DNA of 64,000 nt from Candidatus Poribacteria bacterium. Its GTDB lineage: Bacteria > Poribacteria > WGA-4E > WGA-3G. Shown piece by piece: positions 1 through 64,000 of this stretch. Location of the stretch: NCBI GenBank assembly GCA_965232545.1, contig OZ246979.1:2703521-2767520 (forward strand). The letters are read 5' to 3'. The position numbers were made by a program, and so were the translations under genes. The notes under the pieces are model-generated. The model ran no database searches and had not been told where the DNA came from. It saw only the letters and a program-made list of their open reading frames with translations. Each line of letters begins with the position of its first letter. Within the stretch, counting starts at the first letter, position 1.

Positions 1-307
1 CCTCTACATCTGACAAAGACTCATTTTCGAGTTGTATAATGACACGCGCCGTTTCTTGCAAGAGTTCCTCACGTAGTTCTTGATAGTCGGCATCTGAGAG
101 CTTGCCAGTTTCGTAATCTTCGTCGAGATCTACCAGAGCGGCGTAACTGCGCTCACGTTCCTGAAAAAGCGTTCGCCGTCGTTCCTCAATTACGTCATCA
201 GATGTTGCAACGGACTGATCCCCTTTTTTCGAGAAAATTGGAAGTCCCAGATACACCAGGAGTGCGATTCCAAGAATTACCATCCATAAAATCACGAGAA
301 AAGACAT
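1..307 (-). CDS. Partial CDS whose 5' end is in the window and which runs off the window start. It has one N-terminal TM helix followed by a charged, helical region. It is the last gene of the ccm cluster and may be CcmI/CycH-like.
   Basis: My own translation of the minus strand from an ATG at about 305-307 gives MSFLVILWMVILGIALLVYLGLPIFSKKGDQSVATSDDVIEERRRTLFQERERSYAALVDLDEDYETGKLSDADYQELREELL... It is absent from the ORF track because it is unbounded. It lies directly downstream of ccmH on the same strand. Confidence 0.35.
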   Translation of the reverse strand, partial: MSFLVILWMVILGIALLVYLGLPIFSKKGDQSVATSDDVIEERRRTLFQERERSYAALVDLDEDYETGKLSDADYQELREELLQETARVIIQLENESLSDVE

Positions 308-372
308 GAAACACCCTTTCTGAAGTGCACGGTGTGCCTACTCTACCGCAAAAATCGCTACGCTTAGTTTTG

Positions 373-939
373 CTATCTGTACTTTTCCAATTCAGCTTCA
401 ACTTGTTTCACAGTCGTATCGGAGACCTGTTGGTTTGGTTCCGCAAGCCCATTGCTTGCGACTGATTGCTGCCTTGACCTTCGGAGTACAGCGAAGGCAA
501 TACCACCGATGAGGACAAGAATGACGGCTGGCATAATGTAGGCGATCAAATTAATACCCTCTGCGGGCATGACGGCGTAAAACTGTGGTCCGAACGTGTC
601 AAGATAATTGGTGCGAATCTGCTCAACGGTTTGCCCTGCGAGCAACCGATTACGAAAATCCTTTTCAATCATCCCTGCAGTATCGCACACACACACCTCA
701 ATCGTCTCCCGCTCGCAGCCACAGTAACAGTAGACCGTGGTGATCAGTTCTTCTAAATTGGACTCAACCGTGGTGTTTTCCACGTCCTTCGGTTCTGCAG
801 CGGGAGGCGCCTCCGCCTGCGCGTGCGTGAGGACAGTAAAACTGCAAGCGATGAAAACCCCAACAATCCACATAAAATTGGCAAACACAGCGTTATTGGA
901 CATGGCAATGTGTTCACATCTTCCAGTTTTCATAGTCAT
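373..939 (-). CDS. ccmH: Cytochrome c-type biogenesis protein CcmH/CycL family. The true start is probably the internal Met at about 903.
   Basis: Signal peptide, Cys-rich motif (VYCYCGCERETIEVC), conserved IEKDFRNRLLAGQTVEQIRTNYLDTFGPQF segment and a C-terminal TM helix. Lies just downstream of ccmF on the same strand. Confidence 0.6.
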   Translation of the reverse strand: MTMKTGRCEHIAMSNNAVFANFMWIVGVFIACSFTVLTHAQAEAPPAAEPKDVENTTVESNLEELITTVYCYCGCERETIEVCVCDTAGMIEKDFRNRLLAGQTVEQIRTNYLDTFGPQFYAVMPAEGINLIAYIMPAVILVLIGGIAFAVLRRSRQQSVASNGLAEPNQQVSDTTVKQVEAELEKYR

Positions 940-951
940 GTTTTGCGCCCG

Positions 952-2973
952 TTAAGAATCTGTATTACGTTCAGATTTCTCGGCTATTGCGACAATCCCA
1001 CCTAACACCATCACAGCAACACCGATCCAGACGACACCGATAAGAGGGTTATAATACGCCTGTACATTCACAACGCCGCCTGTCTTAACGTCGGGTGGAA
1101 TGCTGCCAAGAGCGATATAAAAGTCGTTGACACCGAAGTGACGGATGGCAGATTCAATAGTATCCTGTTCTCCCTGTCCAGTCTTGTAATAGAAATGGCG
1201 CGCTGGTTCCATCGTCCCTATCTGTCTCCCGTTCTTTAGGACATCAAAAATAACACCGGTTCGACGATAGTTCTCGAATTCTTTCTCAAACGAGTCTTTC
1301 ATAGTGAGCTGAAACTCGCCTACCTCCATTGATTCTCCGATTCTTAAACCCTTGGATTCAAGTAGAAAATAGCCTTTCGATCCCATAATGCCTACATAGA
1401 GGATAACGATACCGATGTGGATGATGTAACCGCCATATCGTCTCTTATTACGCTGGATAAGGAGATTCAAACCGTTGAGAAGGGAGGTCTCTTGTCGTTT
1501 CGCACGGAGTTTTGCCCCGCGATAAAATTCAGCAAAGATTGCGACGACCACGAAGGCACCTACAGACACACAAAGTGCCGAATAGAGCGGAGAAGTATCT
1601 TCTTTTACAAATACGAGAAATCCCCATGTCAATGCCCCGGCGACTAAACCGATAACAAGCGGCAAAGAAAACATCCGTCGGAAGTTGTTAGCGGTAATCT
1701 TTTTCCAGGAGATGATCGGCCCCGCACCTGTGAGGAAAAGGAGCAGCAATCCGGGTATGATAACGACTTGATTGAAAAACGATTCAGGAACGGAGGACTT
1801 TTGACCGTTAATCGCCTCGGAGATAATTGGCCACAACGTACCCCAGAGAATAATGAGTGTTAGTCCGACAAGGAGCCAGTTGTTTAGAATAAAGGCACTT
1901 TCACGAGAAAGAAGGGATTCTAAACGATTAGCACTCTTAAGGCGTCTCCAACGATAGATGATGAGTCCAATGACACCTGCTGTTGAGACTAAGATGAAAC
2001 CGAGGAAATATCCGCCAATATCAGATTGTGCGAAAGCGTGCACCGAGGAAATAATTCCACTCCGCGTGATGAAAGTTCCCAATAGCGTGAATTGGAACGC
2101 AAGCGTAATCAGAAGGATATTCCATAGTTTAAACATATTCCGCTTCTCTTGAATCATCACCGAATGCAAATAAGCGGTGCAGAGCAACCACGGCATAAAA
2201 GAGGCATTTTCAACCGGATCCCATGCCCAATAACCGCCCCAACCCAACTCACGATATGCCCAATTGCCACCAAGCGTGATGCCGATGGTCAAGACGATCC
2301 ATGAGAACAACGTCCATCTACGCGAGCGGAGTATCCAAGCACTGCTAATTCTACCAGACGCGAGTGCACCGACTGCAAACGCAAACGGTACTGTCAGGCT
2401 AATCCAACCGATATATAACGTTGGTGGATGGAATGCCATGCTTGGGGTCTGAAGGAGCGGGTTCATACCCGCACCATCAGGTGCCATCTGTCCATTGGGG
2501 AATCGGGAGAGTGGGTTGTAAACCCCTTCGATTAAGCCGGTGACGAGTAGGATGAAGAAAAGTTGTATGACTGCAATAGGAATTAGGGCATAATCGGAGA
2601 GGGTATCATTCGTTTCTTTCGTGTGTCGGTGATTCTGCCAGACGACAATCGCACCTGCGACAGTCAGCAACCAAAGCCAGAATAAAAGAGATCCCGACAT
2701 TCGTCCCCAGAGTGCTGTGATTTTATAAAGGAGTGGTTGCGCTGCGCTGGATACTTCAACAACATAGCGCATTGAGAAATCGTCGGTTACAAAACCGTAG
2801 ATTAATGCACCTGTTGCAATACTGATGAGAATGAAGGTAGCAATGACGGCGTTTCTACCGCTCCGGATGGCACTCCGATTTCGCGTGCGTAGCCCGATGC
2901 AGAGAAAGCCAATCGCCCACAAGCCAGAGAGCACAGAGAGAAATATAGCGGCTTGTCCAATTTCCGCAGTCAT
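952..2973 (-). CDS. ccmF: Cytochrome c-type biogenesis heme lyase CcmF.
   Basis: 673-aa polytopic membrane protein carrying the WWD-domain signature WGGYWAWDPVENASFMPWL, in a conserved ccmE-ccmF-ccmH context. Confidence 0.9.
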   Translation of the reverse strand: MTAEIGQAAIFLSVLSGLWAIGFLCIGLRTRNRSAIRSGRNAVIATFILISIATGALIYGFVTDDFSMRYVVEVSSAAQPLLYKITALWGRMSGSLLFWLWLLTVAGAIVVWQNHRHTKETNDTLSDYALIPIAVIQLFFILLVTGLIEGVYNPLSRFPNGQMAPDGAGMNPLLQTPSMAFHPPTLYIGWISLTVPFAFAVGALASGRISSAWILRSRRWTLFSWIVLTIGITLGGNWAYRELGWGGYWAWDPVENASFMPWLLCTAYLHSVMIQEKRNMFKLWNILLITLAFQFTLLGTFITRSGIISSVHAFAQSDIGGYFLGFILVSTAGVIGLIIYRWRRLKSANRLESLLSRESAFILNNWLLVGLTLIILWGTLWPIISEAINGQKSSVPESFFNQVVIIPGLLLLFLTGAGPIISWKKITANNFRRMFSLPLVIGLVAGALTWGFLVFVKEDTSPLYSALCVSVGAFVVVAIFAEFYRGAKLRAKRQETSLLNGLNLLIQRNKRRYGGYIIHIGIVILYVGIMGSKGYFLLESKGLRIGESMEVGEFQLTMKDSFEKEFENYRRTGVIFDVLKNGRQIGTMEPARHFYYKTGQGEQDTIESAIRHFGVNDFYIALGSIPPDVKTGGVVNVQAYYNPLIGVVWIGVAVMVLGGIVAIAEKSERNTDS

Positions 2974-3035
2974 TCGTTACTGTGCCTCCTTAAAAAAGTG
3001 TTGTTGAACATATTGCTTAAGGTGTTGTTTATCCT

Positions 3036-3497
3036 TTACTCTGAGATATAAGAAGTCTCATTTGTGGGTGTAGCACTTTCTGCCCCATCGTATTTCGAGG
3101 CACACTTCGTCATGAGTTTAGACGCGACGATGAGGTTCTGCGTTGCATCGTATTTGCCCTCTACGAAAACACTACCCCCATCCGTAAAATTATCCGGTTT
3201 CAGTCGATCTTTGTAAATCACGTTAACTGTCGCTGCAGTTTCGCGGTCGCGTACAGCAAAGGTGAGCTTAAAATTGGCAGCATCCCATTCGGAACTACCC
3301 TCTGCAATAAGCCCATCAACTTGGACCGGTTGATTGTTCATTCTGTTTCCGTCTGTCACAAGCGCAGCGGGCGTGAAGTGCCGAACACTTGTCCTTTTAA
3401 TTCCAGTTACCACTAAAAGTGCCATACCACATAACAAAATGAAACTCGCGGCAATCACTTTAAGCCTTCTCTGTTTTTGCACCTGGACATCCTCCAT
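3036..3497 (-). CDS. ccmE: Cytochrome c-type biogenesis heme chaperone CcmE, the CxxxY variant.
   Basis: N-terminal TM anchor and an OB-fold-like body. The C-terminal motif is LMTKCASKYDG, with Cys where canonical CcmE has the heme-binding His (HxxxY). Adjacent to ccmF. Confidence 0.75.
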   Translation of the reverse strand: MEDVQVQKQRRLKVIAASFILLCGMALLVVTGIKRTSVRHFTPAALVTDGNRMNNQPVQVDGLIAEGSSEWDAANFKLTFAVRDRETAATVNVIYKDRLKPDNFTDGGSVFVEGKYDATQNLIVASKLMTKCASKYDGAESATPTNETSYISE

Positions 3498-3789
3498 TAA
3501 TCAAAATCAGTAGACGTGATTTCTCAATCGTACTGACGAGATGAATTCTTACTCTTTAAAATAATACTTGATTTTACATGCAAAATCAAGTTAAAATAGA
3601 ATTTAATGTATCTGAAACTTTTAGTTTGCCCCCTCACAAGCACAATCTAACAGATTATGCTACAAAGATAGCAACCTGTGTTAAAATTAGCATAGAAAAC
3701 CAAGTCAAGCCCGTAGGGGTTGACGACTCCAGAGGAAGGAAGGTTAAATTCCAAAGCCATTCGCTTTAACCGCAAGGAAAATTAAAAAT

Positions 3790-4731
3790 ATGAATTGGCA
3801 ACACCATCCGTGGGCAGGTGTATTTCCGGCGACGCTCTGTCCCTTTCATGAAGATGAAGCAATTGACGAAGCCGGATTACGCGAGTATATGCAGGAACTC
3901 GCAAGTGTTCCGGGGATAAAAGGGGTTGTCTGTAATGGACATACCGGCGAAATCATGTCCCTCCGCTTGCATGAAAGACAGCGCGTTACGCAAATCACCG
4001 CCGAAGCCGTTGGCGATCGGGTTAAAGTTGTTTCAGGGGTTAGTGCGGAAGGAAGTCTCCCAGCAATTGATGACGCACTCGCGGCGAAGGAAGCCGGGGC
4101 GGATGCCATCCTGCTGATGCCTGCACATCACTGGTTGCGTTTTGGTAGGACCCCTGAAACCGCAGTCGGTTACTTTCAGGATGTCGCCGAAGGCGCAGAT
4201 ATACCGATTATTGTTCACCAGTATCCGGCATGGACAAAGGCAGGATATAGCCTTGAAGAGATGTTGGAAATGGTGAAAATCCCACAGGTGATCTGCATTA
4301 AAATGGGCACACGCGACATGGCGCGCTGGCGGTGGGACTATGAACAGTTGAAAGAAGCCGCACCAGACGTGCCTATCCTAACCTGCCATGATGAATATCT
4401 GCTTGCCTCTTTATTGGAAGGAAGTGATGGTGCCCTGATCGGGTTCGCAGGGTTTGTACCGGAGTTGATGGTGGATGTCGTCCACGCCGCACTCAACGAC
4501 GACCTCATCGGTGCACGTAAGGCGCGCAGCCAAGTGGACTCGCTGGCACGAATCGTCTATAACTTCGGTGAACCGAGCAGTGACGCGCATCAGCGAATGA
4601 AATGCGCTCGCTGGTTGATGGGTAGATTCCCGTCAATGACGATGCGTCGACCTTTGCGTCAATTGTCCACAGCCGAAGTAAATAAGATCCGAGCGCGTCT
4701 TGAAGAGACCGGTTATCAGTGTGTTCATTAA
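3790..4731 (+). CDS. Dihydrodipicolinate synthase/N-acetylneuraminate lyase (DapA) family class I aldolase.
   Basis: 313-aa ORF with the DapA-family fold pattern (GVVCNGHTGE, a Schiff-base Lys region VICIKMGT). Preceded by the conserved AACCGCAAGGAAAATTAAAAAT-ATG leader. Confidence 0.7.
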   Translation: MNWQHHPWAGVFPATLCPFHEDEAIDEAGLREYMQELASVPGIKGVVCNGHTGEIMSLRLHERQRVTQITAEAVGDRVKVVSGVSAEGSLPAIDDALAAKEAGADAILLMPAHHWLRFGRTPETAVGYFQDVAEGADIPIIVHQYPAWTKAGYSLEEMLEMVKIPQVICIKMGTRDMARWRWDYEQLKEAAPDVPILTCHDEYLLASLLEGSDGALIGFAGFVPELMVDVVHAALNDDLIGARKARSQVDSLARIVYNFGEPSSDAHQRMKCARWLMGRFPSMTMRRPLRQLSTAEVNKIRARLEETGYQCVH

Positions 4732-4820
4732 TAGCAGTCAGCGGTCAGCAATCAGCAATCAGTGGTAGGAGGGAACTCCGATTCCCGATGGATTGGCTCG
4801 TCTACTGCGGGAGGAGTAGC

Positions 4821-6035
4821 ATGTCAGGTCTAAAATACGCCTTAATTGGCCACGGTAGACGCGGGGCAGCACATCTGTCAACAGCCGCTATATTAAAGGA
4901 CACCTTTGACGTAGTTGCCGTATGTGATGCACATGTAGAATCCGCAGAAGCGGGTGCAGCGAAACTCGGTGCCAAAGCCTATACCGATGTCAGGAAAATG
5001 ATTGACGAAACATCACCGGATGTTTGCGATGTTGTTGTGCCTATGCCTTTACATCATGTCGTTTCCTGCTACCTCTCCCGATGTGGCATCTCACATAATG
5101 TAGAGACGGGCCTTGCGCCAACACTCGGTTTGATGGATATGATGATAACCGATGCTGACGAGAATGGCGTAAAACTTCAGACATCAGAAAATTTCCCGTT
5201 CGTTCCTGTGGAACAATTCGTGTGTAAACTCATTAAGGAAGACGTAATTGGAAAAGTCCACAAGTGTTACCGACTCTTCTCCACAACCGGCTATCATGGG
5301 CTTGCCGCAATACGGTGCCGAATGGATGCCGCACCCAAAACGGTTAGTAGCATCAGGCATACGATGCCCGTTTCTCCCTACGTTGACAGGGCAAAACGGG
5401 ACCACAATCGGGAAGGTCTTGAGTTTTATGCCGTAGATTTTGAGGATGGCGGTATCGGCATCGCTATGGTGGGGAACAAGAATGGATGCCTCGGACGAAA
5501 CAAGCTCGTCGGTTTCGAGACCTGTGGTGAGCGAGGCACGGTTATCACGAATGGGAATCAAGGTGCGTCCGGGGGTGAAACGATTAACGTTTGCACGGAC
5601 GAAGATCTCGTCAAGAACGCCGGAAGGGCACAGACATACGAATTCCAGAGAGAATATACTGACAGTGGCACTTTGCATCGTATTTTTGTGGAACTCCCAG
5701 CGTCTTTAGGTGGTACCGTAGAGTGGGTAAATCCTTATGGACAGACAGATATTTCAGAGACAGGTATCTCATTGGCGACAATGCTTGACGGTATCGCTCG
5801 CGCTGTCCGAGAAGACACACAACCGCTGTGGACGGGTGAAATGGGCAGGGCAGACCAAGAGATGGTGATTGCGGCACATCGGTCAATCGACATGAATCGA
5901 CAGCCTATCGAACTCCCTCTTGAACCCGATCCGGCTGAAGAAGCCGCATTTGACCGCGATTTTGAAGTCCAGTTTGGTGTTCATCCACGCGAAAATATTG
6001 AAAAAGCGTTACGAGTTAATTTCAAAGCACGTTAG
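4821..6035 (+). CDS. Gfo/Idh/MocA family NAD(P)-dependent oxidoreductase. The ORF track extends to 4719, but the likely start is the ATG at 4821 with a GGGAGGAG RBS.
   Basis: Rossmann N-terminus MSGLKYALIGHGRRG...VVAVCD is typical of Gfo/Idh/MocA. An RBS sits 6-13 nt upstream of 4821. Confidence 0.8.
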   Translation: MSGLKYALIGHGRRGAAHLSTAAILKDTFDVVAVCDAHVESAEAGAAKLGAKAYTDVRKMIDETSPDVCDVVVPMPLHHVVSCYLSRCGISHNVETGLAPTLGLMDMMITDADENGVKLQTSENFPFVPVEQFVCKLIKEDVIGKVHKCYRLFSTTGYHGLAAIRCRMDAAPKTVSSIRHTMPVSPYVDRAKRDHNREGLEFYAVDFEDGGIGIAMVGNKNGCLGRNKLVGFETCGERGTVITNGNQGASGGETINVCTDEDLVKNAGRAQTYEFQREYTDSGTLHRIFVELPASLGGTVEWVNPYGQTDISETGISLATMLDGIARAVREDTQPLWTGEMGRADQEMVIAAHRSIDMNRQPIELPLEPDPAEEAAFDRDFEVQFGVHPRENIEKALRVNFKAR

Positions 6036-6068
6036 TTTGAAGTTAATATCACACTCATAAAGGAAAAA

Positions 6069-7043
6069 ATGAGAGAAATTAAAATCGGGTTTATCGGATG
6101 TGGCGGCAATGCGAATGGACACATGAACCAATTAGCCGGAATCGAAGGCGCGCGTGTCGTGGCTGTCTGTGACATTCAAGCCGAACGCGCCCAAAGTGCC
6201 GCCGAGAAACATGATGCAGATCCCTATACCGCACACCAAGTCCTCCTCGAACGTGATGACTTAGATGCAGTCTATCTGAGTCTCCCAGTTTTTGCGCACG
6301 GACAACCAGAGTTGGATGTCATTGAACGAGGTTTACCATTTTTGGTTGAGAAGCCCGTTGCCATCAATATGGATATCGCCCGTGAGGTTGAAGCCGCGGT
6401 GGCGAATGCTGGACTCATAACTTGTGTCGGTTATCAACTCCGGTACCTCGGTTCGACAAAAATAACGCAGCAGATCCTGCAGGATAGAACGATTAACATG
6501 GTCGTTGGTAAGTACTGGTGCAGCACAGGACATGGGGACCCAAATGCATGGCTCCGACAGATGGACAGATCCGGCGGTCAACTCGTCGAACAAGCAACAC
6601 ACACCATCGACATGATGCGTTACATGGGCGGAGAAGTGGAAACCGTCTATGCCATGCAGGCGAACCGGTTTCTCAAAGAGACAGATTGTCCTGATGCCAA
6701 CAGTGTCTCTCTCCAGTTTGCGAGTGGTGCCATCGGGTCTCTGACTGCGACTTGGGCTTACGCGGGGGACTGGTCGAACGCGAATATCCTGGATCTATTG
6801 TATGAGGGAGAGTTATTGAATTGGAATCCATCAAGGGTCTTGGTACAGGAAGATGGCGACTGGGTGGATAAAACAGAACCGAGTCCAACAATTGACGAGA
6901 TTTTCGTGAACGCGGTACGTAACGGTGATGGTTCTTCAATCTTGAGTCCATATAGCGATGCAGTCAAGACACTCGCAATATCGCTGGCAGCGAATCAGTC
7001 TGCGCAAGAAAACAGACCTATCGCCATTTCAGAGATTTTGTGA
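6069..7043 (+). CDS. Gfo/Idh/MocA family oxidoreductase.
   Basis: MREIKIGFIGCGGNANGH...VVAVCD Rossmann motif and family-typical length. Confidence 0.8.
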   Translation: MREIKIGFIGCGGNANGHMNQLAGIEGARVVAVCDIQAERAQSAAEKHDADPYTAHQVLLERDDLDAVYLSLPVFAHGQPELDVIERGLPFLVEKPVAINMDIAREVEAAVANAGLITCVGYQLRYLGSTKITQQILQDRTINMVVGKYWCSTGHGDPNAWLRQMDRSGGQLVEQATHTIDMMRYMGGEVETVYAMQANRFLKETDCPDANSVSLQFASGAIGSLTATWAYAGDWSNANILDLLYEGELLNWNPSRVLVQEDGDWVDKTEPSPTIDEIFVNAVRNGDGSSILSPYSDAVKTLAISLAANQSAQENRPIAISEIL

Positions 7044-7080
7044 GGATACCTTCCTGACCTGTCCTACAAAGGAGTTGGTT

Positions 7081-8076
7081 ATGTCGCAAACTTCGTCGAA
7101 ATATCGTGTCGCCATCGTTGGGTGCGGTGGTATCTCTAACGCACACGGCAATGCGTGGCGGAATCTACCAGAAATTGAAATTGTAGGGGCATGCGATGAG
7201 AAGCTTGAACCGCTGAAACGTTTTGCTACTGAGTATAACGTCCAGAATACCTACAACGACCTCCGACAGATGCTGGAAAAGCAGCAACCGGATGTCTTAG
7301 TGGTTGCAACGTGGCCCTCGAATCATCTGAAAAATGTCTTGGAAGCAGTGCGGTGCGGTGTCAAAGGTATCCTTGTTGAGAAACCGATTACGGTTAATAC
7401 CACACAACTGGAACAGATGATCCAAGTTACAGCGCACGCCGACATCCGATTAATGGAAGCCTTTATGTATCGACACCATCCATTGACGCTCGCCGTGAAA
7501 CAGAAAATCGAGGAAGGAGCAATCGGAGAGGTTCGCTATGCCCGTTCTACTTTTTCAACAGGACTCACAGACCGACAAAATTGGCGATTAAGAGGCGACC
7601 TCGGTGGTGGTGCCGTCATGGATTTAGGCTGTTATTGTATCAACATCATCCGTCATCTCGTCGGGCGAGAACCACAGTCCGTATGGGCAACCGGCAAGTT
7701 TGAAGCGATTAATAACGTCTGGGAAACACTGATTGGAACCTTAGACTTTGGCGATGGTCTGACCGGGCAATTGGATTGTAGTTTCGGTTGGACATGGCGT
7801 GAATCTTATGAGATCGCGGGAACGGATGGAACACTCTTTGTTCAAAGTGCCTGGGGCAACTCAGAAGGCGACTCCCACTTTACAGTAAATGGCGAAACTA
7901 TTCGTGTTGCTAATGGTGTGAACCCTTATGCCGCTGAGATTTTGGATTTATGTCGAGCGGTGGAGACCGGGACCCCAACGCACTTACCAATATCGGACGC
8001 GCTTGGAAATATGCGTGTCATTGACGCATTACACGAATCCGCACACACAGGTCAGTGCATCAAACTCCCTGTGTAA
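7081..8076 (+). CDS. Gfo/Idh/MocA family oxidoreductase. The start is refined to the internal ATG with an AAGGAG RBS; the ORF track begins at 6958.
   Basis: MSQTSSKYRVAIVGCGGISNAHG...GACDE Rossmann N-terminus. The upstream in-frame extension overlaps the previous gene. Confidence 0.8.
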   Translation: MSQTSSKYRVAIVGCGGISNAHGNAWRNLPEIEIVGACDEKLEPLKRFATEYNVQNTYNDLRQMLEKQQPDVLVVATWPSNHLKNVLEAVRCGVKGILVEKPITVNTTQLEQMIQVTAHADIRLMEAFMYRHHPLTLAVKQKIEEGAIGEVRYARSTFSTGLTDRQNWRLRGDLGGGAVMDLGCYCINIIRHLVGREPQSVWATGKFEAINNVWETLIGTLDFGDGLTGQLDCSFGWTWRESYEIAGTDGTLFVQSAWGNSEGDSHFTVNGETIRVANGVNPYAAEILDLCRAVETGTPTHLPISDALGNMRVIDALHESAHTGQCIKLPV

Positions 8077-8253
8077 AGACTTTAAATTGTCCTTACCACA
8101 ATCGCTACTTGAACGATTGCTATCTGTTAGGACATAAGGAGAGCGGCTTTTAGGACCGGAAGAAGCACGTGGTTATCTTCAGTAATCGTTCAGTTTCACC
8201 AGAAATCCGATTAGCTTGTAAGTTCAATCGGTCCAAAGACCCAATAGTTAAAA

Positions 8254-10674
8254 ATGTTTGAAAAAATGATGAAGTACCCCATTGACGTTTTCCGAGAGGG
8301 AAATTTCTCGTTTGGGGTACCATTACCAGGGCTTCTGATAGCCGTCCTACTCGTCGCGCTTTTCGTCGCTACAATATGGGCATATCGGAGTACTCAAGGA
8401 CGCATCCAACGCGTCTTTCGGGGTTTTCTCATCTGTCTTCGCGCGATTGTACTCTGCCTGCTTGCCTTCTGCCTCCTTAAACCTTTTCTAACAATTTATC
8501 AAACAAACCCTGATGATTCCTACCTGTTGGTGATGGTTGATCGGTCCAAAAGTATGCAGATTACCGATTCTGCTGATTTAACGACGCGGTTGCACCGCGC
8601 CAACGACTTACTCTTTTCGGAAGAAGAGGGACTGCTTGAAGAACTGAACGCCAAATTCAAAGTTAGACTCTTCGCGTTCGACACTACGGCAAAACGAGTT
8701 CCGAGCGAGACGTTGACTAAATCAGAAGGGGAAAGCACGGATATCCCACAGGCATTAAACGAAGCACTTGATGACTTGCAGGGAATCCCACTCTCGGGTG
8801 CTGTACTGCTAACCGATGGTGTAGACAGAAGTGGTGTTGATATTGCAAAGTTCGCAATGCAAATCCGAGAACGGAAACTGCCGATCCATACTGTTGGCAT
8901 TGGCGCGGAAGAGGGCAACCCAGATCTGGAGCTTGTCAAGGTCGATGTACCTCGGACCGCAGAAGAGGATTTTCCTGTCGAGGTATGGGCAACACTACAA
9001 CGGAAAGGATTCAAGGGAAAGAAGGTAAACATCCAACTAACAAACAACGGACGGGTGCTGAAAACCGAGTCCGTTGATATGGATGAAGGTACCTCTTGGA
9101 TGTCGCAACTCGGTGGAACAGACTCGGTTTCTGATACCAAGACGGAACGCGTCCTGCTTAAATTTACCCCTCGCGAAGCCGGCACCCAAAAATTTGAAGT
9201 ACATGCAGAGTTGGGAGAAACAGAAGCCGTTCCACAAAACAACGCGAAAACATTCTTACTCAAGGTGGCACCTACCAAACGTGTAAAAATCCTATTTGTT
9301 GATGGTAAACCCCGTTATGAACTTGGCTTTATAAAGCGTGCCTTGAAAAATGATCCGAACATCCAATTGACCGATCGGTTTTTGAAAGGCTTCACTACTG
9401 AGGGACGTCCAACATACGGCGGCACCCTCACCGAGGCATTCAATGATTCTAAACTTTATCCGGACGATAAGGAGACGCTCTTTGACTTTGATGCCATCAT
9501 TTTAGGCAACGTGGATGCATCCCAATTTACACTGTCGCAACTGGAAAATACAGTTGAGTTTGTACGCACCCGAGGCGGTGGACTGCTCATGCTGGGCGGT
9601 TCCAGTTCTTTAGGTAACCATGAACTTTCGGGGTCCTATATCAACACGCCGATTGCGCAATGTCTCCCTGTAGAATTGGAGCTTGGATCCGCGCAACCTC
9701 CATTGGCACCGAGGCGACTGGGTAGATCAACCACGAGTTCGCAGTCTATTAGAAACAAGGACTATAAATTGCAACTCACACCGGAGGGGAAAGTCGAAAC
9801 TTTGATGGCTCTGGCGGATATGCCTGTCGAGAATTTGGAACGCTGGCAGATATTACCTGCGTTGAAGGGGTATAGTAAAGTGAAACGCGCCAAAGCAGGA
9901 GCACTTGTTTTGGCAGAGCATCCAACCGATCGGAACGAATCCGGTAATCGAATTCTTATCGCAACGCATAATTACAATGCCGGACGCGTAATGGTATTTA
10001 CACCGCACAGTTCCTGGCGTTGGCAGATGCTACCTTCTCACGAAGATGGGGATCAACGATTCTGGCACCAAGAGGATACTCCTGAACGGTTCTGGCGACA
10101 GGTTGCAAAGTGGTTGACAACTGCTCCGAAGGAGCATATTACACTCAACATCGCAAAAACGGCTTACGCTTTGAAAGAACCTGTCGTAATTGAGGTCACC
10201 GCCACGGATCAACAGTTTCAGTTGACAAACAACGCGAAAATCCGAGCCGTGGTGCTTGATGAAGCGGGGAAACGCAGAGAGTTAAAACTGGAACAGATCC
10301 TCGGGAAAGATGGACGCTACACAGCACGTTTTATTCCAAATCGTTACGGCGAATACACTATCACCGCAACTGGAACCCTTGATGGCAAAAATTTGGGGGA
10401 ACAACAGACTCTTTTCGAGGCAAAAACATCTTACGCCGAGTTTAGTAATGCTGAGCTGAACGTCGCACTTCTCAAAACGCTTGCTGAAGGGAGTGGAGGC
10501 AAGTACTACACCCTGGAAGAAGCCTCTCAACTTGTAAATCAGATTCCGCTTGTCGAAAGTGCAACCTCAAAGATTACGGATGTCGATATCTGGGATATGC
10601 CTCTCATCTTCGGCGCGGTTATCGCGCTACTTGGGTTCGAGTGGTTCTTAAGAAAACGCGGGGGCTTGGTATAG
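8254..10674 (+). CDS. BatA-like transmembrane protein: an N-terminal double-TM segment, a VWA domain, and a class-I glutamine-amidotransferase-like/ThuA-like domain.
   Basis: Two N-terminal TM helices. MIDAS-like motif VMVDRSKSM (DxSxS). A later ILGNVDASQF...GGGLLMLGG segment is typical of the BatA/BatB/DUF4159 architecture. A MoxR ATPase lies nearby. Confidence 0.55.
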   Translation: MFEKMMKYPIDVFREGNFSFGVPLPGLLIAVLLVALFVATIWAYRSTQGRIQRVFRGFLICLRAIVLCLLAFCLLKPFLTIYQTNPDDSYLLVMVDRSKSMQITDSADLTTRLHRANDLLFSEEEGLLEELNAKFKVRLFAFDTTAKRVPSETLTKSEGESTDIPQALNEALDDLQGIPLSGAVLLTDGVDRSGVDIAKFAMQIRERKLPIHTVGIGAEEGNPDLELVKVDVPRTAEEDFPVEVWATLQRKGFKGKKVNIQLTNNGRVLKTESVDMDEGTSWMSQLGGTDSVSDTKTERVLLKFTPREAGTQKFEVHAELGETEAVPQNNAKTFLLKVAPTKRVKILFVDGKPRYELGFIKRALKNDPNIQLTDRFLKGFTTEGRPTYGGTLTEAFNDSKLYPDDKETLFDFDAIILGNVDASQFTLSQLENTVEFVRTRGGGLLMLGGSSSLGNHELSGSYINTPIAQCLPVELELGSAQPPLAPRRLGRSTTSSQSIRNKDYKLQLTPEGKVETLMALADMPVENLERWQILPALKGYSKVKRAKAGALVLAEHPTDRNESGNRILIATHNYNAGRVMVFTPHSSWRWQMLPSHEDGDQRFWHQEDTPERFWRQVAKWLTTAPKEHITLNIAKTAYALKEPVVIEVTATDQQFQLTNNAKIRAVVLDEAGKRRELKLEQILGKDGRYTARFIPNRYGEYTITATGTLDGKNLGEQQTLFEAKTSYAEFSNAELNVALLKTLAEGSGGKYYTLEEASQLVNQIPLVESATSKITDVDIWDMPLIFGAVIALLGFEWFLRKRGGLV

Positions 10675-10788
10675 CAGAAAAATCCGTCATCAACTCACAA
10701 TTTCCGAAAATAAAACATTCAACTTGTCAGGTATAGATTGGCACCGGGAGCTGTTATGGCTCCCTGCTTTTTTGTCAGGATTTCCACT

Positions 10789-10823
10789 TGACAAACCGCA
10801 TCTTAAATATTACAATGCTTCTT
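10789..10823 (+). promoter_or_regulatory. Near-consensus sigma70-type promoter (TTGACA-17 bp-TACAAT) upstream of the Uma2-family gene.
   Basis: cttgacaaaccgcatcttaaatattacaatgc, read directly from the sequence. Confidence 0.4.
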
Positions 10824-10864
10824 ATCAGAAATGCGCTATAAACATCAAAAGAAGGATTAAAGAC

Positions 10865-11431
10865 ATGACACAACAAGAACTCCACGAACTCGCGCAAGGG
10901 AGTCTCGCACCGGAACAGATCTCCATGACATTGGCGGAATTTCTTGAGAACGATATAGATGGATACGAATACGTTAAAGGAGAGTTAGTGCCGATGTCTC
11001 CGCCCACGAGAATACATAGCAAGATTAGCGTCAACGTCATCCGGCATTTGGATCGGCATGTGGATGAGCATCAGTTAGGGGAGGTCCATGTAGAGGCAAC
11101 GTTTCAGGTCGATGAACGTGGACTGAAACCAGATGTGGCGTTTGTTTCAACGCCGCGGTTGGATGGAGATGAAAACATCGGATTTCCAATCCCTCCCGAT
11201 CTGGCGATTGAGGTTGTTTCGCCGTCAGACGTTCAGTGGCGTGTTGTAGACAAAGCGTTCGCTTATCTGGATGCGGGCACACGCCTCGTTTGGGTTCTGG
11301 ATCCCCGCTCTAAAACGGTGACGGTTTATCGTTCTGAAAGCGACATCGCGCTACTCACACTCGAAGCCACTCTCACAGGTGAGGATGTCGTGCCGGGATT
11401 TGCCTGTCCTGTCTCCCAACTTTTCGAGTAG
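10865..11431 (+). CDS. Uma2-family (DUF820) putative restriction-endonuclease-fold protein. The start is refined to the internal ATG.
   Basis: Typical Uma2 N-terminus (MTQQELHELAQ...LAEFLEN...YEYVKGELVPMSPP) and a PD-(D/E)xK-like core (PDVAFV...EVVSPSD). Confidence 0.65.
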   Translation: MTQQELHELAQGSLAPEQISMTLAEFLENDIDGYEYVKGELVPMSPPTRIHSKISVNVIRHLDRHVDEHQLGEVHVEATFQVDERGLKPDVAFVSTPRLDGDENIGFPIPPDLAIEVVSPSDVQWRVVDKAFAYLDAGTRLVWVLDPRSKTVTVYRSESDIALLTLEATLTGEDVVPGFACPVSQLFE

Positions 11432-11526
11432 TTACGTTGAACGAATTTATTATAGTGTAGGCACCCCTGCACCCTACGGAACCTGGCGAGACAGGGGTCC
11501 TCGTCCCACAGGATATACGGAGAATT

Positions 11527-12885
11527 ATGAACAATTCCTATAAAAATGTCATGTTTGTCATCGCCGACGATTGGAGCCGCATCGCGAAATGCTACGGAAA
11601 TGAGGTTATCCGAACCCCGCACATCGATGCATTTGCTGAACGCGGGGTCGTGTTTGACCATGCATTCTGCACAAGTCCTTCGTGTGCCGTGAGTCGCGCC
11701 TGTATTCTCACGGGACAACACAGCCATACGCACGGACAATACGGACACTGCCACGGCATTCACGGATTCCGCACGCACGAATATATGCAATCGGTGCCGA
11801 AAATTCTAAAAGCACACGGATTTGCTACCGCATGCATTGGGAAGAAACACGTTGAACCCGAAAGTGTCTATCCCTTCGATTTTGAACCGAAAGTCGATTC
11901 CCGAAGCCCTGCGGACATAGCAGCGAAAGCCACACAATTTCTCAACGAGAATGCAGATACGCGCTTTTACCTCCATATCGGCAGTAGTTATCCACACCGT
12001 GCTGGCAAAGGATTTGGGAATGACCGGACACATGCTGGCATTCAACCGAGCCCTTATGCCCCAGACGAAATCATTGTACCGAATTTCCTGCCAGACATAC
12101 CCGCTGTCCGCGAAGACCTCGCTGATTACTACGAAAGCGTTTCGCGTTGGGATGCTGTGGTAGGTGCGGTTTTGGAGGCACTTGACGCTTCGGGGCGCGC
12201 AGATGAAACCCTCGTTTTTGTTACGACCGATCACGCGATGCCATTTCCGGGCGCGAAGGCATCCAGTTTTGATAGTGGACATCACTGTCCACTGCTTATT
12301 GCCAGTCCGACGCAACAGAAACGCGGTTTCCACAATCAGGCACTCGTTAATTGGGTAGATTTCTGTCCAACAATGTTGGATTGGTGTGGCGTTGCACACC
12401 CCGATGGAACAGAGGCACTTCCGGGTAGATCGTTGCTCACTGTCTTGGAGGACGATAACCCACATCCGGGCAACGGTGCCTGGGAGGAAACGTATTTTTC
12501 TCACTGTTTCCATGAGGTGACGAACTACTATCCATATCGCGTGCTACGCGGTAGACGGTATAAATACGTCCGTAATCTGGCATACCAACTGGAGACCCCT
12601 CTCCCAAGCGACCTGTTCCGTTCAATCTCATGGACAGCGGTGCGGAACGACAACGTTCAGCAACTCGGTGAGCGACAACGGACCGACTTTCTACAGCAAG
12701 GTCGTGAGGCTTTGTATGATATGCAGAACGACCCAGCGGAGTCGCAAAATCTCATTGATGTGCCAGAATTACAAAACACAGCCAACGAAATGCGTCAAAA
12801 GGTCATCGAATTCCGTCAGAAAACCGAGGATCCATGGCTTGAGCAGTCCTTTCAGGAAGGTGAAACGCAACCTTTTTTCACTTAA
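11527..12885 (+). CDS. Sulfatase (arylsulfatase / N-sulfoglucosamine sulfohydrolase family).
   Basis: N-terminus VMFVIADDW. The active-site region CTSPSCAVSRACILTGQ is CxPxR-like, with Val in the Pro position. Family-typical length of 452 aa. A cognate FGE maturase is encoded at 28527. Confidence 0.85.
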   Translation: MNNSYKNVMFVIADDWSRIAKCYGNEVIRTPHIDAFAERGVVFDHAFCTSPSCAVSRACILTGQHSHTHGQYGHCHGIHGFRTHEYMQSVPKILKAHGFATACIGKKHVEPESVYPFDFEPKVDSRSPADIAAKATQFLNENADTRFYLHIGSSYPHRAGKGFGNDRTHAGIQPSPYAPDEIIVPNFLPDIPAVREDLADYYESVSRWDAVVGAVLEALDASGRADETLVFVTTDHAMPFPGAKASSFDSGHHCPLLIASPTQQKRGFHNQALVNWVDFCPTMLDWCGVAHPDGTEALPGRSLLTVLEDDNPHPGNGAWEETYFSHCFHEVTNYYPYRVLRGRRYKYVRNLAYQLETPLPSDLFRSISWTAVRNDNVQQLGERQRTDFLQQGREALYDMQNDPAESQNLIDVPELQNTANEMRQKVIEFRQKTEDPWLEQSFQEGETQPFFT

Positions 12886-13043
12886 ATAGCAGTCAGCAAA
12901 GAAGCAGTCAGCAGTCAGTAATCAGCAATCAGGCACAAGAGATTTTGTTAAATGAGAACCTCTTAACCGACGGCTGAAAGGGTTGCGTAGCAATCTGGGG
13001 AAACATCTAAGCAAAACATCTGACGGCTGATAGCCATTAAAAA
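12886..13043 (+). repeat. Intergenic element family B: a stop-proximal NNTCAGC heptamer microsatellite, then CACAAGAGnnTTTGTTAAAyGA, then GATAGCCAyTAAAAAAATG.
   Basis: atagcagtcagcaaagaagcagtcagcagtcagtaatcagcaatcagg cacaagagattttgttaaatga ... gatagccattaaaaaatg. Related copies are at 63714-63815 (before nuoK) and, microsatellite only, at 4731-4765. Confidence 0.6.
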
Positions 13044-14036
13044 ATGAAAAATTACGATTTAGAAGCGATGAATGCCCGCATCCAAGCCGATAGTGGGCTT
13101 ATACAGCAGATCCTCACAGAGACAGGAAAAGTTATCGTCGGGCAAAAGGCGTTATTAGAGGGGTTGGTGATAGGGTTGCTCTGCAACGGGCATATTCTAC
13201 TTGAAGGCGTACCCGGACTCGCAAAGACGACTGCTGTGAGTGCCCTTGCCCAGACGATTGATGCTTCTTTTAGCCGTCTGCAGTTCACACCCGACCTGCT
13301 CCCAGCTGACCTCGTTGGTACACTCATCTACGATCAACAAAAGGGTGATTTTTACACGAAAAAAGGACCGATTTTCGCCAACATTATCCTCGCAGACGAG
13401 ATAAATCGTGCACCTGCCAAAGTGCAAAGTGCCTTACTTGAAGCGATGCAGGAACGGCAAGTAACAATTGGCGGGACGACCTATCCACTTGACGATCCGT
13501 TTCTCGTTCTGGCGACCCAAAACCCGATTGAGCATGAGGGCACCTATCCGCTTCCCGAAGCGCAGATGGATAGATTTATGCTAAAGATTAAGGTTAACTA
13601 TCCTTCGCATTCAGAGGAATTGCAAATTCTCCGACGAATGACGACCGAAGAGATATCTTCCATTCAACCCGTGATTTCCCCAGAAGATATTATCCGATTC
13701 CGAGAGGTCGTCAGAAACATCTATATGGCAGAGCAGTTAGAGAATTATATTGTCGATTTGGTGTGTGCGACGCGCGCGCCGGAAGCGTATCAGTTAGATG
13801 AACTCAGCACGTTAATTGAATACGGTGCCTCACCGCGTGCGACCATTTTTCTTGCCTTTGCGGCGAGGGCGCGAGCATTTCTCTCTCAACGCGGTTACGT
13901 TACCCCTGAAGACATCCATGCAGTCGGCATGGATGTTCTAAGACACAGGGTCATCATCAGTTACGAAGCAGAGGCGGACGGACGTGACGTTGAAAGTATC
14001 ATTTCGCAAGTTATCGCAAAGATTGAAGTGCCTTAA
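13044..14036 (+). CDS. MoxR-family AAA+ ATPase.
   Basis: Walker A GVPGLAKT, Walker B ILADEINRA, and the MoxR-typical length and C-terminal domain. Confidence 0.85.
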   Translation: MKNYDLEAMNARIQADSGLIQQILTETGKVIVGQKALLEGLVIGLLCNGHILLEGVPGLAKTTAVSALAQTIDASFSRLQFTPDLLPADLVGTLIYDQQKGDFYTKKGPIFANIILADEINRAPAKVQSALLEAMQERQVTIGGTTYPLDDPFLVLATQNPIEHEGTYPLPEAQMDRFMLKIKVNYPSHSEELQILRRMTTEEISSIQPVISPEDIIRFREVVRNIYMAEQLENYIVDLVCATRAPEAYQLDELSTLIEYGASPRATIFLAFAARARAFLSQRGYVTPEDIHAVGMDVLRHRVIISYEAEADGRDVESIISQVIAKIEVP

Positions 14037-14040
14037 ACGT

Positions 14041-15285
14041 CTATTCCTCTGTCTGTCCCGCGACAGCCGATGCCCGTGCTCCTACGCCAAGGACTGCTAA
14101 GAAACCTTCTGAATCGGCGTGATCGAAATCGCCAATCGCCTCCATAGACGCTGTCTCTTCAGAATAGAGCGAATGCGGTACTCCGCCTGTGGCATAGAAC
14201 GCGACGTTCCCTTTGTAGAGTGCAACTGTAACGGTACCACTCACTAAGTGAGTGATCGGTTCAATAGAAGCCAATAGTGCTCGTGTCGCCGCATCAAACC
14301 AGTACCCTTGATATATCTGTTCCGCAATCGTGACGGCTACGTCATCAAAATGTCGGCGAGCACGTCTGTCTAAAATCAGCTGCAGCAGAAACTCGTAACA
14401 CGTGCCAAGCAATTCCATTCCCGGAGATTCATAAACACCACGACTTTTAATCCCGACAAATCGGTTTTCAACGGTGTGAATGCCGATCCCGACACCATTG
14501 CGTCCACCGATATGATTTGCGTCTAATAGACTTTGAAGCGGTGTGACGGGACTCCCGTTAACCTCAACAGGTGTCCCGCGTGCAAAGGTGACCGTAAAGT
14601 GCTCCACGTCATCAGGAGCGTCTTTTGGATGGACACCCATGCCCGGGGTAATAAAACTTGCCGGAGTTTTCAGGGACTCAAGCCGTCCGGCTTCATGTGT
14701 AAGTCCCAGCAGATTCGCGTCGGTTGAGTAAGGTTTTTCGTGTGTAGCAGTAATCGGTAGGCTGTGCGCTTGGCAGAAGTCTATCATCTCTTTCCTGCCC
14801 CCGAACACTTTGAGGAAGTTCGGGTCTCGCCAGGGTGCATAGACAGCAAAGTGTGGATTGAGCATATTGGTAGCGAGTTGAAACCGCACCTGATCGTTGC
14901 CTCTACCGGTTGCGCCGTGCGTTAAGATAGCAATGCCGCGTTTTTCCATCTCTGGCAGGAGTGCTTTCACGGTGACATGTCTTGCAATGCCAGTCGTATT
15001 CCAATACCCACCTTCATACATGGCTTGACCCTGGACGAGGCGGATGCCTGCTTCCGCAAGGGCATCTTTCGCGTCGACAATAATAGCATCCTCAGCCCCG
15101 CATGCCAACATCCGTTCCTGAATTTCAGAAACGTCCTGTTCGTCAGGTTGTCCGAGGTCCGCCGTAAAACAGACGACCTTGACCCCGTTATCGACCAACC
15201 ATTTCGTGATGGTACAACTATCTAAGCCACCCGAAACAGCTGCACCAACCGTTTTTCCTTTTAATGTATCAATATTCAAAAGCAA
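14041..15285 (-). CDS. argG: Argininosuccinate synthase.
   Basis: PP-loop AVSGGLDSC, full-length 414-aa conservation, and ArgG-typical motifs such as YEGGYWNTTG. Confidence 0.9.
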   Translation of the reverse strand: MLLNIDTLKGKTVGAAVSGGLDSCTITKWLVDNGVKVVCFTADLGQPDEQDVSEIQERMLACGAEDAIIVDAKDALAEAGIRLVQGQAMYEGGYWNTTGIARHVTVKALLPEMEKRGIAILTHGATGRGNDQVRFQLATNMLNPHFAVYAPWRDPNFLKVFGGRKEMIDFCQAHSLPITATHEKPYSTDANLLGLTHEAGRLESLKTPASFITPGMGVHPKDAPDDVEHFTVTFARGTPVEVNGSPVTPLQSLLDANHIGGRNGVGIGIHTVENRFVGIKSRGVYESPGMELLGTCYEFLLQLILDRRARRHFDDVAVTIAEQIYQGYWFDAATRALLASIEPITHLVSGTVTVALYKGNVAFYATGGVPHSLYSEETASMEAIGDFDHADSEGFLAVLGVGARASAVAGQTEE

Positions 15286-15406
15286 TCTCCAAAGTATTGT
15301 GTATTAAACTATGATGGAATTATACCACTTTTTGGGGACGCTTGCAAAGCAATATTGAGACATCTAACAAAGATGTATTTGACAATTTATCGCTTTTATC
15401 TAACTT

Positions 15407-15450
15407 CGGTGTCTACATCCCAATCCTTTAGGTTTGGGATGTAGACACCG
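15407..15450. repeat. Perfect 17-bp inverted repeat (hairpin) in an AT-rich intergenic region.
   Basis: cggtgtctacatcccaa-tcctttaggt-ttgggatgtagacaccg. No flanking U-tract, so it is not a classic terminator. Confidence 0.5.
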
Positions 15451-16074
15451 CCCTCTTGGAAAGGACCAAAACGTTCATTTTTCCCTTGACATTCAGTCTA
15501 AAATGTGGTTTCATATGAGTGTATTCGGCATTGGTTGTGAGTTGTTGCACTGGTATATTGCTTGATATTCAGACAACTACGTAAAAGCCTCATACACCTC
15601 ATAAATATCTAAAATATGCTTGACATGTGTTCGGGAAATCCAAGTCATGTTGTATCCCACGAGAATGTAAAAGGTTAATAGCCTTTCATAACACATCAAA
15701 ATGTTCGTAAGGCACTTCGGTGCGGGGTTGGGATAGTGTCCCTTGTGCTTAGGCATAATAAGACTTTCGTTTTTGACATTCTCAAAACAAAAGCAATGTC
15801 GTTTGAAGCCACGAATGCTTCTGTAAAGAAAAACAACTTTGCAGAAGCCCAAGTCTTTAGGCTTGGGTCTATCACAGTATAATGGTTTCAACCGTGTGAC
15901 GTCCCTACTCCATCTGGAGCAACAGACCCGAGAAAGGGAAGGTAGCGAAATCCTTTTCCTTCACCGTCTCACAAACGGCGTTAAGTTCGCAATTTTCACA
16001 CGACTTTCTCAACTCGTTTTTTTACGGTTCCTGAAAACCCAATAACCTACGTTTTCTGATGGAGATCCCCTCAC

Positions 16075-19000
16075 ATGGAATCTGTAAAGGACATCATCCA
16101 GCAGTGCCATGAACGACGAGGAAAAGAGTTGCACCAACGGGAGACGATTGTCTCACCCACATTGCACGGTGATTACCCTTACCACTATATTGTTTATTGT
16201 GCGCGTCAGTATCCGTTGCTTTTGCATGACCTTGAACAAGCAGATATTTCGTTCATGCCGATTGGACAGGCACCGGAATTTGATCGGGGTCCAGTGTACT
16301 GTGGCGGCACTCGCTTTTTAAGACGACAAGGTACATCCAACTGGGAACCGAGACGATGGTTTTCGTCCTGGGGCATTCAGGTCTACACAGGAACGCCATC
16401 TGCGCGCGACGGCGCGAACTGGCACGACATCGAATTCACCTACAGAGCGATCCGAGACGCACCTGATGCAGTTGTTGCATGTGTGGACGCGCTCGTCAAC
16501 GCCGTTATGAATCCGCTACTCACCTTACTTAAGGGTGGAGGTTTGCGGTTTTCGTGTCGAGTGCCGGACTATCTTCATCCGAATACTATGGATGCCAAAC
16601 AGTATGTTCATAAGCATCTACCTGATACAAACCACCATCACGATCGTGATGTGTATGTTAGGATCATTGGGGATAAAGACTTTACTCGCTGGGATGCTCG
16701 CTACGAGATTCTTAAGGGCAACCTATTAGACCCGCCTATCATTTCCAAAGACGTGCTTTTTGCGTTTCTTGATGTCCTACGAGAGTTACTACATGAACCT
16801 GCCCCGACATCGGAATTAGATACGACGGATGAAGTGCTCGTGGATACACAGAATTTCGACGATTTCGGTGTCATAGAATCGTTAGAAACAGAGCACGTTG
16901 TGAATGAAAATATTCTTGCGGTACGACGCGGTGAGGTAAGTCCGATCGGAATGAAACGACCAAGACCGCTCCTTGAAAAAGTGGAACCCGATGCAGCGAC
17001 AGATGAGAGAAACTTCTCTGAAGGCGAGGAACGTATTCTTGGGCTTGTGACGGGTTCTATAAGCAGTGAAAAAAAACGTGAAATCGAAGCCACGTTTCTT
17101 GATACCGCACCTATATGGATCAACGCTAATACCCCACATGATGCCGAAGAGGCAGAACGGTATTATGAAGGATTGGGTGTTTCAGTAGCACGTTGGAAAC
17201 CGAGAAACTATCGTTGGGGGCAGGCGCAGTGGATACCGATTGCTGAACGGATGCAGAACCCCTTTGCGTATCAGAACCTCTGCGAAGATGCCAAAAGATG
17301 TGATGCATTGGAACAGAAGGGCGGTGACCCAAATAAAAGTATCTGCCCGAGTTGTCCCGTTTATGACGCGTGTCAAGAACGCGGGTATCTTTCTCAATTC
17401 GAGACGCTCAAGGAGAAGCAGGTCATTGTATCAGAAATTCCGAATCCCTTTCTGGATCGACGGTATGCGGCGTTTGTAGATGCGTTGATTGTTCCCAACC
17501 GGACCTGTATCATGAATGATTCCGAATCCCAACTCACGAAACTCTTTTCAAAGTATCATCTGTCCTCCGAAATCCTTGAAGGCTGGCTCATTAATTGGAG
17601 TGGTGCGGTGTTGGGTCAATTCGCGAAAACAATGCTGAACGCTATTCGAATTACAGACAGTCAACATGGTGATATCGCTAAGCGAATTCGCACTGTTGTT
17701 CAAGCGTTTGAAGGGTTAGAAAATAGCATTGTTCAGCAGATGAGCCAGGTCACTTGTACAGATAAAGAGGGTAGCAGGATTGCAACAGATACTGATAGTG
17801 CGATCCAGTCTGGGATGTTGGATATATCGACCCCAGAAAACATAGCGAAGATTCCAAATGTGTACCGCGACCCGGAGTGGACGTTATGGCATCAGTTGAA
17901 GACATTTTTTGCGTGTTACACGCGCGATATCGATGCGCCGATGTTTGTCGATGACGGGATTTTGCGGTTCTGGTTACCACCAAGGATTCATCAAACAATT
18001 CAGAAGCTTGTGTTCATATCGCCAGCATTCTCAGAAGATTATTTCAAAGAAGCGTTTCCTGAAAAGACTGTTTCGGTGAGGCGGGTTGAATCGCAAAAAA
18101 CATCGCTTTCAGGGAATCAGGCTTTTCAGTTGCGGAGTGCGCCGCATATCTCCTATGCAATCGCAAACTATGAGGTTAATTGGGACGTGTTTAGCCTTTC
18201 TGAAATTGCGAGTCGATTTTTTCGCGGCATCCATCAAGAAATGAAGCGGCATCCAGATCGCAATCATGTCGTTATCTCGAGCACAAGCACAATGGTGATG
18301 CTGAAAAATGTTTTTGATAACATTATTAGCTACCACAACCTCATCAAAGACACCCCGGCACACTCTGAGGATTTGCGATCCACTTTTGAAACTGCTGACG
18401 TTTACGACAACCGCATCAACGCTCTACGATCCATCTTTGAGGCTGCTGATGTTGTCTGGATCGTTGGCACACCCTATTGGCCCCCACAATTCATCTGGGA
18501 ACAAGCGAAAATACTGTTTGGAAACCAAGCGGAGCCATTAAATTATAACTTGACAATGAACCCTTATCAATTTGAAGATGAACGGATACAGGAACTCTAC
18601 GAACAGAATGCTGTAGGCACCCTGACACAAATTATCCATATCGCTGGATTCAATGAAGTATCAGATAAAACGTTGATTCTCAATACAGCTTTGCGGATAC
18701 CCACTGTCACCGAGGCACCAGAGACGGAATTGTTCGATTGGGAAGACTTTGAAATCGCTGACGAATTGGATGAACTTCCAGAGACGATTCGGATACGCGA
18801 GGGGTATGAGGCTGAATACGCGGACATAGATGCCTCTTGGTGTCGAGAACGCGTTGAATATTTGCTCGGAGTTTCTAAGTCGCAAGCGAATCGTATCCTG
18901 ATGAGGGTGAGGGGCAGTAAAATCGAGCGGATTCCATTTCACGTGCAGATTTTTGAACTGCTCTTGGATGGGGAGAAAACAACATCTGAAATCCTTGAAT

Positions 19001-19101
19001 CAATTCAGGGGAATCCGGGTTCCATTAAAAACGAACTCACCCATCTTGTGGAAACGGGCGAGATCGTGAGGGTCCGGCGCGGTGTGTACGCCTTGGTATA
19101 G
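16075..19101 (+). CDS. Large (1008 aa) uncharacterised protein. It has a Cys cluster (CPSCPVYDAC), a C-terminal winged-helix-like tail, and an N-terminal region with weak primase-polymerase-like features.
   Basis: Long uninterrupted ORF with balanced composition. N-terminal motifs GIQVYTGTP...NWHDIEF...GGLRFSCRV loosely resemble Prim-Pol/AEP signatures. The C-terminal ...ETGEIVRVRRGVYALV is wHTH-like. No Walker A motif was found. Confidence 0.65.
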   Translation: MESVKDIIQQCHERRGKELHQRETIVSPTLHGDYPYHYIVYCARQYPLLLHDLEQADISFMPIGQAPEFDRGPVYCGGTRFLRRQGTSNWEPRRWFSSWGIQVYTGTPSARDGANWHDIEFTYRAIRDAPDAVVACVDALVNAVMNPLLTLLKGGGLRFSCRVPDYLHPNTMDAKQYVHKHLPDTNHHHDRDVYVRIIGDKDFTRWDARYEILKGNLLDPPIISKDVLFAFLDVLRELLHEPAPTSELDTTDEVLVDTQNFDDFGVIESLETEHVVNENILAVRRGEVSPIGMKRPRPLLEKVEPDAATDERNFSEGEERILGLVTGSISSEKKREIEATFLDTAPIWINANTPHDAEEAERYYEGLGVSVARWKPRNYRWGQAQWIPIAERMQNPFAYQNLCEDAKRCDALEQKGGDPNKSICPSCPVYDACQERGYLSQFETLKEKQVIVSEIPNPFLDRRYAAFVDALIVPNRTCIMNDSESQLTKLFSKYHLSSEILEGWLINWSGAVLGQFAKTMLNAIRITDSQHGDIAKRIRTVVQAFEGLENSIVQQMSQVTCTDKEGSRIATDTDSAIQSGMLDISTPENIAKIPNVYRDPEWTLWHQLKTFFACYTRDIDAPMFVDDGILRFWLPPRIHQTIQKLVFISPAFSEDYFKEAFPEKTVSVRRVESQKTSLSGNQAFQLRSAPHISYAIANYEVNWDVFSLSEIASRFFRGIHQEMKRHPDRNHVVISSTSTMVMLKNVFDNIISYHNLIKDTPAHSEDLRSTFETADVYDNRINALRSIFEAADVVWIVGTPYWPPQFIWEQAKILFGNQAEPLNYNLTMNPYQFEDERIQELYEQNAVGTLTQIIHIAGFNEVSDKTLILNTALRIPTVTEAPETELFDWEDFEIADELDELPETIRIREGYEAEYADIDASWCRERVEYLLGVSKSQANRILMRVRGSKIERIPFHVQIFELLLDGEKTTSEILESIQGNPGSIKNELTHLVETGEIVRVRRGVYALV

Positions 19102-19179
19102 TCGGGAACTCTCCTTTTTTTAACCCATCCGAGTGAATATACCTTCATACAACCAAACAACACACAGAGCACACCTACT

Positions 19180-21810
19180 CTAATAAACATCCGCTATTGT
19201 CTCATTCACCGTCGCACGCCATGAGTCTTCAAATAGCATGCGGAAAGACATCGTATTGTTATTAGGCGCGGTGATATTCATCGTACCATGTTGTGTGGCG
19301 TTTCGATATGCTGTTTCTAATGTTTCAATAAGTTTCTGTTTATAGGTGGTATCACTATTACCTTCAAGGTGTTGCCCTTTGGCTTCAAAGATGCAAAGCC
19401 TCTGTGGACCCGTTTGACTCCGCTGAAGACAGGCAACAAAATCGGGGTAGACGCGGTCGCGTCGCCACCCTTGTAAGAAATACCCTTGCTTCGCGGCAAT
19501 GCGGTGCCACCATTGGATTGCGTTCTGTTTGTCCAAGTAGAGCGCGAAATCTGTTTCCAGATTATTAAATTCTGCTTCAAATACTTTTTCAAAAAGGTTC
19601 TGTTGTAACAGATCGCCGTGCGGATGTGTCATCGGTTTTGCTTCAGGCGTAAGGCTGACCACAAGCGTTTTTTCCATCTCATAGTTTAACGCATCATCTG
19701 CTTGGAGGTTAAACTGGATTTCTCCGGCTTCCAACTTTTCTCTGAATACGATCTCAGCGCGTTTATCAACGCGACTGTGCAAACGATGTTTCAGGTACTC
19801 CGAAAGGTATAAACGGTGTGTATACAACGTTTCTTCGTCAACACCTTCTTCACGGTAGGCAGCAAGCGTTGCTTTCACGATGCGTGCGGCGTGCCAGGGA
19901 TTCGGCAGCACATCGCCGAGTCGCCGAACGAAAAACGCTACCTCCAAGTTGTGTGCCGCACTCGCTTGCAACTTTTTATCAATTACCGCTTCGTCTTGGA
20001 GGTGAATAGTGGCACGGATCTCCTGAAGTTGTGCCGCCTCGCCTAAATTGATAGGTGCCACCGGACCGAGTTGATGCCAGTCAATTGCGTTGAGAATGTC
20101 ACGTTCGTAATTGAGTTCTCGCCAGTTTCGTCCTTGTTTATGAAGGACACGCGGTAGAAAAATGTCTACATTACGGTATCCGTGTTTACGTCCAATAGTT
20201 CGTTGAACACGCTCTACACCTGTCCCTTCAACAAAGTCGCCTAATCCTGTTAACCCTTCTGCCTCTAATCCTTTCTTGACATTGGCGACTGCCGATTTGA
20301 CTTTCTGATTGTAACAGAAGATATAACAACTATCCAGTTCTGGATGGTTCGTGACACGGGCGTAGGGTTGGCGCATCACTCTCCCGATGAGCTGCGTCAT
20401 CGCCGTCGCCGCCGTGGTGTTGTCAAGAAGGGCAAGGAGATAAGCAAACGGGCAATCCCATCCCTCCTTCAAGGCATCTTTCGTGATGATATAGCGGACA
20501 GGGCAGAACGGACTCATGAGGTCTATTCCTGCGAGTTCATCTTGCTCCGACGATTTTACCTTGATCTGTTCCATTGGTACACCCAATGCATCAATGAGTT
20601 CTTCGCGAGCATCCTCGGCGTGGACCTTCACACCGTCGCGCTGGTTTTTGCCGGTGCGATCCACACGAATCACGGCGATGGGACGGATATAGCGATCTTT
20701 CGTTTGCTGAAATCGTTTTGCTACCTCTTCAAGTCTATCGCGTTCTTCCTTCGTCTGCGCAAGCGTATATCTCCAATCCGAATTCGGAAAATTTCGGAGT
20801 TGAATCGGGAGTTTTATCATCTCTTCTTCTTTGAGTGCAAGACCGGAGACATTGACGAGGATATTGCTGATGCCGAGTTTCGGCGTGGCGGAGAGTTCCA
20901 AGACAAAACGAGGATTGAGCCGATTTACCGATTCCACAAAGCCTTTATTGCGAACCATGTCAGGACTTCCGTAAGCCTTGTGCGCTTCATCTAAAATCAC
21001 AGTTGGGCGGAGTAGTTTCAGGACGTTAAAAAGGCTCTGTTTGATGAGCGTGTCTTTGGGGTTTCTGGCAAGCCGAGGTTGTGCAGCCTCATCATCTCCT
21101 GCCGTTTCAAGGTCGGGATGTTTTTCTGAGAGTGCTTGATGCTCCCGCATGTCATCCTCAACCGGAAAAAACGATGCATAGCCGCTACTATCACGGAAAA
21201 TCTTGAGGAATTCCTTGTTTCGGTTCCGATTCGCGGCGGGCAGCATGAGGAGCATCACACAGAGATGGTTCTCAATATCCTGCTTTGTAAATCTATCGTC
21301 TTTTTGGAGCAGTTTGACGCGCCCTCCGGAAGCACGCTCCAGAGTTTGTCGATACGGATGCTCTTTATTGCGAAAAGCGTCCCACGTTTGCGTATAGATG
21401 GCTTTGGTTGGCACCAGCCAGAGCACAAATCCAGTGCCGAGTTTCAAGTGACGCACCGCCTCCACACCTAACAGGGTCTTCCCGCCACCTGTCGGGACCT
21501 TCAGACAGACATGCGGAATCGGTTCACCAGAGGTACTCTCACGCGGAATGTGTTCTGGAATTAGGTTCTGTCCTTGCGCATCTGTAACGCCCGGTAACAC
21601 TGCGGCTTTTCGTAAACTTTCCCATGCTTGATGTGGATAATTCTCTACATCTCTGGTGACTGCAAGAGCAGTCTCACCCAAAGTCTCCGAAATCTCTTTT
21701 GATGATAATAGGTCCGCCCATTCATCGGCTTTCTGGCGCGCCTCCTTGAGTGCCTCCAGATAGCGGTCCAATGTATCTAATGCCTGTTGTTGATAGTCTT
21801 TGAGTTCCAT
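19180..21810 (-). CDS. res: Type III restriction enzyme Res subunit (SF2 helicase plus PD-(D/E)xK endonuclease).
   Basis: Helicase motif I KVPTGGGKT and motif II ILDEAHKAY (DEAH). C-terminal nuclease motif VYPDFVACL...FEAKG. 876 aa. Lies downstream of mod on the same strand. Confidence 0.85.
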   Translation of the reverse strand: MELKDYQQQALDTLDRYLEALKEARQKADEWADLLSSKEISETLGETALAVTRDVENYPHQAWESLRKAAVLPGVTDAQGQNLIPEHIPRESTSGEPIPHVCLKVPTGGGKTLLGVEAVRHLKLGTGFVLWLVPTKAIYTQTWDAFRNKEHPYRQTLERASGGRVKLLQKDDRFTKQDIENHLCVMLLMLPAANRNRNKEFLKIFRDSSGYASFFPVEDDMREHQALSEKHPDLETAGDDEAAQPRLARNPKDTLIKQSLFNVLKLLRPTVILDEAHKAYGSPDMVRNKGFVESVNRLNPRFVLELSATPKLGISNILVNVSGLALKEEEMIKLPIQLRNFPNSDWRYTLAQTKEERDRLEEVAKRFQQTKDRYIRPIAVIRVDRTGKNQRDGVKVHAEDAREELIDALGVPMEQIKVKSSEQDELAGIDLMSPFCPVRYIITKDALKEGWDCPFAYLLALLDNTTAATAMTQLIGRVMRQPYARVTNHPELDSCYIFCYNQKVKSAVANVKKGLEAEGLTGLGDFVEGTGVERVQRTIGRKHGYRNVDIFLPRVLHKQGRNWRELNYERDILNAIDWHQLGPVAPINLGEAAQLQEIRATIHLQDEAVIDKKLQASAAHNLEVAFFVRRLGDVLPNPWHAARIVKATLAAYREEGVDEETLYTHRLYLSEYLKHRLHSRVDKRAEIVFREKLEAGEIQFNLQADDALNYEMEKTLVVSLTPEAKPMTHPHGDLLQQNLFEKVFEAEFNNLETDFALYLDKQNAIQWWHRIAAKQGYFLQGWRRDRVYPDFVACLQRSQTGPQRLCIFEAKGQHLEGNSDTTYKQKLIETLETAYRNATQHGTMNITAPNNNTMSFRMLFEDSWRATVNETIADVY

Positions 21811-21878
21811 TTCATAAGCCTCCAGACCCGGTAGGTGGGCTGTTTTTGATAGGGTGTTTTCCTCCTAACCACCCCGCT

Positions 21879-22094
21879 TCATAGCGTGATTATAATTTCT
21901 TCAAAAGACTCACCCTCTGTTCGGCGAATTGCCTCTTTGCGATTGTATTCTATCGTTTCGCGAAGCGTGACTTGCAGCGTTTCAAGTAATTCGTCCTTAG
22001 TCCGTTCTTGACCATTCACACCGGGAATTTCTTGTATCCAACCGATCCACCAACCTTCGTCTCGTTGGATGACAGCAGTATAGGTTTGGACCAT
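21879..22094 (-). CDS. HicB-like (UPF0150) antitoxin-family protein, apparently an orphan.
   Basis: 71-aa protein MVQTYTAVIQRDEGWWIGWIQEIPGVNG... matches the HicB N-terminal RNase-H-like fold pattern. No hicA is detectable nearby. A degenerate REP copy lies immediately upstream (22116-22170). Confidence 0.5.
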   Translation of the reverse strand: MVQTYTAVIQRDEGWWIGWIQEIPGVNGQERTKDELLETLQVTLRETIEYNRKEAIRRTEGESFEEIIITL

Positions 22095-22254
22095 CCGTTC
22101 TGTGCTCCTTACGTGCGATAAATCGCACTACTACGAACAGCCTGCTTGTAGTAGGACAATTCATTGCCCGTCAATTACCGAGTTATTTTCTGAAACTTCA
22201 TTTAGATTATGCCTGCAAGGACGCAAACTGGAAGTTTACGCTACGAAACCACTC

Positions 22255-23898
22255 TCACATATCCGCAATACGATGGATGTTATAGGGCAACTGGCAGAAA
22301 GTGATCCCCATGTCTGTCAACTCCTTCTGACTGATGAATTTTTGAGGCGCATAGACATAAGCCTTTTTACCTGTTTCCTTGCACGCTTTGGCGATCTGCT
22401 CGGCACGCGCTCCATCTAACGCGGATTTATTGCTCTCCAAAAATTCCAATGTCGGTTCATAGATGAGATAGAAACGGAAGGCATCGGTTTCACCAAAACA
22501 GTAATCTTCCTGCTCTGCGATGGAAGTTAGCGCATTGCCCGTGGCAGTATAAGCGATATAGTCGGCTAAAGCCTCGTAGGTAGGAAGTGTTTCACCGGTG
22601 AGCATGCCTTCCTCGTCAATCGGTTCGCCGAGCGTGCAGTAGGTGAAGGAACCGCCAAGCCCCTCTCGCAGTGTCTCATCTTTGGCATTTTCAATGCCGT
22701 TGATGACGCGTCGGACGCGTTCAGCGGTAATAGTATCGGCATAGTCTTCACATTCCATGAGGATAAACTTTCGGTTACCACCATCTTCCTTATTGAGTGC
22801 GAGGACAGCGTGGGCAGTAGTCCCGGTGCCAGCAAAAGAGTCAAGAATCAGTGAATCAGAAGTTGTTGACAGTAAAACAAGCCTTTTGATTAAATCAAGA
22901 GGCTTGCTAGTATCTAAAACTTTTTCGCCAAAGATCGCTTTCTGTTCATTAGTAGCATCAGTCGTTGTTGCCAAGTCGTAATAGATAGTCCGTTCCTTGA
23001 CCACCTTATCTTTATTTCTCATTTCATCAAAATAGATAACTTCGTAGGGAGTCCAACGTTCCTTTCTCTTTTCCCAATGGATATGATCTTGGTCCAAAAC
23101 CGTTGGGCGTGTTCGCCAATTTCCATCTCTCCCATCTGGGGCTCTTGGGAAAAAATCAGTTCCGTCTGGTGCCTGGATTGAATAAAACATCGTTGGTCTG
23201 TCTTCTCGATAGGCATTAGATCCCCATTTTTCCAATTTTAAAAATTTACACTTCCGGCCGTTTTTGACTTTAGGAAATTCAGACTCAGTTCTTAGTGAAG
23301 TCCTGAATTTGATAGTGTAGACATCACTTTTCCGATAGCACAAAATATACTCATGTTCACGTGCATAGTATTCAGTGTCCTGTCCGCCTCCCGCTTTTTT
23401 TCGCCAGATAAGGTTCGCCACAAAATTCTCTTCACCAAAAACCTCATCCATTAGCAAACGTAAATTGTGTACTTCATTATCATCAATAGAGACAAAAATT
23501 ACGCCATCATCGGACAGCAATTCATGCAATAAATGGAGTCGAGGCCACATCATACATAACCACTTATCATGACGTTCTAAGTCTTCATTATCAATCGGAC
23601 TATGTTTCTCCAGCCACGTTTGCATCATCGGGCTGTTAACATTGTCATTATAGACCCAACCTTCGTTGCCGGTATTATACGGAGGATCAATGTAGATACA
23701 CTTGATTTTGTCAGCGTATTTTGGGAGAAGTGCTTTCAGGGCGTGTAGGTTGTCACTGTGAATGATGAGATTATCATTTAAGGATGGATCGTTGTCGCCA
23801 GTCAGGGATTTATCTGCATCTATTTGCAGGGTGCGGATGGGAAGGGTAAGGTGGTGTCCGTATATAAATTGTTTACCTTTGAAATCGAGTGAGGGCAT
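22255..23898 (-). CDS. mod: Type III restriction-modification Mod subunit (N6-adenine DNA methyltransferase, beta class).
   Basis: Catalytic motif IV IYIDPPYNTG. A downstream AdoMet motif (DSFAGTGTT) gives beta-class order. 547 aa. Lies immediately upstream of res. Confidence 0.85.
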   Translation of the reverse strand: MPSLDFKGKQFIYGHHLTLPIRTLQIDADKSLTGDNDPSLNDNLIIHSDNLHALKALLPKYADKIKCIYIDPPYNTGNEGWVYNDNVNSPMMQTWLEKHSPIDNEDLERHDKWLCMMWPRLHLLHELLSDDGVIFVSIDDNEVHNLRLLMDEVFGEENFVANLIWRKKAGGGQDTEYYAREHEYILCYRKSDVYTIKFRTSLRTESEFPKVKNGRKCKFLKLEKWGSNAYREDRPTMFYSIQAPDGTDFFPRAPDGRDGNWRTRPTVLDQDHIHWEKRKERWTPYEVIYFDEMRNKDKVVKERTIYYDLATTTDATNEQKAIFGEKVLDTSKPLDLIKRLVLLSTTSDSLILDSFAGTGTTAHAVLALNKEDGGNRKFILMECEDYADTITAERVRRVINGIENAKDETLREGLGGSFTYCTLGEPIDEEGMLTGETLPTYEALADYIAYTATGNALTSIAEQEDYCFGETDAFRFYLIYEPTLEFLESNKSALDGARAEQIAKACKETGKKAYVYAPQKFISQKELTDMGITFCQLPYNIHRIADM

Positions 23899-24076
23899 AG
23901 GGATTCCTCAAAAAAACCTCATATTATTGCGAAACATATCAAAAATATGCATAATTATAGCATAAAAACGTATAAAAATACATAAAAATACATAAAAACG
24001 CATATAATAACATTATATTCGGTTAAAATTCTCTCAATAGATATGCTGTGATTAACAAAAAAGGAAGGTACAGAGC

Positions 24077-24289
24077 ATGGACAGAATAACTTTTAATCCA
24101 GAACAGTGTGGTGGACACCCCTGCATTCGAGGGATGCGGATTCGGGTAACAGATGTCTTAGATTTGCTGGCTGCTGGACTCTCTTTTCAAGAAATTCTTG
24201 ACGAAATGCCATTGCTGGAATACGAAGACATTGTTGCTTGTCTCCAATTCGCCTCACGAAAAATTAACCATCCTGTAGTTGACGCATGA
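24077..24289 (+). CDS. DUF433 domain protein (antitoxin-like partner of DUF5615 nucleases).
   Basis: 70 aa with the GKPCIRGTRI-like core (GGHPCIRGMRIRVTDVLDLLAAG). Followed by a truncated DUF5615-like start. Confidence 0.6.
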   Translation: MDRITFNPEQCGGHPCIRGMRIRVTDVLDLLAAGLSFQEILDEMPLLEYEDIVACLQFASRKINHPVVDA

Positions 24290-24324
24290 AGTTTTGGATC
24301 GATCAAAATACGCCTGTATCTTAG
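24286..24324 (+). pseudogene. Truncated remnant of a DUF5615 (Mut7-C-like) toxin gene, cut off by the REP array.
   Basis: Overlapping ATGA start/stop with the DUF433 gene. It encodes MKFWIDQNTPVS*, matching the canonical DUF5615 N-terminus MKFL.DENL.P, then stops where the first REP begins. Confidence 0.3.
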
Positions 24325-24333
24325 AAAAAACGT

Positions 24334-24686
24334 GGTTCGTAGTAGCGCAATTCATTGCGCTTTGTGGAAGGTAGATGTGTAGTTGACGCGGTTCATCAAC
24401 AATCTCCGGACCGGTTACGCAAGACGAGAACATTAGTCGAGTTTTAAAGGTCAGTTATTTTAAGTTCGTCGTAAGGAGACCCTTTATCACCTGTGTTACA
24501 GCGCAATGAATTGCGCTACTACGAACAGGAGAAGATGCGAATATGTACCGCTATGAAGGCAACTTCGTCAGCGTGCTAAAGCGCAATGAATTGCGCTACT
24601 ACGAACAGGAAGAGATTGGAATATGTACCGCCATGAAAGCAACTTATTCATCGTGCTAAAGCGCAATAAATTGCGCTACTACGAAC
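24334..24686. repeat. REP (repetitive extragenic palindrome) cluster 5' of the RAYT gene. It has one inverted-orientation REP (24334-24360) and three direct REPs (24501-24526, 24581-24606, 24661-24686) inside an 80-bp tandemly triplicated unit.
   Basis: Imperfect palindrome GCGCAATGAATTGCGC followed by TACTACGAAC. The 80-bp units also repeat the RBS and the first codons (ATGTACCGCTAT) of the transposase. Confidence 0.75.
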
Positions 24687-24702
24687 AGGAAGAGATTGGA
24701 AT

Positions 24703-25311
24703 ATGTACCGCTATCGGGGACTAACACCTGAAGAGAAAACTGAAATCCTGCAGCAGCGACAATCGCATGGTTTCCCACCGCACGCACCACCGCACCTACA
24801 CGATACCGAAGGTTGGTTTTTGATTACTACCGCCACTTATGAACATAAGCGGTACTTCCAGACCAACGAAGAACGAACATGGATACTGGGCGAGTTGCGA
24901 AAAGAACTCCAAATCCCCAACATCTCAATTGGCGGCTGGGTTGTATTATCAAATCATTATCATCTATTGATTAAGTGTCAACCGCTTTCGGTTATCAGTC
25001 AGCCCTTACGTCGGGTTCATGCCCGCACGGCACGTGAATTGAATCGTCGTGACGAACTATCTGGACGGCAAGTTTGGTATCGTTTCAGTGATCGACAGAT
25101 TCGCAGTGAAAGACATTATTACACAACCCTGAACTATATCCACTACAATCCGACAAAGCATAACTACGTGCAAAAACCAAAGGATTGGACCTGTTCAAGT
25201 TTACATTGGTATGAAAAACATTTCGGGATTGAATGGCTGCGGGATCTCTGGCGAACGTATCCTGTACGGGATTATGGAAAAGGATGGGATTGGCAAAATT
25301 CAGGTTCGTAG
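24703..25311 (+). CDS. REP-associated tyrosine transposase (RAYT, IS200/IS605-like HUH Y1 transposase).
   Basis: HUH motif LSNHYHLLIK and a downstream catalytic Tyr region (TTLNYIHYNP). 202 aa. Flanked on both sides by REPs. Confidence 0.8.
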   Translation: MYRYRGLTPEEKTEILQQRQSHGFPPHAPPHLHDTEGWFLITTATYEHKRYFQTNEERTWILGELRKELQIPNISIGGWVVLSNHYHLLIKCQPLSVISQPLRRVHARTARELNRRDELSGRQVWYRFSDRQIRSERHYYTTLNYIHYNPTKHNYVQKPKDWTCSSLHWYEKHFGIEWLRDLWRTYPVRDYGKGWDWQNSGS

Positions 25312-25551
25312 TAAGGCGATTCATCGCCTTGTGGTGAGGAAACCGTCCACATGAATATCTAATCCTGTTTTAAAAGCCTTAAAGATTTACAAATCAAATA
25401 ATGGCAAGACTGAAGACTTGATGAGTTTATATAAGGCTATTTGCAATGGTTTAAAAATTTCCTATGATGAGTCATTTTTTAACAACCCATTTATACCACA
25501 GATGCAAAATAATACCATTTCTGCATAACCGTTTTTCATTAGCAAAAAACC

Positions 25552-25715
25552 GGTTCGCAGTAGCGCAATGAATTGCACCAGGGACATTCGGAAACCTCAT
25601 AGCGTTTCAAAATCTCTGAAATGCGAATTTATCAGGACTTACGCAAAATTGGCTTTCATGCCAAAATTGAGGGGATATTCCCGAAGAAAGCGCAATGAAT
25701 TGCGCTACTACGAAC
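25552..25715. repeat. Two REP copies 3' of the RAYT gene (25552-25576 and 25690-25715).
   Basis: ggttcgcagtagcgcaatgaattgc and gcgcaatgaattgcgctactacgaacc are the same palindrome family as the upstream cluster. Confidence 0.65.
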
Positions 25716-25752
25716 CAAAGACCGCACGAAAACGGGTCAACTGCGTAAGTCC

Positions 25753-26621
25753 TAGGTTGTGTTTACATTTTGTGAGTGGTTACGAGTATTGCTGCGAAAT
25801 AGACGAATCCGAGGTACCGAACACTTAATTTATCGTAGCGCGTCGCGACCCGACGATACTGTTTCAACCACCCAAAGAAACGCTCTATCAAGTTGCGGCG
25901 TTTATACAATTCTTTATCATACTCACGGGGTTCCGTCCGCCCTTTGCGAGGCGGGATCACCGCAATCGCAGCCTCAGACGTGATCTCTGCTATAAACGCA
26001 TCCGAGTCGTAAGCTTTATCACCTATGACATATTCATAGGAATACCCTTCAATTAGCGCAGGAGCTTGTGTAATATCATTGCGGTGTCCCGCTATCAAAA
26101 TAAAACGCAACGGGATACAGGCATCGCTGAGAGACAGATTCAGTTTCGTCGTAAATCCGCCTCGCGTTCGTCCGAGTGCCTGTGCCTCTTGTCCTCCTTT
26201 TTTTTCGGGGCCCCTGCTGCCGAGGCATGTGCCCGCACGATCGTCGAATCAATGAGGATCCCTGAGATGTCGCCAGCATCATGAAACTGTTCATGGAGTG
26301 CTTGAAAAACACCCACATCGCACCATCTACTGAATCGACGATAGATCGCATTCCAATTACCATAGACCTTCGGTAAAGCGCGCCACGTCGCGCCTTCTTT
26401 TGCGATCCAAAGCACAGCAGAGAGAAAGTGCCTGCACGTTTCTGGGTTTCCAACATAGACGTTTCGGCAGTCTTTGAGGAACGGTAAGATGCTATTCCAA
26501 GCAGCATCACTCAACTGCACTGGCAGTTCTTGGGAGTCAACGGCATTTTGAGTTTCCATAAAAAAAGGATACTAAAATCTCTACCAAATGTCAATACCTT
26601 TTCAAATGTAAACACAACCTA
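25753..26621 (-). mobile_element. IS5-family insertion sequence (IS427/IS1031-like group), about 870 bp, with terminal inverted repeats and a probable TA target duplication.
   Basis: IRL (c)taGGTTGTGTTTACATTT at about 25753-25770. IRR is the reverse complement of AAATGTAAACACAACCta at about 26604-26621. It contains two overlapping transposase ORFs. Confidence 0.8.
25763..26559 (-). CDS. IS5-family DDE transposase OrfAB, expressed via a -1 programmed frameshift at an A8G slippery run.
   Basis: OrfA (26140-26559) is N-terminal HTH-like. OrfB (25763-26110) carries DDE-region motifs (VIGDKAYDSD ... ERFFGWLKQYRRVATRYDK). The slippery CCG AAA AAA AAG is on the minus strand at about 26199-26206. 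Confidence 0.75.
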
Positions 26622-26733
26622 CGGATTATAGCATTAATTTGATGGCATTGCCAATAAAAAACGCGTGAACGATAGGATATTCAGGGCGTACCTCTAACTG
26701 ACAACCTAAAACTGAATGACTTGGGAAAACATT

Positions 26734-26762
26734 GACAAGCCCTCTCAAAGACGCTATAATTG
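26734..26762 (+). promoter_or_regulatory. Consensus sigma70-type promoter (TTGACA-17-TATAAT) upstream of the second DUF433 gene.
   Basis: ttgacaagccctctcaaagacgctataat. Confidence 0.45.
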
Positions 26763-26803
26763 TGAAGAAGATTGACATGATTTCTATATTGGAGGGAATA
26801 TAC

Positions 26804-27022
26804 ATGGCAATTCGTTGGAGAGACCACATTGTTAGCACACCTGATATATTGCGCGGTAAACCGCGCATCAAAGGGACAAGAATTCCGGTAAGCCTTCTCC
26901 TCGGATACTTGGCAGCAGGGCATACAACAGACGAAATCATAACTGAATTCCCAGATCTCAAAGCGATGCAAATTCACGCCTGCCTTGATTACGCGCGTGA
27001 ATTAGAAGATTCCAATCAATAA
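26804..27022 (+). CDS. DUF433 domain protein (second copy). The start is refined to the internal ATG (MAIRWRDH...).
   Basis: LRGKPRIKGTRIPVSLLLGYLAAGHTTDEIITEFPDL matches the DUF433 core. No DUF5615 partner lies downstream. Confidence 0.6.
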   Translation: MAIRWRDHIVSTPDILRGKPRIKGTRIPVSLLLGYLAAGHTTDEIITEFPDLKAMQIHACLDYARELEDSNQ

Positions 27023-27041
27023 ATCCCGCCAAAAAATCCTT

Positions 27042-27076
27042 GACATCCTTCCCGAAACTGTATACAATGCAACCCC
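27042..27076 (+). promoter_or_regulatory. Near-consensus promoter (TTGACA-17-TACAAT) upstream of the beta-propeller protein gene.
   Basis: ttgacatccttcccgaaactgtatacaat. Confidence 0.4.
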
Positions 27077-27107
27077 AAGCAATGTACGTTTTATACGGAG
27101 GTTTCTC

Positions 27108-27740
27108 ATGCCGACAATCGAAAAAGTTTTTGACTCCCCAGGACCCCAACCTAACGGAATGCAAGCCACCGAAGAAGGACTCTGGATCCTCGACCAACAG
27201 ACCAACGAAGTACATCTCGTCTCTTATGATGGCGATGTGAAAAAGACACTCGCCACCGGCTCCGATAGAGGGAGCGGCGTTACAGATACAGGCGATACGC
27301 TCTGGCTCGCGTCCACTTATAGTTGTGAAATCCTCTCAACCGATCCAGAAAACGGCAAAACGCTCGCTTCTTATGAAACACCCGGTGCAGGTCAAACCGG
27401 CGCACACGGCTTAGAATGGCGCGACAATAAACTCTGGCTAGCGGTCCCGCCATCTGCCACCATCTATCAAGTCGATGTTGAAGACGGTTTCAAAGTGATT
27501 CACACGCTCCCTGCCCCCGGCGATCGACCCCACGGGATCGCATGGATAGGTGATGATCTCTGGTGTGTTGAGACGAACCATCGCGCAATCTTCCATCTCA
27601 ATCCAGAAGATGGCAGCCACCTCAACAAAATCGAGATACCGGAACCACATCCTGAACCCCATGGAATGACTTACTGGGATGGGTATTTCTGGTATTGCGA
27701 TGCGCACACAACTGCGGTGTGCCGTGTGGCATTATCCTAA
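27108..27740 (+). CDS. Beta-propeller repeat protein (Vgb/NHL-like repeats).
   Basis: Repeated blade-like segments of about 40 aa with conserved G/W/D positions (LWIL, LWLA, LWLAV, LWCV). Confidence 0.4.
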   Translation: MPTIEKVFDSPGPQPNGMQATEEGLWILDQQTNEVHLVSYDGDVKKTLATGSDRGSGVTDTGDTLWLASTYSCEILSTDPENGKTLASYETPGAGQTGAHGLEWRDNKLWLAVPPSATIYQVDVEDGFKVIHTLPAPGDRPHGIAWIGDDLWCVETNHRAIFHLNPEDGSHLNKIEIPEPHPEPHGMTYWDGYFWYCDAHTTAVCRVALS

Positions 27741-27742
27741 TC

Positions 27743-28543
27743 ATGGAAGCGATCGGCAGACTCCTGAATATGGGGGCAAATCCCGCCGCGATGAATATGG
27801 CGATTGACGAGGCGATTCTGCTCTCGCAGAAGGAACAACCGAACCCGACGCTGCGGTTTTATGAATGGTCGTCCCCTGCTTTCAGTTTCGGCTACTTTCA
27901 AGATATTGCTTCAGAAGTCGATGTGGAGGCGTGCTGTGCAAACGGCATCGAATTGGTGAAACGGATGACCGGTGGTGGGACTGTCGTGCATGGATGGGAA
28001 TTGACGTATACGCTGATTCTCCCACGGGCTGCCGCAGAAATAGGTATTTCCGACGCGTATCGATGCATCGGACAATCTCTTGTGAAGGCTCTTCAAAAAC
28101 TCGGTGTCCCTGCGCAGTGCTACGCTGCGTGCCCCGATTCCTCCGAACCCGCTCCAAATATCTGCTTGACAAATCCTGCTTATCATGACGTTATGTCTGA
28201 CGACAAGAAGTTAGCGGGTGTTTCTGTGAGACGGAACCGAGACGGGATACTGTTTCAGGGATATATTTCGTTAGATATGCCACCTGCTTCTATTCTCGAT
28301 CACGTGTCAAAGGATCCAGCGGTCCAACAGAGTATCCGCGAAAAGTCAACTGCTATCAATGTAGGTGGACATTTTATAACAAGAGACGCGCTCATCCAAG
28401 CTGCCTGTGAAACATTTGAAATCGGAATTGCGTTTAATGCAGGAGCACTGTCAATGATGGAGCGAGCGCAGGCAGAAACTTTGTCTGAAACCAAATATGC
28501 CACAGCGGCGTGGAATTTTAATATAAATGCGTCAGGAAGTTAA
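27743..28543 (+). CDS. Lipoate-protein ligase A / octanoyltransferase family (BPL/LPL catalytic domain) protein. The ORF track begins at 27695.
   Basis: Substrate-binding region RMTGGGTVVHG...YTLIL and the conserved Lys motif KKLAGVSVRR. Confidence 0.7.
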   Translation: MEAIGRLLNMGANPAAMNMAIDEAILLSQKEQPNPTLRFYEWSSPAFSFGYFQDIASEVDVEACCANGIELVKRMTGGGTVVHGWELTYTLILPRAAAEIGISDAYRCIGQSLVKALQKLGVPAQCYAACPDSSEPAPNICLTNPAYHDVMSDDKKLAGVSVRRNRDGILFQGYISLDMPPASILDHVSKDPAVQQSIREKSTAINVGGHFITRDALIQAACETFEIGIAFNAGALSMMERAQAETLSETKYATAAWNFNINASGS

Positions 28544-29585
28544 ACCTGCCAACATTGTACTCATTCCACAGGGCGCGTTCATCATGGGTACCGATATTGA
28601 AGCGTTCTACGGGACTGCCTTAGCCAATTCGGAGCATGCTAAACTTGATGAAGCACCGATGCACATCCGTTTTTTGGGAGCATATCTCATAGACGAGTAC
28701 CCAGTAACAAACGCCGAGTACGCCGCTTTCGTACAGGAAACGAAGCATCCATTCCCGCCACATTGGAAGAACGGCGACTTCGCACCTGAAGAGGCAAACC
28801 TCCCAGTCGTTCATGTAAGTTGGCATGATAGTGCCGCGTATGCACAATGGGCAGGCAAACAACTACCGACAGAGGCAGAATGGGAGAAAGCCTGCCGCGG
28901 TCCCGATGGACGGATCTATCCGTGGGGTAATGTCTTCGTTCCTGATGAATCTGAATCTACAGAAATCCCCGCGGAAACCTTACAGATTTTGACGACGTCC
29001 CTCACTCCTGTAGGCATTCGTCCCGTCACAGTAAGCCCTTACGGGGTCGGTGACGCGGCAGGAAATGTTTGGGAATGGACTGCTGATTGGTATCAACCAT
29101 ATCCTGATCCAAAACCGCTTAAACAGGGAACAGATGATAAACAGAAAGCCTTGCGTGGCGGGTCATGGTTAGAAGTGCGTGATGGCACAGCGGAACGCTA
29201 TTTTCGGTGTGCCAATCGCTTACATGCGCCGCCAGACTATGCCGCCGGAAATATTGGTTTTCGCTGTGTACGCGAGGCACCCCCCGAACAAATCGAATCG
29301 GTGCATGTCCCTGTGGAACCACTCGCTGACTATGTAAAGCAACGGAAGTTAAGTAACCTGCGTCTCCTTCAAAAACGGACAGAAAAGAACAGCCTCAAAG
29401 ATACGCTCATTGCTGTTCTGCTCATCGGTGGAGGGGTTTATAGTATTGTGGTAAATCCTGAACTGGTGTTGGGTGGTATCACCGTAGGGGTCGTCGGTAT
29501 TGGATTTCTTTTCAGTGCGAGTGTGAATTTCTGGCGGAGGTGGCGTGCAGTAAAGCGATCAAAGCAAGTGGCGTCTGATATTTAA
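28527..29585 (+). CDS. Formylglycine-generating enzyme (FGE/SUMF1) family protein with a C-terminal TM anchor.
   Basis: YPVTNAEYAAFV, WHDSAAYAQWAGKQLPTEAEWEKACRG, GNVWEWTADWY, RGGSW and GFRCV are all FGE-sulfatase domain hallmarks. A hydrophobic C-terminus follows. Confidence 0.85.
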   Translation: MRQEVKPANIVLIPQGAFIMGTDIEAFYGTALANSEHAKLDEAPMHIRFLGAYLIDEYPVTNAEYAAFVQETKHPFPPHWKNGDFAPEEANLPVVHVSWHDSAAYAQWAGKQLPTEAEWEKACRGPDGRIYPWGNVFVPDESESTEIPAETLQILTTSLTPVGIRPVTVSPYGVGDAAGNVWEWTADWYQPYPDPKPLKQGTDDKQKALRGGSWLEVRDGTAERYFRCANRLHAPPDYAAGNIGFRCVREAPPEQIESVHVPVEPLADYVKQRKLSNLRLLQKRTEKNSLKDTLIAVLLIGGGVYSIVVNPELVLGGITVGVVGIGFLFSASVNFWRRWRAVKRSKQVASDI

Positions 29586-29831
29586 TTTTACCTTGCGGAG
29601 TAATCAAGGACGTTTGAACTCTTGTGTGCGTCCTCCCTATCCGTCCTCCATTTCATTACGGACTACGGGTTCCAACACACAAAGACAAACGGCAACACCT
29701 CTACAAAACGGCAGTTTGCAACAACGATGCAAGTGGACCTTAAAATGCACATTGACCGAAATTTGAATTCAGTGTAAAATTTAGCAAACTCAAGCATTGC
29801 GACCTTAAGTCGCTTCTACAAGGGGAGAATA

Positions 29832-30680
29832 ATGAACCCGCTATGTTTGGAACACTGTTTGACCGAAACAGAAAAACAGCAATTTGAAGACAACGGTTTC
29901 TTTGTGGTTGAGGATGCCATCCCACAGGAGATGGTTGATAAGTTGATCGCCGCTGTAGACCGAGTCGGGGCTGAGCATCTGGGCAAAAATGAGCTCCCGT
30001 CCGATGCGCGTTTCAACCTCCTCGATTTTGTCGGCAGAGACGATAGCTTTATCGAACTGCTTGACTGGCACACGACATTTCCGAAGGTTTGGGGAATTTT
30101 GGGATGGAACATCAAACTCTACCATTCACATCTGATTGTGCTACCGCCGCTGCCACCCGAAGAGCGCGACAAATCCCAACGCCTCGGTTGGCACCAGGAT
30201 AGTGGTAGACTCAATTTTGAATTGGAGGGAGACCCGCGACCTCGTGTATCGTTGAAAGTAGCATTTTTCCTCACCGATACATCTGTGCCGGGACGCGGTA
30301 ATTTCTCCGTAGTGCCGGGTAGCCAGAAATCGAATACGTTAGAAATGCCTGATGACTCTGCGGCGGATCCGGAGGGCGCGAGACCTGTATTTGCCAAACC
30401 GGGTACGGCTGTCTTTTTCGATCGCAGGATCTGGCATTCCGCAGGACGGAATACCTCTGACCTCACTCGGAAAGTCCTGTTTTATGGCTACAGTTACCGC
30501 TGGCTGCAGCCACGCGATGACATGACGGTAGAACATTACATGGAATGCTCTGATCCAATTCGCCAACAGATTTTGGGTAAAAGCACAGGTGGACACGGCT
30601 TTACATCCCCCGGTGAAAAGGATGTGCCACTTCGCTCGTGGATTCAGGAAAACCTCGGTTCTGACGCGGTCGCGCGCTAA
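29832..30680 (+). CDS. Phytanoyl-CoA dioxygenase (PhyH) family Fe(II)/2-oxoglutarate-dependent oxygenase.
   Basis: PhyH-like N-terminus (LTETEKQQFEDNGFFVVEDAI) and an HxD...H pattern (WHQDSG ... WHSAG). Confidence 0.75.
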   Translation: MNPLCLEHCLTETEKQQFEDNGFFVVEDAIPQEMVDKLIAAVDRVGAEHLGKNELPSDARFNLLDFVGRDDSFIELLDWHTTFPKVWGILGWNIKLYHSHLIVLPPLPPEERDKSQRLGWHQDSGRLNFELEGDPRPRVSLKVAFFLTDTSVPGRGNFSVVPGSQKSNTLEMPDDSAADPEGARPVFAKPGTAVFFDRRIWHSAGRNTSDLTRKVLFYGYSYRWLQPRDDMTVEHYMECSDPIRQQILGKSTGGHGFTSPGEKDVPLRSWIQENLGSDAVAR

Positions 30681-30696
30681 CATAAAAACACGAAGG

Positions 30697-30727
30697 GCGG
30701 GCAACGCTGCCCGCCTTTCATGAGCAT
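30697..30727 (+). terminator. Rho-independent terminator after the PhyH gene.
   Basis: GC hairpin ggcgggcaacgctgcccgcc followed by tttcat. Confidence 0.55.
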
Positions 30728-31110
30728 TTAGGGTGAGAGGCTCATCTTTCCAAACTCCCACAGCAAAATCCAAAAATATGCGAAGATTTTAGAGGATGGC
30801 AGCCCTATCTTACCTCGCGCTGCACTGTCCAAATAATTGCAGATTTTACCATAAAAATTCCACATTTCTTTGGCATATCTGAAAAGAAAATTGTATACTT
30901 TTATAGAACAACGCAAATTCCGCATAAGAACATCAAAAAACACTCAAGCACGGTGCAAGGGACAACCTACATAGCGTTCGCACGTTCTGTTTTCTCCTTC
31001 TTTACTTTTAATGTATGGAAGCAACCGAACCTCCTGCTCGCGCGCTGTAAACTTTTAAATTTGGACTCACGTTGAATACATCGCAGACAATTTTCTCACA
31101 AGGATAGGAG

Positions 31111-33345
31111 TTGCCAATTTTCATGAAGACTCTTTTTTGCCTACTAATGGTATTTTGGATTCCCACATTTGCCTTTTCCCAGACAGGAACAATTCAGGGG
31201 ACTGTTTATGACAACAGTACGAAAGAGCCATTAGCAGGCGCAGAAGTTTTCATCGTTGACATCGACACACGTCAGAAAACTGATGAAAATGGAAAGTTCA
31301 TTTTTAGTGCTATTCCCGCCGGAACCTATACTTTAATTACCACAGTGCCTGATACGGAGTTGTCGCAACGCACCTCGATTGTTGTTACGACAGAAGAGAC
31401 GCTGGCACCTGAAATCTACGTCAAAACATCGCAGTATCGTCTTGAAGGTGTCGAGGTAACCGGTGAAAGTGTCCCCAAGACTGTCAGTAAAAAAAGCCTT
31501 CAAGCGCGGGAAATTACGCGCCTGCCCGGTACAGCCGGTGATGCGCTTCGCGCCCTTCCAGCGATTCCCGGCATCGGTGTCGCAAACGATTTTAGTGGTG
31601 CTCTCTATATCCGCGGTGGCTCCGATGAAGATAACCTCTACTATTTCGACCGAGTGCCTGTTGGTTACCCATACCACTTTGGCGGGATCGTCTCGTCCTT
31701 GAGTTCCGAAATTATTGATCGAATTGATGTCTATGCAGGCGGCTACGGTGCCGAGTACGGTGTAGATTCTCAAGCCGTAATTGACATCTACTCACAGGAC
31801 AGCAGTCCAGCAAATTTACGCGGAAAATTTAACCTCAATCTTCTCTTTTCAGAGGGATTGCTTCAAGGCAAAGTCGGCGAAAAGGGCTACTGGTATGCCG
31901 CAGGACGCAGAAGTTACATTGATCTCTTCATCGGATCCCTGTCATTTAATACCGGGGCAATCACTGCCTTCCCGCGTTTCTGGGATTACCAACTAAAATC
32001 GGGCTATGACTTCAATGAAAAGCACCAACTCTTTTTTAATGTCTTTGCTTCTGGTGATCGGTTTGCCCTGAAGTTAGACGGCGAAAATGTAGACGAAGAT
32101 TTTCAAGGAAATGTGAGTTTTGAAAGTGGTTTTGAGGGCGCAGGCATCCATCTCCGATCCTTTCTGACAGAACGGTTGACCTCCTATCTATCGCTGACCC
32201 GTTCAAAATTTCTATTTGATGTCAATTTCGGTCCATCACTTTCACTTGAGATTGATGCACCAGACTATGTGCTTCGCGAAGATCTCACTTATGAGTTAAA
32301 CGCGCAGCACCGCCTCGAGTCTGGGTTAATCCTCGGATTTGAACCCGGACGGGTTACTGGCACCTTTACTCGGATTCCGGATGAAGGTGAGGATGACTTT
32401 GACATCCGGTTCGAGGAAAAAGTATCCTTGGACGAGTATGTACGCGGGTATCGCGTCGAAGCCTATCTGCAAGACCGATACACACTGCTACCGTTTTTGT
32501 CAGTCGTATTTGGGTTGAGGTTCGATTACTTCAATCGTATTGATCAACTTTCTGTCCAGCCGCGTGGCAGTGTACTCGTGGAACTTCCCAACAGTTCTGA
32601 ACTCCAATTCGCCTATGGGATTTACAATCAGACCCCGATACCTGCGCAACTCTCCCCGAGTATTGGTAACCCCGCCTTGAAATCAAGTGAGGCAAGTCAT
32701 TATATCCTTGAACTTAAACGGCCACTTTCACCAGATACAGAAATCAAAATGGCGGCCTATTACAAAAACCTCGCCGACTTAGTAACCGTTGACGAAGAAG
32801 CGGGTTATCTGAATCAAGGGGTCGGTTACGCACAAGGCACCGAGATTTTTCTACGACATCGGGGCGGCGACAGACTCTTTGGTTGGGTTTCCTACGCGTA
32901 TGCCCTCTCTAAGCGCCGCGACCGCCCTGACGAACCTTATCGCCCCTATTCGTTTGATCAGACACATGTCGCCACGCTCGCCGCGAGTTACAATCTGACC
33001 CCTACATGGGAGATTGGCGCGAAGTGGCAGTACCGGACTGGAAATCCATATACGCCTGTTGAAGACGCAATAATCCGACTTGATCCGAGAAATGGAGAAC
33101 CCATTTACGTCCCCATTTATGCCGAAACTAACTCTGATCGGTTACCTCCGTATCACAGACTCGATCTACGCGTCAGTAAAACCTTCCAATTTAAAGGGTG
33201 GAAACTCGGCACCTTCTTTGAACTCCTAAATGCATATAACCGACAGAATTTGCTCGATTACAGCTATAGCGAGAACTACACAAAGCGCGAAGATGTCAAT
33301 CAATTGCCCATCATTCCTTATTTGGGGATTACAGCGGAATTTTAG
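31111..33345 (+). CDS. TonB-dependent receptor-like outer-membrane protein (carboxypeptidase-regulatory-like domain, plug, and barrel).
   Basis: Signal peptide, CarbopepD_reg-like TGTIQGTVYD, a plug region (LPGTAGDALRALPAIPGI...YIRGG) and a C-terminal aromatic residue. Confidence 0.65.
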   Translation: MPIFMKTLFCLLMVFWIPTFAFSQTGTIQGTVYDNSTKEPLAGAEVFIVDIDTRQKTDENGKFIFSAIPAGTYTLITTVPDTELSQRTSIVVTTEETLAPEIYVKTSQYRLEGVEVTGESVPKTVSKKSLQAREITRLPGTAGDALRALPAIPGIGVANDFSGALYIRGGSDEDNLYYFDRVPVGYPYHFGGIVSSLSSEIIDRIDVYAGGYGAEYGVDSQAVIDIYSQDSSPANLRGKFNLNLLFSEGLLQGKVGEKGYWYAAGRRSYIDLFIGSLSFNTGAITAFPRFWDYQLKSGYDFNEKHQLFFNVFASGDRFALKLDGENVDEDFQGNVSFESGFEGAGIHLRSFLTERLTSYLSLTRSKFLFDVNFGPSLSLEIDAPDYVLREDLTYELNAQHRLESGLILGFEPGRVTGTFTRIPDEGEDDFDIRFEEKVSLDEYVRGYRVEAYLQDRYTLLPFLSVVFGLRFDYFNRIDQLSVQPRGSVLVELPNSSELQFAYGIYNQTPIPAQLSPSIGNPALKSSEASHYILELKRPLSPDTEIKMAAYYKNLADLVTVDEEAGYLNQGVGYAQGTEIFLRHRGGDRLFGWVSYAYALSKRRDRPDEPYRPYSFDQTHVATLAASYNLTPTWEIGAKWQYRTGNPYTPVEDAIIRLDPRNGEPIYVPIYAETNSDRLPPYHRLDLRVSKTFQFKGWKLGTFFELLNAYNRQNLLDYSYSENYTKREDVNQLPIIPYLGITAEF

Positions 33346-33392
33346 ACGTTTGCCGAGGAGACAAAAACCTGAAACGGATATTAATCCTTCTA

Positions 33393-35774
33393 ATGCTCAT
33401 ACTACCCTTGAATGCCTTCGGACAGACTGATGCGGATGATACCGCCGAGTCAGATGCTGCAAAGGATGAAACCTCACAATCCGTTGTTACTTTAGATGAG
33501 ATAACAGTTGAAACAACACGCAAGGATGAAACCTCACAATCCGTTGTTACTTTAGATGAGATAACAGTTGAAACAACACGCTTGGAAATAAAACCCAAAC
33601 GGACGTTGAGTGGAGACTTGCTCAGGCGCGCGCCGGGCAGTGTTGGCGATCCAATTCGCGGAATAGCCCGCCTTCCGAGCATTGGTACAGTTAACGATTT
33701 CTTTGGGGCACTCTCTGTAAGGGGTGGCGCGCCGGGAGATAATCTCTACTACTTCGATCGATTGCCGTTAGGATACCCGTATCATCTCCTCGGGATTGTC
33801 TCGGTGGTGAGTTCTGAGACCATCGGGAAAATAGATGTGTATCCGGGCGGATTTGGTGCTGAGTTTGGCGCGGATTCACAGGCAGTGATTGATATACATT
33901 CCCGCCCACAGAAACTGGAGTCTTTAGGGTGGCTGGATGGAATGCTAAAACCGAGTTTTATCTATTCCGAAGGCTTTCTCAGCGGTGCTTTATCCTTTCA
34001 AGAGAGCCCCGAAGCCAAGGTCCCTCCAAACGGACCCGACAAAAAACCGTCTATTTTCCATCTTTCCAAGGATATACTTCTCGGCGATGCTCAGATATAC
34101 GGTAGAGATGCAAACAAAACGAGCAAAACACCAGCGAGTACCGACCAAGAATTTTTAGAAAAAGCCAACGAAACAGATGAGAAACCGGCGAGCACTGATC
34201 AAGAATTTTTAGAAAACAGCGTGTTACCCGGGCAAGGCTATTGGTACGCTTTCGGCAGACACAGTTATCTGGAACCATTTTTTGAATTGGCATCGAGATT
34301 AGTGGAACTTGAGGACCTGGTTCGAGAAGTGCCCCGTTTTTGGAGTTATCAACTAAAAGGAGTTTATAAACTCAATGACACCCACGGAATGGTACTTAAC
34401 GCTGTCACAGCGTATGACGCATCCGAATTCCGATTGGGATCAGATGAAGTTCACGACAGTGATCTCCACGGTCCCTTAAGTTCCGAAAACCCTTTTGATG
34501 TCCAAGGGATTCACTTTTATTCCCGGTTATTGCCTCAGTTCAGGTCTATTCTATCATTCACGCGTTCGTTTACAGAAAATGAAATCGCTTTTGGTGAAGA
34601 GTATTACTACCGGACGGCTGCTTCTGTCTACGCACTCCGACACGATTTCACTTATACCACATCCCCGGAGAATACCGATGAGGCTGTAGAATTCGGCTAC
34701 TTGCTTTCAAGTACCCCGTCAACGGTTATCAGTCACGGTGCGCGCCGAGTTGAAGAGGGAGATCCTGATTATGAATTCCGAATTTGGCACAAACAGAAAA
34801 AAGTCAATGTCACGGAGACCCGAAATCTCCATCGTTTAGAAGGGTATCTCCAGGCTCGGCAGAATCTCTTCGCTTCTAACGTTTTCGGCACTCTCGGAAT
34901 GCGAGCGAGTTACTTTAATCTCACGGATAACCTATCCCTCCAACCACGTGCCCAACTCCATTATAGTCTTCCATGGCAAGATGCATCCCTGAATTTCAGT
35001 TATGGACGTTATGCGCAAAATCCGAGATTAGACCAGTTTCTGCTGGGTGTAACACCAAATGCATCCCTCGAACAAAGTCTCGCAACGCATTACGTTCTTG
35101 AGTTGAGTCAGATGTTACCTTTCGGTACGGAAGTGAATATCGCTGGTTATTATAAAACACTCCGCGACCTCATCACCTACAATCAGGATGAGAGACAGTA
35201 TCAGAACGGTCAGGAAGGATTTGTGCGCGGGTTTGAAGTTTCTTTTGAACACAAAATTTCCGATACCTTTAACGGGTGGATGGCATACGCTTACACCGTT
35301 TCCAAACGCCGCGATTTTCCTGAAAAATTCCATCGGTTTTATACTTACAATAGTCCGCATGTTCTAACTTTGGCAACGAATTACAGCGCGCCTCAGGGAC
35401 TACTCCTCTCAATCCCTCTCATCGAATCGTTAGATATAAATGCAAAGTGGCAATACCAGAGCGGCGTCCTCTATGCCCCTTTAGTAGGCCGTACTCCCTT
35501 TACGAACTTTCGGACGAAAGAGAAAAAATGGCAACCGCTCTACGGAGAATGGAAGCGTAAACCGCCGTATCACCGGTTAGACCTCAGCCTCCACTTCCAA
35601 CTGTTCGGTGATTTAGAAGATCACGGTTGGGAATTAGGGTTTGTCCTTGAGATATGGAACGTTTACAACCGCAACAATATACTTGAAGTTCGATACAGTC
35701 GGAATTTCACAAAAGAGGAACCTATTTCGCAATTACCAATTATCCCATTTCTGGCGATAACGTTGGACTTTTGA
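33393..35774 (+). CDS. TonB-dependent receptor-like outer-membrane protein, a paralog of the preceding gene, with N-terminal internal tandem duplications.
   Basis: The plug region (LSGDLLRRAPGSVGDPIRGIARLPSI...VRGG) is alignable to the upstream paralog. The C-terminus LAITLDF mirrors LGITAEF. Confidence 0.65.
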   Translation: MLILPLNAFGQTDADDTAESDAAKDETSQSVVTLDEITVETTRKDETSQSVVTLDEITVETTRLEIKPKRTLSGDLLRRAPGSVGDPIRGIARLPSIGTVNDFFGALSVRGGAPGDNLYYFDRLPLGYPYHLLGIVSVVSSETIGKIDVYPGGFGAEFGADSQAVIDIHSRPQKLESLGWLDGMLKPSFIYSEGFLSGALSFQESPEAKVPPNGPDKKPSIFHLSKDILLGDAQIYGRDANKTSKTPASTDQEFLEKANETDEKPASTDQEFLENSVLPGQGYWYAFGRHSYLEPFFELASRLVELEDLVREVPRFWSYQLKGVYKLNDTHGMVLNAVTAYDASEFRLGSDEVHDSDLHGPLSSENPFDVQGIHFYSRLLPQFRSILSFTRSFTENEIAFGEEYYYRTAASVYALRHDFTYTTSPENTDEAVEFGYLLSSTPSTVISHGARRVEEGDPDYEFRIWHKQKKVNVTETRNLHRLEGYLQARQNLFASNVFGTLGMRASYFNLTDNLSLQPRAQLHYSLPWQDASLNFSYGRYAQNPRLDQFLLGVTPNASLEQSLATHYVLELSQMLPFGTEVNIAGYYKTLRDLITYNQDERQYQNGQEGFVRGFEVSFEHKISDTFNGWMAYAYTVSKRRDFPEKFHRFYTYNSPHVLTLATNYSAPQGLLLSIPLIESLDINAKWQYQSGVLYAPLVGRTPFTNFRTKEKKWQPLYGEWKRKPPYHRLDLSLHFQLFGDLEDHGWELGFVLEIWNVYNRNNILEVRYSRNFTKEEPISQLPIIPFLAITLDF
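33461..33580 (+). repeat. Perfect 60-bp in-frame tandem duplication (2 x 60 bp) inside the receptor gene.
   Basis: aaggatgaaacctcacaatccgttgttactttagatgagataacagttgaaacaacacgc is repeated twice without mismatch, encoding KDETSQSVVTLDEITVETTR twice. Confidence 0.9.
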
Positions 35775-36013
35775 TAAACCCATCCAAATTTAAATTTTAT
35801 TTACTCCACTTTGCTTCCTTTTGCGTCTATAATATTAATTAACCTTCAAGTTACCACCTTATAGAAAACAAGAATTAGAGAGGCGGGGCACCGCAGCACA
35901 CCAGAATTAGAGAAAATTCTTTATATTTGCAATCAAAAACGGTGTATGTCTGTCTAAACCTAAGTAACACCTTGGGTTGTATATTAATCACATCTCTTTC
36001 TCGAAAGGAGGCA

Positions 36014-38284
36014 ATGTTTTTGGACGACTATCTACCTTCTTCACTTTCGCTGAAATCCCGATGGATCATAGTTTCCCTAACCCTTATTACGCTGTTGCAC
36101 GCCGTTGTCACCAACGCTCACGCCGAATCCCACGATCACCAAGTTAAGGCATATCGCACCTACCAGAGTATTGAGATTGATGGTGATTTAACGGAAGAGG
36201 ATTGGAAACACGCCGAACCAATCAGCGAGTTTGTGCAAATTGAACCGTATGAAGGCGAGATCGGTTCTGAATCAATGGAAGTTAGGATCCTTTACGATAA
36301 CGAGAACATCTATTTCGGTTTTACGTGTTTCGATACAGAGATATCAAAGTTGGTTGCGAACGAGATGCGTCGTGATTCCCGCGATTTGCACGACAACGAC
36401 ACCGTGTTCCTGATATTAGATACATATAACGACAAACGGAGCGGCTTTTTCTTCCGTATGAACGCCCTCGGTGCGATACAGGACAGAGCCGTAACCAACA
36501 GCGGTGACACGTTTAATTCGGATTGGGACGCTGTCGTCGAATGCAAGTCTAAAATCAACGACACTTATTGGACTTCCGAACTGAGTATTCCATTTAGTCA
36601 ACTTCGTTTCAAGCAGAGCGATCAGATAGTATGGGGTATGAACACCGGTCGCGAACTCGCCCGAAATCAAGAAGAGATGATATGGGTCCCCGTTCCAGCG
36701 TCCTATGGCGGCAGAGCGAAATACCGAACTTCTAACTTGGGCAACCTCGTCGGACTTTCAGGTATTGCCCCCTCTCGGAACTTAGAAGTGCTTCCATACA
36801 TCCTTCCGGGCGTGACCCAAATCAATGAAGATGACGCAGGACTTGAAACAGAAGGGAAATTCAAAATTGGCTTTGATGCCAAATACGGTATTACCTCTAA
36901 TCTGACCGCAGACATCACCTACAACACGGACTTCGCGCAGGTTGAAGCCGATGAAGAACAGGTGAACCTGACCCGATTTAGTCTCTTTTTCCCTGAAAAG
37001 CGTCCCTTCTTTTTGGAAGGTGCCGGACTTTTCGATTTCGGGATACCACGGACCAGTTTTCGTCGACCGCCACCGATGCTCCTTTTCTATAGCCGCCGCA
37101 TTGGACTTGCCGAAGGAAACGCGATTCCGATTATCTTCGGTGGAAAAACGAGTGGCAAGATCGGTTCTTACGGCGTAGGGTTCCTCAATGTTTTGACGGA
37201 TGAATTCCACGATGCTGATACGGAAGATGATCCACTTGACATCCCGCGCACCAATTATTCTGTAATGCGAATCACGAAAGACATCGCCTCGGGTTCCCGC
37301 ATTGGCATGATTGCTGTCAATAAAGACGAAATTGGCGACTACAATCGCGCTGGCGGTTTCGACTTTGAATACCGACCCAACGACAGTATAGATGTGCGAG
37401 GGTTGTGGTCTCGCACGTTTGCACCGGATGCCTCTGGACGAAATAATGCATGGTATATCGGTTCCAATTGGCGAAGCAATCGTTTTCGTGTAGAGGGTTC
37501 ATATACCGACATTGATGAGGATTTCAACCCCGCAGTCGGATATGTCAGACGTACCGGCATTCGGCAATTCCGCGGTGAAATGCGATGGGTACCGATGCCC
37601 CAAAGATTCGGAATCCGACAAATTTGGACAGGTCCAGAGGTTAACTATCTTCTCAACCACGACAACGAATTGGAAGAGTGGGACATTTCTTACACGAACT
37701 GGTTTGAATTTGATTCTGGAGATTATATCCTTTTCAACGGGAGGCGCACCTTTGAACATCTAAATGATATTTTTGAGTTCAGAGATGGCGTGGAGATTCC
37801 GATAGGCGACTACCAGTCCACTTCGTATCATTTACGGGTCTCCAGTAGTGATAGCCGTCCGATCAGTACAACAATCGGTGGTGGTCTTGAAGATTTCTAC
37901 AATGGCGAAGTGCGCAGGGGGTACATACAAACCACGGTTAAACCGAACGGTCATCTTAGTGTGAGTGCTCAGTATCAACTTAATCAGGTGGTTAACCTAC
38001 CCACAGCGTATTTCACTGATGGCAACCCGCGTCCTGTTTACGTGAATCTTTTTAGAGGTAGAATTGACTATTCCTTCACTACGGGACTCTTTGCAAAACT
38101 ATTTGCACAATGGAACGCCGATACGAATGTTGTATCCACCAACTTCCTCATCAATTATATCTATCGCCCAGGCAGCGATTTCTACTTCGTTTTCAATCAA
38201 ACGTATGATACGAACGGCACCACTCGATCGCGTCTATTGGATTCGACGGTGGTTGGGAAGGTAACATACTGGTGGAACCCATAA
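36014..38284 (+). CDS. DUF5916-like secreted protein (CBM9-like N-terminal domain plus a beta-rich C-terminal domain). The start is refined to the ATG with an AAGGAGG RBS.
   Basis: Signal/TM segment, then DGDLTEEDWKHAEPISEFVQIEPYEGE...ILYDNENIYFGFTCFD, typical of the DUF5916/CBM9-like family. Confidence 0.5.
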   Translation: MFLDDYLPSSLSLKSRWIIVSLTLITLLHAVVTNAHAESHDHQVKAYRTYQSIEIDGDLTEEDWKHAEPISEFVQIEPYEGEIGSESMEVRILYDNENIYFGFTCFDTEISKLVANEMRRDSRDLHDNDTVFLILDTYNDKRSGFFFRMNALGAIQDRAVTNSGDTFNSDWDAVVECKSKINDTYWTSELSIPFSQLRFKQSDQIVWGMNTGRELARNQEEMIWVPVPASYGGRAKYRTSNLGNLVGLSGIAPSRNLEVLPYILPGVTQINEDDAGLETEGKFKIGFDAKYGITSNLTADITYNTDFAQVEADEEQVNLTRFSLFFPEKRPFFLEGAGLFDFGIPRTSFRRPPPMLLFYSRRIGLAEGNAIPIIFGGKTSGKIGSYGVGFLNVLTDEFHDADTEDDPLDIPRTNYSVMRITKDIASGSRIGMIAVNKDEIGDYNRAGGFDFEYRPNDSIDVRGLWSRTFAPDASGRNNAWYIGSNWRSNRFRVEGSYTDIDEDFNPAVGYVRRTGIRQFRGEMRWVPMPQRFGIRQIWTGPEVNYLLNHDNELEEWDISYTNWFEFDSGDYILFNGRRTFEHLNDIFEFRDGVEIPIGDYQSTSYHLRVSSSDSRPISTTIGGGLEDFYNGEVRRGYIQTTVKPNGHLSVSAQYQLNQVVNLPTAYFTDGNPRPVYVNLFRGRIDYSFTTGLFAKLFAQWNADTNVVSTNFLINYIYRPGSDFYFVFNQTYDTNGTTRSRLLDSTVVGKVTYWWNP

Positions 38285-38502
38285 TCCGAGAAACGAGACT
38301 GCCTTCATACAAAAATTGACACAAAACCGAAAATGTGTTACAATTAAAGTATGCCTACCGTAAAATAGGTTCATGAATTGGGAATAATCATTAGGTATTC
38401 TTTGTAAAACTTACTTTAGTTGACTTCTTAATATAGGAAACACGAACGAGCAGTATGCTGAGACCAAGACTATCCCTCTTTTTTTCGTAGGAGGAAACAC
38501 AG

Positions 38503-39456
38503 ATGAATAGTAGAACTTCTGGTATGCTCAGTCAGATGCAGCAGCGCCGGGCAGAGCGTAAAAAGCCGAAGCGTCTTGTCGCATTGAAAAAGGTTTCACT
38601 GGATGCCAGCCAGCAGCACAGCATTTTTACGGCACAAACGAATATACCGAAGCATCCTATCACACAAATGCACGTTGGACGGAGTTCCGCCGCGTTTGCA
38701 GTCGCAATGGTGTTTCATGGCCTTATAGCGATTATCATCGGTATCTTCTATATCGCCGATCGGATTGAACTTGAACAAGAGACGTTTGATGTGAGTATTG
38801 TCACAGAAGATGCAAAAACCAAACGTCGGTTCATACGCAGGGAAGCACCGAAATTTAATCAGACAAAACAGACCCAGCAAAAACTCGTTATCCAACGACC
38901 GGTGACGACTATCACTGACCAGCCACTATCGAATGATGCGTTTGCCATCCATCAGGGTCTTGACACTGCAGGGGACCTCACAACACCTGGCTCTGATGAG
39001 GGACCAAGACTTATAGATACCCAACGTGACTTTGTACAGCCCACAACGACGGTGGAACCCCAAACGACGGCACCGGGATTTGAGATAGAGCGTGAGGCAC
39101 CAACCCTGATGGACAAATTTGAAACGCCCGCTCCCGATGACGCCCTTGGGTTAGGTGGCGTTAATTTTGAGAGCGAACCCGGCGTCGTTAGGCCACAATA
39201 CAAGTTCAAGGTGGAACCCAAATATCCAGAAAGTGCCAAGAAAGCCGGAAAGGAAGGCGAGGTCCTCCTACAGGCAACTATTGATGAGAAGGGTATTCCG
39301 ACGGATATTGTAGCGAAAACAGATATTGGGTTTGGGTTTGAGGAAGCGGCGATTGCAGCGTTGAAGAAAACAACTTTCCGTCCTGCCACAAAAGGGGGTA
39401 ACCCGATCAGCCTTGAGGTTGAGATCCCTTACTCTTTTACGCTTAAAGACAAGTAG
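38503..39456 (+). CDS. tonB: TonB-family energy transducer (TonB C-terminal domain).
   Basis: N-terminal TM anchor, a Pro/Thr-rich spacer, and a C-terminal domain (KYPESAKKAGKEGEVLLQATIDEKG...). Confidence 0.7.
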   Translation: MNSRTSGMLSQMQQRRAERKKPKRLVALKKVSLDASQQHSIFTAQTNIPKHPITQMHVGRSSAAFAVAMVFHGLIAIIIGIFYIADRIELEQETFDVSIVTEDAKTKRRFIRREAPKFNQTKQTQQKLVIQRPVTTITDQPLSNDAFAIHQGLDTAGDLTTPGSDEGPRLIDTQRDFVQPTTTVEPQTTAPGFEIEREAPTLMDKFETPAPDDALGLGGVNFESEPGVVRPQYKFKVEPKYPESAKKAGKEGEVLLQATIDEKGIPTDIVAKTDIGFGFEEAAIAALKKTTFRPATKGGNPISLEVEIPYSFTLKDK

Positions 39457-39612
39457 TGGGTTATCTATCTTAAAAGTCTAAAGGCAGTCCTTGGGACTGC
39501 CCTGGAGCAATACGCCACATCAAAAATCCGTATCGCGTGACCGAGAATCTGCGCGGAACGCGTAGAGGTTGGGTACCCCGATCCTACAGAACACAGACTA
39601 AGATCCCATCAA

Positions 39613-40470
39613 TTAAAAGCCCATTTTTAGCAAGCCTTTTGCCGCGAAGTTACGAACTAAGTTCACAACCGAATAGCGTGCTGTGTCGGCTATTTGCGTC
39701 TGTTCAAAGGTCAATTGAGCGGCTTCCGCTTCAATGGCTTCTGCCTGTGATGCCGACATATTTTCAAAGAATCGGTCGTGTACGGCAGCCGGAGCGTTGT
39801 GTAGGGCAAGGGCTAAGGTCGGTTTGTCCAGCACTTGTAAGATTGTTCTGATCGCTTCATCCTCGAGATTCTCTAAGTCCTCAAACGTAAGCAGTCGTTC
39901 AGAGACGCTATCCACCACTCCAGGTCGCTTCTCGCCTAACGCTTCCAGCAATTCATTCTGTTCCGTTATATCCAGATATGATAACAATTTTGCCAGATTC
40001 GCTGTGCCTTCACCCAAGAAGGCGGTTTTTTGGATTGCTTCCTTAATCCGAGTGATCTGTTCATTCCAAATTTGCCGCGCGTGTTCGGACGCAACTGTTT
40101 CTGTCATCGTCACCTTCTCAGCAATACTCACCTGTTTGTCAAAAGGTAGTTGCGCAAAAAGTTTTCCCGCATGCGCGGCGAGCGCATCCCCCGTGGATTC
40201 ACTTTTCAAGTGCGTACACATAACTAAAAACACTGCCGCATCGTTATCGTCAACACTTTGGAATGCTGCCAACGCTACTTGTGGATGCGTTTCGTCAAGC
40301 AAGTCTATCAGTTCTTGCAGGGCCGCTTCATCTAAAAAAGTGGGGGCATTCTGCGAGTCTGTATCAGGAAGGGACACCGTGTACCCCCTTTTCTCCGGCG
40401 ATGACTTCACCAATGCGATAAGTGGATTCTCCAGACGCTTCAAGAGACTCCAAAGCAACATCAACGGCAT
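39613..40470 (-). CDS. FliG C-terminal-domain-like protein, an orphan with no other flagellar genes in the window.
   Basis: The C-terminal segment LTFEDLENLEDEAIRTILQVLDKPTLALALHNAPAAVHDRFFENMSASQAEAIEAEAA aligns in pattern to FliG (FEDI..LDDRSIQ..L.EVD...LALAL.GAS...R..F..NMS.RAAEMLRED.E). The 5' end overlaps purM by about 100 bp, so the true start may be internal. Confidence 0.45.
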   Translation of the reverse strand: MPLMLLWSLLKRLENPLIALVKSSPEKRGYTVSLPDTDSQNAPTFLDEAALQELIDLLDETHPQVALAAFQSVDDNDAAVFLVMCTHLKSESTGDALAAHAGKLFAQLPFDKQVSIAEKVTMTETVASEHARQIWNEQITRIKEAIQKTAFLGEGTANLAKLLSYLDITEQNELLEALGEKRPGVVDSVSERLLTFEDLENLEDEAIRTILQVLDKPTLALALHNAPAAVHDRFFENMSASQAEAIEAEAAQLTFEQTQIADTARYSVVNLVRNFAAKGLLKMGF

Positions 40471-41404
40471 CAGGCGCGACTATCACTACCATCCCAACCC
40501 CCATATTGAAAACTCTGTACATTTCTGCCGCTTCAACGTCCCCTTTCGCCTGCAAAAACGAGAAAATAGGTAGAATCTCCCATGTGCCGTTCCGAATATA
40601 AGCAGTACATCCATCTGGGAGAATTCGCGCGACATTTGCTGGTAGACCGCCTCCGGTGATATGGGCAAGCCCTTTAATGTCGCATACTTTACGAAGGGAT
40701 AGAATAGAATTCACGTAACTTTTGTGGCAGGCAAGCAATGCTTCGCCGACTGTTTTAGAGAGTTCAGGCAGATAGGTGTCTACGTCGTAACCGCATCTGT
40801 CAAACAGAATATGCCGAGCTAATGTAAAGCCGTTCGTATGTAAACCCGCAGCCCCTAAACCGATGAGTTGATCTCCCGGCGTAATCCTCTCTCCGGTAAT
40901 CACGTCGGTTTTTTCAACAGCACCCACAATCGTCCCCACCAAGTCGTATTCACCGAGTGTATAAATATCTGACAACTCCGCGATTTCACCACCGATTAAG
41001 GCACAACCAATCTCTCGACATCCCGACGCGAGTCCTGTTACGATATCTTCAATTACCGCAGGTGCTACCTTACTAATACCGATGTAATCTAAAAAAAAGA
41101 GGGGTTCTGCTCCCTGCACGACAATGTCGTTGCCGCAGTGTGCGACAATATCGAAACCGACCGTGTCGTGTCGCCCGACTTTAAAGGCGACCTTTAGTTT
41201 TGTGCCAACGCTATCCGTACTGGAAACAAGAATCGGTTCTTGATAGGTTTTGAGTGCAAAAAGCCCGCCGAAACTACCGACATCACTGAGCACTTCAGGT
41301 CGATAGGTGGTTCGAACAAGGCGTTTAAGCCGTGATATTGCCTCGGATTCCGCTTCAAATGAAACGCCAGCATCGGCGTACGTCGAAGGCTTTTTATCTG
41401 CCAT
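40364..41404 (-). CDS. purM: Phosphoribosylformylglycinamidine cyclo-ligase (AIR synthase).
   Basis: Full-length PurM conservation (DAGVS..., GGEIAE, GLHTNGF, HITGGGL). Confidence 0.9.
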   Translation of the reverse strand: MADKKPSTYADAGVSFEAESEAISRLKRLVRTTYRPEVLSDVGSFGGLFALKTYQEPILVSSTDSVGTKLKVAFKVGRHDTVGFDIVAHCGNDIVVQGAEPLFFLDYIGISKVAPAVIEDIVTGLASGCREIGCALIGGEIAELSDIYTLGEYDLVGTIVGAVEKTDVITGERITPGDQLIGLGAAGLHTNGFTLARHILFDRCGYDVDTYLPELSKTVGEALLACHKSYVNSILSLRKVCDIKGLAHITGGGLPANVARILPDGCTAYIRNGTWEILPIFSFLQAKGDVEAAEMYRVFNMGVGMVVIVAPDAVDVALESLEASGESTYRIGEVIAGEKGVHGVPS

Positions 41405-41735
41405 CTGATTTTTCTTGTTCCTTTAATAATTGTCTACGAAGAGGTGAAATACTTCTCTTTGGTTTTAAGAGACTCACAACTAACACGATACCACTTATGC
41501 CTAAAGCTACGAGAACACCAATCTCTTCCGCCTCGTCTGCTCTCATGTTCGGTCTCAACTTCGCAATCAAGAACGGTAGAATTCTGCTCAAAACCATGCC
41601 GAGAATTGCACACCCAAGTAGGGAGATAAGCGTATGTCGCCCTTGCGCTGTACCTATCGGACTCGGTTTTTTCGGTTTGCCACGTTGTCTATACTGCATA
41701 AAAATTTCCCTTGTGAGGCTCACTTCCAAGTCCAT
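41394..41735 (-). CDS. Small hypothetical membrane protein between purF and purM.
   Basis: Two predicted TM helices on the same strand as the flanking pur genes. No recognisable domain. Confidence 0.3.
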   Translation of the reverse strand: MDLEVSLTREIFMQYRQRGKPKKPSPIGTAQGRHTLISLLGCAILGMVLSRILPFLIAKLRPNMRADEAEEIGVLVALGISGIVLVVSLLKPKRSISPLRRQLLKEQEKSDGR

Positions 41736-41748
41736 ATTAAGACCAGAT

Positions 41749-43158
41749 TTAATCTACGATTAAGGGGAGTTGTTGTGAGGATTCTTCCACAAATGGAATC
41801 GGATATTTTCCATCGAAACAGGTCGTACAAAAATCCTGGGGTGTTTTCACTGATTGGAGCAGTCCTTCAATACTCAGGTACCCCAGACTGTCAGCACGGA
41901 TGTATTTGCGGATTTCCTCAATTGTATGTGAACTCGCAATTAACTCACCACGGGTTGGTGTGTCTACACCATAGAAGCATGCGAATTTATTCGGAGGGGA
42001 CGCAATTCGGAGATGGACAGCTGTCGCGCCGCCTTGCCGAACGATTTTGATGAGTTTCCTGCTGTTTGTCCCTCGCATAATCGAGTCATCTACAAGTACA
42101 ACCCGTTTGCCGCGCAGCACGTCACGCACTGGGTTCAATTTCACTTTCACCATCAATTCCCGGATATCCTGCGTCGGATTCATGAAAGAACGCCCGACAA
42201 AAGTGTTCCGAGACAATCCTAAATCGAAGGGGATGCCAGATTCCTCGGCGTATCCGAGAGCGGCGATTGTTGCAGAATCAGGCACTGGGATCACAACATC
42301 TGCTTTGACGGGGTGTTCGCGGGCGAGCTGCCTGCCGAATTCGCGGCGCGTGTTGTTCACACTCTGCCCAAACATCATACTATCGGGTCGCGCCAAATAG
42401 ATATATTCAAAGATGCATTGTGATAATTGTGACTGTTTTTGATGAAAACGAAATGACTCGACACCCCGATGTGTGGAGCGTGTGAATACTAATTCCCCCG
42501 GTTCCACCTCACGTATCGGTTCCGCCTCAATTACATCAAAGGCACACGTCTCCGAAGTTAACACGTACGCCTCACCGAGTTTACCGAGCCAGAGCGGTCG
42601 AAATCCGTGGGCATCGCGGGCACCTATGAGTGTGTTTTTATCCATACATACAAATGAATACGCACCCTCAATACTTCGCAGCGCGTCAATAATTCTATAT
42701 TCCAACGCCTGCTTCCGCGAGTGCGCTATCAAGTGGAAAATGACTTCAGTATCCAAACTCGTGCTAAAGATGGAACCGGCATTCTCTAAATGATTCCGAA
42801 CTTGCGGCGCATTGACGAGATTACCATTATGCCCAAGTGCAAGGGGACCTTGCTTGTAGTTCCGAACCAAAGGTTGCGCGTTTTCAAGCGTGCTTTCCCC
42901 TGCTGTTGAATACCGGTTATGTCCGATAGCGATATGCCCTTTCAGTCCCGCTAAAGCCTCAGGGGTGAAGACAGAATGAACGAGCCCCATACCGTGGTGG
43001 TATGTGAACTTCTCACCATCCGATGCGACAATACCGCTACTTTCCTGACCTCGATGCTGAAGGGCGCGTAACCCTAAATACGTCAACTCTACCGCTTTTG
43101 GATGACCGAAAACGCCGAACACACCACATTCGTCCTTTGGTTTATCATCGTATTGCAT
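41749..43158 (-). CDS. purF: Amidophosphoribosyltransferase.
   Basis: Ntn-hydrolase N-terminus with catalytic Cys right after Met (CGVFGVFGH) and a PRTase motif (VVLVDDSIMRGTNS). Confidence 0.9.
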   Translation of the reverse strand: MQYDDKPKDECGVFGVFGHPKAVELTYLGLRALQHRGQESSGIVASDGEKFTYHHGMGLVHSVFTPEALAGLKGHIAIGHNRYSTAGESTLENAQPLVRNYKQGPLALGHNGNLVNAPQVRNHLENAGSIFSTSLDTEVIFHLIAHSRKQALEYRIIDALRSIEGAYSFVCMDKNTLIGARDAHGFRPLWLGKLGEAYVLTSETCAFDVIEAEPIREVEPGELVFTRSTHRGVESFRFHQKQSQLSQCIFEYIYLARPDSMMFGQSVNNTRREFGRQLAREHPVKADVVIPVPDSATIAALGYAEESGIPFDLGLSRNTFVGRSFMNPTQDIRELMVKVKLNPVRDVLRGKRVVLVDDSIMRGTNSRKLIKIVRQGGATAVHLRIASPPNKFACFYGVDTPTRGELIASSHTIEEIRKYIRADSLGYLSIEGLLQSVKTPQDFCTTCFDGKYPIPFVEESSQQLPLIVD

Positions 43159-43230
43159 TTTGATGGGTGAAACCTCCAGCGTGCACGCTTGGATTTTCGC
43201 AATTGTTCATTAAAGATGCCTCTCCTGAAT

Positions 43231-43776
43231 TTAAGCCTGCTCTACGTGCATTTCCGTGTTTTCTACACGTGTTAACCTGTATCCTAATATTGCACCGATA
43301 GGAACAGCAAGAATGTACCAGATTTCGACTGGCAAACCGAGGTATACCCATCCACGCATCGGTAATGAGATAATATACGCAAGTGTTTTAAGAACGGGAA
43401 GGAGCAATGCCAAGATTAGATTTGGTCTGCCAAATATTTCCCACGGAACGTTAAGCAGTGCCAGCAAACCGACGACAGCAGGGGGTCCCAAAAATGCCCC
43501 CGAACAAAGTGGTTTTAGCGGAATATCGGTGCCAAATTTTTGACTCACAAAACGGATCCCCGTGCTTGCCCCTACAATCACAACCCCGTATGTGACACTC
43601 AGTGAGATAAGGAGAAATAAACCGACCCAGAAGCCGTGGTCGACTCGATTCCCAAGTAGTAACTGCCAAATAAGTTTCTCAAATATCAGCAGGCAAATCC
43701 AGCCACCTACCAGCCCGACGATACTCCCCGCAACAATTTGCCCAAATGTTAATGTAATATTATTTTTCGTTTCCAT
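43231..43776 (-). CDS. Polytopic membrane protein, possibly an ECF-transporter S-component-like protein.
   Basis: Five or six predicted TM helices in 181 aa. No soluble domain. Confidence 0.35.
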   Translation of the reverse strand: METKNNITLTFGQIVAGSIVGLVGGWICLLIFEKLIWQLLLGNRVDHGFWVGLFLLISLSVTYGVVIVGASTGIRFVSQKFGTDIPLKPLCSGAFLGPPAVVGLLALLNVPWEIFGRPNLILALLLPVLKTLAYIISLPMRGWVYLGLPVEIWYILAVPIGAILGYRLTRVENTEMHVEQA

Positions 43777-43846
43777 GCGCTCCCGACTTTCTATTTAAAA
43801 TCTTAACTCTATTGTATCACGATGCAACATTATTGTCAAAGTTATC

Positions 43847-44530
43847 TCATCTATTTTCTGTAGGGTCATTTAGGCCTTCTGTTGGAGGGAATTCCGATAG
43901 GGACGTTTCAATCCATCGCGCCCCAAGTTGAAAAAGTGAATCGTTTGCTGGTGTTTCAAAGGTAAAAACGGGTTTGCCCCACGCCAACACTATCTGCGCA
44001 AATTCCAAAATCTTACTATCCTCTGCAGCGTGGGCAATACAGATTTTGTCCGCAAGTGCCGCAACAAAGAGGTTGCGTTGGTGCGCCAATGCCGCTGTCG
44101 ATCGCTGATGGCGACTCCCAAAAATAGATAGGATTAATAGACGCTTTTCAGATAACGCATCCTTCCACGCCGATTTCAGTCTCATCTTTTCGATGCTCCG
44201 TGCCGGACTTATGAGAATCGGCTGTGAGCCACGCAGTAAAACGCGTAGGCACTCCTGCTCAACTGGAGAGTGATACCCGCCTATCGTTGGGATACCTGCT
44301 TCTCTAAATTCTTGTGCCAAGTCATGCGCTTTCAGGATAATCTCTCCCGGGCATTTACTGGAGCAGAAAAGTGCCCAGAGGTCTCCGTTCAAGGTGGCGT
44401 TTTGCCCAGGTAACAGGTCAACACTCCCGCGTGCCCAGATCGTTTCGGGTGTCTCCGTTTTTAAATACTGCCTCAATCCTGTTGGATAATTCGTGTCTTT
44501 TTGTGTGATGTGTTGGATTGCCTGCGTCAC
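43847..44530 (-). CDS. Rossmann-fold nucleotide-binding protein of the DprA/Smf/SLOG-like family.
   Basis: Pattern IGGYHSPVEQECLRVLLRG...ILISPA resembles the DprA/SLOG core. This is a weak assignment. Confidence 0.3.
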   Translation of the reverse strand: MTQAIQHITQKDTNYPTGLRQYLKTETPETIWARGSVDLLPGQNATLNGDLWALFCSSKCPGEIILKAHDLAQEFREAGIPTIGGYHSPVEQECLRVLLRGSQPILISPARSIEKMRLKSAWKDALSEKRLLILSIFGSRHQRSTAALAHQRNLFVAALADKICIAHAAEDSKILEFAQIVLAWGKPVFTFETPANDSLFQLGARWIETSLSEFPPTEGLNDPTENR

Positions 44531-44591
44531 TTACTGTTAGTATCCTTCATGTAGGTCCTACTGCTTACGTTCGCGTAGTTAATCACGCAAT

Positions 44592-44650
44592 TAATCGCTT
44601 ACCTAATCGCTTACCTAATCGTTTACCTAATCGTTTACCTTTTGTACGTA
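44592..44650. repeat. Tandem 12-bp repeat (TAATCGYTTACC) of 4-5 copies.
   Basis: aattaatcgcttacctaatcgcttacctaatcgtttacctaatcgtttacc, read directly. A related motif recurs at about 47852-47897. Confidence 0.7.
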
Positions 44651-44886
44651 CTTAGTCCCTCGTCCCTTGCCTACTACATGTAATAATCCTTTATTTGTTA
44701 GATCTTTTAGTTCCTCATAGGCGATTCGGACTGAGACATGATTAATCTCTATGTATTCCTTTCTTCGGTGGTGGCGTTTTCGCCTTGTGCAATGCGTTGT
44801 TTGATAACAGCGGTTTCCATAGTTTTTTAGGGTCCGACAATGCGGTCTTGCCTATACGCTTCCATTTCCTTTTGCAGTGTTTCGAT

Positions 44887-45255
44887 CTATTGTTGCTGTG
44901 CCTCAATTTTTTCGTCCTGTGCGCGGACATCTCTTCGTTGTAGTGCGACAAGGATCTGAGGTATCCCGATGACCACGGCAATGAAAGCTACCAAAGCGAT
45001 AACCAACATAAAAATCTGGTTCAGACGTTTGTCCATTTCTGCGATTGTGATGTTGACGGTTTTAATTTCGTTAGAGATATGATCCTTCATCCGTGTCTCG
45101 GATGCGTCAACGTATTTTTTTATCCGGGTCTCGGATGCTTCAATTTCTGCCTTGACAATTAATCGGATCTTATCAATGTCTGCTTGAGTGAGTTCACCGA
45201 ACGCTGACGTGGTAAACAGCAGAAGTGCTACGATCAAAGTCATGATTAATTTCAT
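44887..45255 (-). CDS. Small secreted or membrane-anchored coiled-coil protein (hypothetical).
   Basis: N-terminal signal peptide, an internal sequence repeat (ASETRIKKYVDASETRMKDHI) and a C-terminal TM helix. Confidence 0.35.
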   Translation of the reverse strand: MKLIMTLIVALLLFTTSAFGELTQADIDKIRLIVKAEIEASETRIKKYVDASETRMKDHISNEIKTVNITIAEMDKRLNQIFMLVIALVAFIAVVIGIPQILVALQRRDVRAQDEKIEAQQQ

Positions 45256-45270
45256 TTTCGTCTCCTTTAC

Positions 45271-45474
45271 CTATTCTTCCCCAGGATTTTCAACGGGCAT
45301 CGGTTTACTGCGTCCCTTGTATATTAACTTAACCCGTATTGTGCCAGATTGACGCGGTGGGGGCGTAACTATGACCGCGTCCACGTTAAGGATGTCCTCT
45401 TCATCATAGACGGGAAAAGCGAGGCGTTGCTTCTGTTTTTTGTTCGTTGTGTTTTTTTGTTGTATAGTTTTCAT
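45271..45474 (-). CDS. Small hypothetical protein of 67 aa.
   Basis: ORF only. It is co-directional with and just upstream of the preceding small gene. Confidence 0.2.
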   Translation of the reverse strand: MKTIQQKNTTNKKQKQRLAFPVYDEEDILNVDAVIVTPPPRQSGTIRVKLIYKGRSKPMPVENPGEE

Positions 45475-46187
45475 AGACTGTTTAAAACTCCTTCACCTAC
45501 AATTTTAACAGAAGTTGGGAATACGTGCAACCGTATTACACAGCAGTCCCGTAAAGGAAATAGTGCGCGTTTCAGAGTATTCAGAGTAAATGGAAAAATA
45601 ATAGGTTTCAGGAAAAGTCCGTGAACCCATACTGGGACTGGATTCTCAGTGGTTTTTTCAGGAGGTTTCTCAGAAGTTTACTCTGAAATTTCAGAGGTGG
45701 GAGGAAGGCTTCGGTTTATACTGTCTGAATCAGGATTTTCAAGATTATAGGATTTTCAGGATAGGAAGAGAACAACGTTCTTCAGTCTACTGAAGGAAGA
45801 TGTTTTCTGTGATAGGTTTTCAGTCCGATTCACGGAGACTTTTCTGAGAGCAGATGGTCCGTGGGTTCGTGGAACGCAATATGTCCTCTCTCCGTGAAAA
45901 CACGAAATGAAAAATTATATTTAACGAAATGTTTCGCGTAGACCCTCCAGATGAATTAGCAATCAACGGAGGGTAGGCGCGGGATTGTTCGACGTTTTGA
46001 CGGAGGGCGGAGCCAATCCCAGAGCATAATTGTCTGAATCAAAATTTTCAGGATTTTAGGATAAACAAGATAATGCGAAGCGCGCTAAATCTCCTGTCGT
46101 CAAACTTTTGGTGAGTGGGAAGCATGATTTCTCAACCAGTTTAGTCCGTTTCTGTATCATTCTGAAAACGACTACGGATAAACTCTG

Positions 46188-47684
46188 TTACCTGTGGGCC
46201 CAATAATCTTGCTTACCTCCTGGGGTCTTGACAAAGAGTTCCCCGCTGTTAGTGTAAAAGATCTCTTTTTCCTGTTGCGGTGAAATTACAAGTTCAACTA
46301 CCCATAAATCTTCTGCAGTGCTTCCTTGTAAATCGTAAACATTATGAAATTCAATATCCCAATCTTCATCACTAATCGGAGGACGTATACCCCAAAGCTT
46401 TTCTGATACTTTACGGCGGACCTTATCTCTTTGTTGTTCATCAAGAGTTACACCTACCGTGATTCTATCATCCCTTATTCCCCAGAAAATACGTCCGCCT
46501 TCACTATTGAGAAAGGCGACAGCGTATTCATCAGCGGTATTTGTAATTGAACCAACTGGATTTCTGCCCTTGACTTCCTTAAATTCATAGAGGCGTGTTT
46601 CCTCAAAAGGAACAGATTGCCCCTGAATAAAATCAACTTGGGTTGGTTCGGTTAATTTTGCCCTATCAGTTGCATGAATTAGGTGTTCCTCAGCTAACCG
46701 TTTATTTTCACGTAACTCGGAAAGTTTACCTTCTGAATCCAACTTGATACCTACCTCAAAATATTCAATTGCTTTTTGATATTGCTTAAGCCGGAGAAAA
46801 GTTACACCCTTGCCGTTTAATATAATCGCTTTCTGAACTGGATCTTGCACCGCGCCAAGTGCTTTATCAAAATTCTCAAGGGCAGCTTGGAATTCGTCAA
46901 GATGAAGAAACGCCATACCATCATAACAGATATTCATTGGATCAATATACGAAACCAATTGTCCGGCACGTAGATCCTCTGCTGCCCTGGATAAGGAAAA
47001 ATTCCCTCCTGTCATTGCATCAATATATCTGCCATGCAAAGTTGCCAAGCTCACTTGAGTCCTTTGTACCGCCACCCGAATTTGGAGTTTAGCATAAAGA
47101 ATACCGTAAGCGGAAACGCTCATATCAGCAATAAGTCCTTCTGATAATCGGGAACCGAAATCTGAACGAAGTATGTGAGTAAACCAATCAAGAGTTGCAT
47201 CCGTAGGATTTAACTGATTCCAATGTGCCCACGATTCACGAAACTTGTCCGTGTCATTGTGCAAAGCGAACAGCAGAGCTGAAGGGGACACGTGTAATAT
47301 TCTACGAATCCCCTCTTTCTCCTCATCAGCTTGATATATTGAATTAAGATAAAAACGGCTAAGAATATAATCAACTAACTCAAAGTCAATTCTGGCAAAG
47401 TAATACTGAGAAGTAATAAACTGCTCTGCCTGCTCCTTATATTCCTCTTTATCCGATAAAAATTCTTGGGCTAATTGTGCAAAAGTCTCGATGTCTTTTT
47501 TGACAACATAGTGGTCAATCTTATCATTGCTTATTTTTTCGCAAATATTTTCTGAGACAAGTGCTGCAAGTTGCTCCTCTATAGCTACCAACGACTCACC
47601 AATCTCATTAGTAATTTCGTTGGCAGGGTTGAGAGTACAATCTAATAAGTGCAAGATAATTTTTTTACGGATTAAAGTATCCAT
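46188..47684 (-). CDS. TPR-repeat protein with a C-terminal AlbA_2 / Schlafen-like putative DNA-binding domain.
   Basis: TPR-like segment (KALGAVQDPVQKAIILNGKGVTFLRLKQYQKAIEYFEVGIKLD). The C-terminus (RLYEFKEVKG...AVAFLNSEGGRIFWGIRDDRITVGV) matches the AlbA_2 (PF04326) pattern seen in Schlafen-like defense proteins. Confidence 0.6.
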   Translation of the reverse strand: MDTLIRKKIILHLLDCTLNPANEITNEIGESLVAIEEQLAALVSENICEKISNDKIDHYVVKKDIETFAQLAQEFLSDKEEYKEQAEQFITSQYYFARIDFELVDYILSRFYLNSIYQADEEKEGIRRILHVSPSALLFALHNDTDKFRESWAHWNQLNPTDATLDWFTHILRSDFGSRLSEGLIADMSVSAYGILYAKLQIRVAVQRTQVSLATLHGRYIDAMTGGNFSLSRAAEDLRAGQLVSYIDPMNICYDGMAFLHLDEFQAALENFDKALGAVQDPVQKAIILNGKGVTFLRLKQYQKAIEYFEVGIKLDSEGKLSELRENKRLAEEHLIHATDRAKLTEPTQVDFIQGQSVPFEETRLYEFKEVKGRNPVGSITNTADEYAVAFLNSEGGRIFWGIRDDRITVGVTLDEQQRDKVRRKVSEKLWGIRPPISDEDWDIEFHNVYDLQGSTAEDLWVVELVISPQQEKEIFYTNSGELFVKTPGGKQDYWAHR

Positions 47685-47889
47685 TGCCTTCTCTATGTTT
47701 TACGATTTGCGAGATGCGTTCAATTTTCCTTGTCAATTTCCCGAATTACGATATTTAATGTCGTAGTTGGTGATGAAGTCAAATTTGTAACTATGCAGTC
47801 CGTAATAGATGGGAAAATATGACCGATTGTGAACACATTAAATATAAAATCATTTACCTAATCACCAACTCGATTAGTTATCTAATCGG

Positions 47890-48453
47890 TTACTTTCCTA
47901 ACTTAACCATACGAACCGTTAATCCCGAATTTGGTCCGGGTGGTAAACCGAGAGCAGGCTCAACGCCTTTAGATTTTCTCAAATCTTCTAGTAGTGCCTC
48001 AACCGATAACTTTCTCCCTAACAAAGCTTCGGATTCGGGGCGAGGTTGACTCACGGATTTTCCACGATACACCTCAACTTGATTTACGCCCTCCTCTATC
48101 GCACGAATACATAAACCTCTTACATAATATCGATTAAACTCCCCTTCACTAAGAGTGTCGGGAGCGTTTACAGGAACCTTAGCATTCGTGAAACCACCAC
48201 CCCGCTTTCTACGTTGCTCGTAATCTTTCATATAACCTTGACTGCGTAATTGTTGGGCAAGCCAAGTGTCATTATAGTGCTTTATAGCCTCTTTAAGAAG
48301 AGAAACATAATTCCGCTCTCCGAGTCCATTAAGGCGTGGGCTCATATAGAGATTCCCATTAGATAAGTCTGAATCAACTTCACTTAACATGAATGAACGC
48401 GTGCTTTCATCCAAATTTTCGTAATGTAGTGCCACAGCTATTTCTCCTCGCAT
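47890..48453 (-). CDS. Hypothetical 187-aa protein. It is a cassette gene flanked by duplicated copies of the methyltransferase 3' end.
   Basis: Clean ORF with balanced composition and no recognisable motif. It lies between direct repeats at about 47745-47790 and about 48715-48760. Confidence 0.45.
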   Translation of the reverse strand: MRGEIAVALHYENLDESTRSFMLSEVDSDLSNGNLYMSPRLNGLGERNYVSLLKEAIKHYNDTWLAQQLRSQGYMKDYEQRRKRGGGFTNAKVPVNAPDTLSEGEFNRYYVRGLCIRAIEEGVNQVEVYRGKSVSQPRPESEALLGRKLSVEALLEDLRKSKGVEPALGLPPGPNSGLTVRMVKLGK

Positions 48454-48699
48454 GCATTTTAGAATTTATGTTCCACGCTTGAATATAGATAATCCAAGGA
48501 AACGTATAAAAATCTGTGTTCCTATTTTCCGATTTTGCTCGATTGTGTTGACATTACAGTATTCTCAGGAAGTTCGACTAAATAGTGCCAGGCAGAGTGA
48601 AAACCTTCCGAACCGTGTTTCAACGTCAACAAATATTAAGTATACCACATCGCGGAAGAAAAGTCAAATGCATTGCATTTTTGCGTTCGGTTCACTGCC

Positions 48700-51600
48700 T
48701 CACTTCCCCAAGCCCATCCGATATTTGATGTCGTAGTTGATGATGAAGTCTAATTCCTCATCTGTGAAGCCGTAGTGTTTCGCAAGCACATGGTCGATTT
48801 CATCTATGATGTGTTTAGATTTTTGAATCTTGAATAACTGCGTTTCAGTGCGTCCAGTCCGCTTTTGAACGCGAACTTGCATTATGCTATTACATTGTAG
48901 ATCCTCCAAATACACTTTTCCGAGTTCAGCGAGTTGAGAATCATAAAGAGCAGACTTAGGGATTGGAAAATTCTTAATATCAGATGCAGAAAGATTTCGG
49001 CAGTCCGTCGTAATCGTGTACCACCACCAGAATAAATCACTACTCAAAACCGCAATGACAGGTCTCAATATTTCAGAAGTTTCAACACTAAACGCCCGCT
49101 CAGCCGTAGAGTTCCCTGATTTACCATTAACCCTAAACGCCGGTTGGAAATCTGTGAACACTTTCCAATATAATCCACCTGCTACGCGGTGATAAACTCG
49201 ATGTTTACTTTGCGCCATGAATAACCTTAAAACAGTTTTGACTGCGGTACATTTCTCAAGTAAATCGGTTTCAATTTCCATTCCCAACTTTGGTGCCCAA
49301 GTTGCTGTTCTATGGCGTGGTATTTCCACATAACCAATATTATACATTAGGGAATCTCGATTATCGGAAGACCATTTCTGACAGTTTGTAGAAAAAGTCC
49401 TATCTTGCCTTGAAGGAGTTGCAATGAAAATAGTTAGTAGAAGGTTTACCATATCAAACAGTTTAGCAGGACGCCATGAATAGTTGGCATACCAAACATT
49501 ACGACTTTCTTCTAAAATGGTTTGTATGGTCTGCATTCGTTGTGTGGAAACTAATGCTAAAGGAACAATCATGCTCATGCAACCATGTTGACTTAAAAGT
49601 TGGGCACTGCGATCTATGCACATTGCATGGATTGCTTTGGTTTCGTAGCTGGATAGGCTATTTGGAGGTAAATAATCGACCTGTCTTAATTCAAGGTACG
49701 GCGGATTGCCAATAATCACATCAAAGCCACCGTCCTTCAGGATCCCGTAAAACGCAATGAACCAGTGGAACGGCTTATGTGAAGAAAGCCATGCTTGATA
49801 AGCAGCATTGGTATCCGCCGAGTTGAGATTTATTCTGCTTATCGTTTGTAAAGTGGGGGGGGGGCACACTATATTCGCCAGCAAGGTATTCGTTGAGTTC
49901 GTTTTCTAACGCCCTGAGTTTATCCTGTAACGCTTGTTTGTCTGCTAGGTGCACATCACCACCTAATTCCGTCTGCTGCTCCCGAAACAGGAAAGACAGC
50001 CACTCAACATCTTCAACCTTTTCTTCAATGCGCTTCATGCTATCGTCGAAGTCAAATTTACCGGTGACTGCTTCCTTCACCTCATCGTAGGAAGTATAAC
50101 CGACGAGGGTATTCCCTGCCTGAATGTTAAAGTCGATGTCTGGTAGCGGCTCAATCCGTCTCACGTCCTCAAGTTGCGCTACCATTTTAAGGAAGAGGCG
50201 CAGTTTGCAAATCTCAATTGCCTCGTCCATGATGTCTACGCCGTAGAGGTTGTTGATAATGATGGATTTGAGGATGAAGTAACGGTGATTCGGGTGCTGC
50301 TTGATGTCCTCAAGGATATTGCGGAAGTCGTTATATTTACGAGAAGGGTGTGATTCAGAAATCATTTCTATCTCGTCCAAGAAGACTTGCATCCGATCAA
50401 GACATACCTCATAGAGCGGTTCGAGGATATTCAGTGCGGCAAATAGGAACGCCCCGGAACCACAGGTGGGGTCGAGGATTGTCACCTGTGTGATGGCTTT
50501 CCAGAAGGCGCGGAGCAGTTCGGGCCCCTCACAATTCTCGATGACATCCTGCGCGAATTGGCGGATATTGAGATTGTAGGTAATCAGATCGTTGATGTCA
50601 CGGACCTCTCCGTTTTTGAGTTTCGCTCGGACAGTTTCATAACGTTGTCGCCGTGCGACGACCTCTCGCCAAATCTCTGTTGGCAAGGCATATTCATCGG
50701 ACGCGAGTGTGTTCCAACAATCGGTACGTTTGGAGACATCGCCAATTCCCACAGCAATTTCCTCTGGCAGATCGAATTCAACACCTTTTTTGACAGCATC
50801 GTAGATATAGCGGTCAGGATCTTCTTGTAGGAGGTGCCAGACGGATGCGTCGCCTTCAAAGGCGATTTTGCACGCTTTTCGCGCCTTGTCAAAAAGGCAT
50901 GGAATGATGGCATTTTTGCTGATGTAGTCCGTGATGTCCTCTTTAGTGTAGTAGGCACCCATCTGCTTCTGGTTGATGTATTTCTCAAAAATACAACCGA
51001 GGACATCTGGGTTGATCTCGTTGTCGTTCCGCAGCGGACGATCGTCGAGGTGCCACTGGTATTGATCAAAGAACTTGAAAAGCTGATCGAATGCCTTGTC
51101 AGGAATCTCAATGTTTTCGCCGTGGAGGGTCTCAATTTGGTGTTTCTGAAAGATGCCGCCGTTGAGGTAAGGGATTTTACCCAGTAGGCGTTTCACCTCT
51201 CTGCTTCGTTCGGCTTCCGGTTTCGCAAATCCTTCAAAGAAGAGGGGACAGAGGAGCTTTTTGTAATATTGATCGGTCTCCTGTTCTTGACCGTGTGCCA
51301 ATTTGGTGCATAGATAGTTGGGGTCGTTATCAAGAAAGCCTTTCTTCTGAATGAAGTAGATGAACATCAGACGGTTGAGCATGACGGAGGCGTACCAGCG
51401 TTGCATCTCTTCATCAGGAATACCTTTGAGAAATTTAAGGAATGCGTCATGCTCTTTCTTGAAACGGTCATAGAAACGTTTGGTGACTTTTTCAACGTCA
51501 AAACTTGCTCGAACCCGACTCGTCACGTCAAACAGTGTAAGTTGCCCTTCTTCCTCAAAACTAAAGGCAATGGCTTCAAGTTTTTGGATCAGCAAGTTCC

Positions 51601-51976
51601 CGGGTTGTGTTGTATGATACCGATGTTCACGACATGCTGTGGGTTTGCCGTGCTCTCGTCTTACCCACTGCCAGATTTGTGTATTTTTTTCCACATCGGT
51701 GTAAATGATAAAGTTCTCGTGGAAAGATTTTGCAACTTCCTTTTGAATCTTGCGGCGAGTGGCATAATCCGGCATGTGGTCATTAGATGTAGTTTGTGAA
51801 CACTCAAAGACGACCATTCCGCGTTTTTCGGCGATGGCGGTGAGTTGGTATTCGATTCCGTCTACCGTGATATTGAGTGGTTGGATCCGGTGAAAATCCC
51901 AACCGAGTTCTTCAATAAAGAGGCTTTCAAATTCGGATTCTTTGAGATATTGACGTGTTTCTCGGACGTTAAGCAT
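48700..51976 (-). CDS. Large N6-adenine DNA methyltransferase (gamma-like motif order; PglX / Type IIG-like). It is interrupted by a +1 frameshift at a G10 (C10 on the coding strand) homopolymer and is a phase-variable gene in the OFF state.
   Basis: The upstream frame (49775-52144 in the ORF track) carries AdoMet motif I ILDPTCGSGAFLFAAL and the N-terminal module ...WYASVMLNRLMFIYFIQKKGFLDN... The downstream frame (48700-49884) carries motif IV VIIGNPPYL. The two frames meet at 10 consecutive C; 9 or 12 would give a single protein of about 1092 aa (...EYSVPPPTLQTISR...). The start is refined to the ATG at 51976, with an AAGGAAG RBS. Confidence 0.75.
49855..49864. repeat. Homopolymeric G10 tract (C10 on the coding strand), a simple-sequence contingency locus inside the methyltransferase gene.
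   Basis: aaagtGGGGGGGGGGcacact, read directly. Coordinates are within about 1 bp. Confidence 0.85.
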
Positions 51977-52034
51977 TAGTATCTTCCTTTTGTCATGTTC
52001 AGTGGAAAGCGTCCCAGCAATTTCTGAGAGTGTT

Positions 52035-52721
52035 TTAGTCGTAGTCCTCGTCCTCATCGAGTGCCTCCGGGTCCAGGTCCATTCCGAGGTAAAGCCCCAT
52101 GGGAGCGAGTCCTGCTTTGACTTTTTGGAGCGATCCCATCCCAAAATTACTGATCAGTAGTAGTTCTTCTTCCGTTTTTTCGACGAGTGTGCGTAAGGTA
52201 TAGATGTTTGCCCTTTCGAGACAATTGTGGGCTCGGGTAGGGAGTCTGAGTGCGGCGATAGATAGGGTTAAGTAATCATCCCGCTCCTGTTCCGTCACAT
52301 CAGCGATCTCCGGCTCCCTGTAGATGTTAGGGAACAGCGGGTCCCGTTCATGTTGGGCCTCGATAATATCTATCCAGGGCGAATCCAATTCCTGTTCTGC
52401 CTCAGTAATATCTGCCAAGACATCCCGTTCCGGATTGAGCAAAGTTCTTTGGAGCGAAGGAGGGAGGGATTCCCAAATCCTCGCGTAATGCTCCGATTCT
52501 GACGCAGCTTCGCACCAACGGTCGAGAAAGGTCCGAAGCGTCTCGCTATCTTCCTTCCCCTCTGAAATCTGTGTTATGACTTGGAATAATTCCTTAAAAA
52601 ACACAATGAGGTCTTCTACCGGTAACCATTTGACCCAATCGTAGGGCTTTGGAATTGGAACAGATTTGACGAGCAATTCGTCGTCTATAAGGTATCCGAC
52701 AACAAGTTTAGCATCTTTCAT
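52035..52721 (-). CDS. Hypothetical protein with a C-terminal domain resembling the RNA polymerase alpha-subunit C-terminal domain (alpha-CTD, HhH). Paralog 1.
   Basis: The C-terminus LSIAALRLPTRAHNCLERANIYTLRTLVEKTEEELLLISNFGMGSLQKVKAGLAPMGLYLGMD matches the RpoA alpha-CTD pattern (LSVRS.NCLK...I.T...L....E.EL....N.G.KSL.EI...L...GL.LGM). The start is refined to MKDAKLVVGY. Confidence 0.55.
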   Translation of the reverse strand: MKDAKLVVGYLIDDELLVKSVPIPKPYDWVKWLPVEDLIVFFKELFQVITQISEGKEDSETLRTFLDRWCEAASESEHYARIWESLPPSLQRTLLNPERDVLADITEAEQELDSPWIDIIEAQHERDPLFPNIYREPEIADVTEQERDDYLTLSIAALRLPTRAHNCLERANIYTLRTLVEKTEEELLLISNFGMGSLQKVKAGLAPMGLYLGMDLDPEALDEDEDYD

Positions 52722-52830
52722 CTGGAGTCTCCTTGTAGCAAGAATGTTGAATTTACGCCAATTATACATGACGTACTGATAGCATTCAAGATTTTTTGGA
52801 GGTCGGAGTTGCCAATCCTTCCTGCAAGTG

Positions 52831-53660
52831 TTAGAGTGGCATCCTCGGTATCTCTGTCTTCAAACCGAGAATCGAGCATCTCAGCATTCTGCGATCCCAT
52901 GGGTAGCGGTTCATCGTTCTCAATGGCGTGTCGGTCAATCCAGCGCGTGCTTCCTGCGACAAGTGATACGCCATTTTGATATAAATGTGATAGGGCGGAA
53001 TAAGTTCCTCACGCGCCCAACTCTGCTCGATAATCTCAACCAATTCCTTAGAAATATCGATGCACCATCTGTCATTCCACCGGTCTTCAAACCAGTCCTC
53101 CAATTTTTCGCAAGCATCCGAGTCAACAACATCAATATTGAGTTCTCCCTGATGCGACAGCCCAGAAAGCGTCAAATTGCTACTGCCGAGGTAACCCACA
53201 GTCGGTGCGACGAGGTCGGAGCGATAGATGAGATAGAGTTTCGCATGGAGGGTGTGTCGGAGAAAAAGTTTTACCTTTACCTTCTCGTCCCGAAGCTGCT
53301 GCGCCAATTGACGTAACCCTCTTTCGTCTGCACGCGTTGGTACACCGACGGTTAACTGTTCTCGGAACTCCTCTGCTAACCTCCGTTTCAAACGGAGTGC
53401 TGTTTGATTGTCGATCCCACCGTCCTGCTTAGCGAGTCGTTTGGCCTCGCAGAGTTCTTCTTCGGCCAAGCGTTGCATCCCGACAAGTAAACGGCAGCAT
53501 TCGCCTTCACCCCATCCCAATTCTCAATATAAGATCCGAGTCCTCTCCATCCCCGGAGGTTAAAATAACCGACACAAAAGTCGGCGTATGTGGCAGTTTC
53601 AAGTGTCTGTTGGAGTGCGGGAAGTAGGGGTTGGTAGATATTATCAAAAATACGGGGCAT
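52831..53660 (-). pseudogene. PLD-family (HKD-motif) nuclease gene split by a frameshift (N-terminal fragment 53388-53660, C-terminal part 52831-53520).
   Basis: The N-terminal fragment is MPRIFDNIYQPLLPALQQTLETATYADFCVGYFNLRGW... The C-terminal frame carries [11 protein letters not shown]...GSSNLT (an HxK...GSxN PLD signature). The two frames overlap around 53470-53540 with no long homopolymer. Its ATG abuts the stop of the upstream alpha-CTD-like gene (TAAATG). Confidence 0.6.
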
Positions 53661-54455
53661 TTAGAATGATGCCTCCTCGTCGTCCTCGTCGAACAGATCC
53701 ATTCCCAGGTAAAGCCCCAAGCCAGCGAGTTTGGATTTGATTTCGTGGAGCGTCGCTTGTCCGAGCCCCTGGTATTCCAGGAGGTCCCATTCCATTTTTG
53801 CGACGAGTTCTCGGACGGTTTTGATATTTTCATTTTTAAGACAGTTGTGGGCACGAGCAGAGAGTTGAAGCTTGGAAATGTCGTATGCTAAATGTTTCTC
53901 CTGCTCTGCTTCCGTCACGTCACGTACCACCGGTTCAGCATCACCAGCGTGCATGGGTGAACGGTAATCCGGTTCCACGCCAACGATATCTACCCAGGGC
54001 GAATCCAATTCCTGTTCTGCCTCCAAAATATCTGCCAGGACATCCCGTTCGGAACTGATCATGGCTTTTCCGATGAAACCGGCGAGAGAATTCAAAAGTG
54101 TCGCGGGATCTTGCCCTTTTAAGGCAGCTTCTAAAGCATCTACGCTCCAATCGGTGACGACGGTCGGAGGGGTCTTGCTATCTTCTTCAAATATCTCAGA
54201 ATCTTCCTCGCCTAAGGCTATTTCGCGCCAACTTAAGGCAATTTCATGCCAAAAGTCGAGAAAAGTCTGAAGCGTTTTGCTATCTTCCTTTTCCTCTGAA
54301 ATTTGGATCATCAATTCCAGTAATTCCCCAAAAAACTGAGCAAGTTCCTCGTTCGCTAACCACTTGATCCAATCGTGAGATTCTGGAATCGTAAAAGATT
54401 TGACGAACATTTCGTCATCCATAAGGTATCCAACGACGAGTTTGGGCATTTTCAT
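53661..54455 (-). CDS. Hypothetical protein with a C-terminal RNA polymerase alpha-CTD-like domain. Paralog 2.
   Basis: Shares the N-terminal block KLVVGYLxDDExxVKS...ERDVLADIxEAEQELDSPWxDI and the C-terminal LSARAHNCLKNENIKTVRELVAKMEWDLLEYQGLGQATLHEIKSKLAGLGLYLGMD with paralog 1. Confidence 0.55.
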   Translation of the reverse strand: MKMPKLVVGYLMDDEMFVKSFTIPESHDWIKWLANEELAQFFGELLELMIQISEEKEDSKTLQTFLDFWHEIALSWREIALGEEDSEIFEEDSKTPPTVVTDWSVDALEAALKGQDPATLLNSLAGFIGKAMISSERDVLADILEAEQELDSPWVDIVGVEPDYRSPMHAGDAEPVVRDVTEAEQEKHLAYDISKLQLSARAHNCLKNENIKTVRELVAKMEWDLLEYQGLGQATLHEIKSKLAGLGLYLGMDLFDEDDEEASF

Positions 54456-54706
54456 GTGCTATCTCCGTGTAGTCGGAATATAAGATTTCTACGGATTATA
54501 CACGAGGCATTAATAAAGTTCAATTTTTTTGTGAAGGGGTAAATTTTTGAGAATTGGTTTGACACAATTTTGACTTTCCATTAAACTATCTCCACAAATT
54601 GCAGTTCTTGCGTTCAATTTATTATCGTCAGCGGCGGATTCAGTGCCGTTTCCAAAGATTGCGCCATTCGGGCACAATTTGTCTTTGCTTTACATTGGAG
54701 GCTCTC

Positions 54707-55354
54707 ATGTCGAAAATTCTCGTGTTATCAGGTGAAAACCACGGTTTCAATGCAAGTGCCAGCATCATTCACGACTTTCTTTCCGAAGATGCTAATATTT
54801 CAGCGACGTTAACTGACGATAAAGGGGTTTTAGCATCATCGGAGTTGAATACCTACGATGCGTGTGTCTTTGGCACCGGCTTCACGCGTACAGAACGTCA
54901 AGCGGACGGCTCTACCGCTCGTGTCTCCGATTTAGCACCCGCTGAAGAAGACGGCTTGTTCCAATTTGTCAGTAGCGGTAAAGGGTTGGTCGGTATTCAC
55001 GGGACCGCGTGGTGGATCAGTGGTCAAGCAATGGATCTCATCGGTGGTGCTTCCAATTGGCATCCGCCCGGCTCAACGTTTACTGTCCATATTGAGGATA
55101 GCGAACATCCCACGACCCAAGGTATTGAAGATTTTGATGTGGAAGATGAAATCTATATCTCCGCCCACGATCCGCACATCCACGTGTTGGCATCTGCTGA
55201 GTGGTTCGGTAAGGCACACCCGATGGCATGGGTGAGGTCTTACGGTTCGGGACGCGTCTTTTATACCACTTTAGGACACGGACCGGGGACCTTTGAGCGC
55301 TCTGGAATGCAGAAATTCCTCACCCAAGGCGTGAAATGGGCAGCAGCATCATAG
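54707..55354 (+). CDS. ThuA-like (class-I glutamine amidotransferase-like fold) protein. The start is refined to the ATG; the ORF track begins at a TTG at 54599.
   Basis: MSKILVLSGENHGF...GLVGIHGTAWW...VFYTTLGHG is the ThuA family pattern. Confidence 0.7.
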   Translation: MSKILVLSGENHGFNASASIIHDFLSEDANISATLTDDKGVLASSELNTYDACVFGTGFTRTERQADGSTARVSDLAPAEEDGLFQFVSSGKGLVGIHGTAWWISGQAMDLIGGASNWHPPGSTFTVHIEDSEHPTTQGIEDFDVEDEIYISAHDPHIHVLASAEWFGKAHPMAWVRSYGSGRVFYTTLGHGPGTFERSGMQKFLTQGVKWAAAS

Positions 55355-55447
55355 TCTTGTGTAACAAGTTTTAGTAACCCGCAAGTTACACCAAAAATTC
55401 TGTAAGGCGAGGCGTCCATGCCTCGCCGCTTTATCCTCTAAAACCAA

Positions 55448-56527
55448 ATGTCCACACTAAAAATCGCAAACATAGAGACTGAAGTCGTTCAGGTAAACCA
55501 CCGTGGCAATTGGGTCTTCATTAAAGTCCATACCGACGATGGCACAGTTGGTGTTGGCGAGGCTTCCCACGGTAAAAATGACGCGAGCGTCCAACATACC
55601 ATTAACACACTCAAACCTACGCTCGTAGGCTGGAATCCATTTCAGCTCGAAGCATTTCGTCAGCGTTTCTATCACGACTCTGAAAGCCACACTTACCATA
55701 CCGCTCTCAGCGGAATTGAGCAGGCGATGTATGATCTGATAGGCAAAGCTCTGGATGTGCCGAGTTATCAATTATTGGGTGGCAAGTGTCGAGAAAAAAT
55801 ACGGCTTTACGCCAACATCAACCGTGCGACCCTCGATCGCAGTCCTTCCGGTTTCGCCACCAACGCCGAGCGCGCCGTTGCGGAGGGGTTTACTGCCATA
55901 AAATGCGCACCCTTTGACGATGTTTCCGTCGCGAATGTTTCACGCGGGACACTCACCCCTGCTATCTGCACCGGAATAGACCGCATCCGCGCAATTCGAG
56001 CCACGATTGGTGCGGATATCGATCTAATGGTGGACTGTCATAGCCGTTTTAATCCCGGTATTCTCATCCAAGTCGCAAAGGAACTGGAGGACTTGCATCT
56101 CTTCTGGATTGAGGATGCAGTGTCATTGGATAATCTCGATGCCTTCGCTTATATGAGCCACTCTATTGGTATCCCGATTGCAACCGGCGAACGCTTACGA
56201 ACTCTCATGGATTTTGATAGGTTGTTAACCCAAGCACACGTTGATTATATTTTGCCGGATGTCAAACACGTTGGTGGAATTTCAGGTTTGAAAAAAATCG
56301 CGACGCTTGCAGCTGCGCGAAATATCATGGTAACACCTCACAATCCGAGCGGTCCCGTCGCGACTGCTGCGAGTGTGCAATGTATGGCGAGCGTCCCGAA
56401 TTTCGCAATCCTCGAATACGCGTGGGGAGAAGTAGACTGGCGTGCTTCTCTCATTGATCCACCCGAAGAAATCGTTGATGGATTTATTGAAGTGCCTTCC
56501 CGAACCGGACTCGGCATTACACTTTAA
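55448..56527 (+). CDS. Enolase-superfamily enzyme (mandelate racemase/muconate lactonizing enzyme family, likely a sugar-acid dehydratase).
   Basis: The N-terminal capping domain (VFIKVHTDDGTVGVGEAS) and barrel-domain metal-ligand positions are conserved. 359 aa. Confidence 0.8.
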   Translation: MSTLKIANIETEVVQVNHRGNWVFIKVHTDDGTVGVGEASHGKNDASVQHTINTLKPTLVGWNPFQLEAFRQRFYHDSESHTYHTALSGIEQAMYDLIGKALDVPSYQLLGGKCREKIRLYANINRATLDRSPSGFATNAERAVAEGFTAIKCAPFDDVSVANVSRGTLTPAICTGIDRIRAIRATIGADIDLMVDCHSRFNPGILIQVAKELEDLHLFWIEDAVSLDNLDAFAYMSHSIGIPIATGERLRTLMDFDRLLTQAHVDYILPDVKHVGGISGLKKIATLAAARNIMVTPHNPSGPVATAASVQCMASVPNFAILEYAWGEVDWRASLIDPPEEIVDGFIEVPSRTGLGITL

Positions 56528-56546
56528 AATATATGAGGAGTTTTAA

Positions 56547-57323
56547 ATGATACCTCGCAATCTCGACAGACAAATCACAAAATCTATTTCTCTTTGTCTC
56601 TTGCTACTTGTCTTTACCCTTGCTGGGTGTCTCGGAAATATGCAGTCGATGCAAACAGCAACCGACGCGCCTGCTTCCACCACAGCAGAGACGGAAGAAT
56701 CATCACGTCCGCTTGTGGAACTCCAACTCTCAACACCTAAAACAAATTATACTGCCAAGGAAGAGATCCCGCTTGAACTCAATATTCAGAACGGCAAATT
56801 TGACCTTCTCGTGCCTTCTTTTAGTGTTGCGACAAAGGGTGCCTTTACGCAGATAACGGTGAAGGACACGAACCAACAGATTGTGGAACCGAAGCGAGCG
56901 ATTACACAAGAGAACCCACAGAAATATGTAAAGCAAGACGGAAAATCCGTCCGATGTATTCACGGATTTGACTTCAAAGCAGACGCGAATCAGGAACTGA
57001 CACTGAAAGATATTCAGCGATACTATCAGTTACAACCCGGAACTTACACCATAACACTCGCAATTGATTTGGAAGTTTACCGGGAATCCATAATCGAGGA
57101 TCACCCGGAAGTGGTTGAGTTGCAACGGGATCTGGCACGGCTTCAGAATGACCCGAATCTTCAAGCCGCTGCAAAGCAGGACGCTCTCAACTATTACCAA
57201 GAACAGATTAAATTTATTAAAGAGAGAAACAAGGATGAAGTGAAGGATATTTACCTACCCGTTAAATCGCGGCGCGGAAAGGCACCCCTTGTCTCCAACG
57301 ACATCACAATAATGATAGAGTAG
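56547..57323 (+). CDS. Hypothetical lipoprotein.
   Basis: Signal peptide with a lipobox (LAGC) followed by a Thr/Ala-rich linker. No recognised domain. Confidence 0.5.
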   Translation: MIPRNLDRQITKSISLCLLLLVFTLAGCLGNMQSMQTATDAPASTTAETEESSRPLVELQLSTPKTNYTAKEEIPLELNIQNGKFDLLVPSFSVATKGAFTQITVKDTNQQIVEPKRAITQENPQKYVKQDGKSVRCIHGFDFKADANQELTLKDIQRYYQLQPGTYTITLAIDLEVYRESIIEDHPEVVELQRDLARLQNDPNLQAAAKQDALNYYQEQIKFIKERNKDEVKDIYLPVKSRRGKAPLVSNDITIMIE

Positions 57324-57692
57324 AGGATTTACGGAGATATTATGAGTTGCAGAAAGGCAATTACACAATCGTACTCGCCTCAGATGGAGACTTTGTCCAA
57401 AAAATGGACGGCGTTATAGATAGTAAGCCAATGTGTGGGTTTGATCCGTCAGTTTTGCCTGTCTCGCCGCAGCTGCAATTGCTAACAACCACATGGGGTG
57501 AAATCAAAAGCCAAGACTGAATCCAGACGTTGGAGAGGTGTTCTCGTGAAAAGTAGGTATGAACTTGATGTCCTCGCGTCCGTTAAAAATTTTACTTGCA
57601 AATTAGTGAAAAATGATATATAATTTTAATCAACGAAATCGTAATAGGCACGAAAGTTTTCGCTATATCGCAGTTCCCAAGGATAATCCAGA

Positions 57693-58103
57693 ATGCTTTT
57701 TAACTTCGCAAATGTGCTAATTTTCTTGATTGTTGGCTGTGTATTTGTCGTCCTAAACCTTACTGTCTCTCGCCTCCTGCATACCAAGCTGTTCTCAGGC
57801 GAAAAGTATATCCCTTATGAATGCGGTGAAGATCCGATCGGTGATACGCGGATCAAGTTTAACACCCGCTTCTACGTTATCGCGCTCATTTTCCTAATCT
57901 TTGATGTGGAAACCGTGTTCCTTTTCCCGTGGGCAGTTGTTTTCCGGGATTTCGGGCTTTTCGCATTTCTGGAGATGCTCGTTTTCATCGCTATTCTGTT
58001 AGTCGGGCTGGCATACGTCTGGGCAAAGGGAGATCTGGAGTGGATCCGATCCACGCAGTTGGAAGTCCAATCCGTCCGGAGGGAAGAAAGTTATGATAAT
58101 TGA
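57693..58103 (+). CDS. nuoA: NADH-quinone oxidoreductase subunit A.
   Basis: Three-TM protein with the conserved YECGEDP...FLIFDVE motifs. It is the first gene of the nuo operon. Confidence 0.9.
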
Positions 58104-58677
58104 TGAGAAACTGGACAAAAACATTATTGTTACTTCAGTTGATGCCGTCGCCAACTGGGCACGTTCCTCCGCCCTCTGGCCCATGACGTTCGGACTCGCC
58201 TGTTGTGCTATTGAATTTATGGCGACTGCCGCCTCCAACTACGACCTCGACCGCTTCGGGGCAGGTGTGCCGCGCGCGACACCGCGTCAATCCGATCTCA
58301 TGGTGATCTCCGGCACCGTAACACTCAAAATGGCAACGCGAATCAAGCGGCTTTATGAACAGATGCCGGAACCGAAATACGTCATTTCAATGGGAAGTTG
58401 CGCTACCAGTGGCGGACCCTATTGGCAACACGGGTACCACGTCCTCAAAGGTGTCGATCGGATTATCCCTGTTGATGTTTATGTACCTGGGTGTCCACCA
58501 CGTCCAGAAGCACTTATTGAAGGGTTGCTCAAGTTACAAGAGAAGATTAAAACCCAGACTGTTGCGAAACGCGATCATGTACCGTTCCTAAAGAGACTCT
58601 TCACCAAAACTGAGTGGTACGAAATTGAAGGCACTGAAACCGCCGAAGAAGGCGATGAGGCTGAAACTACCGCCTAA
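58093..58677 (+). CDS. nuoB: NADH-quinone oxidoreductase subunit B (N2 Fe-S cluster subunit).
   Basis: Cys ligands CCAIEFM...SCATSGGPY...PGCPP. It overlaps nuoA by 11 nt. Confidence 0.9.
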
Positions 58678-58737
58678 AATACCAGTTCGTTCAACGGTAA
58701 GCGTGATTCGTAATCGCGATCATGGAGCAGGAAGTAC

Positions 58738-59223
58738 GTGAAAATAGAAGAAATCTATGAAGTTCTAACCAAACAGTTCGGTGAAGCCATCCTCGGTTTT
58801 GATGCCGAACTCGCTGGTGACCCAAACATACACATTGCCCCCTCAGCCATCGCCGATGTGTGCCAATATCTCGCCGAAACCGACACATTGGCATTTGATT
58901 CCCTGATGTGTCTCAGTGGTGTTGATTTGAGTGCCAAGGATGAAGATTTTGCTATCGTTTATCATATCTATGCCATGCAACACCGGCATAGCGTAGTTCT
59001 GAAAACGGCAGTCTCGAAAACCGATCCGCGCCTTTCAAGCGTTTCGCATATATGGAAAACCGCAGATTGGCACGAACGTGAAGCTTATGACCTCTACGGA
59101 ATCCTCTTTGAGGGACACAGCGATCTCCGCCGCATCCTGCTCCCCGATGATTGGGAGGGATATCCCCTACGTAAGGATTACACGGAACCTGAATTCTATC
59201 GCGGTATGCGTGTGCCTTATTAG
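58738..59223 (+). CDS. nuoC: NADH-quinone oxidoreductase subunit C (30-kDa subunit).
   Basis: Conserved WHEREAYDLYGILFEGHSDLRRIL segment. Confidence 0.85.
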   Translation: MKIEEIYEVLTKQFGEAILGFDAELAGDPNIHIAPSAIADVCQYLAETDTLAFDSLMCLSGVDLSAKDEDFAIVYHIYAMQHRHSVVLKTAVSKTDPRLSSVSHIWKTADWHEREAYDLYGILFEGHSDLRRILLPDDWEGYPLRKDYTEPEFYRGMRVPY

Positions 59224-59462
59224 GTATAGAGAGATTGAGTTTTCGTTTTGTGTCACGCTACACAGAAAATGTTACACTTTTAATCTTTTTTCGCTTTTTT
59301 CGCGGCGAAGCACAGAACCCAAAACGTTTCCAAACTCAGGCAGGACGTAGGTTTATGGGACGTGAATGCTAAGCATGAAATGTTACAGTAGTGTAACATT
59401 TTCCTATGGGAATGGGTAGGCAAATTACAACATAAACCTTCCCTGAAAAAACAGGGTAAGAT

Positions 59463-59491
59463 TTGACATTGAATGGCAAAAGTGGTATCAT
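59463..59491 (+). promoter_or_regulatory. Near-consensus internal promoter (TTGACA-17-TATCAT) upstream of nuoD.
   Basis: ttgacattgaatggcaaaagtggtatcat. A perfect palindrome AAATGTTACAgtagTGTAACATTT lies about 70 bp upstream. Confidence 0.4.
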
Positions 59492-59533
59492 ATATACGGG
59501 TAAAGTCCACAGATGTGGAGACGAATCAGAAAT

Positions 59534-59654
59534 CAAATCCGTAGTTCGTAACGAAGTGGAGGACGGTTTTCGAGAAAGGCGCGTCGAAGTTTTAGGGGAA
59601 ACACCCAAGCAAAAACACCCATGCCGTTTAACCGCAAGGTAAAATTAAAGAATG
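59534..59654 (+). repeat. Conserved 5'-leader module before nuoD: an upstream box AAATCCGTAGyyCGTAAcGaaGtGGAGG, a variable or invertible middle, and AACCGCAAGGTAAAATTAAAgaATG.
   Basis: The same bipartite module precedes nuoI (62231-62353) and nuoJ (63097-63196). The 3' box alone precedes the gene at 3790 (3768-3792). An antisense copy of the 3' box is at 29581-29600. Confidence 0.6.
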
Positions 59655-60857
59655 GAAACGACACCTCAGACTGAAAGCAAAATTATAGAACTAAAACCGT
59701 TCGCCGATGAAATGGTTGTCAATATGGGACCTCAGCATCCAAGCACACATGGTGTGTTACGCTTGGAATTGAAATTGGATGGTGAGGTAGTTCGGGAAGC
59801 AATTCCGCACATCGGCTATCTGCATCGCTGTTTTGAGAAGCACTCCGAGAATCTCTCCTACCCCCAAATTATTCCCTTTACCGACCGAATGGATTACGTA
59901 GCGGCAATGAACCAGAATTGGGGATTCTGTCTTGCTGTTGAGAAATTGATGGAAGCGGATGAAAGCCGGGAATTCGAGGTACCAGAACGAGCGGAATACT
60001 TACGGGTACTTATTTGTGAATTGAATCGTATTGCGAGCCATCTCCTCTCTTTTGGAACCTACGGGATGGACCTCGGCGCGTTTACCCCGTTTCTCTATGC
60101 TTTCCGGGATCGGGAACGCTTACTCCTACTCTTCGAGAAAGTGTGTGGCGCACGGCTCACCTATAACTATATCCGCATCGGTGGGGTCTCCGAAATTATT
60201 TCTATGGAGCCGGGTTCGATTACCGAACAGAATTTTTTGGATGAGATCGAAGAATTCTTAGACTACTTTGAACCGAAGATTGACGAGTATAACGAACTTT
60301 TGACAAAAAACAGCATCTTCACCGAACGTACAACAGAGGTCGCTGTCATGTCAGCAGAGATGGCACTCAGCTACGGCGCGACGGGTCCTAACCTTCGCGG
60401 TTCGGGTGTTGATTGGGATTTACGACGAGACGAACCCTACTCTATTTATGACCGGTTCGACTTTGATGTGCCTGTCGCCGTGGACGTCCCAGAATTAGGA
60501 TCGGTCGTTGGGGATTGCTGGAGTCGATACAAAATACGCATGGATGAAATGAAAGAGTCTGTCCGGATTGTGCGACAGATTTTAGCGGAAGGACTCCCCG
60601 GTGGTCCAGTAATGGCGGATTTGAAAGCTGTCCGTCCACCGAAAGGCGAAATCTATTTCCGCAGTGAAGCTCCGCGCGGTGAACTCGGATTCTACATTGT
60701 CAGCGATGGCACACCGAAGCCGGTCCGTCTCAAGGGACGTTCCCCCTGTTTCAGTGCTTTGAGCGCACTCCAAGAACTCAGTCGCGGTTTGATGGTCGCA
60801 GATATTATCGCGATTATCGGCAGCATTGATATTGTGATGGGAGAAGTGGACCGGTAG
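59652..60857 (+). CDS. nuoD: NADH-quinone oxidoreductase subunit D (49-kDa subunit).
   Basis: MNMGPQHPSTHGVLRLELKLDGE... and the C-terminal RSPCFSAL motif. It is a separate gene from nuoC. Confidence 0.9.
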   Translation: METTPQTESKIIELKPFADEMVVNMGPQHPSTHGVLRLELKLDGEVVREAIPHIGYLHRCFEKHSENLSYPQIIPFTDRMDYVAAMNQNWGFCLAVEKLMEADESREFEVPERAEYLRVLICELNRIASHLLSFGTYGMDLGAFTPFLYAFRDRERLLLLFEKVCGARLTYNYIRIGGVSEIISMEPGSITEQNFLDEIEEFLDYFEPKIDEYNELLTKNSIFTERTTEVAVMSAEMALSYGATGPNLRGSGVDWDLRRDEPYSIYDRFDFDVPVAVDVPELGSVVGDCWSRYKIRMDEMKESVRIVRQILAEGLPGGPVMADLKAVRPPKGEIYFRSEAPRGELGFYIVSDGTPKPVRLKGRSPCFSALSALQELSRGLMVADIIAIIGSIDIVMGEVDR

Positions 60858-60925
60858 ACATACCTGATAGGATTTGATGCTAATTTTTGTAGATGGAAGA
60901 TTTCCGAATCAGACGAGGAGGTTCG

Positions 60926-62191
60926 ATGTCGGATTTTAGGGCACTGTTTGCAAGCCCAAATTTCAACATATCTGAAAGTTTCTTACCCAATATAAACTTA
61001 CAGAATCAACTCAATTGGGCGGAGGAATTTATACAGAACGTTGTAATCCCGCGGTTGCCGGAAGCGGTTGCTTCGCATTTTCCTGTGGAGATAGGCACAG
61101 TTCTCGTCATGTTTGCATGTGCCGGCATCTTTGTTGGAGTCGTCCCATTACTTCCGTTGGTATTGGTGCTTGCAGAGCGAAAAGTCTCCGCACGTTTTCA
61201 GAACCGAACGGGTCCTATGCGCGTCGGACCGTGGGGCACACTGCAAACGTTAGCCGACGGTGTAAAACTCATCTTCAAAGAGGATTTTATTCCACCACAA
61301 GGCGATAAACTCCTTTTCCTTCTTGCCCCTTATATCATTTTTGCCTGCTCTTTCGCCGTCTTCGCTGCTATTCCGTTCAGTCAAGGTATATTGGTGAGCG
61401 ACTTTAATATTGGTATCTTCTATATCATGGCGATCTCCTCTGTGATTGTCATGGGGGTAATCATGGCGGGTTGGTCCTCAAACAGCAAATGGTCACTGTT
61501 GGGGTCGCTCCGCTCCGCCGCTCAGATTGTCAGTTATGAAATTCCGCTCGGTCTCTCTATTCTCACTGTTGTTATGCTCGTCGAAAGTTTGAGCATGCAG
61601 GAAATTGTCGCAAGCCAATCTAATGGCGTTTTCAGTTGGCTCATTTTCCGAACACCGTTTGCCTTTATCGCATTCTTTATCTTCTTTATCTCTTCCATTG
61701 CTGAGGTAAACCGGACACCGTTTGATTTGCCCGAAGCCGAATCTGAAATCGTGGCGGGTTTCCATACCGAGTATAGCGGTATGCGCTTCGCACTTTTCTT
61801 CATTGCGGAATATGCTAATATGTTCGCCGTGAGCGCAATTGCTGTGACGCTTTTTCTCGGCGGTTGGGAAGGGGTCTTACCGGGTTACGATATTCTCGGT
61901 GGGTTCCCCGGTTTCGTTATTAAATCCTTGGCACTCGTCTTCTTGATGATGTGGTTGAGATGGACACTGCCGCGCCTACGGGTAGATCAGTTGATGAATC
62001 TCTGTTGGAAATACTTCATCCCGATCGCCTTCTTTAACATCTTAGGCACTGGTATCTGGGGACTCATTTTCCCAGAGGACACCGTGATTAGCACCGCCAT
62101 TAGCTGCGCAATTATCTATATTGGACTTATCGCCGCATACAAAGTCGCTGGACGCGGTCTCGCACAGAGACCCGCACCCCAACCGAGTTAA
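60926..62191 (+). CDS. nuoH: NADH-quinone oxidoreductase subunit H. It follows nuoD directly, with no nuoEFG. It could alternatively start at 60893.
   Basis: LAERKVSARFQNRTGPMRVGPWGTLQTLADGVKL and a polytopic topology. Confidence 0.9.
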   Translation: MSDFRALFASPNFNISESFLPNINLQNQLNWAEEFIQNVVIPRLPEAVASHFPVEIGTVLVMFACAGIFVGVVPLLPLVLVLAERKVSARFQNRTGPMRVGPWGTLQTLADGVKLIFKEDFIPPQGDKLLFLLAPYIIFACSFAVFAAIPFSQGILVSDFNIGIFYIMAISSVIVMGVIMAGWSSNSKWSLLGSLRSAAQIVSYEIPLGLSILTVVMLVESLSMQEIVASQSNGVFSWLIFRTPFAFIAFFIFFISSIAEVNRTPFDLPEAESEIVAGFHTEYSGMRFALFFIAEYANMFAVSAIAVTLFLGGWEGVLPGYDILGGFPGFVIKSLALVFLMMWLRWTLPRLRVDQLMNLCWKYFIPIAFFNILGTGIWGLIFPEDTVISTAISCAIIYIGLIAAYKVAGRGLAQRPAPQPS

Positions 62192-62350
62192 AGCTTTTCG
62201 TCTAACAAAGGGTTTCTCTTAGGCGAGTCTCAAAATCCGTAGTCCGTAAGCGTAGCGGAGGGGTTTTTGCTTGGGTGTTTCCCCTAGATCTACCGGAAGG
62301 CTCATGAGATACGAAACCGAGCTGACCGAACCGCAAGGTAAATTAAAAAA

Positions 62351-63070
62351 ATGGACAAATACATACGAAACATTTACAGAGGCGTTTACACCGTTCTCGT
62401 CGGGATGCGGGTGACAATCAGGCAGTTCTTTGAACCGAATGTCACGCATCAATATCCGTATGAACACGATTTTGAAAAGAAACGGAACGTTCGAGAGATT
62501 CCGAAAGGGTATCGCGGGCAGCTTTATAACCGCACTGAAGATTGTATCGGATGCAAAAAATGCGAGATGATCTGCCCGGTCGATTGTATCACTATTGATG
62601 CCACTAAACTCCCAAAAGGTGAACAACTCTGGGATAGCATGAACGTCGTTCATCTCAAAGACGGACGGGAAATCATCGGTCTCATTGAAGGCAACGATAA
62701 AAAGATAAAGTCGGAAGATTCGATAACCCTCACGAATATCACCTCTCGCCAAGGCCCGCAGGAGGTCATAGACCGCCTTGAGCCATCAGGTGTTGAGAAT
62801 CGAACCCGAACCTTTTCCAGCGACGAGGTATCACGTGTTGTTACCCGAAATCCGGTCGTTTTCTACCTCGATCAGTTCGATATTGATATGTCCCTCTGTA
62901 TGTATTGTGGGCTTTGTACCGAGGTGTGTCCAACAGAATGCCTGACGATGAAGGATACACTCGCAGGTATTGAGTACTCCAAATTTGACCGGTCAGATCT
63001 AATCTTTAAGTTTGACAAGCAGGAGATGTACGACAAAGGGAGTACCGAGGAAGTGGATGCCGCGGATTAG
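62351..63070 (+). CDS. nuoI: NADH-quinone oxidoreductase subunit I (2x[4Fe-4S] ferredoxin) with a 70-80 aa insertion between the two cluster motifs.
   Basis: CIGCKKCEMICPVDCI and CMYCGLCTEVCPTECL are separated by about 110 aa, versus about 30 in canonical NuoI. Confidence 0.85.
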   Translation: MDKYIRNIYRGVYTVLVGMRVTIRQFFEPNVTHQYPYEHDFEKKRNVREIPKGYRGQLYNRTEDCIGCKKCEMICPVDCITIDATKLPKGEQLWDSMNVVHLKDGREIIGLIEGNDKKIKSEDSITLTNITSRQGPQEVIDRLEPSGVENRTRTFSSDEVSRVVTRNPVVFYLDQFDIDMSLCMYCGLCTEVCPTECLTMKDTLAGIEYSKFDRSDLIFKFDKQEMYDKGSTEEVDAAD

Positions 63071-63193
63071 TAGGTAAATTGGGAAAGTATGAGCATCAAA
63101 TCCGTAGCCCGTAAGCGTAGCGGAGGGCGGATATACGTTGCGTAGCGTGATGTATCTAATCTCCCTGACCGAACCGCAAGGTAAAATTAAAAT

Positions 63194-63712
63194 ATGGAAT
63201 TTACGCTCAAAACCTTTATTTTTTACGGCTTTGCCCTGATGACAATTTCATCCGCGCTTGTCGTTGTCACAGTACGAAACATTGTCCATGCGGCGTTTTC
63301 GCTTATGGTGACACTTTTCGGTGTTGCAGGGCTTTATGTCTTTTTACAGGCTGATTTTCTTGCCGCAACACAAGTGATTGTCTACGTCGGCGGCATACTT
63401 GTTCTCATTTTATTCGGTGTCATGATGACAAGCGGACGCTTGGAGATGCGGATTCATATTGAACGCGGGCAACTTCTGCTCGGTGGCGTGGTCTCGCTGG
63501 CACTGCTCATGCTGCTCTTGACTGTTATTGCGAATACACCGGCATGGAAGAATCTCACTGATGATGGCACCGAACTTCCACCGACAACAGAACGCATTGG
63601 CGAGTTGATTCTGGACGGACCATTTCTCTTGCCATTTGAAGTCGTCTCTGTACTACTGTTAGTCGCATTAATCGGAGCCGCCCTAATTTCCCGAAAGGAG
63701 GTTAGGGACTAA
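63194..63712 (+). CDS. nuoJ: NADH-quinone oxidoreductase subunit J.
   Basis: Five-TM protein with a NuoJ-like pattern. Lies between nuoI and nuoK. Confidence 0.85.
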   Translation: MEFTLKTFIFYGFALMTISSALVVVTVRNIVHAAFSLMVTLFGVAGLYVFLQADFLAATQVIVYVGGILVLILFGVMMTSGRLEMRIHIERGQLLLGGVVSLALLMLLLTVIANTPAWKNLTDDGTELPPTTERIGELILDGPFLLPFEVVSVLLLVALIGAALISRKEVRD

Positions 63713-63812
63713 GATAGCCATCAGCCATCAGCCATCAGTCACAAGAGTCTTTTGTTAAACGAAATCTTCTTTACTGAAAGCCGATAGCCGATAGCCGATA
63801 GCCACTAAAAAA

Positions 63813-64000
63813 ATGACGCTACAACACTACCTCGTTATCAGTGCGATCCTGTTCACGCTCGGCATTTTCGCCGTTTTGACCCGACGGAACGCTATTAGTA
63901 TTCTGATGGGAATTGAACTTATTCTTAATTCGTGTAATCTTAACTTTGCCGCATTTGCGCGTTTTATGACCCCGCCGGAGGACATCAGCGGACAGATTAT
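63813..64000 (+). CDS. nuoK: NADH-quinone oxidoreductase subunit K (partial; the 3' end is beyond the window).
   Basis: My own translation MTLQHYLVISAILFTLGIFAVLTRRNAISILMGIELILNSCNLNFAAF... is typical of NuoK. Confidence 0.8.
   Translation, partial: MTLQHYLVISAILFTLGIFAVLTRRNAISILMGIELILNSCNLNFAAFARFMTPPEDISGQI

Follow-up and report, generated by a model that had tools for sequence, protein, structure and literature searches.

The methyltransferase and its downstream genes

The window, by which we mean the whole 64-kb stretch of Candidatus Poribacteria DNA that was analysed, holds a type IIG-like N6-adenine methyltransferase (MTase) gene that is followed on the same strand by a 187-aa ORF, a TPR-AlbA_2 gene and a DprA-like gene (Table 1). 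In the window the MTase is split by a frameshift, adjoining a C10 tract (49855-49864), into two ORFs (49775-52144 and 48700-49884), in which motif I (DPTCGSGAF) and motif IV (NPPY) are visible. MmeI_Mtase and Eco57I domains were found by Pfam search, and DUF7814 was the sole match of the N-terminal region. The intact 1090-aa homologue of a related locus (L088) matched the PADLOC model REase_MTase_IIG (PDLC03628) over positions 1-1086 of 1100 (E = 0). Since a separate HKD(PLD)-SNF2 gene always precedes the MTase, cleavage activity may reside in the HKD(PLD)-SNF2 protein rather than in the MTase polypeptide. The C-terminal motif HYGFTDEELDFIINYDIKYRMG is kept in about 115 of 120 MTase homologues, and the 3' block of the gene was found to be near-identical, synonymous sites included, in 8 alleles with unrelated specificity domains.

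Table 1. Positions of the features discussed, numbered from the first letter of the 64-kb window.
Feature	Position	Strand	Basis or remark
Type IIG-like N6-adenine MTase	48700..52144	-	Domains DUF7814, MmeI_Mtase, Eco57I
R0, live conserved MTase 3'-terminal block (last ~100 nt) with 18 nt of 3' flank	48682..48799	-	Upstream repeat member; core 48719-48755; MTase stop 48700-48702
Promoter-like site, TTGACT-17 nt-TATACT, TG-extended	48639..48667	-	10/12 consensus positions
187-aa ORF, cargo between R0 and R1	47890..48453	-	ORF list
R1, displaced non-coding relic of MTase 3' block with stop codon and 3' flank	47715..47828	-	Core 47749-47785; directly before TPR-AlbA_2
TPR-AlbA_2 (Schlafen-type) gene	46188..47684	-	Domain search
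R2, probable third relic, strongly decayed, at start of DprA-like gene	44515..44556	-	Weak; in the window recognisable only via alignments A9 and A10

The segment between R0 and R1 encodes the 187-aa protein only. The true start of this ORF is probably a GTG at 48435, which would give a product of 181 aa, as in the 99% identical protein P0001. The 187-aa family has more than 1000 members, for which no match was found in Pfam, NCBIfam or PADLOC. The window protein matches phrog_30545, and its structure model (pLDDT 91.7) had no match in the PDB when searched with Foldseek, nor did an exact-sequence look-up of the window protein and P0001 return any contig. When the window MTase was searched by tblastn in 80 genome loci with 187-aa homologues, no co-occurrence was seen outside Poribacteria, and thus the 187-aa family is not a fixed partner of this MTase. 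Its upstream neighbours are mixed (hsdS, ribonucleotide reductase, PIN, OLD/AAA_15, TIR), with no conserved partner among them. Between the MTase and the 187-aa gene, 33 nt past the MTase stop codon, lies a promoter-like site that is directed into the cargo; from its match to the consensus we regard it as a candidate promoter of predicted activity. The post-stop region that contains it is common to loci with a different first cargo gene.

A displaced copy of the methyltransferase 3' end

An earlier note on this DNA had claimed that a duplicated MTase 3' end flanks the 187-aa gene. The claim was borne out, as positions 47749-47785 and 48719-48755 form a direct repeat of 37 nt, 34/37 identical, with a spacing of 970 nt. 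The 32-nt core of the repeat, CGATATTTGATGTCGTAGTTGATGATGAAGTC, had two matches only in the 64-kb window, the second copy with 2 mismatches, and 0 of 100 dinucleotide-preserving shuffles gave two. On the minus strand, copy 1 forms the end of the MTase ORF (...DFIINYDIKYRMGLGK and stop), and copy 2 translates as ...YYGLHSYKFDFITNYDIKYRNSGN and stop, upstream of which the reading frame of R1 is broken. As the whole MTase family ends in the conserved motif HYGFTDEELDFIINYDIKYRMG, the second copy is MTase-derived, and its coordinates place it between the 187-aa and TPR-AlbA_2 ORFs, just where it had been reported. The dimensions given for the repeat had to be revised: three mismatches had been counted, against the 2 in the 32-nt core, and the duplicated unit had been put at about 40 bp, against the roughly 115 nt obtained by gapped local alignment (48682-48799 versus 47715-47828). 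This aligned span, weaker outside the core, runs over the stop codon into the 3' flank for 18 nt, and its score of 39 compares with 13.9 +/- 1.8 (maximum 20) for shuffled sequence. A repeat HMM found both window copies (E 2e-21 and 8e-16), and the longest perfect run between them is 12 nt.

Chance similarity or an assembly artefact could be suspected only from the short length of the core. Given the shuffling result, HMM E-values that reach 1e-16 to 1e-22, the divergence of the copies from each other, and the recurrence of this architecture in assemblies made independently from different samples and on different platforms, among them the L083/L084 pair, we consider this extremely improbable. 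Two other kinds of repeat were rejected as well. A transposon target-site duplication is exact and 2-15 bp long, in contrast to a diverged unit of about 115 nt without terminal inverted repeats or transposase, and a dispersed REP/MITE-type repeat does not agree with two copies only in 64 kb and a sequence that is the coding end of the MTase family across phyla. An inverted pair near R1 (47765-47782 / 47853-47870) was taken as chance because it is not kept in L086.

R1 has orthologues in the relic that follows the 187-aa homologue of locus L086 and in the relics before TPR-AlbA_2 of L002, L083 and L170-L172. R1 is, to judge from these alignments, a decaying relic of the last ~100 nt of the MTase, stop codon included, and of some 20 nt of 3' flank. 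The block made of this relic and TPR-AlbA_2 is kept between loci, with window 47779-46124 corresponding to L002 7997-9656 and window 47755-46140 to L083 13253-14875, and it appears that the TPR-AlbA_2 cassette once lay directly behind the MTase stop. A further decayed MTase 3'-end relic (R2) probably adjoins the start of the DprA-like gene, where the DprA GTG start overlaps the R2 stop codon (AAGTGAC). At the orthologous position a relic is scored in L172 (E 6e-5) and in L083 (E 0.006), and the first codons of DprA show homology to the 3' flank of every repeat copy.

Relics and cargo in related loci

The comparison set consisted of 12 Candidatus Poribacteria loci, 11 of them distinct (L084 duplicates L083), all from metagenome assemblies. 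L128, which could be read as two inverted MTase genes, is a perfect fold-back contig and was rejected as an assembly artefact. The 12 loci have a common island layout, in which an HKD-SNF2 gene is followed by the type IIG-like MTase, variable cargo and then DprA. Relics, or stubs, were found in 10 of them, 1-4 per locus, each in the orientation of the MTase and each between genes. In seven loci (window, L002, L083/L084, L170, L171, L172) a relic stands directly before TPR-AlbA_2. Between the live MTase end and the pre-TPR relic, the window and L086 carry the 187-aa gene as cargo, whereas L083 and L170-L172 have a Sel1-trypsin gene there. Homology of the window to the latter loci stops at 48622-48626, and the breakpoints of the cargo swap lie there and inside the relic. 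In L002 the block of relic and TPR-AlbA_2 and the block of relic, promoter region and 187-aa homologue occur in reversed order relative to the window. The position of the 187-aa gene varies by locus (first, second or third): in the window and L086 it follows the live end, in L002 and L087 a relic. Likewise, a 544-aa gene follows the live end in L082 and L087 but a relic in L170 and L172, while TPR-AlbA_2 was seen behind relics only.

The suggestion of the earlier note that recombination has acted here at a variable cargo site is well supported by the polymorphic cargo before the pre-TPR relic and by the permuted blocks of L002. The two alternatives that it offered, that the 187-aa gene came with a copy of the MTase end or that the MTase once ended beside TPR-AlbA_2, both fit. 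The comparison of orthologous loci that it proposed spoke for this reading, as gene polymorphism at the relic was seen. A single-copy 'empty' site, in which the MTase end runs straight to TPR-AlbA_2, was found in none of the 12 loci. When the empty junction was sought via three TPR-AlbA_2 homologues, Sel1-trypsin intervened in 3/3. Insertion is therefore deduced from the relic and not seen as presence versus absence.

The relics are 30-140 nt long and 80-97% identical to live ends. Their 5' limits lie at -30/-35 (L086, and L083 by strict local match), -64, about -99 and about -119; by alignment, the L083-type relic reaches about -55 to -64 with an internal deletion of about 17 nt. All of these limits are inside the conserved MTase block of about 120-140 nt. 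An apparent protein-level extension of relics to -183 or -255 nt proved spurious, since direct translation gives 38-47 residues at most. Relic strength showed no monotonic trend with distance from the MTase, the DprA-proximal relic being always the weakest. A simple model in which the newest cassette is the nearest is therefore incomplete, and either blocks must also move with their relics or relics must be refreshed by gene conversion.

In the relics the 32-nt core is better kept than the flanking parts, which may reflect allelic origin or a constraint on the core. Such a constraint is what would be expected if the stub were a retained regulatory element, kept because the gene downstream depends on a signal in it (promoter, operator, terminator or translational coupling). 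The position of the stubs, always immediately 5' of a gene, the near-consensus promoter-like site after the live copy and the overlap of the DprA start codon with the stop codon of a stub all agree with this. The promoter-like site, however, is outside the duplicated unit and not in R1, and no comparable site was found after R1. Moreover, the stubs carry indels, frame breaks and, in the L083-type relic and L089, internal deletions. A regulatory role would account for the retention of the stubs and not for their origin, and as such is compatible with the explanation developed below; as the explanation of the repeat itself we find it very unlikely.

The same footprint was seen beyond this group. 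Among 56 unrelated metagenomic homologues of the MTase, those with at least 1 kb of downstream sequence, 6 have a same-strand downstream copy of their own MTase 3' end, with a RhuM fragment, YhcG/DUF1016 or other genes as cargo. Outside Poribacteria the relic 5' limits are -47 to -92, and near-identical pairs of 35-93 nt flank a single small gene in unrelated loci. One of these pairs, with 97% identity over 93 nt, points to a recent event. In other phyla each relic matches the MTase end of its own locus, and the nucleotide sequences are quite different.

These data also bear on the idea that whole MTase systems were acquired in tandem and that the older MTases were then deleted down to their last 30-140 nt. 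Large internal deletions are indeed common in this island, the HKD-SNF2 gene and the AlbA_2-HATPase gene of the window being reduced to fragments, and random deletion end-points would give stubs of variable length. Nevertheless, in about 25 stubs none reaches the specificity domain or beyond, which is unlike random end-points in a 3.3-kb gene, and no intermediate, such as half an MTase gene in the cargo region, was found in the 12 loci. Nor does erosion agree with the near-identical pairs around single small genes in unrelated loci, and we regard it as unlikely.

Proposed sequential displacement behind the methyltransferase

The explanation that we hold to be probable is sequential displacement, in which cargo was repeatedly inserted behind the MTase stop by homology-anchored recombination and the relics are displaced MTase 3' ends. 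The island would have started with an MTase directly followed by the DprA-like gene, and new cargo would have entered repeatedly just past the MTase stop codon. With each insertion, a complete MTase 3' end would have been brought in or retained ahead of the new cargo, and the older junction copy would have been shifted downstream, where decay would follow. Such a displaced junction would consist of the last 30-140 nt of the MTase with the stop codon, plus some 20-40 nt of flank. In the window the latest insertion would have brought a cassette of about 870-970 nt, with the promoter-like region and the 187-aa gene in it, to the site between the MTase and TPR-AlbA_2.

Since the last ~120 nt of the MTase are near-identical among alleles with unrelated specificity domains, they make a portable homology arm, and incoming DNA would pair at this 3' block. 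The far end could be joined by either of two routes. In the first it would be joined illegitimately (homology-facilitated illegitimate recombination). In the second, open to a cassette already flanked by two copies, homologous recombination would take place between the donor stub and the recipient live end, a route that would include Campbell-type insertion of an excised circle. Whichever pathway operated, stubs may still serve as homology arms, to which it must be added that the 12-nt perfect run between the window's two copies is too short for efficient RecA-dependent exchange now.

Comparison with known systems

Like integron arrays, the island has one-orientation cassettes behind a fixed platform, a repeat at each cassette boundary, an outward promoter-like site after the platform and the same cassettes reordered between genomes. 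It was also weighed whether cassettes were captured site-specifically, with the MTase 3' core as an attachment site (attI/attC- or SCC-like) for a recombinase encoded elsewhere in the genome. In addition to the one-orientation stack behind a fixed gene and its promoter-like site, such capture could explain why live copies and stubs hardly differ in the 32-nt core GACTTCATCATCAACTACGACATCAAATATCG, synonymous and non-coding positions included, and why a number of stub boundaries are located close to the NYDIK codons or to -64. However, the stub 5' limits spread from about -30 to about -140, with no common crossover point. No integrase or recombinase domains were found in the window ORFs from 35.9 to 62.2 kb, which take in the island and its flanks, and no recombinase gene is conserved in the 12 loci, where sporadic IS transposases only were seen. 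The region that holds R1 (47690-47900, from the 187-aa gene to TPR-AlbA_2) has no significant hairpin or fold (z-score -1.0), and an Rfam search of the whole window gave no match. The stubs of other phyla, each matching its own MTase end in a different nucleotide sequence, likewise speak against one shared attachment site. We thus consider site-specific capture quite unlikely. Integrons have an intI integrase, which was found neither in these window ORFs nor among the genes tabulated for the related loci. The cassette boundaries here also lack the folding of attC-type sites, and the repeat varies in length and is a coding piece of the platform gene.

Islands that target the 3' end of a gene and bring a replacement end are known at tRNA and tmRNA genes, in SCCmec at rlmH/orfX and in e14 or phage 21 at icd. 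Such islands need a site-specific recombinase, their own or another, and cross over at one fixed core. As in those islands, the insert here lies between direct repeats from the target 3' end, with the gene intact and the displaced end at the far side, and several repeat copies may arise from tandem arrays. They differ from the present loci in that the 970-nt unit encodes only the 187-aa protein, with no match to a known family and no recombinase, and in that stub boundaries vary between insertions, with no common crossover core.

Sequential displacement, the reading that we prefer, has its closest parallel in toxin loci. The model was already published for T6SS effector-immunity arrays and Rhs (PMC5361080), and Rhs orphan tips and CDI orphan cdiA-CT/cdiI modules are displacement arrays (PMC2935791 and PMC3150448, as cited in PMC5361080). 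In Rhs, CDI and Vibrio cholerae T6SS arrays, as here, a live head gene is followed by co-oriented partial 3' copies of itself, an arrangement found in 10 of the 12 Poribacteria loci and in 6 of the 56 unrelated ones. In both cases each copy marks a module that was once beside the live gene, and the 187-aa and 544-aa genes do lie behind a stub in one genome and behind the live gene in another. Module shuffling between strains proceeds without a dedicated mobility gene, and the recombination proposed, whether homology-facilitated illegitimate or plain homologous, has its anchor in the conserved portion of the head gene. In contrast to those arrays, a restriction-type DNA methyltransferase takes the place of the toxin as head gene here, and the displaced modules are unrelated stand-alone defence-type genes and not cognate immunity genes. 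Furthermore, the duplicated unit takes in the stop codon and 3' flank, and since the anchor is the very end of the gene, past the variable domain, the stubs here lack a variable domain.

Minimal mobile elements of Neisseria carry different cassettes at one site between conserved genes, without mobility genes, and their exchange is ascribed to homologous recombination in the flanks, giving replacement without scars. The term minimal mobile elements appears in PMC3787668. A defence hot spot framed by conserved genes is the immigration control region (PMC12707154). Like both, the present island holds variable cassettes at one site without mobility genes; unlike both, it keeps a duplicated stub per event that records the insertion history. 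Accessory defence genes within restriction-modification loci have also been described, such as PrrC in EcoprrI and BrxU in a BREX island (PMC12707154). Here too, small stand-alone genes (RhuM, YhcG/DUF1016, TIR-Macro, Schlafen/AlbA_2) are found in or behind a restriction-type locus. Those reports give the association, whereas the junction footprint of gene arrival is a feature of the present loci.

Meaning for defence islands

The question at issue is how defence islands are assembled where mobile-element genes are absent, and the junctions described here keep a readable record. Because the cargo blocks behind the MTase still carry stubs of the MTase end, the insertion site and part of the history can be reconstructed. 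The same footprint occurs in unrelated phyla, around RhuM and YhcG/DUF1016, typical hitch-hikers of restriction loci. A bolder reading, which we put forward tentatively and rather doubt, is that the MTase 3' block and the promoter-like site form a recombinase-free platform for cassette capture. Any gene with the live end on one side and a stub on the other would then be portable, gained or lost by homologous recombination in any genome with this MTase family, the stubs would be working homology arms, and defence islands of sponge symbionts and other phyla would grow outward from the restriction gene. If the stubs do act as homology arms, they would offer a simple route by which defence genes may spread between strains that share only a restriction gene, and sequential displacement, known from toxin-immunity loci, would extend to restriction-modification loci.

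Results and discussion

The 3' end of the methyltransferase (MTase) gene is duplicated around the gene of the 187-aa protein, as the earlier note had claimed. A repeat finder returned a 37-nt direct repeat (34/37 identical, spacing 970 nt; Table), whose 32-nt core occurs at two sites only in the 64-kb window, and none of 100 shuffles yielded such a pair. The duplication stood, with a core of two mismatches rather than the three first counted, and the unit proved larger than had been noted: in a gapped local alignment the homology covers ~115 nt, taking in the MTase stop and the 18 nt on its 3' side (score 39; shuffles 13.9 +/- 1.8). The downstream copy translates in frame to ...YYGLHSYKFDFITNYDIKYRNSGN*, and stops occur shortly upstream.

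Features discussed (window positions unless a compared locus, L-number, is named)
Feature	Positions	Strand	Remark
MTase, split into two ORFs	49775-52144 and 48700-49884	minus	ORF listing
187-aa ORF	47890-48453	minus	ORF listing; second, after MTase
TPR-AlbA_2 ORF	46188-47684	minus	ORF listing; third, after 187-aa ORF
67-aa gene	45271-45474	minus	
67-aa gene, L002	12210-13186		
67-aa gene, L082	3029-3232 and 5164-5367		
37-nt direct repeat	47749-47785 / 48719-48755		repeat finder
~115-nt homology	48682-48799 vs 47715-47828		local alignment
C10 tract	49855-49864		within MTase gene 48700-52144 (minus)
DprA-proximal stub	44515-44556		
12-nt tandem array	44592-44640		GGTAAGCGATTA, 4.1 copies
11-mer copies	47854-47864, 47878-47888		degenerate GGTAAGCGATTA
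42-nt direct repeat	45722-45763 / 46031-46072		81% identical, 309 nt apart
HKD(PLD)-SNF2 fragments	52831-54455	minus	
RpoA-C-terminal-domain-like, first	53661-54455		
RpoA-C-terminal-domain-like, second	52035-52769		
AlbA_2-HATPase remnant	44592-44829	minus	44829-44764 start, 44762-44592 end of the L002/L083 gene
122-aa ORF	44887-45255		

The MTase carries the domains DUF7814, MmeI_Mtase and Eco57I, and the PADLOC type IIG profile PDLC03628 aligns end to end with an intact homologue of 1090 aa. Of the 120 best homologues of its C-terminal ORF, which come from several phyla, about 115 share the C-terminus ...HYGFTDEELDFIINYDIKYRMG plus a short tail. The repeat is hence the conserved 3' terminus native to this family of MTases, and its second copy is a displaced non-coding relic (hereafter stub), in agreement with the proposed MTase origin. 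A dispersed intergenic repeat was rejected, as the sequence is that conserved end. One contig (L128, 1-11964) considered as two inverted MTase genes was likewise rejected: its arms, 1-5982 and 5983-11964, are 100% complementary, which makes it a perfect fold-back and an assembly or amplification artefact.

Twelve related Candidatus Poribacteria loci (L002, L082, L083/L084, L085-L089, L170-L172), of which 11 are distinct, L083 and L084 being two assemblies of one locus, were gathered by exact-protein look-ups and one genome scan. They have a common frame consisting of an RpoA-C-terminal-domain-like gene, an HKD(PLD)-SNF2 helicase gene (about 1138 aa), the MTase, variable cargo, and a short DprA-like gene. 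The cargo comprises varying sets of the 187-aa, TPR-AlbA_2, Sel1-trypsin and 544-aa proteins, a TIR-plus-Macro pair, AlbA_2-HATPase, AAA_15 with a 178-aa partner, a 67-aa gene and others. The 67-aa gene is conserved: almost every locus has it among its cargo, some in duplicate, and its stop codon is followed directly by the beginning of a stub in L002 and L171. In the window the helicase gene survives only as fragments, L083 5218-6279 and 6373-7872 being absent, and a second RpoA-C-terminal-domain-like gene replaces it alongside the first. Of the AlbA_2-HATPase (Schlafen-ATPase) gene only two ends remain, about 1.2 kb having been deleted, with a 122-aa ORF just upstream. The MTase reading frame is broken in a ~45-nt linker that holds a C10 tract; the MTase is also broken in L083 and L084, two independent assemblies with C11 at this position, and in L085, with G10 in the same linker, whereas the alleles of L082 and L087-L089 have no tract and are intact. 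The tract may reflect either on/off switching by phase variation or a sequencing error at a homopolymer. The restriction-type system appears degraded in the window genome.

An HMM built from five copies found the live MTase end in every MTase-bearing locus and 1-4 extra copies in the cargo region of 10 of the 12 loci, all intergenic and on the MTase strand. The comparison of orthologous loci that had been proposed uncovered polymorphic gene content. The window order, live end - 187-aa gene - stub - TPR-AlbA_2, is shared up to the stub by L086, where other genes come next (284-1397 aligns continuously with window 48810-47705, 79%). In L083 and L170-L172 Sel1-trypsin stands between live end and stub, followed by TPR-AlbA_2 and, in L170-L172, by one more stub. 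The window differs from L083 exactly within 48626-47755; the first breakpoint, 71 nt downstream of the MTase stop, comes right behind a promoter-like site, and the second falls inside the stub. L002, which has lost the MTase, reads stub - TPR-AlbA_2 - stub - promoter region - 187-aa homologue - 544 aa - 67 aa - stub, so that [stub + TPR-AlbA_2] and [stub + upstream region + 187-aa gene] are both kept in reversed order. In L087-L089 the 187-aa gene is second or third, with upstream similarity to the window of only 65-80 nt.

In L083 (11341-14874) and L170-L172 (about 7997-11548) Sel1-trypsin and TPR-AlbA_2 are neighbours with nothing but a stub between them, and this stub has an identical internal 17-nt deletion in all four loci. 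The two genes may belong together as a unit; the Sel1-trypsin position is occupied in the window by the 187-aa gene. Downstream of TPR-AlbA_2 the window has a 42-nt direct repeat, within which TCAGGATTT is a 9-nt tandem unit, and lacks at this position the stub found behind the gene in L002 and L170-L172.

For the 187-aa protein the GTG at 48435 is the probable start, which shortens it to 181 aa. Its uncharacterised family (>1000 members, ~177 aa, bacteria and archaea) has invariant motifs including EGEFNRFY-RGLC and LGLPPGPNSG, and heterogeneous, partly defence-related neighbours elsewhere. No Pfam, NCBIfam or PADLOC match was obtained, the sole match being phrog_30545, a PHROG of unknown function; the AlphaFold model is confident (pLDDT 91.7) and had no Foldseek match in PDB.

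Every copy has a 3' flank (+1 to about +22 after the stop, consensus CGCAGCCAATTGAACGCA) homologous to the first DprA-like codons. Directly at the start of DprA is a decayed stub, whose stop codon the GTG start overlaps. This stub reaches significance in L172 (E 6e-5) and L083 (E 0.006); in the window it can be recognised by orthology only. In the simplest history, the MTase at first stood directly before DprA and all cargo was inserted later at that junction. A 12-nt tandem array lies just upstream of this DprA-proximal stub in the window, and two degenerate copies of its motif follow the 187-aa gene stop; all five window matches fall within the island on the gene strand (0.9 expected by chance), and the motif also precedes DprA in L085 and L002.

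Outside these loci, a metagenome scan gave 80 loci with MTase homologues (33-61% identity), 71 with a recognisable live end and 56 of those with at least 1 kb downstream. Six of the 56 carry a same-strand copy of their own MTase 3' end 0.2-2.4 kb downstream: pairs of 93 nt (97% identical), 48 nt and 35 nt flank a YhcG/DUF1016 nuclease gene (L156), a RhuM fragment (L155) and a membrane-protein gene (L102), and those of L093 and L150 flank unknown genes. These copies resemble the local MTase and not the Poribacteria sequence, from which we infer that the duplication recurs independently.

Compared MTase alleles have unrelated specificity domains and a last ~120 nt that is nearly identical at synonymous sites. 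Those of L082 and L085-L089 share with the window a central block and this terminal block; between the two, from about -980 to -120 nt relative to the stop, the sequence is unrelated and presumably encodes the target-recognition domain, and the pattern suggests specificity swapping through recombination between the two blocks. The stubs begin at -30/-35, -64, about -99 or about -119 nt, and none extends past the terminal block; a longer extent seen by tblastn was not upheld on later checking. Random erosion of tandem MTase genes is an unlikely source of the stubs because long partial MTase copies were not found in the related loci, and the duplication has neither the length nor the structure of a transposon footprint. 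Placement of cassettes by a site-specific enzyme is also unlikely, because the crossover point is not fixed, a folded site is absent, and neither the window island nor its housekeeping flanks (purF, purM, TonB, ThuA, NADH dehydrogenase) hold an integrase or recombinase gene. The stub pattern fits recombination anchored in the conserved MTase 3' block, and, together with the cargo polymorphism, supports the initial reading of the 187-aa gene as a recombined or inserted cassette. The first event would be recombination at this block finished by an illegitimate join; later ones could be homologous exchange between donor stub and recipient live end, or insertion of an excised circle. Against the simplest model count the lack of a steady fall of stub strength with distance from the MTase and the failure to find an empty site among the related loci.

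The stub arrays fit 'sequential displacement', a model put forward for T6SS effector-immunity arrays of Vibrio cholerae and for the orphan modules of Rhs and CDI (PMC5361080). The feature is a recombination footprint whose general kind is known, present at many loci in several phyla; its setting is new: unlike in those arrays, a restriction-type methyltransferase heads the array and unrelated defence genes are the displaced modules.

What the first reader, a model, noticed from the sequence alone, without database searches (positions are those of the whole stretch)
49855..49864. G10 homopolymer tract puts the large methyltransferase out of frame, a likely phase-variable ON/OFF switch.
The two methyltransferase ORFs, 49775-52144 and 48700-49884, overlap by 110 nt and meet exactly at a run of 10 G (10 C on the coding strand). 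Here the upstream frame reads ...EYSVPPPH... and the downstream frame reads ...IVCPPPTLQTISR... With 9 or 12 C the two frames fuse into one protein of about 1092 aa that contains both the AdoMet motif and NPPY. The present length is the OFF state, off by +1.

Slipped-strand mispairing at homopolymer tracts is an established mechanism of methyltransferase phase variation. A G-tract in pglX drives phase variation of the Streptomyces coelicolor Pgl system.
Basis: partly seen in the sequence, partly recalled or inferred. Interest (0 to 1): 0.85.

Follow-up and report, generated by a model that had tools for sequence, protein, structure and literature searches.

The report
Phase-variable poly-G/C switch in methyltransferase
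A run of ten G's splits a large DNA-methyltransferase gene of a sponge-symbiont (Poribacteria) genome, and relatives carry runs of 7 to 19 bases at the same spot, some in frame and some not. This marks it as a slippage-driven ON/OFF switch of a familiar kind, here caught OFF in a defence locus that is already decaying.

Summary
G10 at 49855-49864 (C10 on the coding minus strand) is the only G/C run of 7 or more in the window. Changing it to C9 or C12 fuses ORFs 49775-51976 and 48700-49884 into a 1091-aa protein.

The fused protein matches a "Type IIG" profile end to end. Its closest solved folds are BREX PglX, Type ISP enzymes and MmeI.

Comparison with relatives supports a hypermutable switch. 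Ten alleles from Poribacteria carry a pure C or G tract in the same low-confidence loop. Five are in frame: C8, C9, C9, G12, G19. Five are out of frame: C7, C9, C10, G8, G9. In four of the five OFF alleles a 1-nt change restores a full-length ORF. The fifth (C7) also carries an IS insertion. Sequence downstream of the tract is under purifying selection (dN/dS about 0.1). Most other homologs examined have a short canonical loop with no tract.

Two corrections apply. The gene is not a BREX pglX. It is the methyltransferase/specificity partner of a conserved two-gene module with a PLD-SNF2 helicase. In this window that partner is an irreversible pseudogene, so the switch sits in a decaying system.

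Switching within a population was not tested, because no reads are available. This is a new member of a known kind, and interest is moderate.

The parts
49855..49864 (-). Homopolymer tract. It is C10 on the coding strand (G10 on +). This is the OFF length; C9 or C12 would be ON.
   Evidence: It is the only G/C run of 7 or more in the window, against 0.04 runs of 10 or more expected.
49807..49867 (-). Lineage-specific loop insertion of about 43 nt beyond the canonical loop. It holds the tract and the shared motif ACTTTACAAACGATAAGCA.
   Evidence: The canonical loop is 78 nt from ELN to the Ser codon, against 112-123 nt in tract-bearing alleles. In 93 of 120 homologs the loop is the 32-aa canonical form. 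In the model of ON homolog P0083 the loop is coil with pLDDT below 50, between helices 678-702 and 721-735.
49775..51976 (-). Upstream reading frame: 733 aa from the ATG at 51976 to the stop at 49775-49777. It covers the N-terminal domain, a helical region and AdoMet motif I (50447-50476), and ends in a 25-aa out-of-frame tail.
   Evidence: It is identical to database protein P0068.
48700..49854 (-). Downstream reading frame, +1 relative to the upstream frame. It covers the loop remainder, HKPFHWF, GNPPY (49693-49710) and the variable C-terminal target-recognition region, with the stop at 48700-48702.
   Evidence: dN/dS against the L001 allele is 0.083 over 366 codons.
52826..53660 (-). Remnant (pseudogene) of the PLD(HKD)-SNF2 helicase partner gene. 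Only aa 1-244 and about 594-632 of about 1131 remain, and there is a 1-nt non-repeat deletion near 53511.
   Evidence: tblastn and blastn against the intact L003 and L008 genes. Pfam PLDc_2 matches the 229-aa ORF 52831-53520.
52035..52769 (-). A 244-aa protein with an RNA polymerase alpha C-terminal-like domain. It lies between the helicase remnant and the methyltransferase gene.
   Evidence: Pfam RNA_pol_A_CTD, E = 6.7e-17. Paralogues sit in the same place in many related loci.
53661..54455 (-). A 264-aa protein with an RNA polymerase alpha C-terminal-like domain. It is the first gene of the island and is syntenic with L001, L003 and L008.
   Evidence: Pfam E = 3.4e-19. It is 96% identical to the L003 orthologue.

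Best explanation
The tract is a hypermutable homopolymer, a contingency locus, inside the methyltransferase/specificity gene of a two-gene restriction-modification-like module. That module pairs a PLD-SNF2 helicase with a PglX/MmeI-like N6-adenine methyltransferase carrying its own target-recognition domain. The tract sits in a surface loop whose amino-acid sequence does not matter; only its length modulo 3 matters.

Slipped-strand mispairing at replication changes the tract by +/-1. In-frame lengths yield the full protein of about 1090 aa. Other lengths stop translation 25 codons after the tract, before NPPY and the recognition domain, which abolishes methylation. Restriction is probably abolished too, if the helicase-nuclease depends on this subunit for site recognition as Type III Res depends on Mod.

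The window copy is OFF at C10, one contraction away from ON at C9. In this particular genome the helicase-nuclease partner is already an irreversible pseudogene. A return to C9 would therefore restore at most an orphan methyltransferase, and the locus is probably drifting towards permanent loss.

Shown here: the tract, the frames, tract polymorphism among relatives with ON and OFF states, restorability by 1 nt, purifying selection on both halves, loop location, partner linkage and partner decay. Inferred: the slippage rate, reversibility within a population, the dependence of restriction on this subunit, and any biological benefit.
For: 1. The fused C9 protein matches PADLOC PDLC03628 over residues 2-1088 of 1091 at 1044 bits. 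More than 100 homologs are single ORFs of 1075-1130 aa.
2. The same loop carries pure tracts in ten alleles. The window has C10 (OFF), L001/L002 C7 (OFF), L003 C9 (OFF) and L008 C8 (ON, 1105 codons stop-to-stop, about 1096 aa). L084 and L085 have C9 (ON), L086 G19 (ON), L087 G12 (ON), L069 G8 (OFF) and L080 G9 (OFF).
3. In four OFF alleles a 1-nt change restores a full ORF: the window gives 1091 aa, L003 1098, L069 1093 and L080 1096.
4. The OFF alleles L001 and L069 come from contigs whose names suggest short-read assemblies. The window itself shows no other homopolymer-linked ORF breaks.
5. dN/dS is 0.09-0.15 upstream of the tract. Downstream it is 0.083 (window vs L001) and 0.12 (L003 vs L008).
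6. Of 12 G/C runs of 8 or more in 1.22 Mb of related loci, 9 lie in this loop. Such runs are otherwise depleted, with 3 seen against about 16 expected. Eighty JGI metagenome loci of the family have no G/C run of 8 or more anywhere and no homopolymer was detected in the loop.
7. Pure tracts persist across alleles that have diverged by dS 0.3-1.4.
8. The loop is coil with low confidence in the AF2 model. It is read in two different frames in different ON alleles (VPPPTSQKIS vs CPPHFTNDKQ).
9. Precedents exist: the poly-C (PPPP) ON/OFF tract in H. pylori Type IIG JHP1272 (PMC3936762), C. jejuni cj0031 (PMC8355987, PMC4889913) and the S. coelicolor pglX G tract (PMC4365076).
Against: - No read-level data exist, so length heterogeneity and reversibility in a population are unproven.
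- No ON allele closer than 82% protein identity to the window is in the database, and all three members of its 90% cluster are OFF.
- The window's partner gene is dead. Sibling L001 carries an IS630-like insertion in the methyltransferase gene and a deletion in the helicase gene. Part of this lineage is therefore decaying rather than switching.
- Whether Poribacteria replicate G/C tracts with high slippage rates is unknown.
- ON/OFF frequencies cannot be estimated, because protein searches favour full-length (ON) hits.
Confidence: 0.7

Rival explanations
1. Assembly or sequencing error. The true tract is C9 and the gene is intact in this genome. G10 would be a homopolymer miscall in a long-read metagenome assembly.
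For: The window appears to come from a 5.9-Mb contig (P0068), which suggests a long-read assembly. Long-read errors concentrate in homopolymers (general knowledge). C9 is the in-frame length seen in L084 and L085.
Against: No other homopolymer in the window breaks an ORF, including A8 and T8 runs inside long genes. OFF tracts also occur in contigs whose names suggest short-read assemblies (L001 C7, L069 G8). The neighbouring partner gene is truly degraded by non-repeat lesions, so an inactive system is plausible here.
Confidence: 0.1
2. Plain pseudogene. The tract is simply the weakest point at which an unneeded gene broke. It does not act as a reversible switch, and the locus is only decaying.
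For: In the window the PLD-SNF2 partner is a remnant with a 1-nt deletion and two large deletions. In L001 the methyltransferase gene carries a 1246-bp IS630-like insertion and the helicase gene an internal deletion. All three members of the window's 90% cluster are truncated.
Against: In the window, L003, L069 and L080 the tract is the sole lesion in a gene of 3.3 kb. Downstream codons show dN/dS of 0.08-0.12. Pure tracts of 8-19 nt are kept in intact ON alleles across dS of 0.3-1.4. G/C runs are concentrated in this loop and depleted elsewhere. A chance tract would not recur at one loop in two polarities.
Confidence: 0.12
3. Expression by recoding. The out-of-frame allele is the functional form and is read through by +1 ribosomal frameshifting on CCC-C, or by RNA polymerase slippage on the C10/G10 template.
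For: CCC-C sites and long homopolymers are known slippery sequences (established knowledge of tRNA-Pro +1 shifting and of transcriptional slippage). The required shift in the window is +1.
Against: Five alleles are simply in frame. OFF alleles need shifts in opposite directions: window, L003 and L069 need +1, whereas L001 and L080 need -1. No recoding direction is therefore conserved. No stimulatory element was looked for or seen. At most this would make the OFF state leaky.
Confidence: 0.05
4. Split enzyme. The two ORFs are translated separately and assemble into an active methyltransferase.
For: The downstream frame is open from 49884, upstream of the tract, and has TTG and GTG codons.
Against: The split would fall between motif I and motif IV of one catalytic domain. 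Nearly all homologs examined are single polypeptides. The first ATG in the downstream frame lies after NPPY. Overlap geometry differs among OFF alleles.
Confidence: 0.03

Closest known systems
Helicobacter pylori Type IIG JHP1272 / HP1353-1354 (Hpy99XIV) and Campylobacter jejuni cj0031
   Same: These are large Eco57I/MmeI-like N6-adenine methyltransferase-plus-recognition-domain proteins. They are switched ON and OFF by an intragenic poly-C/G tract encoding Pro or Gly. Database copies are often annotated as two ORFs (PMC3936762, PMC8355987, PMC4889913).
   Different: Those enzymes carry their own active nuclease and act alone. The protein here has no conserved D...(D/E)XK signature and is linked to a separate PLD-SNF2 helicase. 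The hosts there are cultured pathogens, whereas here they are uncultured sponge symbionts. Switching was shown experimentally in those cases and is only inferred here.
Streptomyces coelicolor Pgl / BREX PglX
   Same: PglX is the closest solved fold (8q56, 8c45, 9ewz; E about 2e-8, aligned over about 1090 columns). A G tract in pglX drives Pgl phase variation (PMC4365076).
   Different: No brxC, pglZ, pglW or pglY genes lie in the locus. The NCBIfam BREX-1 PglX score is 73 bits against a cut-off of 500.
Type III restriction-modification with phase-variable mod genes (phasevarions)
   Same: The subunit that carries the methyltransferase and target recognition is the one that varies by repeat slippage. 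A separate helicase-nuclease subunit presumably depends on it, so OFF would be safe for the cell (PMC5909438 for the mod surveys; the dependence is inferred here).
   Different: The methyltransferase class and architecture differ: gamma-like with motif I before NPPY and a C-terminal recognition domain. The nuclease is PLD/HKD rather than PD-(D/E)XK. The helicase is SNF2-type, and the gene order is helicase first.
DISARM class 1 (DrmD SNF2 helicase, DrmMI methylase, DrmC PLD) and Hma / DUF499-centred BREX-related systems
   Same: They share the same domain set: an SNF2 helicase, PLD or another nuclease, and a large N6-adenine methylase. PADLOC DrmMI, DrmD and HmaA models give partial hits.
   Different: DrmA, DrmB and the DUF499 ATPase are absent, and all scores are far below curated cut-offs (PMC12839542). 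The best PADLOC label for the helicase is only a candidate family, 'HKD+Snf2' (C3a139).

Membership tests
Repeat-mediated phase-variable (contingency) gene | A homopolymer or short repeat long enough to slip (7-8 nt or more for G/C), lying inside the ORF | tested here: met
   C10 at 49855-49864 lies inside the coding sequence.
Repeat-mediated phase-variable (contingency) gene | Tract length differs among close relatives while the flanks are conserved | tested here: met
   The syntenic loci carry C7 (L001/L002), C8 (L008), C9 (L003) and C10 (window). G8, G9, G12 and G19 occur in further alleles.
Repeat-mediated phase-variable (contingency) gene | Both in-frame and out-of-frame states exist, and OFF alleles are otherwise intact | tested here: met
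   There are 5 ON and 5 OFF alleles. A 1-nt change restores 1091-1098 aa in four OFF alleles. Only L001 has an extra lesion, an IS insertion.
Repeat-mediated phase-variable (contingency) gene | Coding sequence downstream of the tract is kept under purifying selection | tested here: met
   dN/dS is 0.083 (window vs L001) and 0.12 (L003 vs L008) downstream of the tract.
Repeat-mediated phase-variable (contingency) gene | High-frequency, reversible length change within one population | not testable with these tools
   This needs raw reads or culture. The window's genome is not in the contig index.
Type IIG restriction-modification enzyme | N6-adenine methyltransferase motifs (AdoMet motif I and NPPY) in one polypeptide with a target-recognition domain | tested here: met
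   LDPTCGSGAF and GNPPY are present. Pfam Eco57I and MmeI_Mtase match. PADLOC REase_MTase_IIG matches full length. The C-terminal third is swapped among alleles, with 45-57% against 82-98% nt identity.
Type IIG restriction-modification enzyme | An active endonuclease domain in the same polypeptide (PD-(D/E)XK catalytic residues) | tested here: inconclusive
   The N-terminal 135 aa fold as alpha-alpha-beta3-alpha-beta3-alpha. Across 93 homologs only K50 is invariant, and D38 and E87 are about 90% conserved. No conserved (D/E)-x-K is seen.
Type IIG restriction-modification enzyme | Acts alone, without a separate restriction subunit | tested here: not met
   A PLD-SNF2 helicase gene lies upstream in 78 of 87 related loci across many phyla. 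It is often within 60 nt of, or overlapping, the methyltransferase start.
BREX (PglX / BrxX) | Sequence membership in a PglX family model | tested here: not met
   NCBIfam BREX_1_MTaseX scores 72.7 bits against a cut-off of 500. PADLOC PglX E-values are 1e-9 or weaker, against E = 0 for the Type IIG model.
BREX (PglX / BrxX) | Co-located brxC/pglY, pglZ and brxA/B/L or pglW genes | tested here: not met
   None are found among the ten ORFs of the island in the window, or in the sibling loci. Only a weak partial PglW hit falls on the RpoA-CTD-like domain.
DISARM class 1 | The DrmA plus DrmB core together with DrmD, DrmMI and DrmC | tested here: not met
   No DrmA or DrmB gene is present. DrmD scores 124 bits against a cut-off of 610.
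Hma / DUF499-centred BREX-related systems | A tripartite core including a DUF499 AAA+ ATPase (PMC12839542) | tested here: not met
   No such ATPase lies in the window island or in sibling loci.

The most novel reading that the evidence does not exclude
The tract-bearing loop is a selected 'contingency cassette' in an uncharacterised two-gene restriction-like system, pairing a PLD-SNF2 helicase with a PglX-like methyltransferase. The cassette carries a C tract on one side or a G tract on the other side of a shared motif, ACTTCACAAA(A/C)GATAAG. If so, uncultured sponge symbionts (Poribacteria) would have population-level ON/OFF bet-hedging of defence and genome methylation. This would be the first repeat-driven phase variation described for this phylum, and it could be read directly from existing HiFi metagenome reads.
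Probability: 0.45. Interest if true: 0.6.

Novelty: new member of a known kind. Interest (0 to 1): 0.45.

Why it matters
Homopolymer-driven ON/OFF switching of methyltransferases is textbook biology in host-adapted pathogens. I found no report of it for Poribacteria or other sponge symbionts in the searchable literature.

If it is real, symbiont populations inside one sponge would be mixtures of methylation and defence states. That bears on phage-symbiont dynamics, on gene flow between symbionts, and on how MAG 'pseudogenes' should be read.

It is also directly testable. PacBio HiFi reads carry both the tract length and the 6mA kinetics on the same molecule.

The conserved PLD-SNF2 helicase plus PglX-like methyltransferase pair spans bacteria and archaea and carries only a 'candidate' label in PADLOC. 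It is worth characterising in its own right.

Tried and rejected
- An exact look-up of the window's own N-terminal product (P0068) and of the neighbouring 244-aa ORF in the contig index found nothing. No second assembly of this strain could be compared.
- A scan of JGI metagenomes for CCCCCACTTTACAAACGATAAGCA found no match. A protein-based scan then gave 80 loci of the family, none with a tract.
- phmmer against PDB sequences found no hit. Fold search was needed to find relatives.
- BREX pglX membership was rejected because scores fall below cut-offs and no BREX partner genes are present.
- DISARM and Hma/BR membership was rejected because core genes are missing (PMC12839542).
- Programmed frameshifting was rejected as the conserved mode, because in-frame alleles exist and OFF alleles need opposite shifts.
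- A single-origin clade was not supported. In an NJ tree of the N-terminal 700 aa, L087, L069 and L080 fall outside the core tract clade, and tract-less L010 nests inside it. The genes are mosaics of 98-100% and 45-80% identity blocks, so tree-based inference of gains and losses is unreliable.
- Rfam and tRNA scans of the window found nothing relevant to the tract. The tandem-repeat scan found only unrelated repeats, listed under noticed in passing.
Full report
**1. The observation**

The plus strand reads aaagtGGGGGGGGGGcacac, with G10 at exactly 49855-49864. It is the only G or C run of 7 or more in the 64 kb window. A first-order Markov model of the window predicts 0.04 runs of 10 or more and 3.3 runs of 7 or more.

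On the minus strand, ORF 49775-52144 and ORF 48700-49884 overlap by 110 nt around the tract. The first ORF has a plausible ATG at 51976, giving 733 aa. I rebuilt the coding strand with 8-13 C. Only C9 and C12 give one ORF: 1147 and 1148 codons from the TTG, and 1091 aa from the ATG for C9. Motif I (LDPTCGSGAF, 50447-50476) lies upstream of the tract and GNPPY (49693-49710) lies downstream.

A +/-1 scan of all 72 homopolymers of 6 or more in the window found no other run that joins long ORFs. A8 and T8 runs inside genes of 350-1013 aa are intact. This argues against general homopolymer miscalling.

**2. What the gene is**

The C9 fusion matches PADLOC model PDLC03628 (REase_MTase_IIG) over residues 2-1088 of 1091 and positions 3-1095 of 1100, at 1044 bits. 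Pfam finds Eco57I, MmeI_Mtase and DUF7814. More than 100 database homologs at 60-82% identity are single proteins of 1075-1130 aa.

An AlphaFold2 model of the intact homolog P0083 has mean pLDDT 72. Its best PDB fold matches are BREX PglX/BrxX (8q56, 8c45, 9ewz; E about 2e-8), then Type ISP LlaBIII, CamA, MmeI and DrdV. Sequence scores against the BREX PglX, DISARM DrmMI and other curated models are far below cut-off.

The N-terminal 135 residues form an alpha/beta domain. Across 93 homologs there is no conserved D...(D/E)xK. Whether the protein has its own nuclease is therefore doubtful.

**3. A conserved partner**

A gene of about 1130 aa lies immediately upstream in 78 of 87 related loci. 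It encodes an N-terminal PLD/HKD domain and an SNF2 helicase. The loci come from Poribacteria, Nitrospirota, Chloroflexota, Omnitrophota, Desulfobacterota and even a Bathyarchaeia MAG. The partner gene often ends within 60 nt of the methyltransferase start, or overlaps it.

Its best label is a PADLOC candidate family, 'HKD+Snf2' (C3a139, E = 2e-53). DrmA, DrmB, the DUF499 ATPase and BREX genes are absent (PMC12839542).

The module therefore looks like a two-subunit, Type III-like arrangement. One subunit is a helicase-nuclease and the other a methyltransferase-specificity subunit. That functional dependence is an inference, not a result.

**4. The tract in relatives**

The window's flanks are 91-96% identical at the nucleotide level to syntenic loci L001/L002, L003 and L008. 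L008 lies on OZ243935.1, a Candidatus Poribacteria chromosome. The window is therefore poribacterial. At the homologous position the related alleles carry the following tracts:

| Allele | Tract (coding strand) | State |
|---|---|---|
| Window | C10 | OFF |
| L001/L002 | C7 | OFF |
| L003 | C9 | OFF |
| L008 | C8 | ON (1105-codon open frame, about 1096 aa) |
| L084 (P0062) | C9 | ON |
| L085 (P0083) | C9 | ON |
| L086 (P0025) | G19 | ON |
| L087 (P0061) | G12 | ON |
| L069 | G8 | OFF |
| L080 | G9 | OFF |

- L001, L003 and L008 have one nucleotide fewer before the tract than the window. L001 and L003 also have two more after it, so their in-frame length is C8 or C11.
- L084 and L085 read ...VPPPTSQKIS..., the same frame as the window's predicted C9 product ...VPPPTLQTIS....
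- A 1-nt change restores a full ORF in each OFF allele that has no other lesion: the window gives 1091 aa, L003 1098, L069 1093 and L080 1096.
- The OFF alleles L001 and L069 are on contigs whose names (a SPAdes NODE and a scaffold) suggest short-read assemblies.

**5. The loop**

In 93 of 120 homologs the segment from ELN to HKPFHW is 32 aa, or 78 nt of DNA. Tract-bearing alleles have 112-123 nt there.

All tract alleles share a motif, ACTT(C/T)ACAAA(A/C)GATAAG. The C tract lies 5' of this motif and the G tract lies 3' of it. Different ON alleles read the motif in different frames (TSQKIS vs HFTNDK). The peptide sequence is therefore not conserved; only the frame is. In the model the loop is coil with pLDDT below 50, between helices 678-702 and 721-735.

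**6. Selection and enrichment**

Pairwise dN/dS upstream of the tract is 0.09-0.15. Downstream it is 0.083 for window vs repaired L001 (dS 1.49, 366 codons) and 0.12 for L003 vs L008. The part that is untranslated in the OFF state has therefore evolved as protein. Pure tracts persist among alleles separated by dS 0.3-1.4.

In 1.22 Mb of window plus related loci there are 12 G/C runs of 8 or more, and 9 of them are in this loop. The remaining 3 compare with about 16 expected. L084-L087 were fetched because their loops showed PPP or GGG, so four of the nine are ascertained. Eighty loci of the family from JGI metagenomes (0.70 Mb) contain no G/C run of 8 or more at all. The tract is thus confined to a poribacterial subset.

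That subset is not cleanly monophyletic, and the genes are recombination mosaics with swapped C-terminal recognition regions.

**7. State of the locus in this window**

The PLD-SNF2 partner is a wreck. Only aa 1-244 and about 594-632 remain (53660-52826). There is a 1-nt deletion in non-repeat sequence near 53511 and there are two large deletions.

Sibling L001 has a 1246-bp IS630-like insertion about 190 nt downstream of the tract, and an internal deletion in its helicase gene. L003 has an intact helicase gene and a methyltransferase gene that is OFF by one nucleotide. L008 has both genes intact.

The window copy is therefore best read as a contingency gene caught OFF in a system that has lost its restriction arm. 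A slip to C9 would at most restore an orphan methyltransferase.

**8. Rivals**

- **Assembly error (true C9).** This cannot be excluded without reads. It is disfavoured, by the OFF alleles in apparently short-read assemblies, and by the dead partner gene.
- **Plain pseudogene.** This fits the local decay. It does not explain the single-lesion OFF alleles, the selection downstream, or the recurrence and persistence of pure tracts at one loop.
- **Recoding.** +1 shifting or transcriptional slippage may make OFF leaky. It is not the conserved mode, since in-frame alleles exist and OFF alleles need opposite shifts.
- **Split two-subunit enzyme.** This is unlikely. The cut would fall inside the catalytic domain, and there is no ATG in the downstream frame before NPPY.

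**9. Comparison with the known**

Mechanistically this is the same device as three described cases. These are the poly-C (PPPP) ON/OFF tract of H. pylori Type IIG JHP1272 (PMC3936762), the poly-G tract of C. jejuni cj0031 (PMC8355987, PMC4889913) and the G tract of S. coelicolor pglX (PMC4365076). It also parallels phase-variable Type III mod genes (PMC5909438).

It differs in host (uncultured sponge symbionts), in the linked PLD-SNF2 partner, and in the shared loop cassette that carries either a C or a G tract. I found no report of phase variation in Poribacteria or sponge symbionts in the searchable library. That library is incomplete.

**10. Verdict**

This is a new member of a known kind, and interest is moderate at 0.45.

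Noticed in passing
window 52826-53660 (minus strand): The PLD-SNF2 helicase gene is intact (about 1131 aa) in siblings L003 and L008. Here it is reduced to aa 1-244 plus about 594-632, with a 1-nt non-repeat deletion near 53511 and two large deletions. The system's presumed restriction arm is dead in this genome.
   Followed up: yes
window 53661-54455 and 52035-52769 (minus strand); paralogues in about 30 related loci: Small proteins (244-264 aa) with an RNA polymerase alpha C-terminal-like domain flank the helicase gene or sit between helicase and methyltransferase. They give a weak partial hit to the matching region of BREX PglW. Their role (DNA binding or regulation) is unknown.
   Followed up: partly
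L001 8310-9555 (also L002): A 1246-bp IS630-like element (HTH_23 plus DDE_3 ORFs, terminal inverted repeats TAGTCGTTCA...) is inserted in the methyltransferase gene just after GNPPYLELRQVDYLPP, about 190 nt downstream of the C7 tract.
   Followed up: partly
L034 and L058 7606-7622; L076 7825-7850; L077 6903-6920 and 6310-6328: GC-rich hairpin repeats (CCCCGCTTGCGGGGGGG, some with G7 runs) lie inside intact methyltransferase ORFs of other poribacterial paralogues. Several fall in a second poorly conserved region after motif I. They may be in-frame REP/MITE-like insertions or further slippery tracts.
   Followed up: no
window 48700-49690 vs L001, L003, L008: The alleles are recombination mosaics. 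Blocks of 98-100% nt identity alternate with blocks of 45-80%. The C-terminal recognition region comes in at least two unrelated types: the window resembles L001, and L003 resembles L008. This suggests specificity swapping.
   Followed up: partly
window 44592-44640: A 12-nt unit, TAATCGCTTACC, is repeated 4.1 times at 97% identity. It lies about 60 nt upstream of the DprA-like gene 43847-44530, which hits PADLOC PsyrA at E = 1.4e-16. It could be an operator array or another variable repeat.
   Followed up: no
window 23900-27100, especially 24493-24711: This is a gene-poor stretch with no ORF of 150 aa or more apart from one 202-aa ORF at 24703-25311. It contains an 80-nt tandem repeat (2.7 copies, 91% identity) and an A-rich 10-mer repeat at 23961-24013. 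There is no Rfam or tRNA hit.
   Followed up: no
window 33462-33581: A perfect 60-nt tandem duplication (2.0 copies, 100% identity) lies inside the 793-aa ORF 33393-35774.
   Followed up: no
window 46188-47684 (minus strand): A 498-aa protein with TPR repeats plus a Schlafen/AlbA_2 domain lies downstream of the methyltransferase. Siblings carry an AlbA_2 plus HATPase_c_4 protein at this place instead, so the defence island is variable.
   Followed up: no
window and 86 related loci (1.22 Mb): Outside the methyltransferase loop, G/C runs of 8 or more are about five-fold rarer than a first-order Markov model predicts (3 observed vs about 16 expected). This is consistent with selection against slippery G/C tracts elsewhere.
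   Followed up: partly

Follow-up and report, generated by a model that had tools for sequence, protein, structure and literature searches.

Evidence for recent pseudogenisation of an HKD nuclease-SNF2 helicase gene beside an out-of-frame DNA methyltransferase gene in Candidatus Poribacteria

Type III and Type ISP restriction systems (Res/Mod; LlaGI-like) combine an SF2 motor and a nuclease with an m6A methyltransferase that sets specificity, and a phase-variable homopolymer tract in mod is a classic feature of Type III systems. The HxK...GSxN nuclease fold (RE_NgoFVII, PLDc_2) is shared by NgoAVII, BfiI, and Nuc, in which it stands alone or is joined to DNA-binding domains, with no translocase. 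In SauUSI (PDB 7clg), an ATP-dependent type IV enzyme, an N-terminal PLD/HKD nuclease is followed by an SF2 ATPase, and Type-2 BREX-related systems pair an N6-methyltransferase with a helicase in which an N-terminal HKD endoDNase is joined to Swi2/Snf2 (PMC12839542). Separately, the methyltransferase Slr6050 (M.Ssp6803IV) of Synechocystis sp. PCC 6803 has been tentatively assigned GA(m6A)GGC, and the slr6050 knockout never segregated (PMC6105098).

Here, we analysed a locus in a 64-kb stretch of Candidatus Poribacteria DNA (hereafter the window, i.e., the whole of the DNA that was analysed), in which a first-pass annotation had noted a frameshifted PLD-family HKD nuclease gene. We conclude with high confidence that minus-strand positions 53660..52833 are a pseudogene of an ~1,130-aa HKD+SNF2 restriction-type gene, with three lesions, a dead product, and an orphaned methyltransferase. 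The lesions are the loss of one base at codon 50, a 1,060-bp deletion after codon 243, and an ~1.7-kb deletion that leaves an out-of-frame 98-bp scrap of the gene behind. The HKD domain named in the first-pass annotation is indeed present, but what had been taken for a nuclease gene is the front 24% of an HKD+SNF2 helicase gene, and the two deletions had been missed. The closest intact locus, L007 (OZ243935.1), is syntenic with ~93% nucleotide identity in the flanks and occupies the same chromosomal site, with ThuA and nuo on one side and a DprA-like gene on the other; its cassette is intact, with a 1,132-aa helicase and a 1,096-aa methyltransferase. The cassette is likewise intact in L084 and in L004, the latter with exactly the gene order of the window. 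Against these loci, the region is laid out as follows.

53661..54455, minus strand: alpha-CTD-like gene A (264 aa, intact), directly upstream of the HKD remnant
53512..53660, minus strand: codons 1-50 of the HKD+SNF2 helicase pseudogene (frame A), in a remnant with 95% amino acid identity to L007
53510-53513, minus strand: frameshift site, a GGGG run (cccc on the plus strand) that is one base short, at Gly50 of D-G-G-E
52931..53511, minus strand: codons 51-243 (frame B), the remaining HKD/PLD nuclease domain (PLDc_2 40.8 bits, cut-off 27)
52930..52931: junction J1, a 1,060-bp deletion (not a multiple of 3) relative to L007 10732-11791
52833..52930, minus strand: 98-bp internal helicase scrap, with 92.9% nucleotide identity to L007 11792-11889 (residues 598-630)
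52832..52833: junction J2, a second deletion, where ~1.7 kb of L004 (11890-13595) is replaced by 24 bp
52035..52810, minus strand: alpha-CTD-like gene B (228 aa, probable start 52721, intact), with a promoter-like TGTATAAT region at 52810..52722

Two minus-strand open reading frames cover the remnant, one of 90 aa (53660..53388; MPRIF...GYFNLRGW...), which begins MPRIFDNIYQPLL and ends in junk, and one of 229 aa (53520..52831; ...HAKLYLIY...GSSNLT), lying in different frames that overlap over 53388-53520 (~130 nt). With the intact L007 protein as tblastn query, residues 1-69 matched one frame (E=1e-27) and residues 51-244 the other (E=2e-113); both ORFs are thus co-linear with one protein family, which puts the split-gene signal far beyond chance and bears out the frameshift reported from the sequence at first sight. 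The N-terminal 243 residues are co-linear with the family throughout, at 95% amino acid identity to L007 and 67-95% to 80 genome loci, and once repaired they match not only the Pfam family PLDc_2 but also RE_NgoFVII (27.1 bits, cut-off 23.8) and the PADLOC model HKD+Snf2. In repaired numbering, the catalytic HAK is H139-A-K141 (53247..53239) and GSSN is residues 159-162 (53187..53176), both invariant in alignments of 22 and 60 sequences. The break in frame interrupts the HKD domain between a strand and helix (residues 23-30 and 35-46) and the next strand (residues 56-61). The start codon at 53660 (ATG) lies directly against the TAA that ends the upstream alpha-CTD-like gene.

The family itself is one of long proteins. 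Among 5.8 billion proteins searched, 2,297 were homologous, and each match listed covers 88% of the query, i.e., residues 1-243; past ARAGL, the listed homologues run on as EFxIPRxFxxKLFEFQTAAVKIAAHHLNxRGGVLIGDVVGLGKT, which is an SNF2 ATPase. Among the 80 genome loci, the ORF from the MPRIFDNI start was 1,051-1,155 aa long in 63 of the 72 that could be assessed, and in Candidatus Poribacteria it was 1,125-1,145 aa long in every one of 14 loci. The intact L007 protein has the domain order HKD, SNF2-related domain, DEAD/ResIII, and Helicase_C, and matches PADLOC HKD+Snf2 (C3a139) at E=1e-52, and a homologue at 70% identity, modelled with AlphaFold (pLDDT 69), has the PLD nuclease domains of SauUSI and NgoAVII as its best PDB folds. 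When the PDB was searched by sequence with the intact helicase and the intact methyltransferase, the only matches were to generic helicase cores and, weakly, to PglX/BrxX. Because the homologues are ~1,130 aa long with an SNF2 ATPase after the HKD domain, we regard the gene as the head of an HKD+SNF2 restriction-type translocase and not as a stand-alone nuclease; intact, it would encode an HKD nuclease of phospholipase-D fold at the N-terminus, joined to an ATPase/translocase of the SNF2 family. With its co-linear N-terminus and downstream methyltransferase but no SNF2 motifs, the window locus is a remnant and not a working member of this family.

Alignment to intact homologues, as the first-pass annotation had proposed, located the indel. 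In a DNA alignment with eight relatives, the window reads GATGG-GGTGAA where relatives have GATGGCGGTGAA (GAT GGC GGT GAA, Asp-Gly-Gly-Glu), so that it is one base short in the cccc at 53510-53513, a position inside the overlap of about 53470-53540 estimated at the outset. The early remark that the junction holds no long homopolymer, only short runs such as ccccatccc, also held: the HKD remnant contains no G/C run of at least 5, and the run at the frame junction is G4, with no long homopolymer or repeat tract of a phase-variation switch there. Across the 80 genome loci together with L001, L002, L083, and L084, the site is read through in one frame, and relatives carry GGCGG, GGTGG, GGAGG, or GGGGG. 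In L084, it reads GATGGGGGTGAA (GAT GGG GGT), giving the 5-G run GATGGGGGT.

That 5-G run makes a homopolymer miscall conceivable, and the rival explanation that survives best is that the missing base is a sequencing or consensus error, G5 read as G4, with no real frameshift at codon 50, an idea with which the low dN/dS of the remnant (see below), no higher than in intact genes, would also agree. We consider such an error unlikely, though not negligibly so. The closest relatives (L007, L001, L003, and L004) have GGCGG at the site rather than a homopolymer, and ~10 kb of aligned housekeeping CDS (nuo genes, ThuA, an enolase-superfamily gene, purF, and others) contained no other net frameshifting indel against L007, L001, and L003, all gaps of lengths not divisible by three being intergenic or inside the island, which argues against a generally error-prone assembly. 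We thus take the missing base to be probably a genuine lesion. Restoring it would in any case not rescue the gene, as the ORF then runs into the 1,060-bp deletion, reads junk past residue 243, and acquires no ATPase domain.

The two deletions are the main lesions. The window can be aligned with L007 from 57323 down to 52931 and loses homology immediately past codon 243, where the J1 deletion takes out SNF2 motifs I-III; the 98-bp scrap that follows is out of frame and supplies a junk tail ending MPL*. The J2 deletion then covers the 3' half of the helicase gene and the spacer, and beyond it come the promoter-like TGTATAAT region and the CDS of alpha-CTD-like gene B. A tblastn search with L007 as query found residues 1-50, 51-244, and 598-630 as the only helicase left in the whole 64-kb window, across which SNF2 motifs I (GLGKT), II (DESH), III (SATP), and VI (QRAGR) are absent. 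In all, 24% of the helicase gene is kept and ~2.6 kb of coding sequence was lost via the two deletions; since these remove the motor, the gene is dead with or without the codon-50 base. With the nuclease domain split after its first strand and helix and all of the ATPase motifs lost, the product would be unable to restrict DNA.

The pairwise dN/dS of the remnant is 0.044, the same as for intact pairs, and the window branch carries 4N:8S substitutions against 1N:11S for L007, a non-synonymous excess that is not significant. Relaxed selection on the remnant was accordingly considered and set aside, with dN/dS not raised (0.044) and the branch excess too small for significance. A remnant dN/dS as low as that of intact copies indicates that the decay is recent, or in part an artefact.

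An artefact of assembly (collapse or chimera), with the full gene present in the real genome, is improbable as the source of the large deletions. All three lesions are read from one assembly of an uncultured organism, and the alpha-CTD-like paralogues flank the gene as direct repeats, which could in principle favor collapse. However, these paralogues are only ~72% identical at the DNA level and neither junction falls inside them; breakpoints mapped against L007, L004, L002, and L084 place J1 and J2 in unique helicase sequence, without shared repeat or microhomology at either one. Further, a 98-bp island between two deletions is unlike the product of a repeat collapse, and independent assemblies of relatives (L001, L082, and L073) show other real deletions in the same gene. 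Among metagenome contigs, neither the J1 junction 26-mer nor the frameshift-site pattern (with 0 or 1 extra base allowed) had a match, and an exact look-up of three window proteins in a protein index found none of them.

Less probable still is that a short, HKD-only gene is a functional, selected nuclease, or that homologues keep a conserved two-gene arrangement. In its favor, four loci from unrelated lineages (L073, L082, L054, and L028) keep only ~244-268 N-terminal residues, and the N-domains of BfiI/NgoAVII, as well as Nuc, work as ~150-200-aa dimerising HKD modules. These short copies are separate deletions, though, with differing end points and differing junk tails; L082 still has its final ~20 helicase codons, read out of frame, a sign of deletion and not of a designed short gene, and retention of residues 1-243 was the criterion by which loci were chosen, so that the set is biased towards remnants of this kind. 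On database evidence, too, a short form of HKD protein conserved as such was rejected, every short protein there being a fragment of the long protein. In the window, moreover, the HKD domain is split at residue 50, separating the first strand and helix from the rest of the fold, and none of 84 related loci is split at the site, so the two-gene arrangement raised at first pass finds no counterpart among them. As an observation in its own right, L082 (676-1546; Deltaproteobacteria MAG) and L073 (5267-7212; Nitrospirota MAG) each keep ~245-250 HKD residues beside a methyltransferase, i.e., motor loss with retention of the 5' end recurs, in a set of loci selected for having that end.

A programmed frameshift (ribosomal -1 or +2, or transcriptional slippage) yielding a full HKD protein, also suggested at first pass, can be dismissed almost entirely, since despite the ~130-nt frame overlap and an N-terminal ORF translationally coupled to the upstream gene, the overlap has no X XXY YYZ slippery heptamer and a run of just 4 G, the two-frame layout occurs in 0 of 84 related loci (the 80 genome loci plus L001, L002, L083, and L084, all single-frame), and frameshifting would still give a truncated product of 276 aa, the last 33 of them junk.

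The reading that we favor, a pseudogene of a nuclease-helicase, extends to its partner, whose features are these.

48700..51976, minus strand: partner m6A DNA methyltransferase, Eco57I/PglX-like (PADLOC PDLC03628)
49855..49864, minus strand: G10 (plus strand) / C10 (minus strand) tract in the methyltransferase gene, the sole homopolymer of at least 8 in the 64-kb window

Matches to Eco57I/MmeI_Mtase and PADLOC PDLC03628 span the methyltransferase over its whole length, and the gene is split over two frames, at model positions 3-716 and 717-1095. Its tract is C8 in L007 (ON, 1,096 aa), C11 in L003 (OFF), and C10 in the window, and more distant Poribacteria lack a poly-G tract. The window gene further carries a 2-nt deletion at ~49833, just downstream of the tract, and given this deletion C9 or C12 would restore the frame. 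The G10 tract looks like a phase-variation tract, with errors of tract length in the assemblies also possible, and the simplest reading of the window methyltransferase would be that it is an orphan in the OFF state. A PD-(D/E)xK nuclease in its N-terminus (PADLOC 'IIG') was considered and rejected, since the E of the A-E-K-R-G motif, judged by eye, is H or Q in many homologues; the HKD domain is here taken as the nuclease of the system.

We infer that the intact system would be an ATP-dependent restriction-modification system, in which the methyltransferase would mark self DNA while the HKD-SNF2 protein would translocate on DNA and cleave what is unmarked, probably as an HKD-mediated dimer as in SauUSI. 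An orphaned methyltransferase would be free to drift or to switch off, as it has done here through the G10 tract and the 2-nt deletion. With the nuclease-helicase dead, an OFF methyltransferase is harmless, and the link that the first-pass annotation drew between nuclease loss and the OFF state is in this sense reasonable.

Related loci show other stages of decay. The window combines a gutted helicase with an out-of-frame methyltransferase, while the helicase of L001 lacks residues 294-389 and everything after 571. In L003 (16487-20240), two transposase genes (391 and 384 aa) interrupt the methyltransferase, which is also frameshifted at the C11 tract, and the helicase ORF is intact at 1,132 aa; at residue 172 of the HKD domain, an otherwise invariant Gly next to the catalytic region, L003 alone among 85 loci has Ala. 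These decay patterns suggest an addiction logic, in which the nuclease may be lost first, as in the window and L001, with the helicase beside the dead methyltransferase of L003 carrying Gly172Ala. A dependence of restriction on the methyltransferase, earlier drawn from L003, was withdrawn in view of the slr6050 knockout that never segregated and the G172A change in L003.

Over 47 long loci from many phyla, just three gene clusters are conserved, namely the helicase (47), the methyltransferase (45), and a DprA-like gene (22). The methyltransferase, of ~1,100 aa, lies downstream of the helicase on the same strand in 45/47 loci, and DprA-like homologues of ~220 aa directly follow it in 22/47 across phyla, which makes the DprA-like protein probably a third, optional component of the cassette. 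In the window, ~4 kb of extra genes lie between the DprA-like gene and the methyltransferase:

43847..44530, minus strand: DprA-like gene (227 aa, intact; DNA_processg_A E=3.5e-11, PADLOC PsyrA E=1.4e-16)

PsyrA and ShosA are antitoxin-like partners in other defence systems. Among the extra genes (46188-48453, minus strand; between the methyltransferase and DprA-like genes, and absent from L007) are one for a 498-aa TPR + Schlafen/AlbA_2 protein, which is also found downstream of the cassette in L084, and one for a 187-aa protein with no family match.

Other neighbors vary between loci. Alpha-CTD-like gene B fills the slot between helicase and methyltransferase, as in L004. Both paralogues, A and B, end in an RNA-polymerase alpha-subunit C-terminal domain (Pfam E=3e-19 and 7e-17), and a TGTATAAT element lies upstream of each copy. 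Over the first ~100 residues, they share ~48% identity with a protein of 105-109 aa in L007, L001, L003, and L005, where it sits in the same slot upstream of a ParE-like toxin. The family comprises ~108 clusters, with all named members from Candidatus Poribacteria. Toxin-antitoxin pairs occur between helicase and methyltransferase in unrelated lineages, VapBC in Synechocystis (L085, PCC 6803 pSYSX 43696-51129) and a ParE-like toxin with a small partner in Poribacteria (L007 13525-14120). Further from the cassette, the nuo operon has intergenic insertions of 13-22 bp relative to L007 and L001 (e.g., the 22-bp GTTTTTGCTTGGGTGTTTCCCC at ~62263, i.e., 62263-62284), and in L084 the 59519-59649 spacer (window region 59297-59625) is repeated in tandem, as three to four units of ~110 bp.

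Taken together, these comparisons point to recent, genuine pseudogenisation, and among the readings offered at first pass it is the inactivating mutation in a decaying island that stands, with the motor deleted and the methyltransferase also out of frame. The simplest reading is the ordinary flux of a defence island with its nuclease-helicase dead. A broader proposal, which we put forward only tentatively and consider rather doubtful as a whole, would join to this a widespread ATP-dependent restriction-modification cassette, its decay by addiction logic, and a poly-G switch and alpha-CTD proteins confined to one Poribacteria sub-clade. On the same reading of the sequences, that cassette would consist of the HKD+SNF2 protein, the Eco57I/PglX-like m6A methyltransferase, and, in about half of loci, the DprA/PsyrA-like protein, and would be distinct from DUF499 BREX-related systems and from DISARM.

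The locus is one more defence gene caught during loss and is best labelled a pseudogene remnant rather than a frameshifted PLD nuclease; for the annotation of sponge-associated Poribacteria, this means that the methyltransferase here is read as an orphan with a variable poly-G tract. Beyond the single locus, the comparison defines a two- to three-gene cassette across many phyla with a cultured member on Synechocystis pSYSX, and sister genomes, as natural 'knock-outs', are informative on whether the nuclease-helicase can kill without its methyltransferase.

Among known systems, NgoAVII (4rct) shares the fold of the HKD domain and is the second-best fold match. DISARM class 1 shows partial HMM similarity (motor to DrmD 1e-33, methyltransferase to DrmMI 3e-25; 122 against an NCBIfam cut-off of 610), yet DrmA and DrmB (DUF1998) had no match among the island ORFs, and DISARM has a separate PLD protein, DrmC, whereas the PLD domain of the cassette is fused to the helicase. 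Compared with Type III and Type ISP systems, the nuclease here is an N-terminal HKD fold and not PD-(D/E)xK, the motor belongs to the SNF2 family, and the methyltransferase is a 1,100-aa Eco57I/PglX-like protein. What defines Type-2 BREX-related systems is the presence of a DUF499 AAA+ ATPase together with DUF3780, and neither is conserved beside the cassette; no island ORF gave a Pfam or PADLOC match to either, and an assignment to Type-2 BREX-related/Hma systems was rejected on this absence. The PADLOC match of the helicase to HmaA is also much weaker than that to HKD+Snf2 (8e-19 vs 1e-52).

SauUSI is the best match of the HKD model (E=1.3e-4, prob 1.00), although it differs in targeting modified DNA, in having no methyltransferase partner, in its non-SNF2 motor, and in its identity of ~16%. 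The same cassette is found on Synechocystis sp. PCC 6803 plasmid pSYSX, where WP_011153866, a 'helicase-related protein', is 52% identical over residues 1-1127 and shares the HAK, GSSN, GLGKT, and DESH motifs of the family, and where Slr6050 is 49% identical to the methyltransferase over its full length, in the same gene order. On pSYSX, a VapBC pair sits between the two genes, as a toxin-antitoxin pair does in L007. The Synechocystis copy is intact and plasmid-borne, whereas in the window the helicase is gutted and the methyltransferase is out of frame. The failure of the slr6050 knockout to segregate is what would be expected if the neighboring nuclease-helicase kills unmethylated cells, and it suggests that loss of the methyltransferase may be harmful for as long as its partner is intact.

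Follow-up and report, generated by a model that had tools for sequence, protein, structure and literature searches.

A repeat unit of about 100 nt, fused at its 3' end to start codons, has replaced native leaders of respiratory complex I (nuo) genes in one genome of Poribacteria, a group of sponge symbionts, and is therefore probably a movable “gene-start cassette”. We lean towards reading the unit as a repeat of REP type that acts, at its box end, as a portable region for translation initiation. The units form a repeat family occurring across many Poribacteria and are not a local coincidence.

Copies, spread and anatomy of the unit

In the 64,000-nt stretch of DNA that was analysed (the window), the 20-nt 3' box, AACCGCAAGGWAAAATTAAA, was present at 3768, 59630, 62329 and 63172 on the plus strand and at 29581-29600 on the minus strand with 0-2 mismatches, while shuffles gave 0.01 matches on average and never reached five. 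As an earlier note on this DNA had described, the 20-mer lies directly 5' of four start codons, and the ATG starts 12 nt after CCGCAAGG in all four sense copies (Table 1). The second box that it placed upstream of the three nuo copies was recovered as a CCGTAG tag with its hairpin, and the 25-nt segment in opposite orientations was found at 59598-59617 on the minus strand (1 mismatch) and at 62262-62281 on the plus strand (no mismatch), with a chance expectation of 0. The antisense copy said to overlap the end of the FGE gene is present and forms a complete unit, own 5' box included, with the overlap limited to the TAA stop (29583-29585) of this FGE-sulfatase gene, which is supplied by the reverse complement of the box end of unit B. 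The copy at 3768 was also a full-length model match (3693-3792). Promoter-like sites lie at 3568-3602, 5' of unit A.

Table 1. Coordinates of the repeat units and associated features in the window
Feature	Position	Strand	Description
Unit A	3693-3789	+	Leader of DHDPS-family gene, ATG 3790; 64.8 bits, E 2.5e-12
Unit A, parts			CCGTAG tag 3711-3716; degenerate hairpin; CCGCAAGG box 3770-3777; A/T spacer 3778-3789
Unit B	29576-29674	-	Antisense, between two + strand genes; model match 80.8 bits
Unit B, parts			Tag 29663-29668; P1 29643-29663; box 29591-29598
Promoter-like site	59463-59491	+	nuoC-nuoD spacer; sigma-70-type TTGACA-17-TATCAT, 11/12 matches, with TG; outside the repeat
Unit C	59533-59651	+	nuoD leader, ATG 59652; two adjoining model matches
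Unit C, parts			Tag 59539-59544; P1 59544-59564; box 59632-59639; spacer 59640-59651
Nested small module in unit C	59595-59620		Inverted relative to unit D
5' extension module on unit D	62195-62236	+	TTTTCGTCTAAC..TCTCTTAGGCG..CAAAAT
Unit D	62237-62350	+	nuoI leader, ATG 62351
Unit D, parts			Tag 62237-62242; P1 62242-62260; box 62331-62338; spacer 62339-62350
Nested module in unit D	62260-62284		GGGGTTTTTGCTTGGGTGTTTCCCC; makes terminator-like hairpin and T-run
Unit E	63096-63193	+	Canonical; nuoJ leader, ATG 63194; top window model match, 84.2 bits, E 9e-17
Unit E, parts			Tag 63102-63107; P1 63107-63128; linker; box 63174-63181; spacer 63182-63193

The suggestion of a dispersed element was borne out when the proposed motif search and covariance model were run on reference genomes and loci. 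The box-pattern scan of reference genomes gave at least 116 stretches, and among the 80 matches listed all except 8 were titled Poribacteria; the covariance model of the unit gave 147 matches at E < 1e-3 in 100 fetched loci and none in the window beyond the five known copies. Loci of other Poribacteria fetched independently of the box, about 100 kb in all, yielded no copy, so the density of the family differs strongly between lineages. The window was 94-96% identical to the Poribacteria genome OX639992.1. The Rfam scan advised in the earlier note returned nothing at the gathering score in the window and 143 kb of unit-rich loci, and nothing even at E up to 10 for 59450-63250.

Each unit consists of an A-run with the CCGTAG tag, the palindrome P1, a linker of about 45 nt with at least three sequence types, the invariant CCGCAAGG, a 12-nt A/T spacer and the ATG. 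P1 is a covarying hairpin of the GTAG-REP type of 21-22 nt, in which 92% of the cells were in standard pairs and 105 cells showed two-sided changes, compared with 33 in shuffles, of which 0 of 500 reached the observed value; the covariation collapsed in slid controls. The main subtype contained a 4-bp covarying stem with a 13-nt interior, and longer stems were formed by GCCTGC..GCAGGC (6 bp) and GTCCAAAAC..GTTTTGGAC (9 bp); the stem variants included CCC/GGG, TCC/GGA, CTC/GAG, CTT/AAG, and CCT/AGG. All five window copies carried GTAG within CCGTAG, and in an alignment of 47 units the A of the tag was invariant and the final G at least 90% conserved. The tag is not entirely unpaired, since its final G forms a pair with the stem's 3' C. 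The few G-U pairs (9) and A-C mismatches (5) are compatible with an RNA hairpin and a DNA palindrome alike, and P1 may have a role at the RNA level. Structure prediction, likewise advised, supported P1 and not a hairpin P2 in the linker; P2 had been expected initially and was rejected because the hairpin-to-box segment was no stabler than shuffled sequence (z = -0.2), so that “structured” holds for the 5' hairpin only. A MITE in the strict sense, and with it this sense of the proposed “miniature repeat”, was not supported, since no terminal inverted repeats joined the unit ends in four window copies and the flanks of the copies were not duplicated. The unit contained no conserved ORF, and its TAAAATTAAANN form places TAA codons at -12 and -6 in the reading frame of the ATG.

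Units abutted a downstream start codon in 70 of 152 cases, and their distance from the upstream ORF varied around a median of roughly 60-100 nt. Within the window, copies are located in a 5' UTR or between cistrons. About 80% of the units were co-oriented with the flanking genes and about a fifth were antisense; in 19 of 27 antisense units the box end was docked on the upstream gene's stop codon, so it seeks ORF boundaries even where initiation is impossible, which counts against the initiation reading. The downstream genes, whose classes the earlier note had wished to see checked, were functionally unrelated (132 Pfam families among 87 proteins). This mixture and the empty Rfam result ruled out a riboswitch-like or curated cis-regulatory RNA, and the suggested regulatory RNA motif does not hold in that form.

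Replacement of native nuo leaders

Comparison of seven orthologous nuo loci showed that units were inserted, swapped, tandemly multiplied and inverted. In six other Poribacteria the nuoH-nuoI spacer is 14-44 nt long and contains a Shine-Dalgarno, as in TTGGAGGGAACATCTAA before the ATG, whereas in the window it consisted of 159 nt of repeat. No remnant of this native spacer was found in the window sequence, and a canonical GGAGG Shine-Dalgarno was among the sequence lost with it in the window lineage. At nuoD, the native leader of other Poribacteria is about 55 nt long, ends in ACCCGCATT before the ATG and follows a conserved promoter; unit C overwrites it. The promoter-like site in the nuoC-nuoD spacer was conserved in L034, L117-L120, L198, and L199, and its position places unit C inside a 5' UTR. 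These replacements make a translational leader the best supported of the options in the earlier note.

At the nuoJ site, L199 carried a unit of another subtype and L119 a diverged relative (136 nt), and spacers of 21-77 nt held no family unit in L117, L118, L120, L121, and L198. The loci also formed a graded series, in which L199 contained two units and a third box followed by the native remnant GAACCCGCATT before the ATG, L034 kept the first of these units with the native remnant gone and the box 12 nt from the ATG, and the window had the unit body swapped. The 5' extension module of unit D was present in L034, the orthologue of the window copy, and also 5' of units at four non-orthologous loci (L020, L041, L059, and L099).

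The box as a putative initiation region

Of 155 boxes, 85 had an ORF of 60 aa or more starting within 0-4 nt, and 64 of these shared one exact offset; the random control was 15% for the wider range of 0-15 nt. The GG-to-ATG distance was 12 nt in 72 of 95 copies, and because one-base shifts of the inner TT are compensated, what stays constant is the overall length. Each position of CCGCAAGG was conserved at 89-97% in copies not picked by the search pattern, and orthologous pairs at about 80% DNA identity kept the box with a different upstream body. The box places AAGGA or AAGGU at -16 to -12 of the starts that it leads, and its duplex with the anti-Shine-Dalgarno was -4.0 to -5.3 kcal/mol, compared with -6.4 to -12.4 kcal/mol for native nuoI sites; by duplex energy the box is a poor Shine-Dalgarno, and its strictly conserved CCGC falls outside what such pairing explains. 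The 16S genes that carry what we take to be the Poribacteria probe site end in a canonical anti-Shine-Dalgarno, and ordinary GGAG-type Shine-Dalgarno sequences precede other genes of the window. The predicted unpaired probability from -10 to -1 was 0.76-0.87 for box-led genes versus 0.45-0.57 for control genes led by a Shine-Dalgarno.

Since the native Shine-Dalgarno was replaced, we infer that the unit contains a functional initiation region and that the box may act in translation. The GTAG-tagged REP-type palindrome P1 in the 5' half is probably a mobility or recombination module, and the 3' end, with CCGCAAGG, exactly 12 A/T bases and the start codon, would be the portable initiation region, pairing a weak Shine-Dalgarno at constant spacing with a landing tract that is A/U-rich and unstructured. 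Units enter spacers, exchange between family members and multiply in tandem, and still smaller hairpin modules invade them; with the box end 12 nt 5' of an ATG, initiation would be taken over from the native leader.

The six bases after the GG (WAWAWT), which occupy -12 to -7 relative to the ATG's first base, had a profile like that of a -10 hexamer, with A2 (86%) and T6 (100%) best kept and with TATAAT and CATAAT variants. The box might then be a promoter core with WAAAWT as the -10 hexamer, transcription from the A of the ATG giving leaderless mRNAs, and CCGCAAGG as an upstream promoter element or activator site, which would make the unit a mobile promoter. The very tight spacing to the ATG would fit, as would the nested module of unit D, which converts P1 to a terminator-like hairpin with a T-run, 5' of the box, and mobile promoter-bearing repeats are known (PMC3575422). 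We consider this quite unlikely, because alignment and scan gave no -35-like hexamer 16-18 nt away in any linker type, position 1 of the hexamer was A rather than T in about half of the copies, and the constant length was that from GG, not T6, to the ATG. Moreover, units have good sigma-70 promoters upstream of them or separate cistrons within the nuo operon, and the gene before a start-abutting unit is co-directional in 61 of 70 cases, so a second promoter would not be needed there. A consensus scan found no sigma-70-type site able to serve a gene from within a unit; in the single in-unit match (63165-63193, 9/12) the -10 hexamer directly adjoins the nuoJ ATG.

Conservation of all eight CCGCAAGG bases beyond the needs of Shine-Dalgarno pairing, together with downstream genes as unrelated as those of a global regulon, would also suit a site, in the box with or without P1, for one trans-acting factor, whether an RNA-binding protein, a DNA-binding regulator or an antisense RNA from inverted copies. 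Antisense copies in 3' UTRs, such as unit B, would yield RNA whose complementarity to the box extends to 18 of 20 nt, and the Neisseria REP2 repeat lies upstream of 14 co-induced genes (PMC3184786); the unrelated genes would then be one co-regulated set, as proposed for REP2. CsrA-type GGA sites were rejected as the target of such a factor, being absent from the P1 variants GCCTGC..GCAGGC, and we regard a shared factor as improbable, although it is compatible with a portable initiation region. It is likewise unlikely that the units are REP/BIME-type selfish DNA serving no host function, brought into contact with start and stop codons by a preference for A/T-rich TTAA- or TAA-like targets at gene boundaries and by purifying selection against other insertions. 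The REP-like GTAG tag and palindrome, a RAYT with its own REP family in the genome, nesting, tandem arrays and swaps typical of such repeats, the docking on stop codons, and the frequent TTAAA or TCTAA at the ATG end of native spacers all agree with selfish spread. However, the unit replaced the sole Shine-Dalgarno of nuoI, which is essential and conserved, so initiation there must now depend on some part of the unit. The box was conserved above the unit body, the step from L199 to L034 restored the 12-nt distance by loss of the native remnant, and the units were predominantly co-oriented with their flanking genes, all of which argues against purely selfish spread.

Relation to known repeats

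The closest known elements appear to be Neisseria REP2 (contact-regulated element) and the Borrelia upstream repeats IR-A and IR-B, by likeness in kind and not by homology. Like the Poribacteria units, they are dispersed, lie directly 5' of unrelated ORFs and run at their 3' end into the ATG; they measure about 100-150 bp, have 5' stem-loop(s) and no terminal inverted repeats, contain 5' UTR sequence and carry a ribosome-binding site at the ATG-fused end (PMC3184786). REP2 carries its own promoter, whereas none was found inside the Poribacteria units, and it is stated to be unrelated to REPs (PMC3184786). REP2 is confined to a single genus, with about 26 copies, and has two internal 5' stem-loops; the Poribacteria family is phylum-wide, with many subtypes, tandem arrays, nested modules and cassette swaps, has one supported stem-loop, of the GTAG-REP type, and has antisense members docking on stop codons. 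MIRUs, repeats of 40-100 bp in operon spacers, often tandem and with ends touching neighbouring ORFs, are also similar, but they hold small ORFs overlapping the flanking genes, in place of which the units have two in-frame TAA codons before the ATG (PMC3184786). Putative mobile promoters resemble the family in that near-identical upstream regions are reused before non-homologous genes; the Poribacteria units share the last 20 nt before the ATG and a REP-type hairpin with no recognisable promoter, the promoter-like sites being outside the unit (PMC3575422).

With GTAG REP/BIME repeats the units share a tag next to a short palindrome whose stem variants are compensatory, the existence of large-loop subtypes, intergenic location at high copy number, tandem clusters carrying flanking DNA, repeat ends that give stop codons to flanking ORFs, and a RAYT in the same genome (PMC3733652). 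REPs lie near the 3' end of the upstream ORF at a variable downstream distance, in contrast to the units, which are fixed to the downstream start (PMC3733652). The criteria for REPs are a palindrome of 20-40 bp, a GTAG (or GYAG/GTRG) tag at one end of it and a stem of 6-13 bp, while the main Poribacteria subtype covaries over 4 bp and other subtypes have stems of 6 and 9 bp. Instead of being a REP dimer, the unit consists of a hairpin, a 45-nt linker and a box. The RAYT, at 24703-25311, matched Y1_Tnp (21.7 bits), and its homologues are named REP-associated tyrosine transposase; no further RAYT was found in the fetched loci. This RAYT and its three orthologues were flanked by a different REP, GGTTCGTAGTAGCGCAAT..ATTGCGCT.

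Copies, spread and anatomy of the unit

All four sense copies of the 20-mer AACCGCAAGGWAAAATTAAA described in the earlier note were recovered, as was the antisense copy (at most two mismatches in each case; see table), and these five copies in the window compared with a mean of 0.01 in dinucleotide-preserving shuffles. Each of the four forward copies was followed by an ATG opening a long open reading frame, namely that of a DHDPS-family gene, nuoD, nuoI and nuoJ. The upstream box, consisting of CCGTAG and a short palindrome, lay 5' of all three nuo copies as that note had stated, and our results also placed it 5' of the antisense copy. The 25-nt segment between the boxes was confirmed in opposite orientations. 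The covariance model of the unit (R1), trained on 47 canonical copies, recovered all five of these units, and no others, in the window.

A species-level scan (one genome per species, bacteria and archaea) with the pattern CCGCAAGGWAAAWTWAAA gave at least 116 matching stretches in reference genomes. Among the 80 stretches listed, all but 8 bore Poribacteria in their titles, and a single 8-kb stretch often contained several matches. Of the other 8, 6 were single hits in other phyla, and the upstream hairpin was absent at those single hits that were inspected. With the 147 hits of R1 (E < 1e-3) in 100 of the fetched loci, the unit recurs at many Poribacteria loci, which bears out the suspected dispersal. 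Positions 55427-62668 of the window were 94-96% identical to L034, a locus of the Poribacteria chromosome OX639992.1, which identifies the window as Poribacteria DNA. No copy was present in some 100 kb of Poribacteria loci chosen independently of the box, so the density of five units per 64 kb is atypical of some lineages. The idea of a regulatory RNA motif found no match in Rfam 15: the window and 143 kb of unit-rich loci gave none at the gathering score, and the nuo region gave none even at E values as high as 10. Rfam membership was therefore dropped, and a 'Poribacteria-1' motif considered as a candidate identity was not confirmed in the literature.

The canonical unit is about 96 nt long and starts with an A-run and the tag CCGTAG (variants CGCAAG, CGCAG and CATAG), directly followed by the hairpin P1 with the stem pattern G-YYY...RRR-C. 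GG and a linker of at least three types come next (ATATACGG..CCTGACCGAA; ATTTAAG..GTTTCT or GTTTAA; ACTCGAACAC..ACTTAT), and then the invariant CCGCAAGG, a 12-nt stretch almost purely of A/T, and ATG. P1 is well supported. Its stem occurred as CCC/GGG, TCC/GGA, CTC/GAG, CTT/AAG and CCT/AGG, standard pairs made up 92% of cells in the 147 hits, and two-sided changes were seen in 105 cells versus 33 in column shuffles, none of 500 shuffles being as high; pairing fell to 63-72% when the 3' partner was slid by one column. The interior of P1 was GTAAYGNARTGGA, the fully paired GCCTGC-AACAACGGC-GCAGGC, or GTCCAAAAC-AAC-GTTTTGGAC. The nine G-U pairs and five A-C mismatches in P1 are too few to separate an RNA hairpin from a DNA palindrome. 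The proposal of a structured element held for P1, by covariation, and was not supported for the linker, where RNAalifold found no structure besides P1 and stability was no greater than that of shuffles (mean z = -0.2 sense, -0.4 antisense). A second hairpin, P2, pairing the post-P1 with the pre-box part of the linker, was dropped on these grounds and because single-sequence folds conflicted.

The miniature repeat also proposed earlier was ruled out in the sense of a MITE, since neither target duplications nor terminal inverted repeats linking both ends of the unit were found. MIRU-like translational coupling was ruled out by the absence of a conserved small ORF, and sigma-54 (GGCAC..) and CsrA (GGA) readings of the conserved pieces were rejected because some subtypes lack them.

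In a longer class of units, the distance from hairpin to box was 89-91 nt instead of 68-70 nt, and the units carried GGTTTTTGCTTGGGTGTTTC, a ~21-nt module. This module lay after P1, in the P1 loop or near the box and occurred in either orientation, which explains the inverted 25-nt segment. Filled and empty states were seen as a clean pair in L062/L068 versus L035, and extra hairpin modules were nested within the GGTTTTTGCTTGGGTGTTTC module itself (L033 versus L040). Units also formed tandem arrays, with three at 137-nt spacing in L094, and boxes may repeat in tandem at 21-nt spacing.

Placement and turnover at gene starts

On crude ORF calls, on which gene positions in the loci rest, an ORF start (at least 60 aa) lay 0-4 nt from the box in 85 of 155 pattern matches, 64 of them at one exact offset, compared with 15% of random positions over the wider range of 0-15 nt. 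Of 95 copies, 72 had a spacer of 12 nt from GG to ATG, and another 18 differed from this by one base (11 or 13 nt). The inner TT of the spacer stood at position 6 or 7 and the subsequent A-run was correspondingly 6 or 5 nt long, so that the total length was preserved. Among the 152 model hits, 70 abutted a start, with a co-directional upstream gene in 61, and 27 stood antisense between co-directional genes. In 19 of these 27, the box end fell between -11 and +5 nt relative to the point where the upstream gene ends, and the stop codon of that gene was usually the TAA inside TTTTAATTTT, as exemplified in the window by unit B and the FGE-sulfatase gene. The genes led by the box shared no class: 132 Pfam families were found among 87 proteins, the commonest having five members, and a regulon by gene class was rejected on this ground.

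The nuo loci of other genomes were fetched through NuoI homologues (83-92% identity) to avoid box-selection bias (L117-L121, L198, L199). Between nuoH and nuoI, six genomes had 14-44 nt with a Shine-Dalgarno (SD) sequence, for example TTGGAGGGAACATCTAA, AAAGGAGAGATCTGAAA and AAGGAACATTGATC, each before ATG. The corresponding 159 nt of the window and L034 consisted of a 5' extension module and unit D, spanning from the nuoH stop to the nuoI ATG with no remnant of the native spacer. In L199, an antisense unit was docked on the nuoH stop (CTTTTAA joined to TTTTACCTTGCGG) and the native SD was kept (GGAAGGATCTAAA before ATG). The nuoI-nuoJ spacer was short or unrelated in five genomes and held a diverged relative in L119, while L199 had a unit at the window's site, with the same 5' flank and of another subtype (GCTT/AAGC stem, ATTTAAG linker).

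The sigma-70-type site TTGACA-17-TATCAT between nuoC and nuoD was kept in eight genomes. In L117, L119, L120 and L198, a ~55-nt leader came after this site and terminated in ACCCGCATT before ATG; the leader of L118 was longer and different. Two tandem units and a third box were inserted in L199, where 17 nt from the 3' end of the native leader still preceded ATG. In L034, the first unit of L199 was present, the native remnant was gone and a box stood 12 nt from ATG. The flanks of the window matched L034 up to 59508 and from the last box on, and the unit body between them was a different member of the family. These states form an evolutionary series in which units enter the leader, the native remnant disappears, the box presumably takes over initiation, and the repeat body is later exchanged. 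Among the box-selected loci, L022/L038 and L037/L043 had swapped bodies and a retained box, L096/L044 showed a decayed box (CCGC to CCAT), and L044/L093 had one site filled and the other empty. In L014/L086, the unit faced opposite members of a divergent gene pair; in L086 it abutted a start codon, and in L014 the likely GTG start was 7 nt away.

The box as a proposed initiation region and its alternatives

Because the only SD before the conserved, intact nuoI and the whole native nuoD leader had been replaced, we infer that the repeat must now supply the translation start of both genes. Selection on the box and on its distance to ATG, and not simply a footprint of insertion, is indicated by three observations: the bases of CCGCAAGG were kept at 89-97% each while the A/T part varied (copies from the model, outside the search pattern), the body diverged and the box was retained in orthologous pairs of about 80% identity, and in the end state of the L199-to-L034 series the box had the canonical spacing of 12 nt. 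The A/T spacer was predicted to be open, with an unpaired probability of 0.76-0.87 at -10 to -1 versus 0.45-0.57 in SD-led control genes. The anti-SD was canonical, in that ten 16S genes with a putative Poribacteria probe site ended in GGATCACCTCCTTTCT, and other genes of the window had GGAG-type SDs. Since pairing of AAGGA/AAGGU with the anti-SD was only -4.0 to -5.3 kcal/mol, versus -6.4 to -12.4 kcal/mol at native sites, and the conserved CCGC exceeds what SD pairing accounts for, we describe the box as a putative weak-SD, A/U-rich initiation region with an extra recognition element.

A longer duplex between the box and 16S rRNA was rejected, because complementarity was confined to the 3' strand of helix 45, a strand enclosed in a stable hairpin; the complementary piece is CCGCA(A)GG. 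In the 16S loci L127, L146, L163 and others, CAAGGTA (the box core) and CCGTAG (the tag) were adjacent 3'-domain pieces, in sense (ACAAGGTAGCCGTAGGGGAACCTGCGG), a likeness with a rough chance estimate of about 0.002 before post-hoc correction.

The box could instead be the promoter core of a leaderless mRNA, as the six bases after GG have a -10 hexamer profile (A2 86%, T6 100%, with TATAAT among the variants) and occupy positions -12 to -7 relative to the A of ATG. This seems quite unlikely, however, since every linker type lacks a -35-like element at the right distance, the constant length is that from GG to ATG and not from T6 to ATG, and units stand behind good promoters or between cistrons. 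The REP-like hairpin, the nested modules and the docking on stop codons would suit selfish DNA, a doubtful account that leaves nuoI expression after SD loss unexplained. Binding of the box by a shared trans-acting factor, compatible with the box as an initiation region, would account for conservation of the full 8-mer; we regard the idea as improbable.

Speculatively, and with little confidence, the box may be a common leader that brings numerous unrelated genes, those of complex I subunits among them, under a single post-transcriptional control. Control would be exerted either by a factor that recognises CCGCAAGG or by antisense RNA made from inverted copies located in 3' UTRs, and the leader would be spread and reshuffled by REP-type machinery. 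If true, an uncultivated sponge symbiont would possess a cis-encoded bacterial counterpart of the shared spliced leader, evolving by cassette exchange.

The family ties REP-type palindromes, normally found behind genes, to the start control of the next gene and suggests a possible shared layer of expression control in sponge symbionts, and the box offers annotators of Poribacteria genomes a practical marker of true start codons.

Known repeat families and neighbouring features

Repeats with a ready-made gene start are rare; a 2011 review described REP2 of Neisseria as 'a unique class', the sole look-alike being IR of Borrelia (PMC3184786). These repeats (REP2, IR-A and IR-B) are the nearest in kind to the Poribacteria family, being 120-150 bp long with 5' stem-loops and no terminal inverted repeats, and lying directly upstream of unrelated genes, to which they bring a promoter, a ribosome-binding site and ATG (PMC3184786). 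Unlike them, the Poribacteria family has no recognisable internal promoter and has a REP-type hairpin, modular subtypes, cassette exchange, antisense stop-docked copies and phylum-wide spread. It embodies the REP2 idea in a different phylum, takes more forms and displays stages of an evolutionary series in progress. GTAG-tagged REPs share with P1 the tag, a short palindrome with compensatory subfamilies and large-loop types, and with the units tandem clusters and repeat ends that give stop codons; however, REPs adjoin the 3' end of the upstream ORF at a variable distance to the downstream ORF, the opposite of the Poribacteria units (PMC3733652). MIRUs and 'mobile promoters' (PMC3575422) are looser parallels. 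The family is filed beside these kinds by apparent resemblance, not as a homologue of any.

The RAYT gene of the window was dropped as the candidate enzyme of P1. In four genomes it was flanked by another GTAG REP, GGTTCGTAGTAGCGCAAT..ATTGCGCT, so no enzyme is linked to P1, and no RAYT paralogues were found in the fetched loci. The RAYT region (24335-25715) had its own GTAG-tagged REP family, GGTTCGTAGTAGCGCAATTCATTGCGCT, three copies of which lay within 80-nt tandem repeats, each taking in ~20 nt from the start of the RAYT gene; in three further genomes, the REP type was the same at orthologous RAYTs and stood as inverted pairs. Another GTAG REP family, CCCGTAGGGGCTGGGTTTCCCAGCCCGC, occurred in L100 and L102 (e.g. 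L102 at ~1900-2010), and GTAGGCGAGGTTTCCTAACCTCGCC in the nuoC-nuoD spacer of L118; Poribacteria thus hold several GTAG-tagged palindrome families.

Positions of repeat copies and neighbouring features in the window
Feature	Position	Strand	Remarks
20-mer, unit A	3768	+	before DHDPS-family gene
20-mer, unit B	29581-29600	-	antisense
20-mer, unit C	59630	+	before nuoD
20-mer, unit D	62329	+	before nuoI
20-mer, unit E	63172	+	before nuoJ
25-nt segment	59598-59617, 62262-62281		opposite orientations
GTAG-tagged hairpin GTAGGCACCCCTGCACCCTACGG... and the unit's central motif GGATATACGGAGA	11457-11529		directly before ATG, gene at 11527
RAYT gene	24703-25311		Y1_Tnp, 21.7 bits; homologues named REP-associated tyrosine transposase
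GGTTCGTAGTAGCGCAATTCATTGCGCT copies	~24335, ~25303, ~25553	+
GGTTCGTAGTAGCGCAATTCATTGCGCT copies	~24519, ~24599, ~24679, ~25708	-	first three in the tandem repeats
GGTTCGTAGTAGCGCAATTCATTGCGCT variant	22131	-
IS4/IS5-family transposase fragments	25763-26559	-	DDE_Tnp_1 and DUF4096, two separate ORFs
Palindrome ATGTTACA-GTAG-TGTAACAT and upstream half-site AAAATGTTACACTTTT	59266-59281, 59380-59399		nuoC-nuoD spacer
TTGACA-17-TATCAT	59463-59491		nuoC-nuoD spacer
nuoH start ATGTCGGATTTTAGG (probable)	60926		SD GAGGAGG
nuoJ-nuoK spacer	63713-63815		(AGCCATC)x3 at 63716-63736, (AGCCGAT)x3 at 63779-63799

The palindrome and half-site between nuoC and nuoD were kept in L117, L119, L198 and L199 together with the strong internal sigma-70-type site downstream of them, and look like a regulated internal promoter for nuoD onward. 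In all eight genomes inspected, nuoD was directly followed by nuoH, with nuoE, nuoF and nuoG absent between them. The true start of nuoH is probably that in the table, as in all orthologues, and not ATG 60893 of the longest ORF. The nuoJ-nuoK spacer was 103 nt in the window and 0-37 nt in seven other Poribacteria. Heptamer arrays (AGTTATC)n followed by GTTAAAGAG also lay 5' of units in L073, L082 and L087; such arrays recall cyanobacterial heptamer STRR repeats. The tagged hairpin before the gene at 11527 is a truncated relative, its linker GGAG seemingly serving as the SD, and a similar arrangement was observed at nuoL of L199 (..GCAAGCGGATCAGGAGG-N15-ATG). The upstream transposase fragment was preceded by TTGACA-17-TATCCT-6-ATG, an arrangement of the leaderless type.
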